Shown here piece after piece: positions 1 to 64,000 of a DNA stretch of 64,000 nucleotides. The stretch's first letter is position 1; each line of letters opens with the position of its first letter. Source of the stretch: an uncultured Methanosarcinaceae archaeon (GTDB lineage Archaea; Halobacteriota; Methanosarcinia; Methanosarcinales; Methanosarcinaceae); assembly GCA_963847185.1 (NCBI GenBank), contig CAWJYV010000001.1, forward strand, positions 270,843-334,842, in the 5' to 3' direction. The notes beneath the pieces were generated by a model. That model had not been told where the DNA came from, did no database searches, and saw only the letters and a list, made by a program, of their open reading frames with translations. The translations under genes and the position numbers were made by a program.

Positions 1-702
1 TGTATGGCTTCCCAGTATGCAGGCTGGAGAATTTCTGTTGGGAACTATTTTGGAATGGGCTCAGGTCCTGCACGTGCACTCGGTTTAAAACCAAAAGAAC
101 TCTATGAGGAGATAGGATATGAGGATGACTTTGAAGCCGCAGTCCTGGTAATGGAATCTGACAAACTTCCTGATGAGAAGGTTGTTGAGTATATTGCAAA
201 GCACTGCAGCGTAGATCCCGAAAACGTAATGATTGCTGTTGCCCCTACGGCCTCAATTGCAGGTTCAGTCCAGATTTCGGCCAGAGTTGTAGAAACCGGA
301 ATTCACAAATTTGAATCCATAGGGTTTGACATTAACTGCATTAAGAGCGGATACGGCGTTGCTCCTATTGCTCCTGTTGTAGGAAACGATGTGCAGTGCA
401 TGGGCTCAACCAATGACTGCGTAATTTACTGCGGCGAAACCAACTACACAGTGCGCTTTGATGGGGAACTGGCAGAACTAGAAGAGTTCGTAAAGAAAGT
501 TCCTTCAACGACTTCCAGTGACTTCGGGAAACCATTCTACCAGACCTTCAAGGCAGCAAACTTTGACTTCTTCAAGGTTGATGCAGGCATGTTCGCACCT
601 GCCAGACTTACTGTAAACGACCTCAAGAGCACAAAAACCATAACTAGCGGTGGACTTTATCCGGAAATTCTTCTCCAGTCCTTCGGAATAAGGCAGGTAT
701 AA
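1..702 (+). CDS. mch: Methenyltetrahydromethanopterin cyclohydrolase (5'-partial)
   Basis: Motifs [38 protein letters not shown] and FGKPF are typical of Mch; the frame is open from position 1. Confidence 0.95.
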
Positions 703-734
703 AGAGTAATGTAGATATAAAGGGCAGATGCCCT

Positions 735-800
735 TTTATTTCTGTTTTGTTCTCTTCTGTTTTGTTCTCTTCTGTTTTGTTCTCTCTTCTGTTTTGTTCA
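735..800. repeat. Short tandem repeat (TTCTGTTTTGTTCTC, ~4 degenerate units) in a T-rich terminator region after mch
   Basis: The repeated 15-mer is directly visible; it explains the KTEEN repeats of the spurious ORF 644..1009. Confidence 0.7.
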
Positions 801-1670
801 ATTTTCGGTTTAATCTCTTTTTCGATCTCATTTTTCACTTTATTTTCGTCTATTAGCTTAGATACCTCAAAGAGAAAATGGTTTTCCTGATCTTGGAAAC
901 AGAAAACTGCGGAGCTCAACGGAGAGATTGCATAAAATAGACAAGCTATGAAGTGGACTGACTTCAGACATATGACAGAGAATAACATGGGCAAGTCGGA
1001 TATTTCCATCAGAACTTTCTAAGGATTTGGTTAAAAAGTTGGAAAAAAATGAATTACCTGTTTGGAAGTATCTTAAAGATTTACAAAGTGATAGCAGTAA
1101 TATGTATAAACTGATAGGTACACAAATAAAATTGATTTTAACATTCGATAAGTGATATAAAAATGCAAATATTGAGCTTAATATCTTATATGGCCTGCTA
1201 AAATAATACTTACTTTATTTAATGTATTTTTATGGAATTGTATTTATTTAATGAGCTGAAGCCACAAACTTTGAAAATCCGTTATAATCTTTATAATTGT
1301 GGAAGATATCTGGATAGCTTATGAATACCGTACCAAAAAGTATTATTTAATCTTATGAAATTGAAAAATGTAACAAGCACATTATGCAATTAATGTAAAA
1401 CTATACTTTTACATATTTATATTAAGGAATAATTATGTATTAAATTATTTAATATGACAAGTAATCATTGAAAAAAGAACTCTAGAATTGTGTCAAACGT
1501 ATATTACATAACGAAAACAGGTACTGTTAGCTATAATATTCTAATCTAAATTCTTTTAATCCTCTCAAAACTTTTCCTAAAAATCATGTTCATTTATATC
1601 CTAGAAAGTCCAAAAAAGTATAAAAAATTATAATTGTTCGGAAAACTGTATGAACTAATTTCGTAAAGTA

Positions 1671-1690
1671 CCAAAAATACTTTATAGTAG
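1671..1690 (+). promoter_or_regulatory. Probable BRE/TATA promoter (CCAAAAATAC-TTTATA) upstream of a long structured leader
   Basis: Purine-rich element followed by TTTATA, just upstream of a switch from very AT-rich to hairpin-rich sequence. Confidence 0.45.
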
Positions 1691-1699
1691 TACCACATA

Positions 1700-2130
1700 A
1701 GCCATGTTTGTCAACTCAGGAATTCAATAATAGTTGAATTAAGTCTTTTGAATGGAATCTTTTCGGAAGAGAGTTGACCTGGCTAAAAGCCGTGACCAAT
1801 AAAATAAGAGGCATTGACCAGAAGGGGTAATATCCCATGGTCAGTAGCAAATTTTGAGTAGGAGAAGCCAAAACTTCTCATGTCCGGCCACCTCCGATGA
1901 CCAGTCCCTAGAAAGTGATTGGAGAGTGGAGACTCTGTGTGTAACTTGTCCGCCCCACATAAATCGCAGAGAACCGAATTGGATAAGGTTCAAAAATATT
2001 ACGCAGACGTAATATGAATTTTTGAATGACAGTATAGAGCCGACCTGATTAGAGTATCTAACCCCTAATTAGATATGACTGGATATGTCGGAAAAAATGT
2101 ATTACGAGTACGTAATGAATTTTAAGAAAA
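1700..2130 (+). ncRNA. Candidate structured 5' leader / sRNA
   Basis: Nested and serial inverted repeats: AGCCA..GTCAACTC/GAGTTGAC..TGGCT, AATTCAA/TTGAATT, TGACCA/TGGTCA, GAGAAG/CTTCTC, TTCAAAAA..ATTACG/CGTAAT..TTTTTGAA, CCGAC/GTCGG; no ORF in the track. Confidence 0.4.
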
Positions 2131-2133
2131 TAC

Positions 2134-2420
2134 TTGGGAAAAAGTATACAGTTACCCTATAACTTTGACTATACTTCAACCCTACAACGATCCAACCCAA
2201 AGGTGATACAATGCTGAGAAAACAGCTAGGAAACCCTATTCCTGGTAACATACCCTACTTAGGCAACCGTATCGGCTTTGGGAAAAACATACAATAACCC
2301 AAAAAAGATTTTGAGTAAGCTCGAAATCTAAAAACTCAACCCAAAGGTGATACGATGCTAAAAAGACAACTAGGGACCCTATTCCTGGTCACATGCCTTA
2401 TTTTAACAACCGTACCGACT
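2134..2420 (+). repeat. ~145-bp tandem duplication covering the RBS and signal-peptide start of the downstream gene; the upstream copy forms a 28-aa uORF (2211..2297)
   Basis: TTGGGAAAAA..TACA.T.ACCC occurs at ~2134 and ~2278; CAACCCAAAGGTGATAC.ATGCT...CTAGG.ACCCTATTCCTGGT occurs at ~2193 and ~2337. Confidence 0.8.
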
Positions 2421-3242
2421 GTATTTGGCGCTCAAAGTACACAAGTGATAACTGTTGCCGGAGATGGAAGCGGAAACTACAATGTTGATGGAAAAGACGA
2501 TCACGTGCAAATTAACCAGGCTCTTGAATATGCAGCAAATAATCCAGGTACAACTGTCCACCTCAAAGGCCCATTTACATATGACATCGGCGATTCTCTT
2601 ATGCTTGGCAGCAACACAATCCTTGAAGGTGATTCCAGCGTAACAATTAAACTTGCCAAAGGATTGCCAGCATGGGGTGGTCGAGAGAGCAGCATTTCAG
2701 AAAAGAAAGCCATGCTCATGATTAGAGGCAACTCTGCAAATGATGTCACAATTAGAGGCTTTACTGTTGATGGCAGTCAGTCAGACTACTATCCTAGCGT
2801 CAGGCTTGGAACTTCCATGTACAACATGGCAACACTCATAGGTGTTAACGGGCTAACAATTGAGAAAGTTACATTCCAGAATGGTTGTAACGATGCGATG
2901 CTTATCTCAAAATCCAGCAACATAATGATAGACACAGTAACTGTAAACAAATGTGGGCATGATGGTGTATATGCCTATCATGTAACTGGAATTACAGTTA
3001 AGAATTCCAAATTTATTAACCGGACTAACTCATCCATTAGATTAGATTCCGCTACCGATGGAGTGATTACAAATAATGACTGTACCACGTCTGGCGGTGG
3101 ATATGCAGGTGTAGAATTACAGGGAACTCTTAAAAACATAGAAATCTATGGCAACTATTTCCATGACTTACCTGTTGATCCAATAGTACACTTAAACACA
3201 AATGAATCTAATGTGAAAATCCACGACAACAGAATCGAGTAA
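2355..3242 (+). CDS. Secreted right-handed parallel beta-helix protein (pectin-lyase fold; disaggregatase-related cell-surface family)
   Basis: N-terminal signal peptide, VAGDGSGNYNVDGKDDHVQINQAL start motif, repeated I.I.N/N..F beta-helix coils, AGGTGA RBS. Confidence 0.8.
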   Translation: MLKRQLGTLFLVTCLILTTVPTVFGAQSTQVITVAGDGSGNYNVDGKDDHVQINQALEYAANNPGTTVHLKGPFTYDIGDSLMLGSNTILEGDSSVTIKLAKGLPAWGGRESSISEKKAMLMIRGNSANDVTIRGFTVDGSQSDYYPSVRLGTSMYNMATLIGVNGLTIEKVTFQNGCNDAMLISKSSNIMIDTVTVNKCGHDGVYAYHVTGITVKNSKFINRTNSSIRLDSATDGVITNNDCTTSGGGYAGVELQGTLKNIEIYGNYFHDLPVDPIVHLNTNESNVKIHDNRIE

Positions 3243-3378
3243 GTATTCTATATAAACTCGATTAAATAGATAGTTTGGAAAAACTATTGCTAGAAAAACA
3301 GATGTAGTTTGGAAAAACTACTGTTAGAAGAATGTATATTCTTCGCTGAATTATAAAGTAATAAACTGAAGAAGTGAC

Positions 3379-3415
3379 CGGAGTAGCACCTCCGTCCTTC
3401 CTTTTAATTTTAATT
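3379..3415 (+). terminator. Hairpin (CGGAG..CTCCG) followed by a pyrimidine/T tract
   Basis: CGGAGTAGCACCTCCG then TCCTTCCTTTTAATTTT downstream of 2355..3242. Confidence 0.4.
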
Positions 3416-3796
3416 CTGCTTTTGATGTGATTTTGCGTTTCTGCTATCTTTTTTCTATTGAGTTGTTTCTGTTACATTTAAAGACCTTTGCTTCTTGAAA
3501 TACGCTGCCGAGAGTCTTATTAAATATAAAATATAGTCATCGCGGTAAGCCTATTAATTTTCTGTTTTTTGGTATTCTAGTTTCACGAGTATTTTTGGTT
3601 ATCTTTAGTACCTATTCTGTGAAATTAATATGATAATAATCTTTAGTTGAAAATATATTGGCTTTGAGATAAGAAAGGCTTTTAACTCAACCTATTTAAG
3701 GTAACGACCCCAATCTTATTTCAGAAACAAAAAGTGCTACAAATATATGCTTAAAAAACAAGATTTTAACGAAAGGTCAATAAGGAGAAAAGTTTT

Positions 3797-4264
3797 ATGC
3801 CAATAATAAATACATCTCAAGGAGTAGGAGGCATTCTGAACAGTTTCAAGAGCATTGTGGAAGGAGCAGAAAAGATTACTTTTGTGGGAACCCCTGGTTT
3901 CTGTACCCCCTTTGCCGAACTTCTCAGTTTTGTAGTAAGAGATAGAAAACTTGCTTTTGTTTCCAACATGGATTTTGGGAAAGCGCGATCAATCCTGATG
4001 ACTCCCGAGGGCATGCAGCTTGGAGAGCTCACGGATGCACACGCTGATGTTGTTGTCCTCCTGGGAGGGCTTGCTATGCCAAAAATGGGAACAAGCCCTG
4101 AAAAAGCGATAGAAATTTCCAGAAAGGTTCTCGAAAACTCGGGAAAAAAGAAGGTTATAGGAGTATGTTTTCAGTCTATGTTTACGCAGCAGAAATGGGA
4201 TGAGATAATCAGTTTTGATTACATTATCAATTCAGATCTGGCTGTCGAAGTACTTGAAACTTGA
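3797..4264 (+). CDS. DUF2124 family methanogen conserved protein
   Basis: GTPGFCTPFAELL, LLGGLAMPK and GVCFQSMF motifs. Confidence 0.8.
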   Translation: MPIINTSQGVGGILNSFKSIVEGAEKITFVGTPGFCTPFAELLSFVVRDRKLAFVSNMDFGKARSILMTPEGMQLGELTDAHADVVVLLGGLAMPKMGTSPEKAIEISRKVLENSGKKKVIGVCFQSMFTQQKWDEIISFDYIINSDLAVEVLET

Positions 4265-4414
4265 GAGATTCTACAATTTGATTGATTTTCGGGCTTATTT
4301 CAGAACTGTTGTCCTGAAATTATTGAAACCACTATTATTTTCTTTCTTATTTAAACATGAAATCAACACGGACAACAAGCAATTTTTCATATTTCAAAAT
4401 CCGATTTATCCTTC

Positions 4415-4972
4415 ATGGCTGCCTTATGGTCCCAATCTCATAATCTTGGAATAAAACAAAAAGCTTTTTCCTGGAGAATGGACAGACATGGAAACATCTT
4501 CATAAAGAGGAAGTTCAGGAGAGGCCGATTTCCAAAGATTGATAAAATTAGCTGTAGCTATCTCGATAAGCTCTGCAAGTTCATGCAGGATATTGAGTGG
4601 AAAGGTCTTTCAAATGATGTCTCCAAGTTGTATACAGGAACTGAAAAAGAAGGTATCGGAAAATTCCTGTACAGACTCAGGCCAGAAATTCAGTATGCTC
4701 AACTCTCTAGCCATTTAGGAGCTATTTTTTACTTCTCTGAAGTATGGAAATGGAACGGGCAGAAAAGGGGTATGAAGTTTCTGTTGCTTTCAGAGGATTG
4801 GCAGGAAAATACACTGATATATTACAGGAATTCGCTGAACGCTGAAAAAGGAGGCAGTTTTCTGGATAGTTTCCTTGAAAACACGGAAGGAAAAGAACAA
4901 AAGCAGGAAGCAAAAGAAGAAACGACTCCGGAAGTCAAGCAGACAAAACTTTCAGCATTTTTCAATATTTAA
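4415..4972 (+). CDS. Hypothetical protein (start uncertain)
   Basis: 185-aa ORF with coding-like composition; no family recognised. Confidence 0.6.
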   Translation: MAALWSQSHNLGIKQKAFSWRMDRHGNIFIKRKFRRGRFPKIDKISCSYLDKLCKFMQDIEWKGLSNDVSKLYTGTEKEGIGKFLYRLRPEIQYAQLSSHLGAIFYFSEVWKWNGQKRGMKFLLLSEDWQENTLIYYRNSLNAEKGGSFLDSFLENTEGKEQKQEAKEETTPEVKQTKLSAFFNI

Positions 4973-5129
4973 AGGAATATTATAGAAAATTTTAAAATAG
5001 TCATGTTACTTTAAAGTTTTTAAATTCAACACTTCTTGAAAAGTAGTTTTATAAATTTGATAAGTAAATATTATAACAGGAAAATATTATATGTATAACT
5101 GGGCGAATAGTTAAAGAGCAGGAGAAAAA

Positions 5130-5768
5130 ATGATAGCCGAAAACCTCGGGTTTTTCATCTATACTTTCACATCCATGTTTGTGGTTGTCAGTCCAATCAG
5201 TGGAGTAGTGACTTTCATCTCCCTGACCAGCAAGATGACACAAGAGGAAAAAAACAAAATCGCAAAAAAAGCAGTCATGCTGGCATGTTTTATTGCTCTT
5301 TCTTTTGCAATCACAGGAAGCTTTATACTTAATCTCTTCAGCATTAGTGTGGATTCACTGCGGGTTGCCGGAGGGCTCCTGCTTTTCAGCATTGCCTTTG
5401 ACATGATGCATGCTAAGGTTTCAAGAGAGAGTATTACTGATGAAGAAATTTCTCAGTCTATGGAACGAGAGGATATCTGGGTTTTTCCTATAGGTCTTCC
5501 GCTCCTTACAGGTCCGGGTACGATCAGTACTGTCATTGTTCTTATGGGTGGGGCAGAAACCATCGAGCAAAAAATAATGATTCTTGCAGCAATTATACTG
5601 ACATTTATTTTCTGTCTGTATATCTTCCTTTTCTCAAGGAGGATTCACAAACTTATTGGATATAACGGAATGCTAGTCTTTACAAGGTTGATGGGCCTGT
5701 TGCTTGCAGCTCTTGCAGTGGACCTGACTGCTCTGGGGATAATAAACATATTCCATTTAACAGTCTGA
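5130..5768 (+). CDS. MarC/NAAT family integral membrane protein
   Basis: Several TM segments; RVAGGLLLF, PIGLPLLTGPGTISTV and RLMGLLLAA motifs. Confidence 0.92.
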   Translation: MIAENLGFFIYTFTSMFVVVSPISGVVTFISLTSKMTQEEKNKIAKKAVMLACFIALSFAITGSFILNLFSISVDSLRVAGGLLLFSIAFDMMHAKVSRESITDEEISQSMEREDIWVFPIGLPLLTGPGTISTVIVLMGGAETIEQKIMILAAIILTFIFCLYIFLFSRRIHKLIGYNGMLVFTRLMGLLLAALAVDLTALGIINIFHLTV

Positions 5769-5788
5769 AATAAAATAATTAATTTAAC

Positions 5789-6508
5789 GGCTCTGTAGAA
5801 ATCCTCTAAATATTATTTTGTCCAAAAATATTATGAAAACAGGGTTGTAAAATTGCTTCTTAATTTTTTGTCCTCACAAAAAACGAAGGAGCATCCTATA
5901 TTGAAATCAAATAAGTATATTAAATTTGTTGATTTCAGTCTGAAAGCTGTCCAGTCTTCCAGACTGAACGTTTATTCTTTATATTCTTACGTGGTTGAAC
6001 TGAATAATCAATACCTTGAAATCAACCTAAAGTACATCAGATTTATTGAGTTATGTCTATTAATCTTGATTTTAAACCTCAAGTGCGTAAGTCCTATTCT
6101 TGTAAGTATTCCAAACGTGTTTATATCCAGCATCAACTTCCAGTTCTTATTTTATTGAAGAAATATATAAGTACAGATTATCGCGATTTTATAGAACTCA
6201 TTGATCTTATGAGTGATATAAACGAAAAACTGAACCTTGAAAAAACTCCTTATTTCACTACCCTTCAAAAATTTGCACCCAGAGTTCTCTCTTCTTTGTT
6301 TGACCAGATTCAATCAAGGATTCTAAAGCTGTTTTACTTACACGGAGAGAACATTTCCATTGCAGGAATTGACACAACAGGATTTACGAGTTCTTATGCA
6401 AGCCATTATTATTCACGAAGAACAGGGAAGCTCCGGCGGAGCTTCCTGAAAACTTCACTATCAGTAGACACAATAATAAAAGCCTTGAAGATAAGATTTA
6501 CAACGGCC
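5789..6508 (+). mobile_element. Truncated IS5-type insertion sequence remnant (transposase pseudogene, MITE-interrupted, internally deleted)
   Basis: Transposase N-terminus ([43 protein letters not shown]) ends soon after the first DDE Asp. Possible degenerate TIRs are GGCTCTGTAGAAATC (5789) and GATTTACAACGGCC (6495-6508). Confidence 0.75.
5980..6096. mobile_element. 117-bp MITE (TAGGACTTACGCA-type TIR family), copy 1, inside the IS transposase
   Basis: Right end TGCGTAAGTCCTA; degenerate left end (T)ATATTCTTACGTGGTTGAACTGAATAATCAA; 5-bp TSD TTCTT (5975-5979 / 6097-6101); similar to the copies at 29215 and 37334. Confidence 0.85.
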
Positions 6509-6793
6509 TTACAGATTCTAAAAAAGAGAAGTGCAGGAAGCTTTGTGAGCAGTGGAACACTACTCGCTCTTATCCTGGTGTAAGCAGACAGTCAGCAAAG
6601 ATATTTTTCAATGATTATTTAAGGTTTTACGGTTAGGGATGTAATCAATCTTATTCCCGAATATCGTGAAAAATAAGGAATCAAGAATTATATATTGGAA
6701 AAGCATTGACAAACCTTAAAAGTTTGTGAGCTCTTGACTCTCAATTTTCGTTTGCTACCTTTCCTTTAGAGAACTTTGAAATGTAATTGTTAT

Positions 6794-7093
6794 TTACTCG
6801 ATCTTCACATCCACTAATTTATCTAAAGGCTGTAGATACGGAACTGTGACTTTAAGTACACCATTTGAATATTTAGCAACTGCCTTTTCCGGATTTACAG
6901 GACAGCAGATTGAATAGCTGTCCACGTACGTAACTCCTTCTTTCCTAGCTCTTATATAAAAGCTAACATCAGTAATCTTAAATGAAATGTTTTCCTTTTC
7001 TACTCCTGGAAGTACGACTTCAATTTGAAGATTTTCGTATTTATCGTCAGGATATGCACAAGTGACCGGTGATAATCTCAAAGTTTCCACCAT
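6794..7093 (-). CDS. Small heat-shock protein (Hsp20/alpha-crystallin family)
   Basis: LPGVEKENI and AKYSNGVLKVTVP motifs; probable ATG at 7093. Confidence 0.85.
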   Translation of the reverse strand: MVETLRLSPVTCAYPDDKYENLQIEVVLPGVEKENISFKITDVSFYIRARKEGVTYVDSYSICCPVNPEKAVAKYSNGVLKVTVPYLQPLDKLVDVKIE

Positions 7094-7361
7094 ACATTTA
7101 CCCCCAAACAATGTCAGCAATTACCATATTTATATATTCGTATTCGGTTAAGCAATTTATTAACGTAAAATGACTACTTCAGTCATTTATCTGCTTCTCT
7201 ATACATCTCTGGATTTGCAGAAAAGGCAACAAAAGCAGGTCCGTGAAAGTCGACTATCCGCTATTTCATTGGCAAGTTAAATGTTTTTTGAACCAAAAAG
7301 TCTCAAAAAGTTTTTTCTGAATCAAAAAAGTCTCAAGGTTTTTTGATTTCTTCGGATGCTC

Positions 7362-7934
7362 TTAAATTGTATGGATTTTTTTCAATATCCAGGCCATATT
7401 CTGACCAAGATTTTTCATGTTTTCAATGCCTTCATGGTCATGTTCAACCTCGCCTATAGCGTTCCCGTAAACCATGTTCCAGTAACTGGAACCCACTAAA
7501 AACATCTCTTTGCTATATAAAAAATTATTTAATGTATCAAAAGCGCTGATAGCCGCCTCTCCGAGCAGCTACTACTGATGCTCCTACTTTATGTTTGAAT
7601 AGTCCTCTATTTCCTGCCAGAACAATACTGGCCCGATCAATTAAGGCTTTCATTTGAGAGGTTACACCGGCTGAATATACAGGAGAACCAAGAATAATCC
7701 CGTCTGAAGCTACCATTTTCGCAAAGCACTCATTAAAAAAATCATCTGTGATGACACATTGTTTTTGTTTTTATGGCAAGCCCAGCAGGCTTTACAACCT
7801 TCTATATTTTTCCCGGATAATTGGATAAGTTCTGTTTCAATCCCTTGTTTTGTCAATTCATCAAATACGATTTGAATCAGAATTGCAGTATTCCCGCCTT
7901 TTCGTGGGCTTCCGTTAATGCCAATAACTTTCAT
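7362..7934 (-). pseudogene. Iron-sulfur flavoprotein / flavodoxin-like NADPH-dependent FMN reductase, two frameshifts
   Basis: INGSPRKGGNT and CxxCxxC in the first frame; CVITDD..GIILGSPVY..MKALIDR and AFDTLNNF..VGSSYWN..MKNLGQNMAW continue in other frames (shifts near 7760 and 7550). Confidence 0.85.
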
Positions 7935-8045
7935 GATTTTTCAATCACTATTTGTTGTAATTTTCAATATTACGTTTCATGAGTGTTTTTTTCACAAATG
8001 CTACGTTTCACAAAGTATTTTTTCCACAAAATGTTTTCCACACAT

Positions 8046-8735
8046 TTACCTTACGAAACCTTCGTCTTTAAGACTTACGTACCTGCCGTCCCCGATGATA
8101 ATATGGTCCAGCACGTCGATTCCAAGAAGTTTGCCTCCTTCTACCATTTTTTCGGTAACCATTATATCCTCTCTGCTGGGACTCGGATCCCCAGAAGGAT
8201 GGTTATGAACCATGATTACTGATGCCGAAGATTCCATAAGGGCTGACTTGAAAACCTCGCGCGGATGAACGATGCTTGCGTTCAAGCTGCCTATAGATAC
8301 TATTTCTTCTTTCAGGATCTGGTTTTTCGTATCAAGATAAAGTGTTATAAATTTTTCTTTTTTTTGTTCACGCATCTTAGGGTACATGAGAGCATATACG
8401 TCCTTTGGGGAACATATCTTCCTTTTAGGCTCTTCTACAAAAGTCTCAAGCCGTCTGGCAAGTTCGAAAACCGCAGCTATCTGAGCAGCTTTTGCTTTCC
8501 CAACCCCATGCACCTGCATAAGTCTTGAGACATTTGCAAGACTGAGCTGTTTTATGCTGTATTCCGATAGGATTCGGCTGCACAGACTGACAACGTTTTC
8601 TTCCTTTGATCCTGTTCTCAGGACTATTCCAAGCAGTTCCGCATTTGAAAGGGATTCCGGCCCGTTTCGGATAAGCCTCTCTCTGGGACGTTCTTCTTCC
8701 GGGATGTCCTGAATCCTTACTTTATTTATTTCCAT
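8046..8735 (-). CDS. radC: RadC / JAB-MPN domain protein (UPF0758)
   Basis: ERPRERL, HhH motif GVGKAKA, VHPREVF, HNHPSGD and LDHIIIG motifs. Confidence 0.95.
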   Translation of the reverse strand: MEINKVRIQDIPEEERPRERLIRNGPESLSNAELLGIVLRTGSKEENVVSLCSRILSEYSIKQLSLANVSRLMQVHGVGKAKAAQIAAVFELARRLETFVEEPKRKICSPKDVYALMYPKMREQKKEKFITLYLDTKNQILKEEIVSIGSLNASIVHPREVFKSALMESSASVIMVHNHPSGDPSPSREDIMVTEKMVEGGKLLGIDVLDHIIIGDGRYVSLKDEGFVR

Positions 8736-8981
8736 AATCTACCCCCTCTTCTCATATTCTGAATGATCCACGTTTAAATCGGGAAGACTCTTGTTAGATA
8801 CTTACTCTTAATAGATATTATCAGAGTTTCAATATTTGAATCTTCACAAGAATAGTTATTCAGTTTATTTCTTGAGGTCAATCGCAGAACCTGCTTTAAA
8901 AACAGTGATTAAAGATGCGTGAGGTGCCGGCCTTTACTTATACCGTCTTTACTTATACCGGAAAGTACATAACGCTCTTTA

Positions 8982-9827
8982 ATGAAAGTCGTTTCAGTTG
9001 TTGGGTACAAAAAATCTGGCAAGGCCGCCCTTGTAACAGCTCTTGTCCGGAAGCTCTCCGAATTCGGGAAAGTAGGCACTGTAAAGCATATGGGAGAACA
9101 GCGCTTCAATCCCGTAGAAACGGACACAGGCAGTTATTTTGATGCAGGCGCTGACATGGTCATAGGAATAAGTGGCACCGGCACAACAGGCACGGAACTT
9201 GTCAGCTTCTCAAGAGACCTTGACCTTGAAGACGCACTTGATATGCTTTGCGACCAGGGCTTTGATTTTGCTGTGGTAGAAGGTTTCAAAAACAGCAGCC
9301 TTCCTAAAATTGTTATTGGGGATCTTCACGATGTCTCGAACGTAGTTTTCAGGATGCCGGAAGACGTTGATTTTCATGAAGAACTTACAGCTTCCCTCGT
9401 AGGAATAGCCCTTACCCAGCCTGACCACTACACCCTGGAAGCCCTCATAAAGAAAGCCCGAAAAAACCCCACAATCCGGAAATCAGGCGCGATTGGAACT
9501 TTTACAGGCATTGTCCGCGAACTTGCTGACAACGAGAAAACAAGCAAACTCGAATTTGAGAAATACGAACCAGAAGCCTCCAAAATCCTGGATAAAATCA
9601 GGGAAGACCTCAAGCAAAAAGAAGGAATCCTGGAAGTGCTCCTTCACCACAAAACAGGCGTCATCAAAGCCGGAGAAGACATAGTCTACATTGTTATTGC
9701 ATCCGGGCATAGGAAAGAACTTTTCCCTGTTCTTAGCGAAGCCATAGAGCGTATAAAGGCAGAAGTCCCGATATGGAAAAAGGAATTCACAGAAAAGGAA
9801 GAATTCTGGGCCCACGACAAAGAATAA
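8982..9827 (+). CDS. moaE: MobB-MoaE fusion (molybdopterin synthase catalytic subunit with N-terminal MobB domain)
   Basis: N-terminal GYKKSGK, VKH and VEGFK; C-terminal GAIGTFTGIVR, HR and IKAEVPIWKKE. Confidence 0.9.
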   Translation: MKVVSVVGYKKSGKAALVTALVRKLSEFGKVGTVKHMGEQRFNPVETDTGSYFDAGADMVIGISGTGTTGTELVSFSRDLDLEDALDMLCDQGFDFAVVEGFKNSSLPKIVIGDLHDVSNVVFRMPEDVDFHEELTASLVGIALTQPDHYTLEALIKKARKNPTIRKSGAIGTFTGIVRELADNEKTSKLEFEKYEPEASKILDKIREDLKQKEGILEVLLHHKTGVIKAGEDIVYIVIASGHRKELFPVLSEAIERIKAEVPIWKKEFTEKEEFWAHDKE

Positions 9828-9936
9828 CAAACGATAATCAAAGATTTCAAGGAACAGGATAAGAACCAAGCCTGAAAATTGAATAAAAAATAGAGTTCTC
9901 CGTAAAAATAAATGAAAAGACTCCGGATACGGTTAA

Positions 9937-10641
9937 ATGAACGGAAAAACAAAGCCAGCCCAGCTTGAAGAAACTGAACCTGGAAAATCCGAGAAAAAGG
10001 AAATAAAGACTAGAACTGCCATCGTTCTGGCAGGAGGCAGGGGCACAAGAATGGGAATGGTCGAAAAAGCCCTTCTCGAATTTGAAGGAAAAACTATCAT
10101 TGAGCGTCTGCTGGAAAGCCTTTTTCATGCCGTGGACGAGGTTATCCTTTCAGTTCGGGACAGAACCCAGAAAGAGAAGTTTAATCCGGTGATTGAAAAA
10201 TTCCCTGCCCGTGAAATCCGCTTTTGTTTTGATACTTTAAAGGATGCAGGCCCCCTCGAAGGCATTCGGGCAGGACTGCTCGAGTCCAGGTCAGAATATT
10301 CCTTTGTCTGTGCAGGGGATATGCCTTTTGTAAATTTCAGAGTTGTAGGCCTTCTGTTTGAAAAAGCAAGCGGGCACGATGCTGCTCTCCCAAAATGGGA
10401 TGATAGAATGTTTGAGCCTCTGCATGCAGTCTATTCTAAGAAATTGATTCCTGGAATTGAAAAAGCCTTTGAGAAAGGAAAGCGATCTGTACTTATGTCG
10501 GTTTTAGAGATGAAGGATGTAGTGTTTGTTGAGGTTTCAGAAATTAAAGATATGGATCCTAAACTGAGGACTTTTGCGAACATCAATACGGTTGAAGATA
10601 TTGAGACTATGACTTTATCCGACGGTATAAAGAAAAGGTAA
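9937..10641 (+). CDS. mobA: Molybdenum cofactor guanylyltransferase
   Basis: LAGGRGTRMG..K, GPLEGI, DMPF, EPLHAVY and NINT motifs. Confidence 0.92.
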   Translation: MNGKTKPAQLEETEPGKSEKKEIKTRTAIVLAGGRGTRMGMVEKALLEFEGKTIIERLLESLFHAVDEVILSVRDRTQKEKFNPVIEKFPAREIRFCFDTLKDAGPLEGIRAGLLESRSEYSFVCAGDMPFVNFRVVGLLFEKASGHDAALPKWDDRMFEPLHAVYSKKLIPGIEKAFEKGKRSVLMSVLEMKDVVFVEVSEIKDMDPKLRTFANINTVEDIETMTLSDGIKKR

Positions 10642-10960
10642 TAAATCCTGCTAATCTCTGATGATCGATTTTATCTAAATTATAGTTATATATTTGTCTT
10701 TTTAGTTCGATCCTTTGCAGGACTTTTTCGTCCTATATTCTACGATTGTTGCACAGAATCAAGTTTTGTCAGTCACAAAGATTAGTGCTTATATTTTACA
10801 CTTTGTTCTAGTATTTTTCACGAAAATGCCGGTCGTCAGAGACGACCGGTGAGAGCTTGGAGTTAAGGGCCGACTATCTCCAACGATTCTGCCAGTTGAA
10901 GCAAAAAATTAACTTTTATTTCTTGTTCTCAAGCTAAAATTCACTTAATCTATCAGTTTT

Positions 10961-11491
10961 TTACTTATCAGCATCTTCTATCTCAAACTTTATATTTCTC
11001 TTCTTAAGCTCTTTTATAATCTCTTCCATAAACACACCAGGCCCCGGCGCATGGCTGTGGTGGAATTCTTTTACCTTTCCCGGCTCTCCGCCTACGCTGG
11101 TTAGTTTCACACCGCAGGAGGGGCTTTTTGGAACACCGATTATTTTTATATTTATGCCGTTGGCTGCAAGGTCTTCGAGAAGGTCTGCAAAAGGAGTAAA
11201 GAGGTTCTGGCAGAAGCGCCTGTAGGCGGGATGGTCGAGCTGATTTTTAGTGATTTCACGGCGCCTCATTCCAAAATACATGGCTTCGGGGCAGGGGAGC
11301 TGGATTATGTTTGCGCCTTTTGTGTCAAGAGGGGAAGTAGATTTTATGCCTTTGACTCTTGCAAGGGGGTTAAGAAGGCAGTGGCCTATAACGATTACTT
11401 CATTTGTGCTACTATCACTATTGCTTGTGGCTGATTCTTCGGAATTTTGTTCAGTAGTTTGGGAACAATTGTAGTTTTCCAGCTTTTTCAT
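10961..11491 (-). CDS. DUF523 / TudS-related putative Fe-S desulfidase
   Basis: HCLLN, QLPCPE, SPSCG and GVFMEE motifs. Confidence 0.7.
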   Translation of the reverse strand: MKKLENYNCSQTTEQNSEESATSNSDSSTNEVIVIGHCLLNPLARVKGIKSTSPLDTKGANIIQLPCPEAMYFGMRRREITKNQLDHPAYRRFCQNLFTPFADLLEDLAANGINIKIIGVPKSPSCGVKLTSVGGEPGKVKEFHHSHAPGPGVFMEEIIKELKKRNIKFEIEDADK

Positions 11492-11698
11492 CTGAGGACC
11501 TGCTATACTGCTCTTTATACTGCTATTTTATTTGTTATTCTGAGTACGAAAATAAGAGATTATATATTTATCTTCTGCATATGTATCCGAAAATGGTATC
11601 TGTGAGCCTGCATACAAATTACACTTTTGCGGTCAGTAAGGGTTATGGCTGCAAAAGGAATGCAGGAGCACGGCTTTATAATTGGAAGGTCATGGCAC

Positions 11699-12604
11699 AT
11701 GCATGAAGATTTTAGAACAATTATTAGCAGAGGATTCAACAGCTGGACTAGAAATCTGAACATCTGTATTCCATTTATCCTTAGCTATTTTACCAGCATG
11801 ATTCTTTTCTCCTTCTTGGCTGTCTTGCTGGGCGTTTTGCTTTTTTCTTCAAATGCGGCAATTATAGCTGATCCTACTGCTCTTTCAAATGAAGAAATTG
11901 TCTCTATGGTCATGAAGGGGTTTACGGAAAACCTTGGAACTTCCATACTTCTGATTATTGTGTTTTTACTGCTTGAGATGTATGTCCGTTCTTTTTTTTC
12001 AGCAGGAGCTGTCGGAATGGCAAAAAAGGCAGTAGAGACCGGAGACACAGTCTTTACTGATATGCTGGTTTCAGGCTCCAAAAACACATACAGGTTTTTC
12101 CTCATAAATCTGTTAATGTTCCTGCTGCTACTCAGCGGAATCATATTCATAGTGCCTGGGGCCCTTAAGGTTGGGGATTTCAGCGAGTTGTTCGTAAATC
12201 CGGAAGCTCAGTTACCTGGAATGGGACTATTCATTCTTGGAACTATTTTCTGGGGCTTATATCTAATTTTCATAGGTATGATGTTTTCTCTTGCTCCATA
12301 TGCCCTGGTAATTGACGAGCTTGATCCCCTTGAAGCTCTGAAAACAAGTTTTGGTTTTTTTAAGGAAAACAAACTCGATATTTTCTTAATCTGGATAATT
12401 TACATTGGACTGAGCTTAATTAATACTTATGTCGGCGAATTACTAGGCTCCGGAATCCCTCTAGCTTCAGGCTTTAAATTTCTGGTTCCGCTTGTCATTT
12501 TACAGCCGCTTCTAGCTGTTTTCTTGACACGTCTCTATATCAGCAGGAAAGGAAAGAAACTCTATGATCCCTCAGATCTCCTTTCTATTCCAGATGGTTT
12601 CTGA
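11699..12604 (+). CDS. Conserved multi-pass membrane protein
   Basis: Multiple hydrophobic segments; the start is probably at ATG 11699 rather than TTG 11627. Confidence 0.75.
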   Translation: MHEDFRTIISRGFNSWTRNLNICIPFILSYFTSMILFSFLAVLLGVLLFSSNAAIIADPTALSNEEIVSMVMKGFTENLGTSILLIIVFLLLEMYVRSFFSAGAVGMAKKAVETGDTVFTDMLVSGSKNTYRFFLINLLMFLLLLSGIIFIVPGALKVGDFSELFVNPEAQLPGMGLFILGTIFWGLYLIFIGMMFSLAPYALVIDELDPLEALKTSFGFFKENKLDIFLIWIIYIGLSLINTYVGELLGSGIPLASGFKFLVPLVILQPLLAVFLTRLYISRKGKKLYDPSDLLSIPDGF

Positions 12605-12690
12605 TTTGTCCTTTCTTGTATTTGCTTTCCATTTCGAATGCGTTCTGACCTTTCTTCCATTCCGAATGGTTTCTGATCTTTCTTCCATTC
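12580..12690. repeat. Degenerate ~27-bp direct repeats (CTTTC.TCCATTCCGAATGGTTTCTGA) copied from the gene 3' end
   Basis: About four imperfect units visible between the convergent genes. Confidence 0.55.
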
Positions 12691-12736
12691 AAAAAGGCCT
12701 TTAAACGTTCCTTTTTCCGTTTTCATTTCCTTCTAT

Positions 12737-13645
12737 TCATTTCCGGCCGAGCAATTTGCAGGCCTGGCATATATCTTCAGTACAGGTTTCCCCACAGATC
12801 CTGCACTTTTCTATTTTTGCAGGAGGCAGCTGTTTTGCAAGAGCGTCGGTAAGCTTGTCAAAACCCCGCAGTAGAGAATACTTTGTTCCCGGATGTTTTG
12901 CTTCAAAATTGTTTAAAATTTCCCTTACTTCTCCTCGAAGGGCTTCTCCTGCATACGGACACTCGCTAAAGTCTACTGGAAGGGAATTTAATAGCGCATA
13001 GAGGGCTACTTCTTTTTCAGGAATGTTTCTCAGAGGTTTTGCCCGCAGTACAAGGCCTTCTACAACCGCAGGCTGGGCGAGCCTGACCATTCGCTCCATA
13101 TCCCCTCTGAAATGGTTGAGAAGAATTGTCTGGGCTTCGTCATCCAGATTGTGCCCGGTAACCAGTTTAGTTGCTCCGATTTCCTGAGCTAACTTATTGA
13201 GGATATTTTTTCTAAGGACGCCACAGTAGCTGCATGCACCTTTTTCCCGCTCCATTGCTGCCAGTTCGTCCATGGTTACTCCATGTACTTCTTTGAAAGA
13301 CTTTATTACATGCCTGACTCCAAGCATGCTGGTGAGACCTTTTGCAAGTTTCAGGGACTCCAGACGGTATCCGTGTATTCCTTCATCCACCGAAATTGCC
13401 ACAATTTCGATATCAGGTCTATTCCCCAGAATTTTGTGCATCATATATAATGCAACTGAACTATCCTTCCCTCCGCTCAGGGCGACTGCTATCACATCAT
13501 TTTTCTGGATATTGTATTCTTTCCGAATTGTCAGCTTAATTTTTCTCTCAACATCTTCCACAAAATGCTTCTTACAGAGGTGCATTCCGGAATATTTCTG
13601 AAAAATGATAGCTTCATGATTACATTTTTTGCATTTTATTGTCAT
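12737..13645 (-). CDS. TtuA/NcsA/Ncs6-type tRNA 2-thiolation protein (TIGR00269 family)
   Basis: N-terminal CxxC..C..HF zinc finger, PP-loop SGGKDS, CSYCG, GHNLDD, CPY, C-terminal CxxC..CxxC. Confidence 0.9.
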   Translation of the reverse strand: MTIKCKKCNHEAIIFQKYSGMHLCKKHFVEDVERKIKLTIRKEYNIQKNDVIAVALSGGKDSSVALYMMHKILGNRPDIEIVAISVDEGIHGYRLESLKLAKGLTSMLGVRHVIKSFKEVHGVTMDELAAMEREKGACSYCGVLRKNILNKLAQEIGATKLVTGHNLDDEAQTILLNHFRGDMERMVRLAQPAVVEGLVLRAKPLRNIPEKEVALYALLNSLPVDFSECPYAGEALRGEVREILNNFEAKHPGTKYSLLRGFDKLTDALAKQLPPAKIEKCRICGETCTEDICQACKLLGRK

Positions 13646-13757
13646 TTAAAATCCTTTTTTCTGCCAATTCCCTGGAAATATTTTTAAAAAATTGATATGA
13701 GTTTATCAACTCTAATGAATTTAATTTTGCAGCTTTCTTTCAGGAAAGTGACCTCTC

Positions 13758-14954
13758 CTATATATGGTTTCTTACTTCCTTGGCATTTCCTTTTTGCTGC
13801 GCAAGTTTATTTCCGGCCTTGCTTACAACTTCTTCACTGGGAACACCAGCTCTATTCATTTTCCACTGGAACTTGAAAGTGGACCAATCATCGGCTATAT
13901 CTCTAAACCGTTTATATTCCATATTGTATGGTGTAAGGTCAAGCTGTTCATCAATTACCTGGTTTACATATTCTTTATTTGTCTCGAAAACAACCAGTGG
14001 CTCGATAACGTCAGCATTTAAGATATCCATTATATCTCTGCCTTCATATCTTTCAATTAGTTTAGCGCATGCCTCAAAGTGTGAAATTTCCATTTTTGCA
14101 AAATTTTCCCAGATGCTCCTTATTCTTGAATCAGTTTCAGTTTGTGCGCAGGAGAAGTAAATGTAAGCCTCACAAAGCTGCATGAGTGCCGACTTTTCAA
14201 GCATTGTTTCCCGTGGGTCCCCAAGTAGCCCGTACTGGGTCACATGCTGTTCCTCCACATCAGCAATCTAGGAATAAATTTGCCTTGCGAGCTCGTCAGA
14301 ATACATGTTCCCGTGAGTCTTGTAGAAAAGCTCTGTCTGCTGCTCACCTGCAACAATAGTAAGATAATTCATTTTTGTTTTGATATCAGCCGTATCTTTA
14401 TCATAGTGCTTGCGCATGGAGTCGTTTGGGTGACGATGCTCTACAACCGTCGGTCTTCCTGGTTTTACTTCGGTCTTACCCTGAACGATAGACTCATAGT
14501 CTCCTCCCTCCAGATAATCGTAAAGGCAGCTGTAACGATAAAGATGATCGAAATCTTCGAGCAGAGCGAAATCCAGAGTTTGCTTTACATATGGGTCGGG
14601 CTCGTTCCTGGCAAGGTTAGCAGTAAGATCAACAGCTACCTGTTCATACCCAAGTGTAGTTTCTATAATAGTCTGATTAGCAGGATTTAACCAGTCGACA
14701 GTCTGCTGCTGCATGGAATCAACGCGTCGGATTAATGCCATTTGACGCTTGATCTCGGGATCAACAGTCATTCGCTCAATGGCGTGAGACATAAGAACTG
14801 AAGCATTCTCAATCCCATTCATGAGAATCACCCTAGTTCGAGTATAGGCATCTACAGAATTCTTGTTATACGGAGCTTTGACAATTTCTTTCCAGTTCAT
14901 GAACTGTTCTTCTATTGGAATACTATCCATTTCAAAAGGTCTAAACTGTGCCAT
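13758..14954 (-). CDS. Ferritin-like (double four-helix bundle) protein interrupted by one in-frame UAG at 14268-14270; 398 aa if read through, otherwise a pseudogene
   Basis: ORFs 14268..14954 and 13758..14258 are in the same frame: ...ATT TAT TCC TAG ATT GCT GAT GTG GAG GAA CAG CAT. ExxH motifs EDFDH, EEQH and EISH. Confidence 0.8.
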
Positions 14955-15518
14955 TATGGTTTCCCCCAGAATTTTTTACCAGCTCGATCTTTTAATGTGG
15001 TCTGAATTTGTTGGTATGGTCAGATTTTTTAGAAATCTAATATCTGAACAGCCAATTGTCTGAACAGAATTCCACAAAGAGAGATCTTGACCTGTTGCCA
15101 CAGCTTCTTCTCAGCAGAGTCTCCATAAATCTGCGATAATCCCCCTTAAACTCCTATGATCCCCACTGTAAGGCAAGACAACTGGCATCAGCTGGTCAAT
15201 TTAATCCACGTTTAATAATTTGTTTTTCGTGTTTCATTATTTTAACATAATAGTATTATAATTTGATCTATATAATAATCATCATATATTAATTTTAGAA
15301 GGAGTAGCGGATTTTTTTCATGATGATATTAGTATTCGATATGGCTATAATAGCTGGACCGCTATAAAATTATATTAACAGTTTTTAATAAATAAAATTT
15401 TATAATATCGATTTTCTAGTTTGAGAGCTAGAATGATAACTTATAGTACCAGCTTCGAACTGATAGCTGGAAGGTTATAGATTTGTAAAATTTCAGGAGT
15501 TAAACTCGAAGGGATACA

Positions 15519-16613
15519 ATGGCAGATTCATCGGATATGCTGATTTTCTGGGCTGTGGTTATTGCGCGTTTCTTTGTGCCATTAGCCATTCCCAGGTACC
15601 CTCTTCCGGCAGTAATAGCTGCTATGATCCTTGATACCGTAGACCAGACAATATTTCAGCAGTTTACTTCCCTGCCTCTGGAAGGCTACCAGGGCTATGA
15701 TAAGGCTCTTGATATCTATTATCTGACAATTACATACCTTTCAACCCTGCGAAACTGGTCAAACCTTTTCGCCTTTAAAGTAAGCCGCTTCCTTTTCTAT
15801 TACAGAATGATTGGAGTGACCCTTTTCGAGCTAACACACCTGAGGGCACTGTTGCTGATTTTTCCCAATACCTTTGAGTATTTCTTTGACTTCTACGAGG
15901 CCGTCCGCCTGAAATGGAATCCTCTGGTGCTTACAAAAAAGAAAATAATTACAGCTGTAGCTCTTATATGGATTTTTATCAAACTTCCGCAGGAATACTG
16001 GATACATATTGCAAAACTGGATACTACTGACTGGATAAGAGCCAATCCCGCAAATGCCCTTATTCTGATTGGCTATGCTGTATTCCTGCTCGGCATGGCA
16101 TGGTGGCTGCTTCGGGACATGCCTCCCATGAAATCCGGCTTCTCAATTGCAGCCGACCCTCTATCGGCTGCTCCAATAGCTTTTTCCGGACAAGAAAGTG
16201 AAATACATTTTCCGATGATTAGTTCAGCAGAACGCTTCTTCAATAACGCCCTTGTCGAAAAGATAGTGCTTGTATCCCTCCTGAGCATAATTTTTGCCCA
16301 GGTACTTCCTGAAGTTAAATCAAGCAACCTCCAGTTAGCAATAGGCATGGCTATTATCATAATAATAAATACCGCATTGAGCCACTGGCTTGCAAGACGC
16401 GGGAATGAATGGAAATCTATAATTCAGGAGTTCATAGTGATGTCCCTGGCAAACCTGGGCATAGTTCTTGCATTCGACTTCCTGCTGCCCAGATATAACG
16501 GCTCAATAAATCTTTTCAATACACTATTTTTTGTCCTTCTCCTGACCCTGAACGTAACCCTCTATGATAGATACCGCGTGTTGCACACAAGAAACAATGA
16601 TAGAAACAGTTGA
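15519..16613 (+). CDS. Hypothetical multi-pass membrane protein
   Basis: 364 aa with many TM segments; D..D and YQGYDKALD motifs. Confidence 0.75.
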   Translation: MADSSDMLIFWAVVIARFFVPLAIPRYPLPAVIAAMILDTVDQTIFQQFTSLPLEGYQGYDKALDIYYLTITYLSTLRNWSNLFAFKVSRFLFYYRMIGVTLFELTHLRALLLIFPNTFEYFFDFYEAVRLKWNPLVLTKKKIITAVALIWIFIKLPQEYWIHIAKLDTTDWIRANPANALILIGYAVFLLGMAWWLLRDMPPMKSGFSIAADPLSAAPIAFSGQESEIHFPMISSAERFFNNALVEKIVLVSLLSIIFAQVLPEVKSSNLQLAIGMAIIIIINTALSHWLARRGNEWKSIIQEFIVMSLANLGIVLAFDFLLPRYNGSINLFNTLFFVLLLTLNVTLYDRYRVLHTRNNDRNS

Positions 16614-16691
16614 TTTTCCAGGGTAAGAGGTGAAAGGATAAGGACTCTAGAAAAAGAAAGAATAAGACCCTAAAAAAGAGAGAATTTATAA

Positions 16692-17240
16692 TTATGTTCT
16701 TTCCTTCAGCTCATAATAAATATCCAGTAATTTGAGCGTGTTATCCGAGACCCGAACCTCCATGTTCTTGCCAGGTCTGAAAAATGCAAAATGGTGAATC
16801 TCGCTTCTCGGTTCTGGCTTCCCTTTTGCCTCAATTTTAAAAACCTTGGACGCATGAAATTTGAAAAGATACTTTACATTGTATGCCAGAAGCCCTGTCT
16901 CTTCTCTTAGCTCCCGAATTGCGGCTTCAATGCTTGCTTCACCTTTTTTCGGTTTTCCACCCGGAAGCCGGTAGTAAGATCCGGAACTGCTCACAAGCAG
17001 GACTCCTTCATCGGTTTCAACTATTACCGAGCCTCTTCGATTGTCGTACGCGCTGGAAATACCTTTACCCCCTTGAGAAGATTGTGTTTTACGGTTTACT
17101 GCCTGTTGATCAGCAGTAGCCTGAAAATTAAAAAGCCAAATGGAAAATAATGTTACGTTCCAGAACTTATTGCCATTAGGGGTATATGAAATATAATAGT
17201 TAATTAATTTAAAAATGTCTGCTGCCCGATTTATTTTCAA
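16692..17240 (-). CDS. NUDIX hydrolase (true start probably downstream of 17240)
   Basis: Nudix box GGKPKKGEASIEAAIRELREETGL. Confidence 0.85.
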   Translation of the reverse strand: MKINRAADIFKLINYYISYTPNGNKFWNVTLFSIWLFNFQATADQQAVNRKTQSSQGGKGISSAYDNRRGSVIVETDEGVLLVSSSGSYYRLPGGKPKKGEASIEAAIRELREETGLLAYNVKYLFKFHASKVFKIEAKGKPEPRSEIHHFAFFRPGKNMEVRVSDNTLKLLDIYYELKERT

Positions 17241-17732
17241 CTTTTATATATTTTGAGATCCGGTAAATTTTTCGCTCATTGATTTTTCTATTTATTTGAA
17301 GTAGGGTTTTCTTCTGAATATATTTCAGATTGTACTTATGCTTCTTTAATATCTTACCGAAAGACTCAATATATAATAAAGCAGGCTAGATAATTTATTT
17401 AAACATAGAAAAAATATTAAATATGATGTAGACGTTAGTTATTTTATGGAAACGGAATTCAGGAACAATTTACTTTCAGCCGTTTTTTGGCTTCTTGTCT
17501 GGCTTGCTGTCAGGAGTTATTTGAATGTTTACTATCCTTAAATGATTCTTGATGGAGAATTCGAAAAAGAGAAACTTTTAAAACCCATTAAAATCCATTA
17601 AAATCCATTAAACTGTTTCTCGGATTTATTAACTAATCCACTAATCCTATTTTTATTCAGAACCTTTAACTAATTGTAAAAAATTATTAAGATATTATTA
17701 TATCTAATCCTATCTTATAACATGTGATAATT

Positions 17733-18092
17733 ATGGGGAAAGCTACCGAAGAAATCAAGCAAATAAAGGGCTTTGTGCCCAGATCTATTGCCTACGCTGA
17801 AAAGTTGGACGAAAACTTTGCCGAAGGAGTCGCTGGCTTTTATAAAGCTATCTGGGCTGAAAGGGAAGGCGGGCTTTCCATGAAACAGAAACATCTCATG
17901 GTCTTTGCTATTGCCTGTTCCAAGAACAACATAGAAAGCGCAGTAAAAATCCTCGAAAGGCTTCATAAGTTCGGAGCAACCAGAGCTGAGATCAACGACG
18001 TAATGATGATGGTTGCCTGGACCGGCGGGATGCAGAATTTCACGGATTTCAGTGCGCCGGTTCTAAAAGAAATGGAGAGGCTGGGCTTTTAA
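17733..18092 (+). CDS. Carboxymuconolactone decarboxylase (CMD/AhpD-like) family protein
   Basis: GGLSMKQKHLMVFAIA and GATRAEI..V motifs. Confidence 0.85.
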   Translation: MGKATEEIKQIKGFVPRSIAYAEKLDENFAEGVAGFYKAIWAEREGGLSMKQKHLMVFAIACSKNNIESAVKILERLHKFGATRAEINDVMMMVAWTGGMQNFTDFSAPVLKEMERLGF

Positions 18093-18525
18093 AGCCATCT
18101 CTCATATTTTCTCAATTCCTTTTATTCAGGCTTATTTTTCTCTTTTTATAGAATTACTGTGACTTTTATTATTACATAATTATTGTGTACAGTTTTAAAT
18201 TACTTGATATATACAAATTTCATTTTTTTCGAAAGGTTTATTTACTCTGTTCCTGTAGAGAAACTCAAGAACATTTTCAAGTGCAAGCACTTACTTCAGA
18301 CTTGAACTCATATGATTATGTTTAAATAAGGTACAAACATGTACTTCATAAAGGGACTCTAAGACATTTCTTTCAGTTATTATTGAGATATTTGTCCAGT
18401 AAACAAATTAAAAGTCCACATCGGGGAAAAACACTTTTAAAAAAAATACTTTTGAAGAAAAAAACTTTTAAACATAAAGCAAACTGTTTATATCCAGACT
18501 CAATAAAATAAATTATACTCTCCAG

Positions 18526-19071
18526 ATGGAAATATGTATTAAACAAGGCACGTTTCAAAAAGGGGTTGATAGGGTGGAACAGCCGGAAACATGTATAATC
18601 TTTCGAGAGGTGCAGGATCTTCATAATAATCTTTTCTTATTTGCTATCCTTTATCCTGCCTTCTTACTCTGGTGCATCGAAATATACAGTCTGATCTTCG
18701 GAAAACCTGTTATGGTCCAGAATATTTCTGACCTTCACTTATTTACACTCTGGGTTATTTTTGGAGTTTTTTTCCCCCTGCTCTTTTACTGTATTAAACA
18801 CATAACCGAAGTCAGGAAAGATGGAATATATATTCGCTTAATACCTCTGAATAGGTCCTTCAAAAAAATTCCCTTTTATATGGTAGAAGAATGCAAAATT
18901 CAAGCCTATGAGCCTTTTACAGGAAAAGATGTAGAGTTATCGAAAGCCTCAAAGACTGCAAACCTTGTTGTAATTCTTAAACTTATCTCAGGTAAAAAAA
19001 TGCTGATTAACTCCAGAAAACCCGAAGAACTCTACAAAGCAATTACGCAGGCTTCAGCACAACACTGTTGA
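18526..19071 (+). CDS. Membrane protein, DUF6141-like
   Basis: IFREVQ, two TM segments, TEVRKDGIYIRL and INSRKPEEL. Confidence 0.55.
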   Translation: MEICIKQGTFQKGVDRVEQPETCIIFREVQDLHNNLFLFAILYPAFLLWCIEIYSLIFGKPVMVQNISDLHLFTLWVIFGVFFPLLFYCIKHITEVRKDGIYIRLIPLNRSFKKIPFYMVEECKIQAYEPFTGKDVELSKASKTANLVVILKLISGKKMLINSRKPEELYKAITQASAQHC

Positions 19072-19418
19072 TTTTCCTTTTCTGCAGTTCTTATTTTTCT
19101 ATAGATCTTTTATTTTTACCTGTTTTACTTTTAATTTATTATTTTTTACTTTTAATTTATTTTACTTTTAACTTTATTTTACTTTTTCTGAACTTCCGGG
19201 CTCTCATATTTTAAGTCTTTAATCTTTTCGTAAAGTGGCAGCGATTACTCAGGATTCGCTGGTATTTTTATACTCCGATTTTCAATGTATTTTATACATG
19301 AATGTTTGTTTTGTACTGGATATTCATGGCACACGCCAGTTCGAAAATCAAACAGATTAGAGGGAATATAAAATTAGAAATTTAGAAGTCTTCAGGGGGG
19401 AGAAACATCAAAAAAAGC

Positions 19419-20051
19419 GTGGGGAAAAAGTTTTCACAGGAAGGGACGGAGTCGCTTTACAGAGCCCATGCCGGAAAACCTATTATTGAACTTGAACTCA
19501 ATAGTATGAGGCAGCTTTTTGATTCTTTTGATCCCGCCCCTTTTCATGAAAGAGATCTTGATCTGGATGCCGAAGAATATATTTACAACGCTGTAGACGA
19601 ATTTCCTCTGAAAAAGGATCTCGAGATCATGATACATATTCCTCCCACCGAATTTTCTGCAGAAACCGAAAATGCCATTAAAAAAGCTATCAGGAATCAT
19701 TTTTCCTACAAAAAAATACTTGCTGATCTTGAACTAAGGAGGCTTCTCTACAGGGGGAGGATAAATTTCATAATAGCTCTTGTTTTCCTTTTTCTGTGCC
19801 TTCTCACGATCAGGCTGCTTTCCACTTTTGAAGAAAGCCTGATAAACACTTTGCTTTCCGAAGGGCTCCTTATAATCGGCTGGGTCGCGATGTGGGATCC
19901 AATACATATTTTCCTCTATGGCTGGTGGCCAATTGTCCACAAACGCAATATTTACCAGAAAATCATTAATATGGATTTATATGTGGGAGTAAGAACTTCA
20001 ACAGGAAAGAAAAATTCTCGCTACTTTTTTACCTCAAAAAAAGAAAACTGA
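19419..20051 (+). CDS. Hypothetical 2-TM protein, paralog 1
   Basis: QLFDSFDPAPFHERDLD and EGLLIIGWVAMWDP..FLYGWWP; highly similar to 20264..20875. Confidence 0.85.
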   Translation: MGKKFSQEGTESLYRAHAGKPIIELELNSMRQLFDSFDPAPFHERDLDLDAEEYIYNAVDEFPLKKDLEIMIHIPPTEFSAETENAIKKAIRNHFSYKKILADLELRRLLYRGRINFIIALVFLFLCLLTIRLLSTFEESLINTLLSEGLLIIGWVAMWDPIHIFLYGWWPIVHKRNIYQKIINMDLYVGVRTSTGKKNSRYFFTSKKEN

Positions 20052-20263
20052 TATCTCTCCAGTTCTGAGAATTGAAAATTCTTTACTGATATCCGTCCAT
20101 TAATCCATATATATTTTAGTTTAGTTTTTAAAATAATTAACGTTATTCATCTTTTTATTTAGTGTTAGATAGGCAAAAAGGAAAGCCTTATATTTAACTG
20201 AATGATTAATTATTAAAAGTATATCCTGAAAATGAAAAATATTCTATAGAAGGTAGATATAAA

Positions 20264-20875
20264 ATGGTATGGGGAATCAATTTTTCCCCTGAAGGAACGG
20301 AAGCTCTTTACGTGGAGCACGATGGAAAATTTTTGATTGAAGTTGAACTTCGTAGTATGATGCAGATCTTTAATTCTTTTGATCCTGCTCCCTTTCACGA
20401 AAAAGAGCTTGACGCGAGTGCAGAAGTATATATCTATAACTCGGTAGGAGAATTCCCTCTTAAAACGCCGCTTGGACTTATGATACATCTGCCCTCTTCG
20501 GAAATTGGAAAAGACACGGAAGAAACCCTCAAGAACGCTATTAAAAATCATTTTTTCTACAAAAAACTCCTTATTGATCTTGAACTGAGAAGGATGCTTC
20601 AACGGGGAAGAAGAAACCTGATGATCGCCTTCGGCTTCCTTTTTCTGTGCCTGCTCCTCATCCGGTTCCTCTCAACCTTTGAAGGAGGCCTGTTAAAGAG
20701 CACGCTTTCCGAAGGTCTGACTATTATCGGATGGGTAGCTCTATGGGAACCTGTTACTGTTTTCCTCTACGGATGGTGGCCTCTTATCCAGAAAAAAAGT
20801 ATTTACGAAAAAATCATTGGCATGGATACATATCTAGTGGCAGACTCGTCTGCAGGGGAGAAAAAAATCTACTAA
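20264..20875 (+). CDS. Hypothetical 2-TM protein, paralog 2
   Basis: Tandem paralog of 19419..20051. Confidence 0.85.
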   Translation: MVWGINFSPEGTEALYVEHDGKFLIEVELRSMMQIFNSFDPAPFHEKELDASAEVYIYNSVGEFPLKTPLGLMIHLPSSEIGKDTEETLKNAIKNHFFYKKLLIDLELRRMLQRGRRNLMIAFGFLFLCLLLIRFLSTFEGGLLKSTLSEGLTIIGWVALWEPVTVFLYGWWPLIQKKSIYEKIIGMDTYLVADSSAGEKKIY

Positions 20876-21102
20876 ACCTTATTTCAGAATACTGATCTCG
20901 AACACGTGGGGGAGCTAGTAACCACTCGACAGTAGTTCAGTCTGTCAATGCAGGCAGTGATGACATAAAATCGGAGAAAAGGGCAGGACACCCCGGGAAG
21001 AGGTGTGATATATGCCCCTTCTCGAGACAGACCTTGGACAGACCAGTAGGGAAACCTGGCCGCATCTTCAATTAAGATTCTGAAATTCTCGGTGATACGG
21101 CT

Positions 21103-23388
21103 TTATAAGGGAATGATCTTAAGGGACCACCGGTTGAGCTTGCCCACATCCTCTCTAGCCAGATCTGCGACTTTCAAAGTCCATTTTCCCTTTATGGATT
21201 CTCCGGAAAGCTTTGCCAGGTCAGGAGTGGTGGAGGCAGAATAATTCTTTATAAGATTATTCTGTCCTGTCCCAAACCTGTTGTGCAAATCTATGCTGGT
21301 CCCTTTTGGTGACACAATGGTTGCCTTAAGGTCGCCTATGTATGTGTGTGTTATATCGACGGCTACTTCAACACTCTTTACCTGACCTGAAGCCTCAAAG
21401 GTAATCGATTTCGCGATCCCAATTTCATTGTTGTCCGGTATTTTCTCAGCCTCGGAATTTTCCGCCTCTATAACGTTACTCTCTGCATCTCTAATCTCGC
21501 GGTCCCGTCTAATCTTACTCCTGAGGGCCCAATTATTCAGGACTCCCTTATCTGATGCTGCAAGGTCCTGCACTAAAAGAACCCATTCTCCTTTCAGAGG
21601 CTTGCCTATCATGTTGCGAAGGTCCGGTGCCGAAGAGTCATCGAAAGTAGTCTTCAGGTTGTCGTTGCTGGCACCCTTCCTATCGTAAAGAAGTGCACGG
21701 TCTCCTGACGGAGAAATAAGTGTCACCTTCAAATCCCCACAGAACGGATGGGTTATATCGACGCTTACCTCTAATGATGAAACCACAGCATCTTCATCAA
21801 ACATTATCTTATCACTGACTCCGAGGGGATTATTATCGGGTATCGATTTTGCAGGACTTGAGACTCTATCGACCCAGTTCGAGTTATCCGAAAATCTAAA
21901 AATAATCTCTCTTCCCGCATCCCCAATATCTACAATCTCTAATCCAGAAGAGGTCCCATCCCACCATTTGCTACTAGGTTTTGTGGAGTCGCCGAACTTA
22001 GAGTTATTTATTTTATTGAACAAATCCTTTTCATCCCCGCCATTGGCATCATGCTCCAGGTGAAATTGGTTGTCTGCCTGGACGATAGCACACTCGTAAT
22101 GCTTATCGCAAGTCATTTGTTCGTTTTCATTGTTTCCCAGTTCGTCCACATGCCATATGGCGAGTCCGGAGGAAGGCAGGGATCTGTCCCTATTTTCACG
22201 GCATCTGCATTCGATTAAGTAGTATTCCGCTCGGTTTTTTACAGCTTTAAAGAATTCGTTAGTCCCGGCCCTGGCAGTATATACACCATCTGTGAGAATT
22301 GTTTCCTTGCTGGCCCAACCAGCTGCTGCTTTGAGGTAAGCACAAACTTGGACAGGATTTTTTTTGTTTGGCCCTCCGGAAGCCATGAGGCAATAATGGC
22401 CGACACCCCTTGACTGATATCCGTAGTCGTAGAGGTCAGGAAAATCACATATCATATGGCCGTTCTCGTGGCAGAATACTCCCAGAGTAAGCTCACTGCC
22501 CATATTGGTGATCTGGTAATCGTGGATTTTTCTTCCGTTCCCTACATTTAAAGGAGAAACTAAAGCCCAGGAATGAGGCCAGAGCCCTTCGTTCCAGTTA
22601 TTCGCAACAGGTCCTGCGTAAAATATATTCAGAGCATAAACGAACCCCTCGTTATCTGCGCTGAGACTGCCGAAATCAAAGCCCTTTGCCTTGAAATATT
22701 TGAGAGCTTCGAGGATTAGCTCCCGGGCTCTTTTTCCGATAGGTATGGCGGGATCGGTATAATAGGCTCTGGGATTTTTGGCGGTATAGTACGGTGTGAC
22801 TATGTTCGTATAATTCAGCTTCTCCCCTGAAATCTCGGAGAAATAATCATGGACAGACCCCGAATTTCCAAAGCCGATATAATCCTGCTTGTTGCAGAAA
22901 CCCTCTACCTCAGATTGGGGAATTGTGCCGGGTACGTCGGGAAACTGCACCAGAATGCAAAGTCCAAGATAATCGCCTTTCGTCTCCTTCTCAGGGGGAG
23001 CCGGAAGGATGCCTCGGGACATCACCGCCATTCTTTTCGCCTCTTTATTCTTCTGCCTTCTCTCCTCCCATCTTGTCGTGGCACCCAACCCGCGGGAGGC
23101 AGCCCTTGCCTGCTCCCTGGCTGCATCCTTTGATATCCTTATATGTTTCTCAATGCCTAGAGTAGCCGGATCTACAAGCCCGATTACTGCGCCTGTAGTT
23201 TCAAGGAAGCTCTCATCGGCTGATAGCTTTGCATATTGATAGTAGCCCGTAACCGGGTCCTTGACGACTGTAAACCCATCGAGTGTCTCGAAGACTGCGT
23301 GACTCTGGTTTCCCCAACCTTTAAGCTTGATATTAGTTCCGTCAGGTTGAGTGAATTCAAATTCTTCGTTGTAAAACGGACGTGGCAT
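21103..23388 (-). CDS. M6 family (immune inhibitor A-like) zinc metalloprotease with two C-terminal proprotein-convertase P domains
   Basis: QPDG prodomain, HENGH..CDFPDLYDY, CLMASG and GLAIWHVDE; two copies of IPDN..VDITH..GDLK..L.SP.G..G.W.L.V.D.A..D.G.LN.W.L; no signal peptide. Confidence 0.9.
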   Translation of the reverse strand: MPRPFYNEEFEFTQPDGTNIKLKGWGNQSHAVFETLDGFTVVKDPVTGYYQYAKLSADESFLETTGAVIGLVDPATLGIEKHIRISKDAAREQARAASRGLGATTRWEERRQKNKEAKRMAVMSRGILPAPPEKETKGDYLGLCILVQFPDVPGTIPQSEVEGFCNKQDYIGFGNSGSVHDYFSEISGEKLNYTNIVTPYYTAKNPRAYYTDPAIPIGKRARELILEALKYFKAKGFDFGSLSADNEGFVYALNIFYAGPVANNWNEGLWPHSWALVSPLNVGNGRKIHDYQITNMGSELTLGVFCHENGHMICDFPDLYDYGYQSRGVGHYCLMASGGPNKKNPVQVCAYLKAAAGWASKETILTDGVYTARAGTNEFFKAVKNRAEYYLIECRCRENRDRSLPSSGLAIWHVDELGNNENEQMTCDKHYECAIVQADNQFHLEHDANGGDEKDLFNKINNSKFGDSTKPSSKWWDGTSSGLEIVDIGDAGREIIFRFSDNSNWVDRVSSPAKSIPDNNPLGVSDKIMFDEDAVVSSLEVSVDITHPFCGDLKVTLISPSGDRALLYDRKGASNDNLKTTFDDSSAPDLRNMIGKPLKGEWVLLVQDLAASDKGVLNNWALRSKIRRDREIRDAESNVIEAENSEAEKIPDNNEIGIAKSITFEASGQVKSVEVAVDITHTYIGDLKATIVSPKGTSIDLHNRFGTGQNNLIKNYSASTTPDLAKLSGESIKGKWTLKVADLAREDVGKLNRWSLKIIPL

Positions 23389-23817
23389 ATTTGATACTCC
23401 TTTACTCCACTTACTAGAATCCCAGGTCTACCAGCTTATCCGAGTTATATAATTCAGAGCAGGCTGGTACACATTTATCATAAACACTGGGTTAGTACAG
23501 CACATTATCTTCGCAGAATGATATATATTTTTGTAGAATGATACGAAGTATCTTATCTTAATTTTTAGAGACATCTTTTTATAAAAACGACAAAGGATCT
23601 TATTCAGAAAACATTTTGTGACCCCTGAAATTTCTTGGTTATTACTGCACTTCCTCACTATCGGCAGTAGGTGGTCATGCAGGAGTTCAGTTAATAATTT
23701 ATAGAATCTCAGAACATATATTCTTTAATATTAATTTCCCTTAATATGGTTAGTACAATTAATCGTGGCAAAATTATGTGACAACCTTATAATATATTAG
23801 AGAAGAGAAAAACAGAT

Positions 23818-24040
23818 CTTCCTTTTCTTGATCTGCCTGTAGTAGGGCTTCTTTCAACTGCTGAGAAGTCATGTTAAAATCCATGCTTCCGAAAGTCTGA
23901 CTATTATCGGCTGGGTTTACTGGAACCTGTTGCCATTTTCCCTTACGGGTGGTGGCTTCTTGCCCATAATAGAAATGTTTACAAAAAAATCATTGATATG
24001 GATGTAAAAGTAAGCAGCAATTTTCGGAGCTAAAAAATTT
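23818..24040 (+). pseudogene. Decayed 3' fragment of a third copy of the 19419/20264 paralog
   Basis: CCGAAAGTCTGACTATTATCGGCTGGGT..GGAACCTGTT..TACGGGTGGTGGC..TTTACAAAAAAATCATTGATATGGAT matches ~20634-20830. Confidence 0.8.
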
Positions 24041-24120
24041 AACTGCAGATTACTGCAGTTTATCCTATAAAAAGTCCTGAAACTGGTATCTCAGATTGCT
24101 TAAACTTAGTTTGGAAAAAT

Positions 24121-25152
24121 TTATTCGAAAACTTTTGCGTCCACAACCACATGTAGAACACCGGGAGAATATTTCTTTATTCTGCGAGTCTCCAGGATTT
24201 CGACTTTTCTTCCCAGTGACTCGGCAGCTTTATTTATTCTTTCCTGAGGCCTTGTCCTGGCAAGATTTTCCGGAACTGTTTCATGATAATGCAGGACACC
24301 TCCACTTTTTTTCAGAGCCTTTATAGCAGATTCAAGATAGTGATGAGTGGTTCCCACATAACCCATTAATACGCGATCGGCTATCCCTTCCGGAGTGGAT
24401 TCAGAGCAGTCTCCACAAATAGGGACAATGATATCCTCTACATCATTTAACTTGATATTTTTCTCCAGGTAGGCAAAAGATTCAGGATTTATTTCAATGC
24501 TCATTATTTTTTTTGGCCTTGAGTGGACAGCCATGGGGATCGAGAAGTATCCTATTCCTGCAAACATGTCTACGACAAGCTCCCCTTTTCCCAACCTGCT
24601 CATCCTTTTTCTCTCTTCAAGGTTGCCTTTGGAATACATCACCTTTGTTACATCCTGATTGAAAAGGCAACCGTGCTCTTTATGGATGGTTTCCGTCCCG
24701 CTCCCGAGCAAAAGTTCTCTTTTTGGCTGGCGGAATTGCCCTTCTATCCCGAAATCTCTGACCACGCTCCTGCACTTTGGATGCAAGGAAAGCAGAGCTC
24801 TGGCTATAAGGAGTTTTTTTTCATCAAGGCTTTCAGGAATACTAACGATTATGATATCTCCCAAAATTTGCCAGCCTGATGGAACCACTTCCAGTTCTTT
24901 TTTTGAGAGATGCCCTTTCAGAGATTCCTTAAGAGACTTAGTCTCAGTTAGAAATTCAGGTTTTTCCTGTTCAATTACCGGAAAATCCCCTACTTTTTCT
25001 CCTGCAGCCTCAGTAACAGGAATTTCCAGAAAAGTATCTTCTGCGGTCTGGAGTTTTCGGATTTTTCTTGCAGTGTCCAGAAATTTTCCGTTGATTGCTT
25101 TTTCCCTGATTTCTTCCCCTTTTTCCGGGGGAACCCGAATTATTCTGTACAT
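24121..25152 (-). CDS. Met-10+/Trm5-TYW2 (Taw2-like) SAM-dependent tRNA modification transferase
   Basis: VMYSKGNLEER, VVDMFAGIGYF, EINP, DRVLMG, LHYHE and IKKYSPGV.HVVVD motifs. Confidence 0.88.
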   Translation of the reverse strand: MYRIIRVPPEKGEEIREKAINGKFLDTARKIRKLQTAEDTFLEIPVTEAAGEKVGDFPVIEQEKPEFLTETKSLKESLKGHLSKKELEVVPSGWQILGDIIIVSIPESLDEKKLLIARALLSLHPKCRSVVRDFGIEGQFRQPKRELLLGSGTETIHKEHGCLFNQDVTKVMYSKGNLEERKRMSRLGKGELVVDMFAGIGYFSIPMAVHSRPKKIMSIEINPESFAYLEKNIKLNDVEDIIVPICGDCSESTPEGIADRVLMGYVGTTHHYLESAIKALKKSGGVLHYHETVPENLARTRPQERINKAAESLGRKVEILETRRIKKYSPGVLHVVVDAKVFE

Positions 25153-25611
25153 TGGAATTGAAGGATAGCATGCATGGAATTAATGTTTTGTGTTTGAATT
25201 CTATGTAAATCAATTAGCATAAACATTACAGACATAACTTGAAGTATGGATTACATATTGAAAAAATAAATAAACAAAAAAGTATAAATAATCAAAGAAA
25301 GTACATATCTTAACCTGGTGAGGTATCCGTTTAGAGGACATTATGCTTTTTGGCCTTCTGGAGCGAGCAATAGGGCGATGAAAACTCCTATGATCAGTTT
25401 ATGCTGTAAATTTCAATAAAGGTAATTATTTTTTTATAATTTTTCCTATTAATCGGAAAATAATGCAGATAAATCGTAGTCTAAGGCGGGCATAATTGAG
25501 AATTTTTTATTAGTCCTGACTGGAGTTTGATTATTTCCTAAACCAAGGGTTATTTTTAAAGATAAGTATTGGAAAGGAGGCTACTCCATATTCGTATGTG
25601 AGTGTGGGAAA

Positions 25612-25944
25612 TTGGTAAGGGAAGGACTACAGGAAGACACATTCAAAGATTATATTAAGACATCCCTAAATCCATCTACCAGAACTATAGGACACAGGAA
25701 ATGCGGGCTCATTTTTAATTTTGTGGATGGAAACTGGCCAAAAAAGTACTCTACAAGAAAAGAATTGAAAATTTTGGCAGCAACATTTGCAGAATGCAAT
25801 AAATTATCTTCCGAAATAGTTGCAAAATTTCTGCTAGAGGTAGATAGGCTAAAGTCTTGTGGTAAACTTTCTGATGATAGAATTCTTGTATATGCGTATC
25901 AGAGTGTTCTGGAAATTGAAAGCACCGATAAGCCAGTTTCATAG
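25612..25944 (+). CDS. Small hypothetical protein at the head of the eCIS locus
   Basis: 110-aa ORF (TTG start) ending just before the ATPase; no family recognised. Confidence 0.45.
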   Translation: MVREGLQEDTFKDYIKTSLNPSTRTIGHRKCGLIFNFVDGNWPKKYSTRKELKILAATFAECNKLSSEIVAKFLLEVDRLKSCGKLSDDRILVYAYQSVLEIESTDKPVS

Positions 25945-25990
25945 ATTGGAAGTCTGATTTCAAAAAAGATGGTATTGTTTGCTATCCAAT

Positions 25991-28183
25991 ATGAAGCCAT
26001 ATGCCGATAATCTCGAACATCTTCTGGACGAACTTTCCAGAATAGATTTGCTAATACAAAGTTACGTTGATAGTTTTAGAGAAGAATTTCCTGAGACTGG
26101 AGACGAATTTAGAGGTCTTTATATATCAGAAGCTGAAATCGACCAGATCCAAAAAAATCCAGGTATTAGAAGCAAAAAGGGAAAATTGCAAGAGGTAAAA
26201 ATTGAAAAGTTTACGGAAATTGATTCAGTAAGAAATAAAATTAATGCCAAAAAAGAAGAAAGCCTTAAAAAAGGTATTGAACTAAGACTTCATATTCTTT
26301 CGGAACTTTTTTGTCTTGATTCTTTCGAGATAGATATTCTTTTAATCGGGCTTGCCCCGGAACTGGACCTCAAATATGAAAAGCTTTATTCATATCTTCA
26401 AAATGACGTGATGAAAAAAAAGCCGACCATAGATCTGATTCTGACTTTTCTCTTCCCAATAATCGAGGAAAAAATCAAAGCTAGAGCCTATTTTTCACCT
26501 TCTTCCTCCCTTCGAAAAAACCAGCTGATTCATCTATTGGATGGAGAAGCAAACTCAGGTTCCTCCCTGATATCTAACTCTATCAAAATCGATGAAAGAA
26601 TAATTAATTTTTTACTCGGGTTTGATGAGCTTGATCCAGGAATTCGGGATTCTTGTTATGTGATAAAGCCTGAAAAATCTTTTGATTACCTGATTCTGCC
26701 TGAGGATTTAAAAAGTAAGCTAGTAAAAATGGTAAGCTGGTACAGGGGAAACAGGTTTCCAATGAAGCTTTTGCTTTGCGGTACTTCAGGAAGTGGAAAA
26801 AAAACTGCCGCAGAAGCTGTCTGCAGGGAGACAGGAGCAAACCTTTTAATAGTGGATTCAAAAGTCCTGCTAGAAGGCAAGTCGATAGATACTGCAAATC
26901 TCATAATGCGAGAATCACTCCTGCAAAATTATGTGCTATATTTTCAAGCTTTTGATGTGTTTCTCGAAGACAAAGAAACAATAAATTATTCTGAAATTCT
27001 CATTCAGGCTCTAAAGGCCTTCCCTGGATGGATATTTTTAGCAGGAAAAAAACCTATGGAATTTGATAAAGATTTGATAAATAACGGTTTCGTCCCTTGT
27101 TCCTTTCCTCTGCCTTCATACTCGGTTCGTAAACAGTTATGGGAATCCTGCCTGAAAAATTATAAATTGGCCGAAGGGGTGGGCTTGAATGCGCTTGCGA
27201 GCAAATTCAAATTTAATGGCGGTCAAATAATAGATGCTGCCCGCACAGCATGCAGTTTTGCAGGAGAAAAAAATCCTGCTAGCCCGGTATTATCAATGGA
27301 AGAGCTCTATAAAGGCTGCAAAATACAGACTCACCACAAACTCAACTCCTTTGCCCTGAGAACCAGTCCGCATTATAAATGGGAAGATATTGTCCTTCCG
27401 AAAGACACTATGGAGCATTTAAAAGAGATTTCCAGCTTTATCAAATATAAAGGAAAGGTGCATTCCGACTGGGGCTTTGAAAAAAAATTATCTCTAGGAA
27501 AAGGCTTGAATGTTCTTTTTTCAGGTCCTCCCGGAACCGGAAAAACTATGGCTGCAGAAATTCTCGCAAATGAGGTAAAGCTTGATCTTTACAAAATTGA
27601 CCTTTCCAGTGTGGTCAGCAAGTACATAGGTGAGACAGAGAAAAATCTGAAGAAGATCTTTGATGAAGCTGAAACAAGCAATTCAATCCTCTTCTTTGAT
27701 GAAGCCGATGCCCTCTTTGGAAAACGTTCTGAAGTTAAGGATGCTCATGATAGGTATGCCAACATAGAGATCAGTTACCTGCTTCAAAAGATGGAAGAGT
27801 ATGAAGGAATTGTTATACTTGCGACAAACCTGCACGGAAATATCGATGATGCTTTTCTGAGGAGAATGCAATTTGTTATAGAGTTTCCATTCCCTGATGA
27901 AAAACTGCGATTGCAGATATGGACCAGGATTTTTCCGGAAGATGCGCCTCTTGCTAAGGATGTAAATTACAAGTTTTTCTCAGATAAATTAAAACTTGCT
28001 GGAGGAAATATTAAAAATATTGCACTTGCGGCGGCATTTCAAGCTGCAGAGGGGTCTTGCGATATCGGGATGCGTCAACTCATGCATGCTACAAAAAGAG
28101 AATATCAGAAAATCGGAAAACCTTTTTTGAAGGTAGACTTTGAGCCATATTACAAACTGATAGAATCGGAGGAGGTGCAATGA
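25991..28183 (+). CDS. eCIS AAA+ ATPase (Afp15/Pvc15-like) with N-terminal winged-helix-like region
   Basis: Degenerate first P-loop GTSGSGKK; second module GPPGTGKT, VVSKYIGETEKNL, LFFDEADALFGKR, DRYAN.E.SYLLQ and LATN. Confidence 0.92.
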   Translation: MKPYADNLEHLLDELSRIDLLIQSYVDSFREEFPETGDEFRGLYISEAEIDQIQKNPGIRSKKGKLQEVKIEKFTEIDSVRNKINAKKEESLKKGIELRLHILSELFCLDSFEIDILLIGLAPELDLKYEKLYSYLQNDVMKKKPTIDLILTFLFPIIEEKIKARAYFSPSSSLRKNQLIHLLDGEANSGSSLISNSIKIDERIINFLLGFDELDPGIRDSCYVIKPEKSFDYLILPEDLKSKLVKMVSWYRGNRFPMKLLLCGTSGSGKKTAAEAVCRETGANLLIVDSKVLLEGKSIDTANLIMRESLLQNYVLYFQAFDVFLEDKETINYSEILIQALKAFPGWIFLAGKKPMEFDKDLINNGFVPCSFPLPSYSVRKQLWESCLKNYKLAEGVGLNALASKFKFNGGQIIDAARTACSFAGEKNPASPVLSMEELYKGCKIQTHHKLNSFALRTSPHYKWEDIVLPKDTMEHLKEISSFIKYKGKVHSDWGFEKKLSLGKGLNVLFSGPPGTGKTMAAEILANEVKLDLYKIDLSSVVSKYIGETEKNLKKIFDEAETSNSILFFDEADALFGKRSEVKDAHDRYANIEISYLLQKMEEYEGIVILATNLHGNIDDAFLRRMQFVIEFPFPDEKLRLQIWTRIFPEDAPLAKDVNYKFFSDKLKLAGGNIKNIALAAAFQAAEGSCDIGMRQLMHATKREYQKIGKPFLKVDFEPYYKLIESEEVQ

Positions 28184-28755
28184 CAGTCTTAAGAGATGTA
28201 GGTATTACATTAAGGGAACTTATCCAGTCGAAGATTCCTGAACTTAAGGTCAACCAAAATTCGGTGGTCTTTGAATCTCCTGCAGATATTGTGCCAACAG
28301 GCAGCACAATAATGTCCGTATTTCTATATCAGATTGTAGAGAACGGTTTCTTGAGAAATATAGAACCTGAACCAATTGATATAACTCAAATGAAATACCC
28401 GCCTTTGACTCTTGATTTGTATTATATGTTCACTCCTTACGCTAAGGACAGAGAAACTGAGCTTCTGATCATGGAAGAACTTATGCAGTTCTTCCATGAT
28501 ACTTCTGTTTTAAAAGGAAACGTGCTTCAAGGTAACCTGGTAGCAGCGGGAAACAACGAAATAAGAATTATTCCCAATAATTTCACATTTGAGGAAATCA
28601 ACAAACTATGGGAAAGATTCCCTAACAAATCATACAAGCTATCAGCGTCCTATATTCTCAGCCCTGTTAGAATTCCATCAGCAAAAGACCCAGCCAAAAT
28701 TACAAGGGTTGTTAAAAAGGAAATTAACGTGTACAGGCAGGAGGTTGACATATGA
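28180..28755 (+). CDS. DUF4255 / Pvc16-Afp16-like tail terminator (cap)
   Basis: FLYQIVEN..LRN, PPL.LDLYYM.T and LW..F...YKLS.SY; overlaps the ATPase stop. Confidence 0.85.
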   Translation: MTVLRDVGITLRELIQSKIPELKVNQNSVVFESPADIVPTGSTIMSVFLYQIVENGFLRNIEPEPIDITQMKYPPLTLDLYYMFTPYAKDRETELLIMEELMQFFHDTSVLKGNVLQGNLVAAGNNEIRIIPNNFTFEEINKLWERFPNKSYKLSASYILSPVRIPSAKDPAKITRVVKKEINVYRQEVDI

Positions 28756-29084
28756 TCTTCCTCGAAAGGATAGAATCAAACCTTACTCTGGCAGTCTTGT
28801 TAAAGGATGATTTGTCCCCTGATAAAAAAGCCTTTGGAAATTTGTTCTTAAGTGTTCCGAGTAAAAGAAAAGATATTATCAGGAGCAATACCGGACATTT
28901 TCTTTTAATAGACCTCCCTGAGATAAATCAGACTATTACCGGCGGCGGGGAGTACTATAATAACTGTAGCCTCGCGATTGATTACACACATGGGAAGTTG
29001 TATGCTGACAATAACGAGGTTGATCCTAAAAATCCTGTAGTCAGTATAACTTTGAGTCCAAAATCCAATTATCCTTTTCCATAA
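28752..29084 (+). CDS. Hypothetical eCIS-associated beta-sandwich protein, possibly C-terminally truncated
   Basis: Translationally coupled to DUF4255; N.TG.F...DLP and L.P...YPFP, with a stop immediately after YPFP. Confidence 0.55.
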   Translation: MIFLERIESNLTLAVLLKDDLSPDKKAFGNLFLSVPSKRKDIIRSNTGHFLLIDLPEINQTITGGGEYYNNCSLAIDYTHGKLYADNNEVDPKNPVVSITLSPKSNYPFP

Positions 29085-29214
29085 GGACTGTGCCTCCGGA
29101 TATTAAAAAGATAGGTATAAACCTACAAAGCAGGCCGTTCCTTTGAAAAAGGGGCTAACTACACATGCTGATACATCAATACTTACCAAACCGTAGGAGG
29201 TGTTTTAACAAATA

Positions 29215-29331
29215 TAGGACTTACGCAGTTGAGGTTCAAAATCAAGGCAACAGACATCATTGCCAAATCTATGATTTAGACAGTTGAAGGTTCAACGCCT
29301 TTGATTATTCAGTTCAACTGCGTAAATCCTA
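29215..29331. mobile_element. 117-bp MITE (TAGGACTTACGCA-type TIR family), copy 2
   Basis: TIRs TAGGACTTACGCAGTTGA / TCAACTGCGTAAATCCTA; 5-bp TSD AAATA (29210-29214 / 29332-29336). Confidence 0.9.
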
Positions 29332-29615
29332 AAATATTGGTAGCATTATATCAAGATTTTAAGAAAAATATCGATTTTAGCAGATGGGCAGTATTATATA
29401 GAATACTACACCCGTTACAAGAGTACACTCTTACGTTTGATATATAATATGACACTTTAACGAATTTACCTTAATTTTCTATTTTTAAACTTTCTACTTT
29501 TTGGTTAAATATTGAGTTTACAGAGAGAATTCTATATTCAATACAATTCATTCCCATGACTGTACAGGAAATTTAAAGGAATTAAACATCTTTAATTTGA
29601 TAAAGGAGGTATAAT

Positions 29616-31466
29616 ATGACTGAATATCTTTCACCAGGAGTATATGTCGAGGAAAAGTCCTCCGGGGTAAAGCCTATTGAAGGCGTCGGCACTTCGACCG
29701 GGGCTTTTGTTGGAATTGCAGAAAAAGGACCGGTAGGAGAAGCAAACCTGATTGCAAATTGGACTCAGTTTGTTAATAAGTACGGAGCCTTTACTGACAA
29801 AGCATATCTGGCATATGCAGTTTATCAGTTCTTTGCAGAAGGAGGAACTCGATGCTATGTAGTAAGGACATGCCATTATACGGATATAACGAACAAATCT
29901 TCAAAGACAACTAAGGCTGCAACAGCGACCCTGAACGATAGCGCTGCTTCTCCTGCAGCATCTTTAAAATTCACGGCATTGGAAGAAGGTACATGGGGCG
30001 AAAAAATTACCATCGAAGCAAAAGATGCCACTGATACTACCCTAACAAGTGGATTCAAGCTGGTTGTAAAATATGATGAAGATGAGCAAGAGTCCTTCGA
30101 TAATCTTACGATGGGAAATGTCCTGGACGAAGTAAAGAGCTCAGCGTATATCAAAGTTGAAAAGGTAGGAACTACTGCTCCCAAGAAAGGTACATCTGTG
30201 ACCCTTAAAGGCGGAAGTAACGGTGCCGCCGCCCGTTCAACAGGAAACTTGAACGATAGCGCTACTCCTGCTGTAGGATCGCTGAAATTCACAGCGTTGA
30301 ATGATGGTGCTTGGGGTGATAAAATTTCCATCGAAGCAAAAAGCGCCACTGATACTGCACTAGCAAATGGATTCAAGCTGGTTGTAAAATTTGAAGGTAT
30401 TGAGCAGGAGTCCTTTGATAACCTTACAATGGAAAATGTATTGGAAAAAGTAAAAAGTTCGGCATATATCAAAGTTGAAAAGATAGGATCTACTCCCAAT
30501 GCTCCCAAAAAAGATACATCTGTGACTCTTAAAGACGCAAATGCCTCCTCTCTTATTGTAGCGGATTTTGAAGGCGATGCAAAGGCAGGAAACGGTCTCC
30601 ATGCGTTCGATGTGGTAGATGATATCAATATCGTTGCCATGCCGGATAGTGCAAATATTCTCACTACTGCTGCGAATAAATTTGGACCTAGAAACGCTAT
30701 TATAAAGGGTTATAGTTACTGCCAGAACAGGGGGGATTGCTTCTTTATTGCGGATTCACCAAAGGAACTTAGTCCTACTCAAGTTAAGGATTTTAAAGAG
30801 GCAAAGGGAGATTATAACGGACAAAACTCGTTTAACTCTTCATTTGCAGCTCTCTACTACCCATGGGTCTATATAAGTGATCCACTAGGTGGAACGAAAT
30901 TAGTTCCCCCATCAGGTGCAGTTGCTGGAACATATGCCCATACAGATTCAGTGAGGGGAGTACATAAAGCACCCGCAGGAACTTCGGAAGGTTATCTTGA
31001 TTCTGTAAGCGGTATAGAAAGGATTATTACAAAAAGTGAACATGATACTTTGAACCAACCAGGGATAAATGTCATTCGTTCGTTCCCGACAGCAGGGATA
31101 TGCATATGGGGGGCACGGACACTATCCTCCGACTCTGAATGGAAGTATATAAACATTAGAAGATTATTTCTTTTCCTGGAAGAATCCCTTGACGAGGCTA
31201 CCCAGTGGGTAGTATTTGAGCCTAATTCCCCAGCTCTGTGGGGCTCGATAATAAGAAATATAACCGCTTTTTTGCTAAGGGTTTGGAGAGACGGAGCTCT
31301 GTACGGGGCTACACCTGAAGAAGCTTTTTTTGTCAAAGTTGATGAAGAGAACAATCCGGAAGAAGTAAGGAATGTCGGGCAGCTGGTCATTGAAGTCGGA
31401 GTAGCACCTGTAAGACCTGCGGAATTCGTAATAATCAGAATCAAGCAGAAGACTCAGTCAAAATAA
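29616..31466 (+). CDS. Contractile tail sheath protein with a tandemly duplicated ~97-aa insertion domain
   Basis: YLSPGVYVEE, AFVG, AALYYPW, VPPSGAVAG, GVHKAPA, GINVIR, WGARTL, YINIRR, WVVFEPN and PVRPAEF; strong AAGGAGGT RBS. Confidence 0.96.
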   Translation: MTEYLSPGVYVEEKSSGVKPIEGVGTSTGAFVGIAEKGPVGEANLIANWTQFVNKYGAFTDKAYLAYAVYQFFAEGGTRCYVVRTCHYTDITNKSSKTTKAATATLNDSAASPAASLKFTALEEGTWGEKITIEAKDATDTTLTSGFKLVVKYDEDEQESFDNLTMGNVLDEVKSSAYIKVEKVGTTAPKKGTSVTLKGGSNGAAARSTGNLNDSATPAVGSLKFTALNDGAWGDKISIEAKSATDTALANGFKLVVKFEGIEQESFDNLTMENVLEKVKSSAYIKVEKIGSTPNAPKKDTSVTLKDANASSLIVADFEGDAKAGNGLHAFDVVDDINIVAMPDSANILTTAANKFGPRNAIIKGYSYCQNRGDCFFIADSPKELSPTQVKDFKEAKGDYNGQNSFNSSFAALYYPWVYISDPLGGTKLVPPSGAVAGTYAHTDSVRGVHKAPAGTSEGYLDSVSGIERIITKSEHDTLNQPGINVIRSFPTAGICIWGARTLSSDSEWKYINIRRLFLFLEESLDEATQWVVFEPNSPALWGSIIRNITAFLLRVWRDGALYGATPEEAFFVKVDEENNPEEVRNVGQLVIEVGVAPVRPAEFVIIRIKQKTQSK

Positions 31467-31490
31467 CTGTAAATTAAGGAGGAATACATT

Positions 31491-31934
31491 ATGGCAACAG
31501 CCTCAAGAAGTGATCCGTATAGAAACTTTAGATTCAAAGTCGAAATCGATGGGATAAAAACCGCAAGCTTTGCAGAAGCTACTATCCCGGATACAACAAC
31601 AGACTCTGTTGACTACAGAGAAGGTACGGATTTACCGTACCAGAGAAAGCTTTCGGGTCTCACCAAGTACGGGAACATAACATTAAAGAAAGGATTAACG
31701 GATTCGATGGAACTGTATACATGGAGAAAACTTGTGGAAGATTCCGGTGCAAGCAAAGCAAGAAAGAGCATCTCAATCGTATTGATTGATGAGGAAGGTA
31801 ATGATAAATCCAGATGGGATATCATAGAAGCATGGCCAACTAAGTATTCTTCAGCCGGTTTTGATGCAAAAGGAAATGCTGTGGTAATAGAATCCTTAGA
31901 GTTAGTGCATGAAGGGATAAAGAGAACGAAGTAA
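31491..31934 (+). CDS. Tail tube protein (T4 gp19-like), tube 1
   Basis: DPYRNFRFKVEIDG, YREG, NITLKKG, AWPTKY and ESLELVHEG. Confidence 0.95.
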   Translation: MATASRSDPYRNFRFKVEIDGIKTASFAEATIPDTTTDSVDYREGTDLPYQRKLSGLTKYGNITLKKGLTDSMELYTWRKLVEDSGASKARKSISIVLIDEEGNDKSRWDIIEAWPTKYSSAGFDAKGNAVVIESLELVHEGIKRTK

Positions 31935-31956
31935 GGATTAGACAAGAGGAAGCTAA

Positions 31957-32325
31957 ATGGGAGTTTTACAGACCGAATATGATTTTTCCCTGCCTCTGGG
32001 ATATGCGGACGAATCTGGTACTCTTCACAAAACGGGTAAAATGAGACTTGCCACTGCAGCTGATGAGATACTGCCTATGAAGGACCCGAGGGTACAGAGT
32101 AATCCTGCGTATCTGACTATCATTTTACTTTCCAGAGTTGTTACTCGCCTTGGAGACTTGAAGATGGTAACTCCGCTTGTTATTGAAGGTCTTTTTGCAG
32201 CGGACTTCGCATATCTTCAGGAAATGTATACAAGAATTAATCAGAATGGTTCAAATGTAATCAAAACAGTATGCCCGAAATGTGAACACAGGTTCGATGT
32301 AGAGGTACAGTCTCCGGGGGAATAA
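31957..32325 (+). CDS. Tail assembly chaperone-like protein (gpG-like)
   Basis: TEY.F.LP.GY.D..G.LH..G.MRLATA.DEI, LLSRV, DF.YLQ..Y and a CPKC motif; ends in CCG GGG GAA TAA. Confidence 0.8.
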   Translation: MGVLQTEYDFSLPLGYADESGTLHKTGKMRLATAADEILPMKDPRVQSNPAYLTIILLSRVVTRLGDLKMVTPLVIEGLFAADFAYLQEMYTRINQNGSNVIKTVCPKCEHRFDVEVQSPGE

Positions 32326-32504
32326 TAGGCTACCCCCAAGAATGCCTCTATGAAGAGGTAGCCTTTTTAGCTTACCATTTTCACTGGGATTACGAGACTA
32401 TTATGAATATGGAACATCGAGAGAGGCAGCAATGGTGTGAGGAAGTGAACAAGATAAATAATAAACTTAACGCTAAGGAATCGAAAAGTATTCTAGACAT
32501 TTAG
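32322..32504 (+). CDS. DUF6760-like ORF (gpT-like), not in the ORF track; has no canonical start and is probably expressed by -1 frameshift from the upstream gene
   Basis: Manual translation: IIGYPQECLYEEVAFLAYHFHWDYETIMNMEHRERQQWCEEVNKINNKLNAKESKSILDI*. The in-frame upstream stop is at 32283, with no ATG/GTG/TTG before the conserved LYEEVA..AYHFHW block. Confidence 0.8.
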   Translation: MIGYPQECLYEEVAFLAYHFHWDYETIMNMEHRERQQWCEEVNKINNKLNAKESKSILDI

Positions 32505-32512
32505 GAGGAGCG

Positions 32513-32938
32513 ATGACAGTTGGAGCCCGGAAGGATCCCTATAGTGGTTATAATTTTGTCGTGGAAATAGAGGGCATCCTGGCAGCTGGATTTACCGAGG
32601 TTTCAGGCTTGAGTATGCAAACAGAAGTTGATACCATAAAAGAAGGAGGAGTGAATAATTATGAGCATAAGCTTCCCAGAGGGATAAAATATTCGGATAT
32701 TACATTAAAACGCGGGCTTATGGATCGGGAACTCTGGGCATGGTATCGAAGGACTGTACATGGAAATATTGAAAGAAAAAGCGGTACTATAAGTCTTCGT
32801 GACCATTCCGGAAAAACCGTACTGAGCTGGTTTTTCTTTGATGCATTTCCCATTAAGTGGGAAGGACCCGCACTAAATGCAGCTTCAAATACAGTTGCCA
32901 GTGAGACACTTGTCCTGGCGCATCAGGGTCTCATATAA
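32513..32938 (+). CDS. Tail tube protein (gp19-like), tube 2 (Afp5-like)
   Basis: DPY..YNFVVEIEG, GFTEVSGL, EGGVN, ITLKRG and AFPIKWEGP.LNA. Confidence 0.93.
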   Translation: MTVGARKDPYSGYNFVVEIEGILAAGFTEVSGLSMQTEVDTIKEGGVNNYEHKLPRGIKYSDITLKRGLMDRELWAWYRRTVHGNIERKSGTISLRDHSGKTVLSWFFFDAFPIKWEGPALNAASNTVASETLVLAHQGLI

Positions 32939-32941
32939 TGG

Positions 32942-34681
32942 GTGATTATTGTTCGCTTTCAAAGAAACTATAAAATTATGAGCTCAAATAAGATATTTAC
33001 TGGATCCAATGGTCTGAAGATTAATATACCGAAGTTCGCTATCGGACAGAATAGTTCAAACTTTTCGATGAAGATTGTCGGAAAGTATAATGTATTCCAT
33101 AAGTCCGACAGTCTGCCAGCTTTGATATTCCGTAGATTATCTGACGTAAAAACGAATAATAAGTCATTATATAACGAACCATTCAATATTTTTATAAGTT
33201 TTCAAAATTTCAATGATTTCATCAATCAATTCCAAAAAACTTTAAAGCTGCTCAGTAATTCGATTATAGCAACCAGTGATGTTCATTCATGCATCAACGC
33301 TCTAACATTAAAGAGATATAGCAGTCCAGCCTCCAAATATCCGGAAGTAAAGCGTTATGCTTTTCCAGTAATTGCTACTGGAAAAACTGATGGCATATCA
33401 GGCAGAAAAACGGATACTATAGTAGCCTATCAAAAAGCGCTTAATTTTAACACTTCAACTAACATAGAAATTGTCACTCAGGACATAGAGAAGCCATTTT
33501 TCAAGAAGACGGAAACTGATCCACAGTACGGAAATAATGCAACCGGGCAAATAAGAGAAAGAAAAAAACAATTCATAATGACGTTTAATCAGTATCCCTC
33601 ATACAGAAATATTCTGATATCGGAAAATCCAGTGACTCGGAGTTATTTATACAACAATTTTAATTTTGGGCTCTCAGGTCCAGAGCACAGTCTGACAATC
33701 GCAAGTACAAATAAGACGGATGAAGCTTCAGAAGACGTAAAAGCTGTCACTCCAAGAGCAGACATACCGTCCAAAGTTTCTGCAAACCCGATTTTTCTTG
33801 ATTATATGCATAGTAGAAATATCGATGTATCCGGTTCAGAACCTAACAGGATAATATATGCAGCAAAAAAGGTGGATGCATCTTTAACAGGAAATTTTGG
33901 AACCTCTAAGAGCACTGACTCTCAGAGCACTTATACATTATCTCCCCTGCAAACCAGGAATTCAAAAAATGAGAACAATAGTACTTCCGGACAAGCAGGA
34001 GAAGGTAAAATACAGCTAATTACGGAGTTACAAAGCCTTTATTTTCCCGCCAAATCAAAAATAATATCATTGAACTCCATGAATTCCAGGCATTTACAGC
34101 GAGCACTTAATTTCAAATCAGTCAATTCTAAATTTGAGATGGATTTTTTCAGTACAAAGACTGCAGATAAAGCTTCAACTGTTATATCTCCGGCTTTGCA
34201 AGGAATTGATTCATCATTTCAGCAAATAGGGAACGTGCAGAATCTGAAATACGGATACTTCTTTAACAATGATATTAAACTTACAGGGCGAAACGTGGCT
34301 TCTGTTTTCAAAGATAAAAGGATACTGAGAAAAAGTACCGCTCCATCTCAGGATAATGTTTTCCCATATCCACTGACCGATTTCAAGTACGTTAACGGGT
34401 TCATGAAAAGAAACAGATTATATGAAGTTGGTGAAGACCCTGTATATGACTCAAGGGAACTTGTTCTCAAAAAAACCTTCCCTCAAAAAGTTGAGGTAGT
34501 TTCCGAGAATAATAAAGGGATTCAGACCGAAAATGTCTCTCCAGGCAGGATACGCAACGATCTGGATAAAAAAATGATGGATGAAAAACCGGTACGTGAG
34601 ATCGAGATTATAGCAGATAAGGTATACAAAATCATAGAGAGAAGAATTTCAATCGAAAAAGATAGGAGAGGCTTGTTCTAA
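32942..34681 (+). CDS. Putative tape-measure / Afp14-like low-complexity protein (ATG alternative at 32978)
   Basis: Located between tube 2 and the LysM initiator; S/N/K-rich poorly conserved body with a C-terminal IADKVYKIIERRISIEKDRRG helix. Confidence 0.5.
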   Translation: MIIVRFQRNYKIMSSNKIFTGSNGLKINIPKFAIGQNSSNFSMKIVGKYNVFHKSDSLPALIFRRLSDVKTNNKSLYNEPFNIFISFQNFNDFINQFQKTLKLLSNSIIATSDVHSCINALTLKRYSSPASKYPEVKRYAFPVIATGKTDGISGRKTDTIVAYQKALNFNTSTNIEIVTQDIEKPFFKKTETDPQYGNNATGQIRERKKQFIMTFNQYPSYRNILISENPVTRSYLYNNFNFGLSGPEHSLTIASTNKTDEASEDVKAVTPRADIPSKVSANPIFLDYMHSRNIDVSGSEPNRIIYAAKKVDASLTGNFGTSKSTDSQSTYTLSPLQTRNSKNENNSTSGQAGEGKIQLITELQSLYFPAKSKIISLNSMNSRHLQRALNFKSVNSKFEMDFFSTKTADKASTVISPALQGIDSSFQQIGNVQNLKYGYFFNNDIKLTGRNVASVFKDKRILRKSTAPSQDNVFPYPLTDFKYVNGFMKRNRLYEVGEDPVYDSRELVLKKTFPQKVEVVSENNKGIQTENVSPGRIRNDLDKKMMDEKPVREIEIIADKVYKIIERRISIEKDRRGLF

Positions 34682-35289
34682 TGGTGGAGAAGGCAAAAAT
34701 AAAAGTTGAAGATACCGGGGATATTATCGATGTGATGTTCAATCCAAATGAATATACTGTTTCAACTGCAGCAGAGTTAAGCACCGAAAAATCAAACCCC
34801 TTTTTTAATAAGGTAACACTGGATGATTTTACTGTCAAACTAACTTTTGATACTTACGAAAAAAAAACAGATGTAAGGAAACTCACAAATAAAATCGGAA
34901 AACTTGTTATGCCCACTGTCGAAGGAGCAGAAAGGAAAAAGCCTCCAGTTTGTCTTTTTATCTGGGGCAACTTCACATACAAGGGCATAATCTATAAAGT
35001 TAGCCAAAAGTTTACACTTTTCCTTTCAGACGGGACTCCAGTTAGAGCGGAGTTGACTGTTACCTTTAAAGCCCTCGTGACACCTGAAGAGTATGCAAAA
35101 AATATGGGTATCGAGGCCTGCAGGAAGGTTTGGACTGTGAAAAGCGGTGACAGACTCGACCTCATAGCTAATAAAGCGCTTAAAGATCCAGCCCTCTGGA
35201 GAAGAATAGCAGAAGAAAATAATATTGACAACCCTCTGGCATTTCCAAAGGATAGCGATATTGGCAGAATATTAATAATTCCTGATTAA
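34681..35289 (+). CDS. CIS tube initiator protein with C-terminal LysM (Afp7/Pvc7-like)
   Basis: VMFNPNEY, FDTYE, PP.CLF.WG, F..DGTPVRA and VKSGDRLDLIA...WRRIAEEN.IDNP. Confidence 0.9.
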   Translation: MVEKAKIKVEDTGDIIDVMFNPNEYTVSTAAELSTEKSNPFFNKVTLDDFTVKLTFDTYEKKTDVRKLTNKIGKLVMPTVEGAERKKPPVCLFIWGNFTYKGIIYKVSQKFTLFLSDGTPVRAELTVTFKALVTPEEYAKNMGIEACRKVWTVKSGDRLDLIANKALKDPALWRRIAEENNIDNPLAFPKDSDIGRILIIPD

Positions 35290-35302
35290 GGAGTCTTACT
35301 CG

Positions 35303-36352
35303 ATGGCAGAGGACCCGTTAAATGTTTCCTATTTCAAATTGCTCTTAAATGGAACTGAACTTTCGAACGAGCTAGTTCCAGCAGTTCATGGAATTACCCT
35401 AGAAGATGAACTTAATCTGCCGTCAATGTTTACGATCAAGTTCGACACCGTCGACGGTATAAAAGGTGCATGGAGGGGCATTGATCTTAAAACTTTCAAA
35501 ATGGGGGATACAGTAAAGGTTTCTATGGGTATCGATAGCGCAGTCGATATGATGACAGGTGAGATCACCTCACTGGACTACAATTTTGGAGATTCATGTT
35601 TCATGGATATAAGAGGCTATGACAGACTTCACAGATTGAGATTCGGAACTATGAGACGCTCATTTAAAAATATGAAGGATAGTGATATCGCATTATCCAT
35701 TGCATCGGAGCTCAGTTTGACCTCAGATACCGAAGATACGGGAACTGTCCATCCCTATATATTCCAAAGTAACCAGAGTAATTATGAGTTCCTTATAGAT
35801 CGCGCCAAGCGAATAGGATATGAAATTCTAGTAGATGATAAGACTTTGATATTTCGAAAATCAAAGGAAGACAAATCACCAGAGGTAACTCTAGAATATG
35901 GTAAAGATCTCCAAAGTTTCTTTGTCCAGATAAAGACTCTGACAGAAGGTAGTAAAGTAGAAGTCAGGGGCTGGAATGTCAAAGACAAAGAGGAGATTAG
36001 TTCTATAGCCTCAAAAGGAAGTGAAAAAACTAAAATGTCAGGAACAGAATCAGGCTATGAAATGTCTGAAAAAGCATTCCTTGCATCATCGGTTTCTATT
36101 GTGGATGATGTAGTTCTTGATTCAAAAGATGCGGAAGATATTGCAAAGGCGAAATATAACAGTATGCTCAAAGAGTTCCTGACAGGAGAGGGGGAATGTG
36201 CTGGGAATCCGAAAATAAGAGCTGGAAAGACAATTGAAATTAAAGGCTTAGGTGACAGGTTGAGTGGAACCTATTATGTCATATCAACGGCTCATTCTAT
36301 AAAAAAGGGAGCATACATGACCACGTTTAGAGTAAGGAGAACAGGAATATGA
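35303..36352 (+). CDS. Baseplate hub (phage late control D / gp27-like; VgrG N-terminal half)
   Basis: PSMF.I, G.D.LHRL..G...R.F..MKDSDIA, Q.N.S.YEFL..RA.RIGY, VEVRGW and G.G.RLSG.Y.V....H. Confidence 0.9.
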   Translation: MAEDPLNVSYFKLLLNGTELSNELVPAVHGITLEDELNLPSMFTIKFDTVDGIKGAWRGIDLKTFKMGDTVKVSMGIDSAVDMMTGEITSLDYNFGDSCFMDIRGYDRLHRLRFGTMRRSFKNMKDSDIALSIASELSLTSDTEDTGTVHPYIFQSNQSNYEFLIDRAKRIGYEILVDDKTLIFRKSKEDKSPEVTLEYGKDLQSFFVQIKTLTEGSKVEVRGWNVKDKEEISSIASKGSEKTKMSGTESGYEMSEKAFLASSVSIVDDVVLDSKDAEDIAKAKYNSMLKEFLTGEGECAGNPKIRAGKTIEIKGLGDRLSGTYYVISTAHSIKKGAYMTTFRVRRTGI

Positions 36353-37032
36353 GCATTACAGGGATTCTTGAGCAGAGCAGAAGAGCCGAATCCAAAATTT
36401 ATGGAGTTGTGGTCGGGATTGTCACCAATAATAAGGACCCTGATTCTCTTGGCCGTGTCAAGGTAAAAATCACCCGAATAAGTGGAGAGGATGAATCCAA
36501 CTGGGCAAGGGTTATTTCGTTCATGGCAGGAAAAGAACGAGGTGCTTTTTACTTACCTGAAGTGGATGATGAAGTGCTTGTAGCTTTCGAATACGGTGAC
36601 ATAAATCTCCCTTATGTAATCGGTTCCTTATGGAATGGCAAGGATAGGCCCCCCCTTACAAACGACGACGGAAAGAATAATCTCAGGGTTATTAAATCTC
36701 GAAGCGGCCATATAATACGGCTTGATGACACGGAGGGACAGGAGAAAATCGAGATTGTGGATAAAACTGAAAAAAATATAGTTGTAATCGACTCAAAAGA
36801 AAACAAGATCTCCATTAAATCCGAGAAAGACATAGAGATATCTGCACCAAATGGGAAAGTAACAATTGGAGCAAAAGAAATCGAAATAAAATCTTCTGGA
36901 TCCACAAAGATCGAAGCAAAAGAAATTGAAGCAAAAGCCTCTTCATCCGCAAAGGTCGAAGCTTCATCGAGCATGGATCTTAGGGCTTCTGGAAATCTGA
37001 AAATAAAAGGGGCAACAGTGAACATAAACTGA
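36349..37032 (+). CDS. Spike protein (baseplate assembly protein V / gp5 OB fold; VgrG C-terminal half)
   Basis: GVVVGIVT.NKDP..LGRVKV, WARV, LPEVDDEVLVAFE.GD...PYVIG.LWNG, SRSGH and a beta-helix tail ending ..G..VNIN. Confidence 0.93.
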   Translation: MSITGILEQSRRAESKIYGVVVGIVTNNKDPDSLGRVKVKITRISGEDESNWARVISFMAGKERGAFYLPEVDDEVLVAFEYGDINLPYVIGSLWNGKDRPPLTNDDGKNNLRVIKSRSGHIIRLDDTEGQEKIEIVDKTEKNIVVIDSKENKISIKSEKDIEISAPNGKVTIGAKEIEIKSSGSTKIEAKEIEAKASSSAKVEASSSMDLRASGNLKIKGATVNIN

Positions 37033-37160
37033 GCTGATCCCAAAACTCAAAAACTATTTCTTTGAATCTCAACTTAAAAACATTTAATTGAGCTACTGAT
37101 CAGGAAAGTAATTATGAAATTCCTATGGATATGGAAAAAAATAGGTTTTGGGATAGGCTC
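37031..37160. mobile_element. 130-bp MITE (GAGCCTATCCCAAAAC-type TIR family) inserted in the spike gene stop codon
   Basis: TIRs GAGCTGATCCCAAAAC / GTTTTGGGATAGGCTC; 3-bp TSD ACT (37028-37030 / 37161-37163). Confidence 0.8.
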
Positions 37161-37333
37161 ACTAATTATTAGAATCCTTAAAGAACGATCACATCTGGAC
37201 TTTCAGCTATTTACCTGAATAAAATATAATGATATTGCTTTCCAACAAAATATGGAGCCTAATATTCTAATAAGTTATCTGCTCATTCAAAGTTAAATAA
37301 TTTTTAGTTTTGCTTTTCAATTCTTATTATTTA

Positions 37334-37451
37334 TAGGACTTACGCGGTTGAACTGAATAATCAACTGCGTTAAACCTTCAACTGTCCAAAATTTGGCTTT
37401 AACAGCAATGTTTAGTGCTCTTGATTTTGAACCTCAAGTGCGTAAGTCCTA
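37334..37451. mobile_element. 118-bp MITE (TAGGACTTACGCA-type), copy 3, inverted relative to the 29215 copy
   Basis: TIRs TAGGACTTACGCGGTTGA / TCAAGTGCGTAAGTCCTA; 5-bp TSD ATTTA (37329-37333 / 37452-37456). Confidence 0.9.
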
Positions 37452-37946
37452 ATTTATTAGTTAATTTCATCTTGCAAAACTTAGATTCTTCATGATCCCG
37501 AGTGAATGACTCAACTTCATGTTCGGCAGTGTAGCGAATTTGCTGTAAATTTGAAGTCAATTTTTTGTGTAAGATGAGGACAATTGATCTTCGGATATGT
37601 AATTTTCTACTCAACAACTTTTTGAAATTTGTGATTTTACAGAAAAATCTACACAATGCCTCATGTTCTAAATATTTCGATATAGAAATATTTGAGAACA
37701 TTTAATATGAGAACCCATTTTCAAGCATTATATTTTCTCTTTGGCTTTGTCAATTATTAAAGGAGAGTCATTTCAATTTACAAAGAAGAGTGAAGATTCA
37801 TTCTTTGTTTTAGGACAAATAAAGCTTATTTTTTCTGAGTTTTGAGTTTAAAATGTATTTTTGCAGAAAATACCATTTTATGCGCTTAATATGGAAATAA
37901 CTGATTTTATCCCTATTTGTAAACCAATTTGAAGGATGGATTAATT

Positions 37947-38345
37947 ATGGGGCAACCAGCAGCTAAACAGGGAGATCAGATCATGGCAACAGATATCCAT
38001 ATAATTATGATACCTGCAGCTCCAGCGCCGCCGATCCCAACGCCTTTACCCCACCCTTTTATGGGTATAATAAACGGAAACCTCAGCTCTGATGTGAAAA
38101 TAATGGGGATGCCTGCGGCTACTGTTGATTCTACAGCAACGAACACACCACCCCATATTCCTCAAGGTGGGCCTTTTCAGAAACCGCCATCTAACAAGGC
38201 CACGATAAAGCTGGGAAGCACTACAGTGAAGATAAATGGAAAAATGGCAGCAAGAAACGGAGATATGGCTATGACATGTAATGACCCATCGGATATGCCT
38301 GCTGGAACCGTAGTGGCAGTCGGCACGGTCTTAATAGGGGGATGA
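37947..38345 (+). CDS. PAAR domain spike-tip protein
   Basis: MGQPAAKQGD, PHPF.G, VKI.GMPAA and GS.TVKINGK.AAR.GD....C.D; ends ..VLIGG. Confidence 0.92.
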   Translation: MGQPAAKQGDQIMATDIHIIMIPAAPAPPIPTPLPHPFMGIINGNLSSDVKIMGMPAATVDSTATNTPPHIPQGGPFQKPPSNKATIKLGSTTVKINGKMAARNGDMAMTCNDPSDMPAGTVVAVGTVLIGG

Positions 38346-38346
38346 A

Positions 38347-38745
38347 ATGGAGATCACTGATTTTTTAGGCAGTGGGTGGAAGTATCCGATATCTATTAAG
38401 AATGGCAAGATAGTTCCATCTGTAGGAGAAGATTCCATCAGAGAATCGGTTATAATTATTATCACTACGGCAAAAGGCGAACGCGCCATGAGGCCTGATT
38501 TTGGCTGCGAGATCAATGAACTTGTTTTTGCACAGAACAACACTTCAACGGCAGGGCTAATACAGTTTTACGTAAAAGAGGCACTGTTGAAATGGGAGCC
38601 CAGGATTGAAGTACTTGATGTATCTGTAATCCATGATGAAGATGAAAGAGACAAACTCTTCATAAATATTGAGTATATGGTAAAAACTACAAACACGAAG
38701 GATAACCTGGTTTATCCCTTTTATCTTGACAAAGGTGGGGTCTAA
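38347..38745 (+). CDS. GPW/gp25 family baseplate protein (Afp9-like)
   Basis: FLGSGW.YP, T.KGER.MRPDFGC, WEPRI and NLVYPFY. Confidence 0.95.
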   Translation: MEITDFLGSGWKYPISIKNGKIVPSVGEDSIRESVIIIITTAKGERAMRPDFGCEINELVFAQNNTSTAGLIQFYVKEALLKWEPRIEVLDVSVIHDEDERDKLFINIEYMVKTTNTKDNLVYPFYLDKGGV

Positions 38746-41700
38746 TGCCAGTTGATGCGCCGAAAATCTATCCAATGGATAAAGTAAAACTTGTAGAGCA
38801 GATTCAGAAACTGGCCTTTGAGTATTGCTCATCCGAGTGTCTTCCTGAAGCCTGGAAAGATCTTTCATCCATTCAGTCAGATGAGAAGGCAGATGCCTTA
38901 ATAAACATCTTTGCCAGGATGATGGAGATTATTATTCATAGATTAAATAAGGTGCCGGATAAAAATTTTCTGACTTTTCTGGATCTTATCGGAGTAAGCC
39001 TTTCCCCACCCAGGTCTGCACGCGTCCCTCTTACTTTTACAATGGCCAGTGGGGCAAATAAGTATGGTTTAATTCCTGCATGGACCCAGGTTGCTACAGC
39101 AGAAACTGCAGGACAGGAAGCTGTTGTTTTTGAGACAGAAAAAGCCCTGACGGTTATTTTACCAAAGCTTGTCAAAGCTGTCAGTCTTTCTCCTGCTGAT
39201 GACAAATGGACTGACAATAGTCAGGTCTTGTTTAACAATACTGGAGAAGTAATTGAACTTTTCAGAGGAAAAAACCTGATATCTCATCGTTTATATCTTG
39301 GTCAAAGCAAGCTTTTCAGTTTTAAAGAAGAGACAGCTATTACTCTAGATCTAGATATAAAGATCCCTACTGGTTTCCAGGAACTGGATAAATGGCAGGT
39401 AAAATGGTATTATTTTGATGAAAAATCAGTGCCAAAGATCTTGGATATCGAAAAAACTGAGCCTTCAGATCAAAATGTGATTGACTGGGAAGTTGTTAAT
39501 CTATTAAAAAGTGGATCTATCACTTTCAAACCTGTTGCTGGAATTTCAGAAAAGACATTATCTGGAATTGAAAAAGAAAAAAATCAAAAAAATAACTGGG
39601 TCAATAATTGGATATTTGCAGAATTGAGCACCCCCATTCCTGCAGAAAATTTGCCGACAATCGATACTGTCAATGCAACTGTGAATATCAGTTCTAAATC
39701 GTCTATAGTTCCAGATCTAGCCTTTTTCAATAATTTTCCTCTTGATTTGAGCAAGGATTTTTATCCTTATGGAGAACGACCTAAATTCAATGATACTTTT
39801 TACATCGGCTCAAAAGAGGCCTTTTCTAAAAAGGATGCAGCAATAAGTATGATCGTAACTCTTTCCACGGGAGTGGATGCACCGCTGGCAAGTGAAAAGA
39901 GAAAAATCTGCTGGGAATCATGGAACGGAAGCGATTGGGAAACAGTTAGCGTTAAAACAAAAGATGATCCGCCTATAGTGAATTACGATTTTGCGGGTAA
40001 AAAAGGCGAAAAGAAGATAGTGACTTTCACATGCCCTAATATCGAGGAAAAAGAGATCAACGGAGAAAAAAGCCGCTGGATTCGCGTACGCATTAGTGAA
40101 GGGGATTATGGCCAGGAAGCCAGATATGAAGAGGCACCGACATTTAAAGGTTCAGGAACAATTAGCTACAGTAAAGAGATTGCTATCAGTGGCAAAGAAA
40201 CGCACTTTCTAAGAGAAATCAGAATAGGTGACTCTATTGTCGTAATAAAAAGTCAGATAGGAACTCAAACCAGAACAGTTACTTCAATTGCTTCAGATAA
40301 TTCTCTCACCATTGATTCGCCTTTTAGCGATATTAATGAAACGGAGTTTTATATTAAAAAAATCGGATGGACGTACATACCTGCAACTTATAAGCCTCCG
40401 TCCATAAGCGAACTGACTCTGCAATACAGTTTTAGTTCTAAGGATATTCCTGAGATCATTCTAACATATAACAATTTCGCCTATCATGACGAAACTAAAA
40501 AACCCTTCACTCCATTCCAGCCAGTAGCAGATACTCAGCCAGCTCTTTATCTTGCTTTTGACCAGGATATTTCTACTCTGCCCGTAACTATTTTCTTCCC
40601 CTTGATTAGAAAGACCATTAGTACAAAAAAAGCACCGGTTCCGTTAAATGGTACAGGAACGATATCAAGTAACAATATAACATTAACAGGTACAGGAACA
40701 AACTTTAAGGAGAAATTTAAAGTTGGAGATTCCATAGCAGCAACAGGTCAAGTGAGAACAGTTATATTCATTAGTTCAGACATTTCTCTTAACGTCGATT
40801 CTCCTTTTAATCCTGCACTCCAGGTAGGGACAAAATTCTCCTATACATCCTCACATGAAGAAGTCCAGAATATTCCCTTCCTAATCTGGCAATACTGGAC
40901 AGGCAAGGAATGGAATAAACTGAAGATTGAAGATAGTACAAATAACCTGACAAAAAGAGAATTGATTCAATTTCTTGCCCCTGCAGATGTTGTAAAGAGA
41001 TCCTGTTTCGGTTTTGAATTAGAACACTACTGGATACGAGTGGTTATTGAAAAAGGGAATTATGACGATTTTCCGATCATTAAGGCGATATATACCAACA
41101 CCGTCTGGGCACATAATATGGTCACAGTAAAAGATGAGATACTGGGCTTTAGTAACGGAAAACCAGATCAAACATTCAGTTTCTCCCAATCTCCAATATT
41201 GAGAGGGCAAAAAGTCCTGGTAAGAGAATTATCTCTCTCTGAAGAAGGTAAGAGGACCATAATTTCCGAAGAAGGAGACGATGCCATTGAGGAAATTACT
41301 GATGAAGCTGGCGATATTACCGGTTCCTGGGTACGCTGGCATGAAGTGAAGAACTTTTATTTCTCAAAGCCTAACAGCCGGCATTATATAATAGACCTTA
41401 ACAACGGAAACATAACCTTTGGGAATGGGGAAAGAGGTATGATCCCTCCAGCAGGGAAGAATAATATCAAATGCAGCTACCAAGCCGGAGGTGGTGTGAA
41501 AGGAAATGTTCAGGCAGGCACTATAACTAAGCTAAGAACAACATTTCCCTATATTGATTCAGTAACCAATCATGAAACTGCCTCTGGCGGAGACGATAAA
41601 GAGAATCTTGACAGGGTTCGGGAGCGTGGGCCACAAACTCTTAAACATCGCGACAGAGCTGTCACCTACGAAGATTTTGAGTGGTTAGTTAGGGAGGCAT

Positions 41701-42719
41701 CATCAGGAGTGGCAAAGGTGAAATGCCTGCCCACCAGAGACACCCACCTGCAGCTAAAACCAGGATGGGTTACCTTGATAATGGTTCCTGAAAGCGATGA
41801 CCCCAAACCTCTTCCAGATCAGCAATTAGTAAATGAAATCGAAACATATCTTTTTGAGAGGACTTCTTCGTACCTTACAACCTATCCATCTCAAATTAAT
41901 CTGATTGGTCCGGGATACATTCAAGTATGGGTTGACGCTTGTGTACATTTTACATCAATTACTGAGGCAAAGTCTATAGAGAGAAGGATTCTCGATAACC
42001 TTCAGCAGTTTTTCCACCCACTGCACGGAGGCCCGGAGAAAAATGGCTGGGATTTTGGCAGGAATGTGTATATCTCAGAAGTTTACGAACTCATAGAAAA
42101 TACAGAAGGAGTTGACTATGTTGATGATCTTATCCTTGGAGCTGCAATCCAGATATACAAATTAGAATCAGTAGCCGGTACAACCCTTAAAGCTTCATAT
42201 CCAGAGCACAGCACTGTGGATTTAGAGAATGGCAAGATAATTTTCTTACTTGCTGAAACACTTCCGGAAAAAGTAGAAATCGATGAATTCTATGTTGTGG
42301 GATTTAAGGAAGGGGATCAGGTTAAGATAAGCGACAAAAATGAGAATTACATTTCGACCTTTATAGTAAAGTCAGTTTTAAATTATATACTGGAATGTGA
42401 GACGGAGGTGGAGGTATCTATTCCAGCGGGCAGTATTGTGGAAACGTCTGGTGGCATCAGATCTTATACCAAAGCTGATAGTGTTCAAAAACTTGATCAA
42501 AGCAACAGCATCAGTTTAACTGTTGCCATTCCCTGTGAAATATCATCGGATACTGAGATTACGCTTAAGCACAGGGACAATCAAACAATAAATGCTCCCT
42601 TGAATATAAATAAAATCACGACAAAGATTGACACCATTTTTATCGAAGAGAATTACCTGGTTTACTCTGGCACCCATACTATCAACAAATTAGATAGAAC
42701 TCATCCTTGTGATGAATGA
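38745..42719 (+). CDS. Large baseplate J-like wedge protein (Afp11-like) with inserted accessory domains
   Basis: RLNKVPDKNF..FL...G, VFETE, W..W.G..W, G.I.FG.G.RG.IP, Y..GGG..GNV, RDRAVTYEDFE and F.HPL.GG....GW.FGR. Confidence 0.9.
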   Translation: MPVDAPKIYPMDKVKLVEQIQKLAFEYCSSECLPEAWKDLSSIQSDEKADALINIFARMMEIIIHRLNKVPDKNFLTFLDLIGVSLSPPRSARVPLTFTMASGANKYGLIPAWTQVATAETAGQEAVVFETEKALTVILPKLVKAVSLSPADDKWTDNSQVLFNNTGEVIELFRGKNLISHRLYLGQSKLFSFKEETAITLDLDIKIPTGFQELDKWQVKWYYFDEKSVPKILDIEKTEPSDQNVIDWEVVNLLKSGSITFKPVAGISEKTLSGIEKEKNQKNNWVNNWIFAELSTPIPAENLPTIDTVNATVNISSKSSIVPDLAFFNNFPLDLSKDFYPYGERPKFNDTFYIGSKEAFSKKDAAISMIVTLSTGVDAPLASEKRKICWESWNGSDWETVSVKTKDDPPIVNYDFAGKKGEKKIVTFTCPNIEEKEINGEKSRWIRVRISEGDYGQEARYEEAPTFKGSGTISYSKEIAISGKETHFLREIRIGDSIVVIKSQIGTQTRTVTSIASDNSLTIDSPFSDINETEFYIKKIGWTYIPATYKPPSISELTLQYSFSSKDIPEIILTYNNFAYHDETKKPFTPFQPVADTQPALYLAFDQDISTLPVTIFFPLIRKTISTKKAPVPLNGTGTISSNNITLTGTGTNFKEKFKVGDSIAATGQVRTVIFISSDISLNVDSPFNPALQVGTKFSYTSSHEEVQNIPFLIWQYWTGKEWNKLKIEDSTNNLTKRELIQFLAPADVVKRSCFGFELEHYWIRVVIEKGNYDDFPIIKAIYTNTVWAHNMVTVKDEILGFSNGKPDQTFSFSQSPILRGQKVLVRELSLSEEGKRTIISEEGDDAIEEITDEAGDITGSWVRWHEVKNFYFSKPNSRHYIIDLNNGNITFGNGERGMIPPAGKNNIKCSYQAGGGVKGNVQAGTITKLRTTFPYIDSVTNHETASGGDDKENLDRVRERGPQTLKHRDRAVTYEDFEWLVREASSGVAKVKCLPTRDTHLQLKPGWVTLIMVPESDDPKPLPDQQLVNEIETYLFERTSSYLTTYPSQINLIGPGYIQVWVDACVHFTSITEAKSIERRILDNLQQFFHPLHGGPEKNGWDFGRNVYISEVYELIENTEGVDYVDDLILGAAIQIYKLESVAGTTLKASYPEHSTVDLENGKIIFLLAETLPEKVEIDEFYVVGFKEGDQVKISDKNENYISTFIVKSVLNYILECETEVEVSIPAGSIVETSGGIRSYTKADSVQKLDQSNSISLTVAIPCEISSDTEITLKHRDNQTINAPLNINKITTKIDTIFIEENYLVYSGTHTINKLDRTHPCDE

Positions 42720-42997
42720 AAACAATATGTGTGTTCTCTTCAAAGTAAGCAAGATTTAGAAGGCAGAGCCAAGATTCAACATATTGGATCAAAATTCAAA
42801 TTTTTTTATTTATGTAATTTTTGAATAATTCCTAATAATTTCACTTTTGAGTTTTGCATGGATGGCCATTTCATCATATCTTCAAAGTATTCTAATTTTT
42901 AAGATCTACTTCCATTGTAGTATAGAGCGTTTTCTGCTTATTGTTTCAGGTTCAACTGCCCAAGTATACAAGAAAAATAAACTTATAAGAGGTAAAA

Positions 42998-44092
42998 ATG
43001 TCATTGCCAATACCAAACCTTGATGATAGAAGTTTTGATGATCTGATAAAAGAGGCAAAGGCACTTATTCCGACATATAACAAAGAATGGACAAATTTTA
43101 ATCCTTCAGACCCCGGCATAACTCTTCTGGAACTTTTTTCTTGGCTTAGTGAGATGGTAATTTATCGGATTAACCAGGTTCCTGAAGAGAATTATAGGAA
43201 ATTCCTAAAATTATTAGGTATCGAATCTACCATGACCGGTTCAGGAACAATTTCAAGCACAGGAAAAATTGTAACCGGAGATGGGACGATTTTTAACAGT
43301 GAATTGGAAACCGGTGATTCGATTACAATCAATGATCAAACAAGGACAATCATGACAATTAATTCAGATACATCCCTTACTGTTGACTCGATATTTAATC
43401 CGGAACTGCCCGCAGGAACAAAGTTTCGCTACTCTTACAAGAGCATTGATTCAGGCATTCGTAAGGGATTAAACTCACTTTCCAAGCGCTATAGGGCGAT
43501 TACAGTAGAGGATTATGAGTATCTGGCAAAGGAATGTATGGAGATTTTACAGAAAGGACTTGCAGGTAGAGCAATTTGTGTGAATAATCGGGATCTGGAA
43601 TACAAAAAGGAAGAGGAAGATCTCCAGCCAGGATATGTCTCGGTAATCATTATCCCCAGATGTGAAGAAAATCTTGGCTACTGTAACAATGGCTTGCCAA
43701 CTGATGATCTACGAAAAAAAGTCAAAGATTACCTGGATGCCAGAAAATTAGTTACTACAAGGCTCCGTGTGGTAGGACCTGATTATCAGGATGTAGCTGT
43801 GAAAGTGTGGATGTCACTGAAAGAAAATACATTGAAAGAAAACGTGAAAAAAGAAACAATAGACTATATCAAAAAATATTTGGACTCTATTGAAGGAGGG
43901 AAAGAAGGTAAAGGATGGATGCTGGGAAGGCCAATTTACCGCTCGGAAATATTCCAGCTTCTCGAAGGGATTAAAGGTGTTGATCATGTGGCGAAGGTGG
44001 AAATTAATGGGTCAAATAAGAATCTCATGATAAAAAGCTATCAGCTTATTCGATTAAAGGAGGACGAAGGCATAGAAGTAGCAATTCAATAA
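42998..44092 (+). CDS. Second baseplate J/gp47-like protein (Afp12-like)
   Basis: LP.PNLDDR.F.DL, EWTNFNPSDPGITLLELF.W, RAIT.EDYE and GG..G.GW.LGR. Confidence 0.9.
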   Translation: MSLPIPNLDDRSFDDLIKEAKALIPTYNKEWTNFNPSDPGITLLELFSWLSEMVIYRINQVPEENYRKFLKLLGIESTMTGSGTISSTGKIVTGDGTIFNSELETGDSITINDQTRTIMTINSDTSLTVDSIFNPELPAGTKFRYSYKSIDSGIRKGLNSLSKRYRAITVEDYEYLAKECMEILQKGLAGRAICVNNRDLEYKKEEEDLQPGYVSVIIIPRCEENLGYCNNGLPTDDLRKKVKDYLDARKLVTTRLRVVGPDYQDVAVKVWMSLKENTLKENVKKETIDYIKKYLDSIEGGKEGKGWMLGRPIYRSEIFQLLEGIKGVDHVAKVEINGSNKNLMIKSYQLIRLKEDEGIEVAIQ

Positions 44093-44108
44093 CAATAGAG
44101 GGTAAAAA

Positions 44109-44825
44109 ATGAGTATCAATGAAGAAGAAAGCAAATATCTTCAGTATCTGCCATCCATATATCAGGCAAAAGAGAATACCCCAACTTTTCTAGGACAATT
44201 TTTGAAAGCCTTTGAGAAAATATTATCAGGAATAGATGACGGGGTGAAGGTGGAGGCGCTTATAGACGGTCGGCCAGTGGAAGTAAAGGGAATCGAGAAA
44301 ACACTGGATAATATACATGATATATTTGATCCTTATACTTATAAAAATATATTTGGCTCTGGCACAGACAATGCTGATTTTCTCCAATGGCTGGCAGGAT
44401 GGGTGGCACTTTCCCTTAAAGAGGAAAGCTGGAGTGAACTAAAGAAACAGGAGCTTATAGCTAAGATTGTACCCCTGTACCAGAAAAGAGGTACTAAGGA
44501 AGGACTTGAGGAATATTTGAGGATATACGTAGGTGCAGGGGTAAGAATTATTGAAGAGATTGGTCCATTTCAGATAGGGGTCAGTTCCAAGGTTGGTGTG
44601 GATACTGTAGTTGACGGATTACACCTGTATTTCTTTATTGTTGATGTTCCCTTTTCAACACATAATCCCCAGAAGAGAGGGGAGATCGAGAATTCTATCA
44701 GACAGATAATTGATATTGAGAAACCTGCACACACATATTATCAGATAAATTTCAACTTATCAACAATGCAAGTCGGTTACGCACAAGTTGAAGAAAGCAC
44801 TCTGTTATGGGATAGGCAGAATTGA
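44109..44825 (+). CDS. Phage tail protein I (P2 gpI-like) baseplate wedge component
   Basis: YLQYLP.IYQ, FL..FE, FL.WLA.WV, LY.KRGT..GL and EKPAHT. Confidence 0.9.
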   Translation: MSINEEESKYLQYLPSIYQAKENTPTFLGQFLKAFEKILSGIDDGVKVEALIDGRPVEVKGIEKTLDNIHDIFDPYTYKNIFGSGTDNADFLQWLAGWVALSLKEESWSELKKQELIAKIVPLYQKRGTKEGLEEYLRIYVGAGVRIIEEIGPFQIGVSSKVGVDTVVDGLHLYFFIVDVPFSTHNPQKRGEIENSIRQIIDIEKPAHTYYQINFNLSTMQVGYAQVEESTLLWDRQN

Positions 44826-44839
44826 AAGGAGGAAGAAAT

Positions 44840-46339
44840 GTGGGTATAAAAAGGATAAATTATTTTAAAGGTGAGTTTTTAACAGCAGAAGATTTTATAG
44901 ACGAGCAGCAATACCATATTGAGATGCTCAGAGAGCATAATAAAAACCTGCACGCATGGGGAATTGCTGAAGGCCTCGATGTGCCCAATAATACCGGTGG
45001 AAAAACCGTAAAAATCGAAAGCGGTATGGCAATTGATTCGCAGGGATGCCAAATTATACTTATAGATAGTGTTGATAAACCAATACCTGATACGACCGCA
45101 AAAGAACTTTATTTAACTATATCTTATTATGACAAAGAATTAACCGACCCAAGAGATGATAACACTGGAGCAGGTTTCCAAAATACCAGAATTGAAGAGA
45201 AACCTTTAATAGAATTTTTCGAAAATAGTAATTTCGATACATCTTTGAAACTCATCCTTGCCAAATTGACTTTAGATGATCAAAAAAAAATATCCAAGGT
45301 AGATAAAAGCGGAAGGCAGCGTGCCGGAGTAAAGGGCGATCTGGCAGCTGGCAGTATAGCCTTATCAGTAGACAATGTAGCTTCCGACCAATGGCCGAGA
45401 TTAAAAGGAATCGATGCGAATAAACTTGAGATAGGTGCCAAAAGTGGGCTTCAGATCAATTCGGAAAAGACCAGTTTGAACGGATTGCTTATAGTGAATG
45501 ACAAAGTAGGCATAGGCACCACTACAACATTATCAGAAAAGCTGGAAGTGAATGGAAAAGTAAAAGCTACCGCATTTATGGGTGATGGCTCCTTAATTAC
45601 TGCTCTTAATGGTACACAGATTACTAACGGAATTGTTGCTGATGCTCGGATTCCGGCCACGATTATAAGGGAAAACCGTTTTGATCCTGCTTCGGGACAT
45701 AAACATACAGGCGTTGCAGGCGATGGGCCCATAATCCAGCACAGCAGCCTTGGCAATATTCTTGCAGTCAACCCAACCTCAACTGATGCCGCTTTAACAA
45801 AGCATGTCAGCGATGCACTAGCTAAAAGCTGGCAAGACCATATTAGAACATCGGGAAATCCACATGGGACGACTACAGCGCAGTTAGGCGACTATTTTGC
45901 TAAAAGAGGCACGGCTTATCTTACTTTTTCTAATTCTGATGCCAATGGGGCAACAAAAACAGCAAACTTAGGGTTTATACCCAAGCTGATACTGATTGGA
46001 GGAGGATTATATACAAATCTTGGAGGGACAGTACTCGGAAGTTCGTTTTCAGGCTTCTGGTGTTCCAATGCAGCCGTCAGTTCAGCTCCATACATCATTA
46101 AAAGCTCCTCCACATATATACAAAATTATAGCGCTTATTCATCTAGTCCATTTTATATTTATATTTATTACAATGATACTAGTACTGGAATGACAAAACC
46201 AAAAGCTGAGACTGTTTATGGTGCTATTAGTTTTTCGGCAGAGGGGATTATGACAGTGACATTAAATAGAACTATAAACAACAACTGTGATCCTCTGGAC
46301 TCTTTTACTATTTATCTGGCGTTACTTGGTATTAGTTAA
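44840..46339 (+). CDS. Tail fibre 1 (baseplate-attachment N-terminus plus fibre repeat module)
   Basis: KRINYF.GEFL...DF..EQ.YH and G.AID..G..I; KVGIGTT, GHKHTG.AGDGP and SGNPHG modules; GTG start after GGAGG. Confidence 0.8.
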   Translation: MGIKRINYFKGEFLTAEDFIDEQQYHIEMLREHNKNLHAWGIAEGLDVPNNTGGKTVKIESGMAIDSQGCQIILIDSVDKPIPDTTAKELYLTISYYDKELTDPRDDNTGAGFQNTRIEEKPLIEFFENSNFDTSLKLILAKLTLDDQKKISKVDKSGRQRAGVKGDLAAGSIALSVDNVASDQWPRLKGIDANKLEIGAKSGLQINSEKTSLNGLLIVNDKVGIGTTTTLSEKLEVNGKVKATAFMGDGSLITALNGTQITNGIVADARIPATIIRENRFDPASGHKHTGVAGDGPIIQHSSLGNILAVNPTSTDAALTKHVSDALAKSWQDHIRTSGNPHGTTTAQLGDYFAKRGTAYLTFSNSDANGATKTANLGFIPKLILIGGGLYTNLGGTVLGSSFSGFWCSNAAVSSAPYIIKSSSTYIQNYSAYSSSPFYIYIYYNDTSTGMTKPKAETVYGAISFSAEGIMTVTLNRTINNNCDPLDSFTIYLALLGIS

Positions 46340-46396
46340 TTAACTTACAAAGTTATAAAATAAAGATAATAATATTTGAATATATTTGGAGGAAAC

Positions 46397-47002
46397 ATGT
46401 GGATAGTTTACCAAAAAAATGATCAGAAGATAGTAGGCATGAGCGCATTCAGTAGCGGACCGGATCTTGAAAAGAATTTTGCTCTTGAAGAGGTAGTTAA
46501 TGGTCTCATAGATCATGATTCACCTGATGAATATGATGCAATTCAAGTCACAGACCCTGAGCAGGCGTTCAAATTCATGATCTCCCCACCTGACAGACTA
46601 ATCGTTGAGGAAAAAAATGAAGGCAGGCTAGATCTTACCATTCAAGAGCCGAAGGTATCTTTTCTGATGCTTCAAAGTGATGCGCCTGATGTGCATGCGG
46701 TTGACGGCATTTCTGAGATTACTGCTGACGGGGAGTCATTTACCACGATCACCATGCAAAAAGTCGATGAGCTTGGGGTGCCTAAACAGGAAAAGAATGA
46801 CAATGATCTGCTTTACCTTCGTACGGATTATGGAACGTTAAAAAGTGTTGATGGAAAAGAAGATATAAGTTCAATAAATCTAAATCAAGGAAAAGCTGCT
46901 TTTCGACTGGTCTCGGAAAAGGCAAAACGTGTTGCAACTGTAAAGATTTTCAATGCCGATGCAGACTTCATAGATACCAGCATACAAATCGAATTTATCT
47001 GA
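46397..47002 (+). CDS. Hypothetical fibre-associated protein with a possible C-terminal Ig/invasin-like domain
   Basis: Follows fibre 1; EITADGESFTTIT motif and a beta-rich C-terminus. Confidence 0.55.
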   Translation: MWIVYQKNDQKIVGMSAFSSGPDLEKNFALEEVVNGLIDHDSPDEYDAIQVTDPEQAFKFMISPPDRLIVEEKNEGRLDLTIQEPKVSFLMLQSDAPDVHAVDGISEITADGESFTTITMQKVDELGVPKQEKNDNDLLYLRTDYGTLKSVDGKEDISSINLNQGKAAFRLVSEKAKRVATVKIFNADADFIDTSIQIEFI

Positions 47003-47049
47003 GTTATTTAAAAAGCTTATATAGATTCTTTGTAACTATTCAGTCCGAT

Positions 47050-48400
47050 AAAAACAACATCAGTGGTATTTTGGTTAAGTTAATTGGACAAGTTTTTTGA
47101 GTTCATTTTCTTTAATTGTTGGCTATATATTGTGTTTCTCCATTTTTAAACGGGTTGGCAATTATATACGTTCGAGATTCTATCATTAAACCTGAAATTG
47201 AAAAACGAAATAAGATTCTATAAAACAGATAGTTTTAATTTTTTTCAAAAATCAAGATTTAGTCCTCTTTTATTGATATCAGAGACAAATCTTACTAATT
47301 TTTTTAAATTTTTGATTTTAAGAGCTATTTTTGAAGATTAAGCTTTAATTGTGTGATAATAATTGAAAATAAGTTATCTTAAATCTTAATTTGTAAATTG
47401 ATTCTGGACGATTCTAACAGCAAATGGAGGTATTGAATGACAGAAGAAACAGTTAAAGAAAAAATAAATTTTGGTCCTTCATCATCAATTGATGAATCCG
47501 CCGAAAAAGTACGAATCCAGGAATCCAGTAATATTGAAGATAATTTTCAGGTGACACTCTCTGGAACAGATGGGAACGTTGAGACCGGTCCTACTGATAA
47601 TTTTGAGAACATATATGTAGCAGGCACAGTCGGCATAGGAGTAGCTTCCCCATCTGAAAAACTGGAAGTAAGCGGGACAATCAAAGCGATAGCGTTTATG
47701 GGCGACGGCTCTGAAATTACCGCCCTTGATGGCAAGAAAATCACTACCGGTATTATTGAAGATTCCAGGATTCCTTCTACAATCTCCAGGGAAAACCGTT
47801 TTGATCCCACCACGGGTCATAAGCACACGGGTGCTGCAGGTGACGGGCCTATAATTTCTCATAGCAAGCTTGACGAGGTCCTATCGGCCAATCCGGACTC
47901 AAGTGATACCGTCACAAATAAACATATCAGCGATGCACTGGCTAAAGGATGGCAAGATCATATAACGATTAAGTCTGGAAATCCACATAGGACAACTGCA
48001 ATAGATATTGGTGCACTGCCGATTAGCGGAGGGGCTATAAATGGGACTCTTCAAGTTGAGACTCTTCAAGTTAACGGCAAAATCGAAACAGCTGGCACCG
48101 TAGATGGTGTGGAGATATCCAACTGTTTCGATCCTTCGAGAGGACATAAGCATACAGGTGCTGCAGGTGACGGACCCAAAATATCTCACAGCAATCTTGG
48201 GGATATCATTCCAGCCAACACGGAGTCAACTGATACAACTTCAACCAAGCATGTCAGCGATGCATTAGCCAAGGGATGGCAAGACCACATAACGATTATG
48301 TCTGGAAATCCACATGGGGCGACTGCAATAGATGTAGGGGCACTGTCGATTAGCGGAGGGACTATAAATGGGACTCTTCAAGTTAACGGCAATATTGGCA
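47050..48400 (+). repeat. ~1.35-kb segment (upstream region plus fibre N-terminal coding region) duplicated at ~50150..51545
   Basis: Long near-identical stretches, e.g. TCAAGATTTAGTCCTCTTTTATTGATATCAGAGACAAATCTTACTAATTT and AAATGGAGGTATTGAATGACAGAAGAAACAGTTAAAGAA, in both copies. Confidence 0.9.
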
Positions 48401-49686
48401 TTGGGACGGATACACCAAGTGGGAAACTGGATGTTAGAGGAGATATTCGTGCTGGGAATTCTGATCTTTACTTTACAAAGGTAGACCATAATCATACAGG
48501 AATTGGAAATACCGATGGTCTTGCTGCTATTGAGAATGCAGCTGATTATGGAGCACTGATGATTTTAGGGCGACAAGTGGTCAATAAAAGAATTGTCCGT
48601 TTATGGGATTACCTGCAAATTAATGGAAGTATGGATATTACTGGGAACGTCGGCATAGGGACTACGAATCCAAAAGATAAGCTTGATGTGTACGGAACTA
48701 TCAGACTTTCCGGAAAAAATGCATTTGAAGATGCAAAAGACGGTTATCTACGGATTAATAACCTAAATGAGTTTCCGAAAGGAACTACTTTTCCTCATCG
48801 TGTAAGTTTTTTCGGTGGGATTACAACAGGTGACTGGTATGAGGTAGATCCTGGACACGGGAACCTACTTGTAAATGGCAAAGTTGGTATCGGGACTACA
48901 AATCCATCAGCTAGGTTAGAAGTGAACGGGAATATCAAAGCTAATAGCAGTGAGCTGGAAAGCCTATCTGTGAAAGGCAACGTCGGCATTGGAACATCTT
49001 TCCCATCTGAAAAACTGGAAGTTAACGGAGATATAAAAGTAAGTGGACAAATTGTTCAAGAAGATTGGAATGCGCCACAATTAAGTGAAGATTGGACAAC
49101 TATGTCACCTCCTCATAACCCCCCAGGTTATTTCCTCGATAAGAGCGGAGTTGTACATCTAAGGGGAATGCTAAGAAGTAAAAAGAAGGATGCTGGAAAT
49201 ATATTTGTATTGCCCACATATTATCGTCCAGCTTACATAGAGTACCATAATATATCCTCTTCAAAGCCTGACGTTTCGTGTTTAATCTTTCCTCATGGAG
49301 GTGTATATATTAATAAGACTGAGAAGGATAATTATGCTTCTTTAGATGGGATTACCTTTAAAGTAAAGAGGATGGTGACCGAAAATCAGGAGATCACCGA
49401 AGCTAATAATGGAGAAAGCATGATCATCAAAAAAGGAGTGACTTTTTATCTTAAACTCTGGGAATATCCTTCTACAGCCTACTCCTTGGAACTCAGCATT
49501 AGGAAAAATTTCGAGGTTGTTGCCACTTCAGGTTCAGATACTAATGGTTCTAGTCATGATCCTAAACTTCGTGAATGGAAAATAAAAGCAGTCACTCAAG
49601 GAAAAGATGATTTACGTGTGGAGTATTGGTACGATATTAGAACTGGCAGACTTGATAAGTTCGAGCTCAATTTTGAAATTGTCTAA
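47437..49686 (+). CDS. Tail fibre 2: fibre repeats, C-terminal receptor-binding-like domain and chagasin (I42)-like domain
   Basis: GNVGIGT.P...L.V.G repeats; two GHKHTG/QDH/NPH modules; D..G.VHLRG..IF.LP..YRP domain; terminal ITEANNGESM..KKG..FYLKL.EYPSTAYS..REWKIKAVTQG. Confidence 0.78.
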   Translation: MTEETVKEKINFGPSSSIDESAEKVRIQESSNIEDNFQVTLSGTDGNVETGPTDNFENIYVAGTVGIGVASPSEKLEVSGTIKAIAFMGDGSEITALDGKKITTGIIEDSRIPSTISRENRFDPTTGHKHTGAAGDGPIISHSKLDEVLSANPDSSDTVTNKHISDALAKGWQDHITIKSGNPHRTTAIDIGALPISGGAINGTLQVETLQVNGKIETAGTVDGVEISNCFDPSRGHKHTGAAGDGPKISHSNLGDIIPANTESTDTTSTKHVSDALAKGWQDHITIMSGNPHGATAIDVGALSISGGTINGTLQVNGNIGIGTDTPSGKLDVRGDIRAGNSDLYFTKVDHNHTGIGNTDGLAAIENAADYGALMILGRQVVNKRIVRLWDYLQINGSMDITGNVGIGTTNPKDKLDVYGTIRLSGKNAFEDAKDGYLRINNLNEFPKGTTFPHRVSFFGGITTGDWYEVDPGHGNLLVNGKVGIGTTNPSARLEVNGNIKANSSELESLSVKGNVGIGTSFPSEKLEVNGDIKVSGQIVQEDWNAPQLSEDWTTMSPPHNPPGYFLDKSGVVHLRGMLRSKKKDAGNIFVLPTYYRPAYIEYHNISSSKPDVSCLIFPHGGVYINKTEKDNYASLDGITFKVKRMVTENQEITEANNGESMIIKKGVTFYLKLWEYPSTAYSLELSIRKNFEVVATSGSDTNGSSHDPKLREWKIKAVTQGKDDLRVEYWYDIRTGRLDKFELNFEIV

Positions 49687-49854
49687 AACGTATTTATCTT
49701 GTATGCCTCGGGTTAATATTCCATATAAAGGGCCAGTAGGGGGAATACCAGTTACTTACAACGAAACTGTGTTGAATAAGGAAATTGATGACCTTATTTA
49801 TCTTTTTACAAATGACCCTTGGAATTTGTTTTATTGGAAAAAAAATCATCAGGC

Positions 49855-50050
49855 TTGGCGCCTGTAAAGCAATATGCTGCAAGTTTCCCTTCGCCTTATC
49901 AAAGCAGGACGTTAATAAAGGTAACATTAGCTGGAAATTCTCCAGACCTTATTTGATTGCCATAATAATGAGAAGTGGCATGTATGGCTGGAATACGATA
50001 AGAAAATCATCAATCCTGTATTGATTGAAGAGACCAGTGAAAGAGTAAGG
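49855..50050 (+). pseudogene. Remnant of a YkgJ-like (CxxCxxCC) cysteine-cluster protein
   Basis: CKAICCKFPFALSKQDVNKGNISW.FSRPYLIA, then in another frame VWLEYDKKIINP; the central Cys cluster appears deleted. Confidence 0.5.
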
Positions 50051-50605
50051 AAGTTTAAGAGTAAGGAAGTTTTATACTTTTCCCCAGATTACTGAAGAGT
50101 GAAACATAGGTTGTTGATACATGCTTTTAGGTAATTACTGATCTTGGAAAAACAACATCATCAGTCGTCTTATTTAAGATTTAATAGGCAAGTTTTTGAG
50201 CTAATTTTCTTTAATTTTAGCTAATATTGTGTTTATCAATTTCGAATGGGTTGGCAATTCTATAAGTTCGAGAACTCAAAACTCACATTAATGTTTTTTG
50301 TCCTGTGAGCTAAATGATTACGATTTTTTAACATTTTAGTTTCTTAATTCTACCATTAAACCTGAAATCGAAAATGAAATAAGATTCTATAAAACAGATG
50401 GTTTTAATTTTTTTCAAAGATCAAGATTTAGTCCTCTTTTATTGATATCAGAGACAAATCTTACTAATTTCTTTAAATTTTTGATTTTAAGAGATATTTT
50501 CTGATATTAAGCTTTAATTGTGTGCTAATAGTTGAAAATAAGTTATCTTAAATCTTAATTTGTAAATTGATTCTGGACTATCCTAAAAGTAAATGGAGGT
50601 ATTGA

Positions 50606-59790: not shown

Positions 59791-62660
59791 ATGCCTCTAA
59801 TTGACACAATAACCAGTTTGTTTAACAGGAACGCTAAGAAGTATATGTATATACCGATTGATTTTAGCCATGTAAAGGATGCCACTTATAGTGCAGAACC
59901 ACTGGAAGCCGGCAAGAATTACTTCAGATTATGGCTCAGTGAAATGTGTCTTGCTAAGGACCGCGAATGGTTTAAAAGCTTGTATCCGGTCGTCCACTCT
60001 ATAATACACATCCAGTTTGGAAAGCAGGAGATAAGTCTTCCCTACGTTGCAGGCTCATTGAATCTTTCAGATGTAAATTCCAGCAACCTGGATAAAGTGA
60101 TTCAATTAAACCACCCCATGACTTCATTGATGCCTTTTAACGGAGGAGCTGTTGAAGTTGCTGCCGGAATACTGGCAATGCAAGGAGAAGACTATCTTAA
60201 CAGATTTATCAAAGTAATGGGAGATTTTTCAAGTATACTCGTTGTGCCACAGTTATCAACTGCCCTTAATGTTGCCGGACCTATAGCTAAAGGGGTCGAA
60301 GAGCTACTCGGTGTGAGCAATGGAGATATGCATCTGGGTTTACATCAGTCATTTGTTGGAAAAGGAGGAGGCAGTACAAACTGCCTAAAGGCTGGATACA
60401 TTGCTGCGATATTGGCTGAGGAAGAAGAACTGGATACAAATGGATTGTGGGTCATGAATGACAGACTCCGCTATGGAACCAGCGCTGATGATAGCGAGCC
60501 GTTAACAGGATTCACTTATATGCTGTTTCGGATCGAGAGCCGTGAGGAAAGGGATGACATGGATGGGCTCACAAACATCTCGGAACCTTTTAATGAAGCC
60601 ATAAGTGCATTAATGAATGGAGAAGAGGAACGGTCAAAAACTCTATTAAGAACATGCATCGCGGCTGCTATGACCTCACCTGACCTCACCAAAGCGGATA
60701 GAAGAAGGGTAGCTCAAGTGATGAAGACCGAGTTTGATGAAGCTCAAAATATGGTGGTACCAACACGTGGAGAGGTCAGACAAATAATACCTAAAGAAGC
60801 CAGAGAAATTGATAAGATCACTAACTTAAATAAGGCAATGCAGCGAGCAATATCAGTGGAAGAAGCCCTTGCTCGCGGTGAACCAACATTTGATGAAATA
60901 TTCGGCATTATAGGCCATACTAAAGCGAGAACCCCAGAGAAATTAGAAGCGCCTCTGACCAGTAAAATCGAGCCGAGAGAGTTCGAAGCACCTTTGACAA
61001 GAAAAATCGAGCCGAGAGAGTTCGAAGCACCTTTGACCAGAAAAATAGAACCAAGAGAGTTAAAGACGCCTGTTGTTAGAGGTGGATTCGTTGATGACCA
61101 GGTAGCGTCTCCTAAAAATTCCCCTGAAGAAGCAAAAACGCTAATTCGCTATCCCAATATTGAATGTCGGGATAAGGTAAACCTGAGTGATGAACTCAAT
61201 CTGTTAGTCCAGCTTCTTCTGAAATCGCCTGAACCAGAAGCAAAAGGTATCTCCATAGAAGATAAAGGCTTGCCTGATCAGCTGCCTGAGGTAGAAGTAG
61301 TAGTTTTTGCTAAGGGTTTTGATTTAAAGGGCAGTGACTCAAGAGTTCTCAAAGTAGATAGAGACAACGATTCAGAAGAGCGTTTTGTCCTTATCCCTAA
61401 AGAGGCAGGAGTACAGCAGATAAGAGTCGATTTCTACCAGTATGGAAGGCGCATTGGCACTGAACGCCGCAATATTCTGGTAACAAAAGAACCTGCTGTA
61501 AACGAAGAAGTAAAACAGCCCGAATCTTCCAGGGTTTTGCAGCTTAGCTCTGAACCCATATGGTGTCCACCAGATCTGGAAATTTGTGTGCAACTGGATA
61601 ATAATGATAAAAGAATTCTAAGTTTTGTACTTCATACTGCGAAACAATTACTTATAAACTCCCGGACAGGGCACAAAATTGGATACCATCACGCCGAGTT
61701 TGGCCAGGTATCTTTAAAAGTATTTCCCGAGGAAATGATAAAGGCCCTGTACCATGAGATGAGCCAGATGGCAGGCCAGCCTGGAATTGATACAGAACAG
61801 CGGATGGCGGCTCTTGGTAATGATTTATGGGATGAGCTTATTCCTGAAGAGTTAAAACAGGAGTATTGGCGATTTAAGGATCATGTAAAATCCATACTCA
61901 TCACCTCAGATGAACCGTGGATTCAATGGGAGATGATTAAACCTTACCGTTACAACGATGTTGCAGGCGAAAGGGAAGATGATCCTTTCTGGTGTCAAAA
62001 GTTTGAAATGTCTCGATGGCTTTCAGGACCTGCAACTGAAGTTGAACTTCCTATGGGTGCAGCACGGCCCGTAGCTCCTGCGGTGGTCAATCTGGATGCT
62101 GTCCGTGACGAGGTTATGTTTATAGAGCAGTTGAGCAGTCTAAATTCCGGGGTTACAGGTTTGGCTCCTTTCAGCGAGAAGGTGCAGGTAATTGACTTTT
62201 TAAAGAATGGGGCTTTTAGTATACTTCATCTTGCTACTCATGGTGCTTTCGATGCAACACTTCCTAACGACTCAGCTATACTGCTATCCGGTGGATATCT
62301 AAGACCCTCGGATATCCAAACACGTTTTGGTTTTCAGAGACCAAGACCATTAATTTTCATAAATGCATGTGAAGGAGCTCAAATGGGATTTAGCTTCACC
62401 GGATTAGGAGGCTGGGCAGATAGGCTGGTGAATAAAGCCCAGGTTGGCGCCTTTGCTGGAGCTATGTGGGAGGTGCAGGACGCACTGGCATTGAAGTTTA
62501 CCAAGAGTTTTTACACCTCCTTACTCCAGGAAGGAAAAACTATCGCCCAGGCCTTTCGAATAGCCAGGGAGGCTGTAAGAGAAGCAGTCCGTCTAACTCG
62601 ACCTGGCTAGCCTATGTTTTGTATGCCGATCCAGAGGCTTATATGAAGAAGCCAGTGTAA
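59791..62660 (+). CDS. Multidomain CHAT (caspase-clan) protease; 1-nt frameshift near 62588 removes the last conserved strand
   Basis: LG..LW..L.P, SDEPWIQWE, HLATHG (His), FINACEG (Cys) and GAMWEV.D..A..F...FY. The expected NSTWLAYVLYADP continues in a shifted frame to stop 62660; the annotated frame stops at 62610. Confidence 0.85.
60943..61065 (+). repeat. Three in-frame 39-bp repeats (EAPLTRKIEPREF) in the CHAT protein linker
   Basis: GAAGC.CCT.TGAC.AG.AAAAT.GA.CC.AGAGAGTT is present three times. Confidence 0.85.
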
Positions 62661-62736
62661 TTGGGGGAATACCAATGAAATAGATTGACGAGATATTAGA
62701 TAAATATAGAGATAAATCGACAAAGGAGGTAATGTT

Positions 62737-63616
62737 ATGTCGTCACCATGTTATTGTGTCATAAAAGGTTGTTTTACTATCGCTAGCTATGAACCAGATG
62801 GAGATTCGGTCAGATTCATAGCAGACAGTCCGGATTTATATCAAAATCTTCATGGATCATATCACATCAAACCTTCAAAGCGCGATAGGAGTGTTCAACT
62901 GCGATTTGAAGCTGTAGATGCTCCAGAAATCCATTATGGTAGTGCAGCACAGTCATTTGGAGATAAAGCCCGCAATCAACTCCTCACATTGATGGGTTTT
63001 AAGAATATCCAGTATTACCCAAAAGATCCGGAGAAGGTGAAGTCCTGTGAGCCTGAAATAGTGCGTGGGGCTATTCTCTCGAAGGCGGCAGAAGCAAATG
63101 GACGTCCTATTTCTTACGTAATATTGGAAAACGATGCAGCCCTTTTTGAGGAAGGGGATTGGGTTAAGGTTGATCGTGCTTTGCTGGAAAAAACGATGAA
63201 CTATTGTTTGCTTGAAGAAGGCATAGCCTAACAGTATATACTTCCACTCCTTTCATTCATCGTAAGCTTCTGCACAAAATAGCCTCAAAAGCTCGGGATG
63301 CCAACAAAGGTATCTGGGAATTAGATATGACAACTGAGTTTGTACTGGAAGATCAGGATTCTATTTGCCCTGATGGCCAGTTAATTCTCCCCAAATTATT
63401 CGCCGATGCACGGATTACTTAAAGGATGTGAATAAAGGTTTCAAGGGGAATTTAAAGGACTGGTTAATTTCGGTTTCAACTGGCTCAAGAAATGAGAACG
63501 ACAACGTAGTTGTCCACAACTACCTTGAGTTGCAGCTCAGTGACCTCATCGAACAGCGTAACAGGAGAATAATTTTTAAAGCTGACCTGCTTGACATTAT
63601 GTTTGTGGAAAAGTAA
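62737..63616 (+). pseudogene. Thermonuclease (SNase-like) family nuclease with two frameshifts
   Basis: PDGDSVRF, LRFEAVDAPE.HY, .GRPISY and N..LLEEG.A; continues in other frames as VYTSTP..A..AR...KGIW..D and LILPKL/RRCTDY..DWL (shifts near 63230 and 63400). Confidence 0.8.
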
Positions 63617-63786
63617 GATTATTTCTCACTGAAGCCAGAAACAGAGTTATAAAGAAAGTCCATCTTCGCAGCAAGTTCGAAGCAGCAGATCGAAATTGAT
63701 GGATAAAACATAAAAATAAAGACTCTTTTTTATTCTCCGACTTTTAAACTATAATAATAAACTCGTAAAAGTGCTCAGCCTAACCC

Positions 63787-64000
63787 TCAAATATCTTTCA
63801 TGAAAACAACTCGATGTTCTCCAGGCCCGCTGTAATCGAAAACGACCGGTATTCCATTAATAGCACCATTTCCGGTCAATTCCATCCCCATGCTTTTATG
63901 AAACATTATTGATTCAAAGTTTGTTGGTTTTGTTATAGCTTTTATCTTTGAGAAATGCTTTTCCCTGGCACATCCGATAAAATGTTCATATAGTTTTCTA
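63787..64000 (-). CDS. GNAT N-acetyltransferase, C-terminal part (5' end outside window)
   Basis: Manual translation: RKLYEHF..AITKPTNFESIMFHKSMG..DYSGPGEHRVVFMKDI*. Confidence 0.75.
   Translation of the reverse strand, partial: RKLYEHFIGCAREKHFSKIKAITKPTNFESIMFHKSMGMELTGNGAINGIPVVFDYSGPGEHRVVFMKDI

What the first reader, a model, noticed from the sequence alone, without database searches (positions are those of the whole stretch)
32311..32504. Phage G/GT-type programmed -1 ribosomal frameshift (GGGGGAA) in an archaeal eCIS chaperone
Seen: the chaperone gene ends TCT CCG GGG GAA TAA. The -1 frame, which has no ATG/GTG/TTG after its upstream stop at 32283, continues GGA ATA ATA GGC TAC into an intact 60-aa DUF6760-like domain (LYEEVAFLAYHFHW) missed by the ORF track. 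Known: long-tailed phages make gpG and gpGT chaperones by frameshifting between the tube and tape-measure genes, and GGGGGAA is the slippery site in mycobacteriophage L5-like phages. Inference: this eCIS makes a 122-aa G and a ~182-aa GT protein by archaeal ribosomal frameshifting, so DUF6760 is the 'T' half. This would also support the downstream 579-aa ORF being a tape measure.
Basis: partly seen in the sequence, partly recalled or inferred. Interest (0 to 1): 0.78.

Follow-up and report, generated by a model that had tools for sequence, protein, structure and literature searches.

The report
Conserved frameshift signal in injection-system chaperone
A phage-tail-like injection system in a methane-oxidising archaeon very probably makes a short and a long form of its assembly chaperone by letting ribosomes slip back one base at a conserved signal, as tailed phages do, and the same signal is kept in related systems of many bacteria and archaea.

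Summary
The 122-aa ORF 31957-32325 ends CCG GGG GAA TAA. The -1 frame is open from 32286 to 32504, has no ATG/GTG/TTG, and encodes Pfam DUF6760 (E 6.7e-17). The upstream ORF matches a phage tail assembly chaperone family (PHROG 508, E 1.6e-8) in an eCIS locus.

I compared 99 related junctions (85 distinct) from archaea and at least eight bacterial groups.
- The DUF6760 frame is -1 in all 99.
- GGGGGAA sits at the same place in 76 of 85.
- Synonymous sites in the hairpin arms are nearly frozen (Tyr TAC 85/85, Val GTA 85/85). Codons elsewhere vary freely.
- 53 of 85 have no usable start codon.

A large related family carries chaperone and DUF6760-like parts in one reading frame. That family includes proteins labelled T4-like baseplate hub assembly proteins.

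Best reading: a G/GT-type -1 programmed ribosomal frameshift giving 122-aa and 182-aa products (confidence 0.85). No protein or reporter data exist. The tape-measure claim for the 579-aa ORF rests on gene order only. This is a new member of a known kind.

The parts
25979..28183 (+). AAA+ ATPase of the eCIS locus (Afp15-like)
   Evidence: Pfam WHD E 1.2e-57 and AAA E 1.9e-39
28180..28755 (+). Pvc16_N cap/terminator-like protein
   Evidence: Pfam PF14065 E 6.9e-40
29616..31466 (+). tail sheath protein
   Evidence: Pfam Phage_sheath_1C E 1.4e-16 and Phage_sheath_1 E 1.4e-13
31491..31934 (+). tube protein (T4 gp19-like), directly upstream of the chaperone
   Evidence: Pfam PF06841 E 6.4e-45
31957..32325 (+). 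zero-frame chaperone ORF ('G'), 122 aa, with a CxxC motif near the C-terminus
   Evidence: Translation. PHROG 508 'tail assembly chaperone' E 1.6e-8. At least 7990 homologues, some named 'phage tail assembly protein' by NCBI.
32316..32322 (+). slippery heptamer G GGG GAA
   Evidence: The same heptamer sits at the same place in 76 of 85 distinct related junctions, and its first base is G in 85 of 85.
32323..32327 (+). 5-nt spacer TAATA, holding the zero-frame stop TAA (32323-32325)
   Evidence: The spacer is 5 nt in 85 of 85. The stop lies directly after the heptamer in 77 of 85.
32328..32363 (+). predicted stimulatory hairpin: 5' arm 32328-32339, loop 32340-32351, 3' arm 32352-32363. In this window 8 of the 12 positions pair.
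   Evidence: In relatives 88.2% of cells pair. The stem is in the minimum-energy fold with 10 or more pairs in 70 of 85. Hairpin energy is -18.0 kcal/mol at the median and -11.3 in the window. Synonymous sites in the arms are nearly fixed.
32322..32504 (+). -1 frame extension ('T' part): 60 codons (32322-32501) plus TAG, encoding DUF6760. The whole open -1 frame is 32286-32504.
   Evidence: PF20546 E 6.7e-17. Protein-level conservation with free synonymous change outside the stem.
32513..32938 (+). second tube paralogue, with AGGAGGAG 4 nt before its ATG
   Evidence: Pfam PF06841 E 1.1e-40; sequence
32942..34681 (+). 579-aa ORF of no known family; a tape-measure candidate by position only
   Evidence: No Pfam, NCBIfam or PHROG hit. 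Only unnamed clusters in the Atlas.
34681..35289 (+). CIS_tube protein (tube-initiator-like), with a weak P2 gpU match
   Evidence: Pfam PF19266 E 1.2e-24
35303..37032 (+). spike/hub genes (GPD-like 35303-36352, Phage_base_V 36349-37032)
37929..42719 (+). PAAR (37929-38345), gp25 (38347-38745) and Baseplate_J (38745-42719) baseplate genes

Best explanation
The eCIS operon encodes its tail assembly chaperone as two overlapping frames joined by a -1 programmed ribosomal frameshift of the phage G/GT type. Most ribosomes read 31957-32325 and stop at TAA, giving the 122-aa chaperone. A minority pause with tRNA-Gly on GGG (32317-32319) and tRNA-Glu on GAA (32320-32322), held up by the hairpin that starts 5 nt downstream (32328-32363). 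They slip back one base: Gly re-pairs perfectly on GGG, and Glu re-pairs on GGA with a G:U in the middle. Alternatively, only the P-site tRNA-Gly slips. These ribosomes then read ATA ATA GGC TAC... to TAG at 32502, giving a 182-aa protein with the chaperone at its N-terminus and the helical DUF6760 domain at its C-terminus.

Shown here: the sequence anatomy, its conservation, the nucleotide-level constraint on the stem, the family assignments, and the existence of in-frame fusions in relatives.

Inferred: that slipping occurs, how efficient it is, and the roles of the two parts. By analogy with lambda G/GT, the chaperone part would hold the length-determining protein and the DUF6760 part would recruit tube subunits, and neither would stay in the finished particle.
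For: Window anatomy.

Geometry. The DUF6760 frame is -1 relative to the chaperone homologue in 20 of 20 loci from relatives' genomes. The same junction arrangement is present in 99 of the 100 loci held; the hundredth, L017, is a deletion form. The four loci that my script flagged as odd (L047, L058, L066, L092) have the same junction on inspection.

Heptamer. Among 85 distinct junctions, GGGGGAA is present in 76, GGGGGGA in 4, GGGGAAA in 2, and GGGGGGG, GGGGGAG and GAGGGAA in 1 each. All lie exactly 5 nt before the stem. The codon before the heptamer encodes various residues but always ends in G (85 of 85).

Hairpin. A 12-pair stem pairs in 88.2% of cells, against 36-59% when the partners are slid by 1-3 columns. 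Three pairs show changes on both sides: GGC..GCC to AGC..GCT in 7 sequences, and C-G to G-C in 2. It is in the single-sequence minimum-energy fold with 10 or more pairs in 70 of 85.

Synonymous sites in the arms: Gly GGC 69/69, Tyr TAC 85/85, Pro CCC 80/85, Glu GAG 81/82 and 85/85, Val GTA 85/85. The same amino acids elsewhere in the gene use mixed codons, for example Glu GAA 51 / GAG 34, His 44/41, Tyr TAT 49 / TAC 33, and Ala with four codons.

Start codons. 53 of 85 have none in the -1 frame between its upstream stop and the conserved Gly-Tyr-Pro. TGA, the stop that would create an ATG at no cost to the chaperone, is used in only 12 of 85. Gene callers found at least 7990 chaperone homologues but only 52 DUF6760 proteins. 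The called ones start at a spacer ATG/GTG or at an upstream -1-frame start.

The stop is not what is conserved. Six junctions have one more codon before the stop, and two read on to a TAG inside the 3' arm. Heptamer, spacer and stem are unchanged in all eight.

Fusions. In 5 of the 9 loci returned from a 401-genome Pseudomonadota sample, a chaperone-like part and a DUF6760-like part lie in one frame, about 290-300 aa, directly after the tube gene where ORFs were listed (L105, L107). This fused family has 2576 representatives at E <= 1e-10. Profile comparisons give 98.6% probability (E 1.3e-15) to the chaperone and 97.8% (E 7.8e-13) to DUF6760.

Precedent. GGGGGAA is reported as a slip site of phage chaperone genes (passages of PMC10885494, which also discuss the G:U re-pairing; PMC5506516).

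RNA library. A contig from an RNA library, from a roughly 95%-identical relative, spans 32263-32839 with no inserted or missing base listed at the G run.
Against: No trans-frame protein, reporter or ribosome-profiling result exists; everything is comparative.

The window's own hairpin is the weakest of the 85 (-11.3 kcal/mol, 8 of 12 pairs).

RNAalifold's consensus did not choose this stem. It chose a 5-bp helix between the G run and the C run, plus another downstream helix. The window's minimum-energy fold likewise shows the G-run:C-run helix, with z only -1.52.

Six of the 12 stem pairs never vary and one is always a C.A mismatch. Covariation therefore rests on 10 cells, and the shuffle tests do not correct for relatedness.

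The stem arms encode conserved residues (Gly-Tyr-Pro, Glu-Glu-Val-Ala), so part of the conservation is at the protein level.

The heptamer is not a canonical X XXY YYZ.

A start codon lies in the spacer in 19 of 85 junctions, and 13 more have one only upstream of the heptamer. Separate initiation cannot be excluded in those.

Only 80 of the 439 confirmed stretches in genome contigs were fetched (the best-scoring ones). One more distant locus (L102) has GGGGGCC and a poor stem.

No in-frame fusion was found among close relatives (which the tool itself calls weak evidence).

Whether archaeal ribosomes respond to such a signal has not been shown for this organism.
Confidence: 0.85

Rival explanations
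1. Two separate proteins. DUF6760 is started on its own, by termination-reinitiation at the codon that overlaps the chaperone's stop (AUA here, AUG where the stop is TGA), with the G run acting as a Shine-Dalgarno-like element.
For: The -1-frame codon overlapping the stop is ATA or ATG in nearly all junctions. It is an ATG in 13 of 85 and is followed by a GTG in 6 of 85. Databases hold 60-aa 'DUF6760 family proteins' that start there. GGGGG could pair with an anti-SD CCUCC (general knowledge, not tested).
Against: 53 of 85 junctions have no canonical start. TGA would give an ATG at no cost to the chaperone, yet it is the rarest stop (12 of 85). The G run ends 1 nt before the AUA, far closer than the spacing before the next gene's ATG (AGGAGGAG 4 nt upstream of 32513). 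A stable hairpin starting 3 nt after the would-be start should hinder initiation, not help it. This reading does not explain why the heptamer's first G is fixed in 85 of 85, why the junction is unchanged when the stop moves, or why relatives fuse both parts in frame.
Confidence: 0.08
2. Transcriptional slippage. RNA polymerase adds one G in the five-G run, so a fraction of mRNAs carry the two frames fused.
For: One extra G would put DUF6760 in frame. Homopolymer slippage is a known route to such fusions (PMC5009743, passages on transcriptional slippage seen).
Against: Five G is shorter than the runs usually reported to slip (recalled, not checked here). The element conserved besides the run is a hairpin 5 nt downstream. 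That hairpin is not yet transcribed when the polymerase is on the run, but it is placed as a ribosomal stimulator would be. The final AA of the heptamer is also conserved. The RNA-library contig shows no indel at the run, but contigs drop rare variants, so this is weak.
Confidence: 0.04
3. In this genome the -1 frame is a relic: DUF6760 lost its start codon and is no longer made.
For: There is no start codon in the window. The window has the weakest stem of the set.
Against: The same start-less state holds in 53 of 85 distinct junctions from several phyla, with amino-acid conservation and free synonymous change downstream of the stem. The frame is intact for 72 codons and scores 61.8 bits on Pfam.
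Confidence: 0.03

Closest known systems
Phage lambda gpG/gpGT and phage P2 gpE/gpE+E' tail assembly chaperones (-1 frameshift between the tube/major tail gene and the tape measure gene)
   Same: A short chaperone ORF follows the tube gene. A start-less -1 ORF overlaps its end. There is a slippery heptamer at the overlap, with the stop close behind. The neighbouring gene order resembles the P2 order sheath, tube, E/E', T, U, D as I recall it. PMC5009743 (passages) describes the G/GT model and says it is conserved in long-tailed phages.
   Different: It is encoded by a cellular eCIS locus with an AAA+ ATPase and a Pvc16 cap, and no head genes were seen among the ORFs scanned. A second tube gene lies between the chaperone and the candidate tape measure. 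The -1 part is Pfam DUF6760, for which I found no link to lambda T or P2 E'. The chaperone matches no Pfam chaperone family at E <= 10.
Actinobacteriophage and corynephage chaperone frameshift sites with GGGGGAA
   Same: The heptamer is identical. PMC10885494 reports it in about a thousand SEA-PHAGES motifs. PMC5506516 reports it with a downstream RNA structure.
   Different: [quoted passage not shown] Here the stimulator is a simple 12-bp hairpin embedded in conserved codons, at a fixed 5-nt distance.
Predicted G-T frameshifts of tailed haloarchaeal viruses (HCTV-1, -2, -5; HSTV-2)
   Same: A chaperone frameshift that must be read by archaeal ribosomes (PMC5009743, passages).
   Different: Those are viral genomes of halophiles. 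This is a chromosomal eCIS of a Methanoperedens-like archaeon, and the same cassette is shared with bacteria.
T4-like 'baseplate hub assembly protein' family (Pfam PF12322 T4_baseplate, PHROG 150)
   Same: Profile comparisons link its N-terminal part to this chaperone (98.6%) and its C-terminal helices to DUF6760 (97.8%). It follows the tube gene in the eCIS loci L105 and L107.
   Different: It is a single reading frame of about 290-300 aa with two chaperone-like repeats and no frameshift. The window's own chaperone does not reach PF12322.
Afp6/Alg6 'plug', the known small eCIS protein
   Same: A small protein encoded among the tube genes of eCIS loci, and needed for assembly (PMC8894135, passages).
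   Different: Alg6 is a strand plus one helix that stays in the spike cavity and is encoded after the Afp5-type tube gene. DUF6760 is encoded before that gene, has no start codon of its own, and has no relative among solved structures by sequence. I found no similarity and do not equate them.

Membership tests
Phage G/GT-type chaperone frameshift | The upstream ORF is a tail assembly chaperone | tested here: met
   PHROG 508 'tail assembly chaperone' E 1.6e-8. NCBI names homologues 'phage tail assembly protein'. Weak fold support on the fused relative: HK97 tail assembly chaperone 2ob9_B Z 6.4 and YqbN 3klu_A Z 6.5, both under the tool's Z 8 caution line.
Phage G/GT-type chaperone frameshift | It lies directly after the tube/major tail gene | tested here: met
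   The tube gene 31491-31934 ends 22 nt before the chaperone's ATG.
Phage G/GT-type chaperone frameshift | It lies directly before the tape measure gene | tested here: inconclusive
   A second tube gene intervenes. The 579-aa ORF has no family hit and no similarity to the ORF at the same place in L105.
Phage G/GT-type chaperone frameshift | The second ORF overlaps in the -1 frame and has no start of its own | tested here: met
   Window. Relatives: -1 in 99 of 99 junctions; no start in 53 of 85 distinct ones.
Phage G/GT-type chaperone frameshift | A slippery sequence in the overlap, conserved in place | tested here: met
   GGGGGAA in 76 of 85. Other G-run heptamers in 8 of 85. GAGGGAA, with a broken run, in 1.
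Phage G/GT-type chaperone frameshift | Both the short and the frameshifted long protein are made, in a set ratio | not testable with these tools
   This needs proteomics, reporters or ribosome profiling.
Phage G/GT-type chaperone frameshift | The -1 part binds the tube protein and the chaperone part binds the tape measure | not testable with these tools
   This needs binding experiments.
Extracellular contractile injection system (Afp/PVC-like locus) | Sheath, tube, spike, PAAR, gp25 and baseplate J genes in one cluster | tested here: met
Extracellular contractile injection system (Afp/PVC-like locus) | AAA+ ATPase (Afp15-like) and Pvc16-type cap | tested here: met
   WHD plus AAA E 1.2e-57 / 1.9e-39. 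Pvc16_N E 6.9e-40.
Extracellular contractile injection system (Afp/PVC-like locus) | No head, portal or terminase genes | tested here: inconclusive
   None among the 20 ORFs scanned between 21103 and 46339. The rest of the window was not scanned.
Pfam DUF6760 (PF20546) | Score above the curated cut-off | tested here: met
   61.8 bits against 27.
Pfam T4_baseplate (PF12322) / PHROG 150 'baseplate hub' | Match of the window's own chaperone to the family model | tested here: not met
   No Pfam family at E <= 10 for P0001. Only the fused relatives match. The relation is at profile-profile level.

The most novel reading that the evidence does not exclude
The chaperone and DUF6760 pair is the split, frameshift-joined form of the protein family that T4-like phages carry as a single 'baseplate hub assembly protein'. 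If so, the one long-tailed phage group said to lack a G/GT frameshift has a permanently fused GT instead. The heptamer-spacer-hairpin cassette would also be a portable -1 signal that works on both bacterial and archaeal ribosomes, since it has moved with eCIS loci across the two domains.
Probability: 0.4. Interest if true: 0.75.

Novelty: new member of a known kind. Interest (0 to 1): 0.6.

Why it matters
It gives a testable role to a domain of unknown function. DUF6760 is mostly missed by gene callers because it has no start codon.

It adds a hidden 182-aa assembly factor to a widespread eCIS lineage. That matters for anyone trying to express or engineer such particles from cloned operons.

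It provides many independent cellular examples of one -1 frameshift cassette shared by archaea and bacteria. This is a ready-made system for asking whether archaeal ribosomes respond to a slippery site plus hairpin.

The link to T4-like hub assembly proteins may explain a long-noted exception to the G/GT rule.

Tried and rejected
Binding of DUF6760 to the tube protein. One complex-prediction job (tube alignment A4 with DUF6760 alignment A1) returned 'no answer', score 0.00, with the partner's fold uncertain. It says nothing either way.

Fold of the window-type chaperone. AlphaFold2 on alignment A3 (17 sequences) gave mean pLDDT 52.3. That is too poor for a fold search, so none was run on it.

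Solved relatives by sequence. None was found for the chaperone or DUF6760 profiles at E <= 1, apart from chance-level rows. Foldseek of the fused model against the PDB gave nothing at E <= 0.001.

NCBIfam gave no hit for the chaperone, DUF6760, the 579-aa ORF or two neighbouring ORFs.

Close in-frame fusions. The 'longer' search with the DUF6760 frame found none among 36 candidates. Fusions turned up only in a distant family, through genome searches.

Tape measure. No Pfam, PHROG or NCBIfam hit. The Atlas gave only unnamed clusters with low recognition. BLASTP against the ORF at the same place in L105 found nothing. I leave this as a positional guess.

The promoter/terminator scan of 29000-35500 found nothing above the shuffles.

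Sequencing runs. All runs laid were contigs of a roughly 95%-identical relative. They cannot show rare inserted G, expression level or a single transcript. Parts without cover are not interpreted.

Literature. 'DUF6760' appears in 0 papers. These term sets returned no paper describing a chaperone frameshift in an eCIS, judged from listings and abstracts only:
- 'contractile injection system' + frameshift + 'tail assembly chaperone'
- 'extracellular contractile injection' + 'ribosomal frameshift'
- 'contractile injection' + 'assembly chaperone' + 'tape measure'

In Chen et al. 2019 (PMC6899500) the words 'chaperone' and 'frameshift' occur 0 times in the main text. I did not ask for supplementary files. 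The supplementary gene tables of that paper, and of other eCIS surveys, could list this gene pair and bear on the novelty claim. Subscription-journal papers are not in the library.

Full report
WHAT IS THERE

The window carries a complete contractile-injection-system gene cluster on the + strand:
- AAA+ ATPase, 25979-28183
- Pvc16-type cap, 28180-28755
- sheath, 29616-31466
- tube, 31491-31934
- a 122-aa ORF, 31957-32325
- a second tube gene, 32513-32938
- a 579-aa ORF of no known family, 32942-34681
- a CIS_tube protein, 34681-35289
- spike genes, 35303-37032
- PAAR, gp25 and baseplate J genes, 37929-42719

A TRM5/TYW2-type tRNA methyltransferase gene flanks the cluster on the other strand. 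Names attached to close homologues and to related contigs place the organism among Candidatus Methanoperedens and its kin.

THE OBSERVATION

The 122-aa ORF ends TCT CCG GGG GAA TAA. One base back, the reading frame is open from 32286 (after TGA at 32283) to TAG at 32502-32504. That is 72 codons, none of them ATG, GTG or TTG. Residues 16-67 of this frame match Pfam DUF6760 at E 6.7e-17. It is the only copy in the genome. The 122-aa ORF matches PHROG 508, 'tail assembly chaperone', at E 1.6e-8, and NCBI calls some of its homologues 'phage tail assembly protein'. The heptamer alone is not unusual in the window: 8 copies against 8.68 expected. What matters is where it sits.

COMPARATIVE TEST

I gathered two sets of loci.
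- A six-frame search with the DUF6760 model over 61 genomes of the genus and order found matches in 17 of them, giving 20 loci.
- A scan of one genome per prokaryotic species found 439 confirmed stretches. The 80 best-scoring were fetched; the other 359 were not examined.

The fetched records bear titles from these groups: Methanoperedens, Methanosarcina, Methanolobus, Methanomethylovorans, ANME-1, ANME-3, Bacillota, Nitrospirota, Brocadiaceae, NC10, WOR-3, SAR324, Spirochaetia, Pseudomonadota and others.

In all 99 loci that keep the junction, the DUF6760 frame is -1 relative to a chaperone homologue of 58-96% identity. L017 is a deletion form and has no junction. Four loci that my script first flagged as exceptions have the same junction when read by eye:
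- L047 has foreign sequence upstream of the junction.
- In L058 and L092 the chaperone frame lacks the immediate stop.
- L066 has a long open -1 frame.

After removing identical 96-nt junctions, 85 distinct ones remain.

THE SIGNAL HAS THREE PARTS

(1) Heptamer. GGGGGAA occurs in 76 of 85. GGGGGGA occurs in 4, GGGGAAA in 2, and GGGGGGG, GGGGGAG and GAGGGAA in 1 each. The codon before it encodes Gln, Pro, Leu, Ser, Met and others but always ends in G (85 of 85).

(2) Spacer. It is exactly 5 nt in 85 of 85. The zero-frame stop lies in it in 77. It lies one codon later in 6. In 2 it lies 12 codons later, at a TAG inside the stem's 3' arm. The stop can therefore move while the rest stays.

(3) Hairpin. 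The consensus 5' arm GGCUACCCCCUC pairs with the 3' arm GAGGAGGUAGCC across a 12-nt loop, with one constant C.A mismatch.
- On the 85-sequence alignment, 88.2% of cells pair, against 36-59% when the partners are slid by one to three columns.
- Three pairs change on both sides, in 10 cells. No shuffle out of 500 reaches the observed paired share or covariation score. That control does not correct for relatedness.
- The end pair switches from G-C to A-U in 7 sequences (Fisher p 1.9e-4, uncorrected for phylogeny).
- The loop-side pair switches from C-G to G-C in L015 and L016.
- When only the sequence downstream of the heptamer is folded, as a ribosome sitting on the site would leave it, the stem is in the minimum-energy structure with 10 or more pairs in 70 of 85. 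The median hairpin energy is -18.0 kcal/mol.

The strongest sign of selection on the RNA itself is at synonymous sites.
- In the arms: Gly GGC 69/69, Tyr TAC 85/85, Pro CCC 80/85, Glu GAG 81/82 and 85/85, Val GTA 85/85. The first codon is always xGC, whether it means Gly, Ser or Arg.
- In the loop and the rest of the gene, the same amino acids use mixed codons: Tyr TAC 54 / TAT 25 and TAT 49 / TAC 33, Glu GAA 51 / GAG 34, His 44/41, and Ala with four codons.

The loci were collected with a protein model and with degenerate peptide patterns, so codon choice should not have been selected by the search.

WEAK POINTS OF THE STRUCTURE CLAIM

- RNAalifold on the whole 96 columns prefers a 5-bp helix between the G run and the C run, plus another downstream helix.
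- The window's own minimum-energy fold shows that same G-run:C-run helix, with z only -1.52.
- The window's own version of the stem is the weakest of the set: 8 of 12 pairs, -11.3 kcal/mol.
- In the roughly 95%-identical relative seen in public runs, 32354 is G instead of A, which restores one pair.
- The G-run helix cannot exist while a ribosome occupies the heptamer, so the two structures need not conflict. I cannot tell which forms in the cell.

WHY NOT A SEPARATE GENE

- 53 of 85 junctions have no ATG, GTG or TTG in the -1 frame between its upstream stop and the conserved Gly-Tyr-Pro. That upstream stop lies a median of 30 nt before the Gly codon.
- 13 have an ATG in the spacer, simply because the chaperone stops with TGA. 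6 have a GTG there. 13 have a start only upstream of the heptamer.
- If initiation were the route, TGA would be favoured, because it creates an ATG without changing the chaperone. It is the rarest stop: TAA 46, TAG 27, TGA 12.
- Gene callers reflect this. At least 7990 chaperone homologues are on record, but only 52 DUF6760 proteins. Those that are called begin at the spacer ATG/GTG or at an upstream -1-frame start. The two searches are not strictly comparable, because the short query offers few words.

FUSIONS IN RELATIVES

A sample of 401 Pseudomonadota genomes gave matches in 8, and 9 loci.
- Three loci (L101, L103, L109) carry the cassette. Some may repeat loci already held from the same genome.
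- One locus (L102) has GGGGGCC and a poor stem.
- Five loci (L104-L108) have the DUF6760-like segment in the same frame as a chaperone-like segment, as one ORF of about 290-300 aa. Where ORFs were listed (L105 and L107), this ORF directly follows the tube gene.

Evidence on the fused proteins:
- They hit Pfam T4_baseplate (E 1.1e-15) plus DUF6760 (E 5.2e-6, just under the cut-off), and PHROG 150 'baseplate hub'. One also hits PHROG 508.
- The fused family is large: 6298 representatives at E <= 1e-3, 2576 at E <= 1e-10 and 249 at E <= 1e-30. Most of the top 150 align end to end.
- Profile-profile comparison links its first 116 columns to the window-type chaperone (98.6%, E 1.3e-15) and columns 252-292 to DUF6760 (97.8%, E 7.8e-13).
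- The distance from the CxxC motif to the conserved Leu-Tyr of DUF6760 is similar in the fused proteins and in the predicted trans-frame product, about 29 against 26 residues. I counted this by eye.
- AlphaFold2 on 47 fused sequences gives a confident model (pLDDT 95.8, pTM 0.92). It shows two alpha/beta units followed by three helices, which are the DUF6760-like part.
- The model matches 66 predicted viral proteins at E <= 0.001. Among them are proteins named 'baseplate hub assembly protein, bacteriophage T4-like', 'baseplate hub subunit' and 'baseplate hub assembly chaperone'.
- In the wide search of solved chains, the two best rows are YqbN (Z 6.5) and the HK97 tail assembly chaperone (Z 6.4, 99 residues aligned, rmsd 3.9). 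Both are below the Z 8 that the tool advises for confidence.

A single polypeptide carrying both parts is therefore a normal state in this superfamily. That is what the frameshift would produce here.

MECHANISM

Shown: the geometry, the conserved heptamer, spacer and stem, and the constraint on the RNA.

Inferred: ribosomes pause at the hairpin with GGG in the P site and GAA in the A site.
- tRNA-Gly re-pairs perfectly one base back.
- tRNA-Glu re-pairs on GGA with a central G:U. This is the pairing discussed for this same heptamer in PMC10885494 (passage).
- If both tRNAs slip, the junction reads Ser-Pro-Gly-Glu-Ile-Ile-Gly-Tyr-Pro.
- If only the P-site tRNA slips before the A site is filled, Gly replaces Glu.
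- Either way the long product has 182 residues and the short one 122.

The efficiency is unknown. According to the passage of PMC5009743 seen, lambda keeps G and GT near 30:1, and P2-like phages frameshift two to three times more often.

Roles are by analogy with that passage. The chaperone part would coat the length-determining protein. The DUF6760 part would bring in tube subunits. Neither would stay in the particle, which fits the lack of any relative among solved eCIS structures by sequence.

RIVALS

- Separate initiation at AUA/AUG: about 0.08.
- Transcriptional slippage at the G run: about 0.04.
- A dead relic in this genome: about 0.03.

They are set out with their evidence in the Rival explanations section. 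An RNA-library contig of a close relative spans 32263-32839 without an indel at the run. Contigs cannot show rare variants, and they do not prove transcription.

THE TAPE-MEASURE CLAIM

The gene order is sheath, tube, chaperone with its -1 extension, an extra tube, the 579-aa ORF, a tube-initiator-like protein with a weak P2 gpU match, and a gpD-like hub. Apart from the extra tube, this resembles the P2 order as I recall it. The 579-aa ORF has no family hit and no informative neighbour in the Atlas. It shows no similarity to the 461-aa ORF at the same place in L105. The frameshift makes a tape-measure role plausible by position but does not test it.

COMPARISON AND NOVELTY

This is the phage G/GT device, down to a heptamer already reported in about a thousand actinobacteriophage chaperone motifs. 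It is found here in a cellular eCIS lineage shared by archaea and bacteria, with DUF6760 as the frameshift-encoded part. My searches found no paper that mentions DUF6760 or a chaperone frameshift in an eCIS. In the eCIS survey of Chen et al. the words 'chaperone' and 'frameshift' do not occur in the main text. Supplements were not seen, and subscription journals are not covered.

I rate it a new member of a known kind, interest 0.6. It is not surprising in principle, since eCIS descend from phage tails. It is useful because it assigns a role to a DUF, reveals a hidden assembly protein that annotation misses, and offers one cassette for testing -1 frameshifting on archaeal and bacterial ribosomes side by side. 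The link to T4-like hub assembly proteins is the boldest by-product and needs its own study.

Noticed in passing
L104-L108 (e.g. L105:1504-2406 minus strand); alignment A5: A large family of about 290-300-aa proteins (Pfam T4_baseplate, PHROG 150 'baseplate hub') consists of two chaperone-like repeats plus a DUF6760-like helical end in one frame. Its predicted fold matches proteins labelled 'T4-like baseplate hub assembly protein'. T4 is named in PMC5009743 as the long-tailed phage without a G/GT frameshift, so this family may be its fused counterpart.
   Followed up: partly
window 32357-32359, and the same place in all relatives: The conserved 3' arm reads AGG AGG TAG in the chaperone's frame, giving a back-up stop. 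In L058 and L092, which lack the stop after the heptamer, the chaperone ORF ends there.
   Followed up: partly
window 32316-32337; alignment A2 columns 22-26 with 39-43: The G run of the heptamer can pair with the C run inside the 5' arm, a 5-bp helix that RNAalifold prefers. It would compete with the stimulatory stem when no ribosome is on the site. Its meaning is unknown.
   Followed up: partly
window 24121-25152, minus strand: A TRM5/TYW2-type tRNA methyltransferase gene lies next to the eCIS cluster (Pfam E 2.1e-63). Modifications of this kind at tRNA position 37 are known to affect frame keeping (recalled). This is probably a coincidence of position.
   Followed up: no
window 21103-23388, minus strand: A 761-aa ORF with an M6-type peptidase domain and a proprotein-convertase P domain lies just upstream of the cluster. 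It could be cargo or could be unrelated.
   Followed up: no
proteins P0006 and P0098: P0006 (211 aa) is a tandem duplication of the chaperone domain without DUF6760. P0098 (134 aa) is a chaperone homologue whose end reads on past the junction in another frame, perhaps through an indel in the G run of that contig.
   Followed up: no
L016, L017, L047, L102: These are deviant loci. L016 has the run broken (GAGGGAA). L017 has lost the junction and the first half of DUF6760. L047 has unrelated sequence in place of the chaperone's end but keeps the cassette. L102 has GGGGGCC and a stem that barely pairs.
   Followed up: partly
window 32263-32839 (run X3, record 24): A contig from a metatranscriptome library, from a roughly 95%-identical relative, spans the chaperone's end, the whole DUF6760 frame and most of the next tube gene. 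A second variant of the junction, of the type with one extra codon before the stop, appears as a loose end in the same sample.
   Followed up: partly
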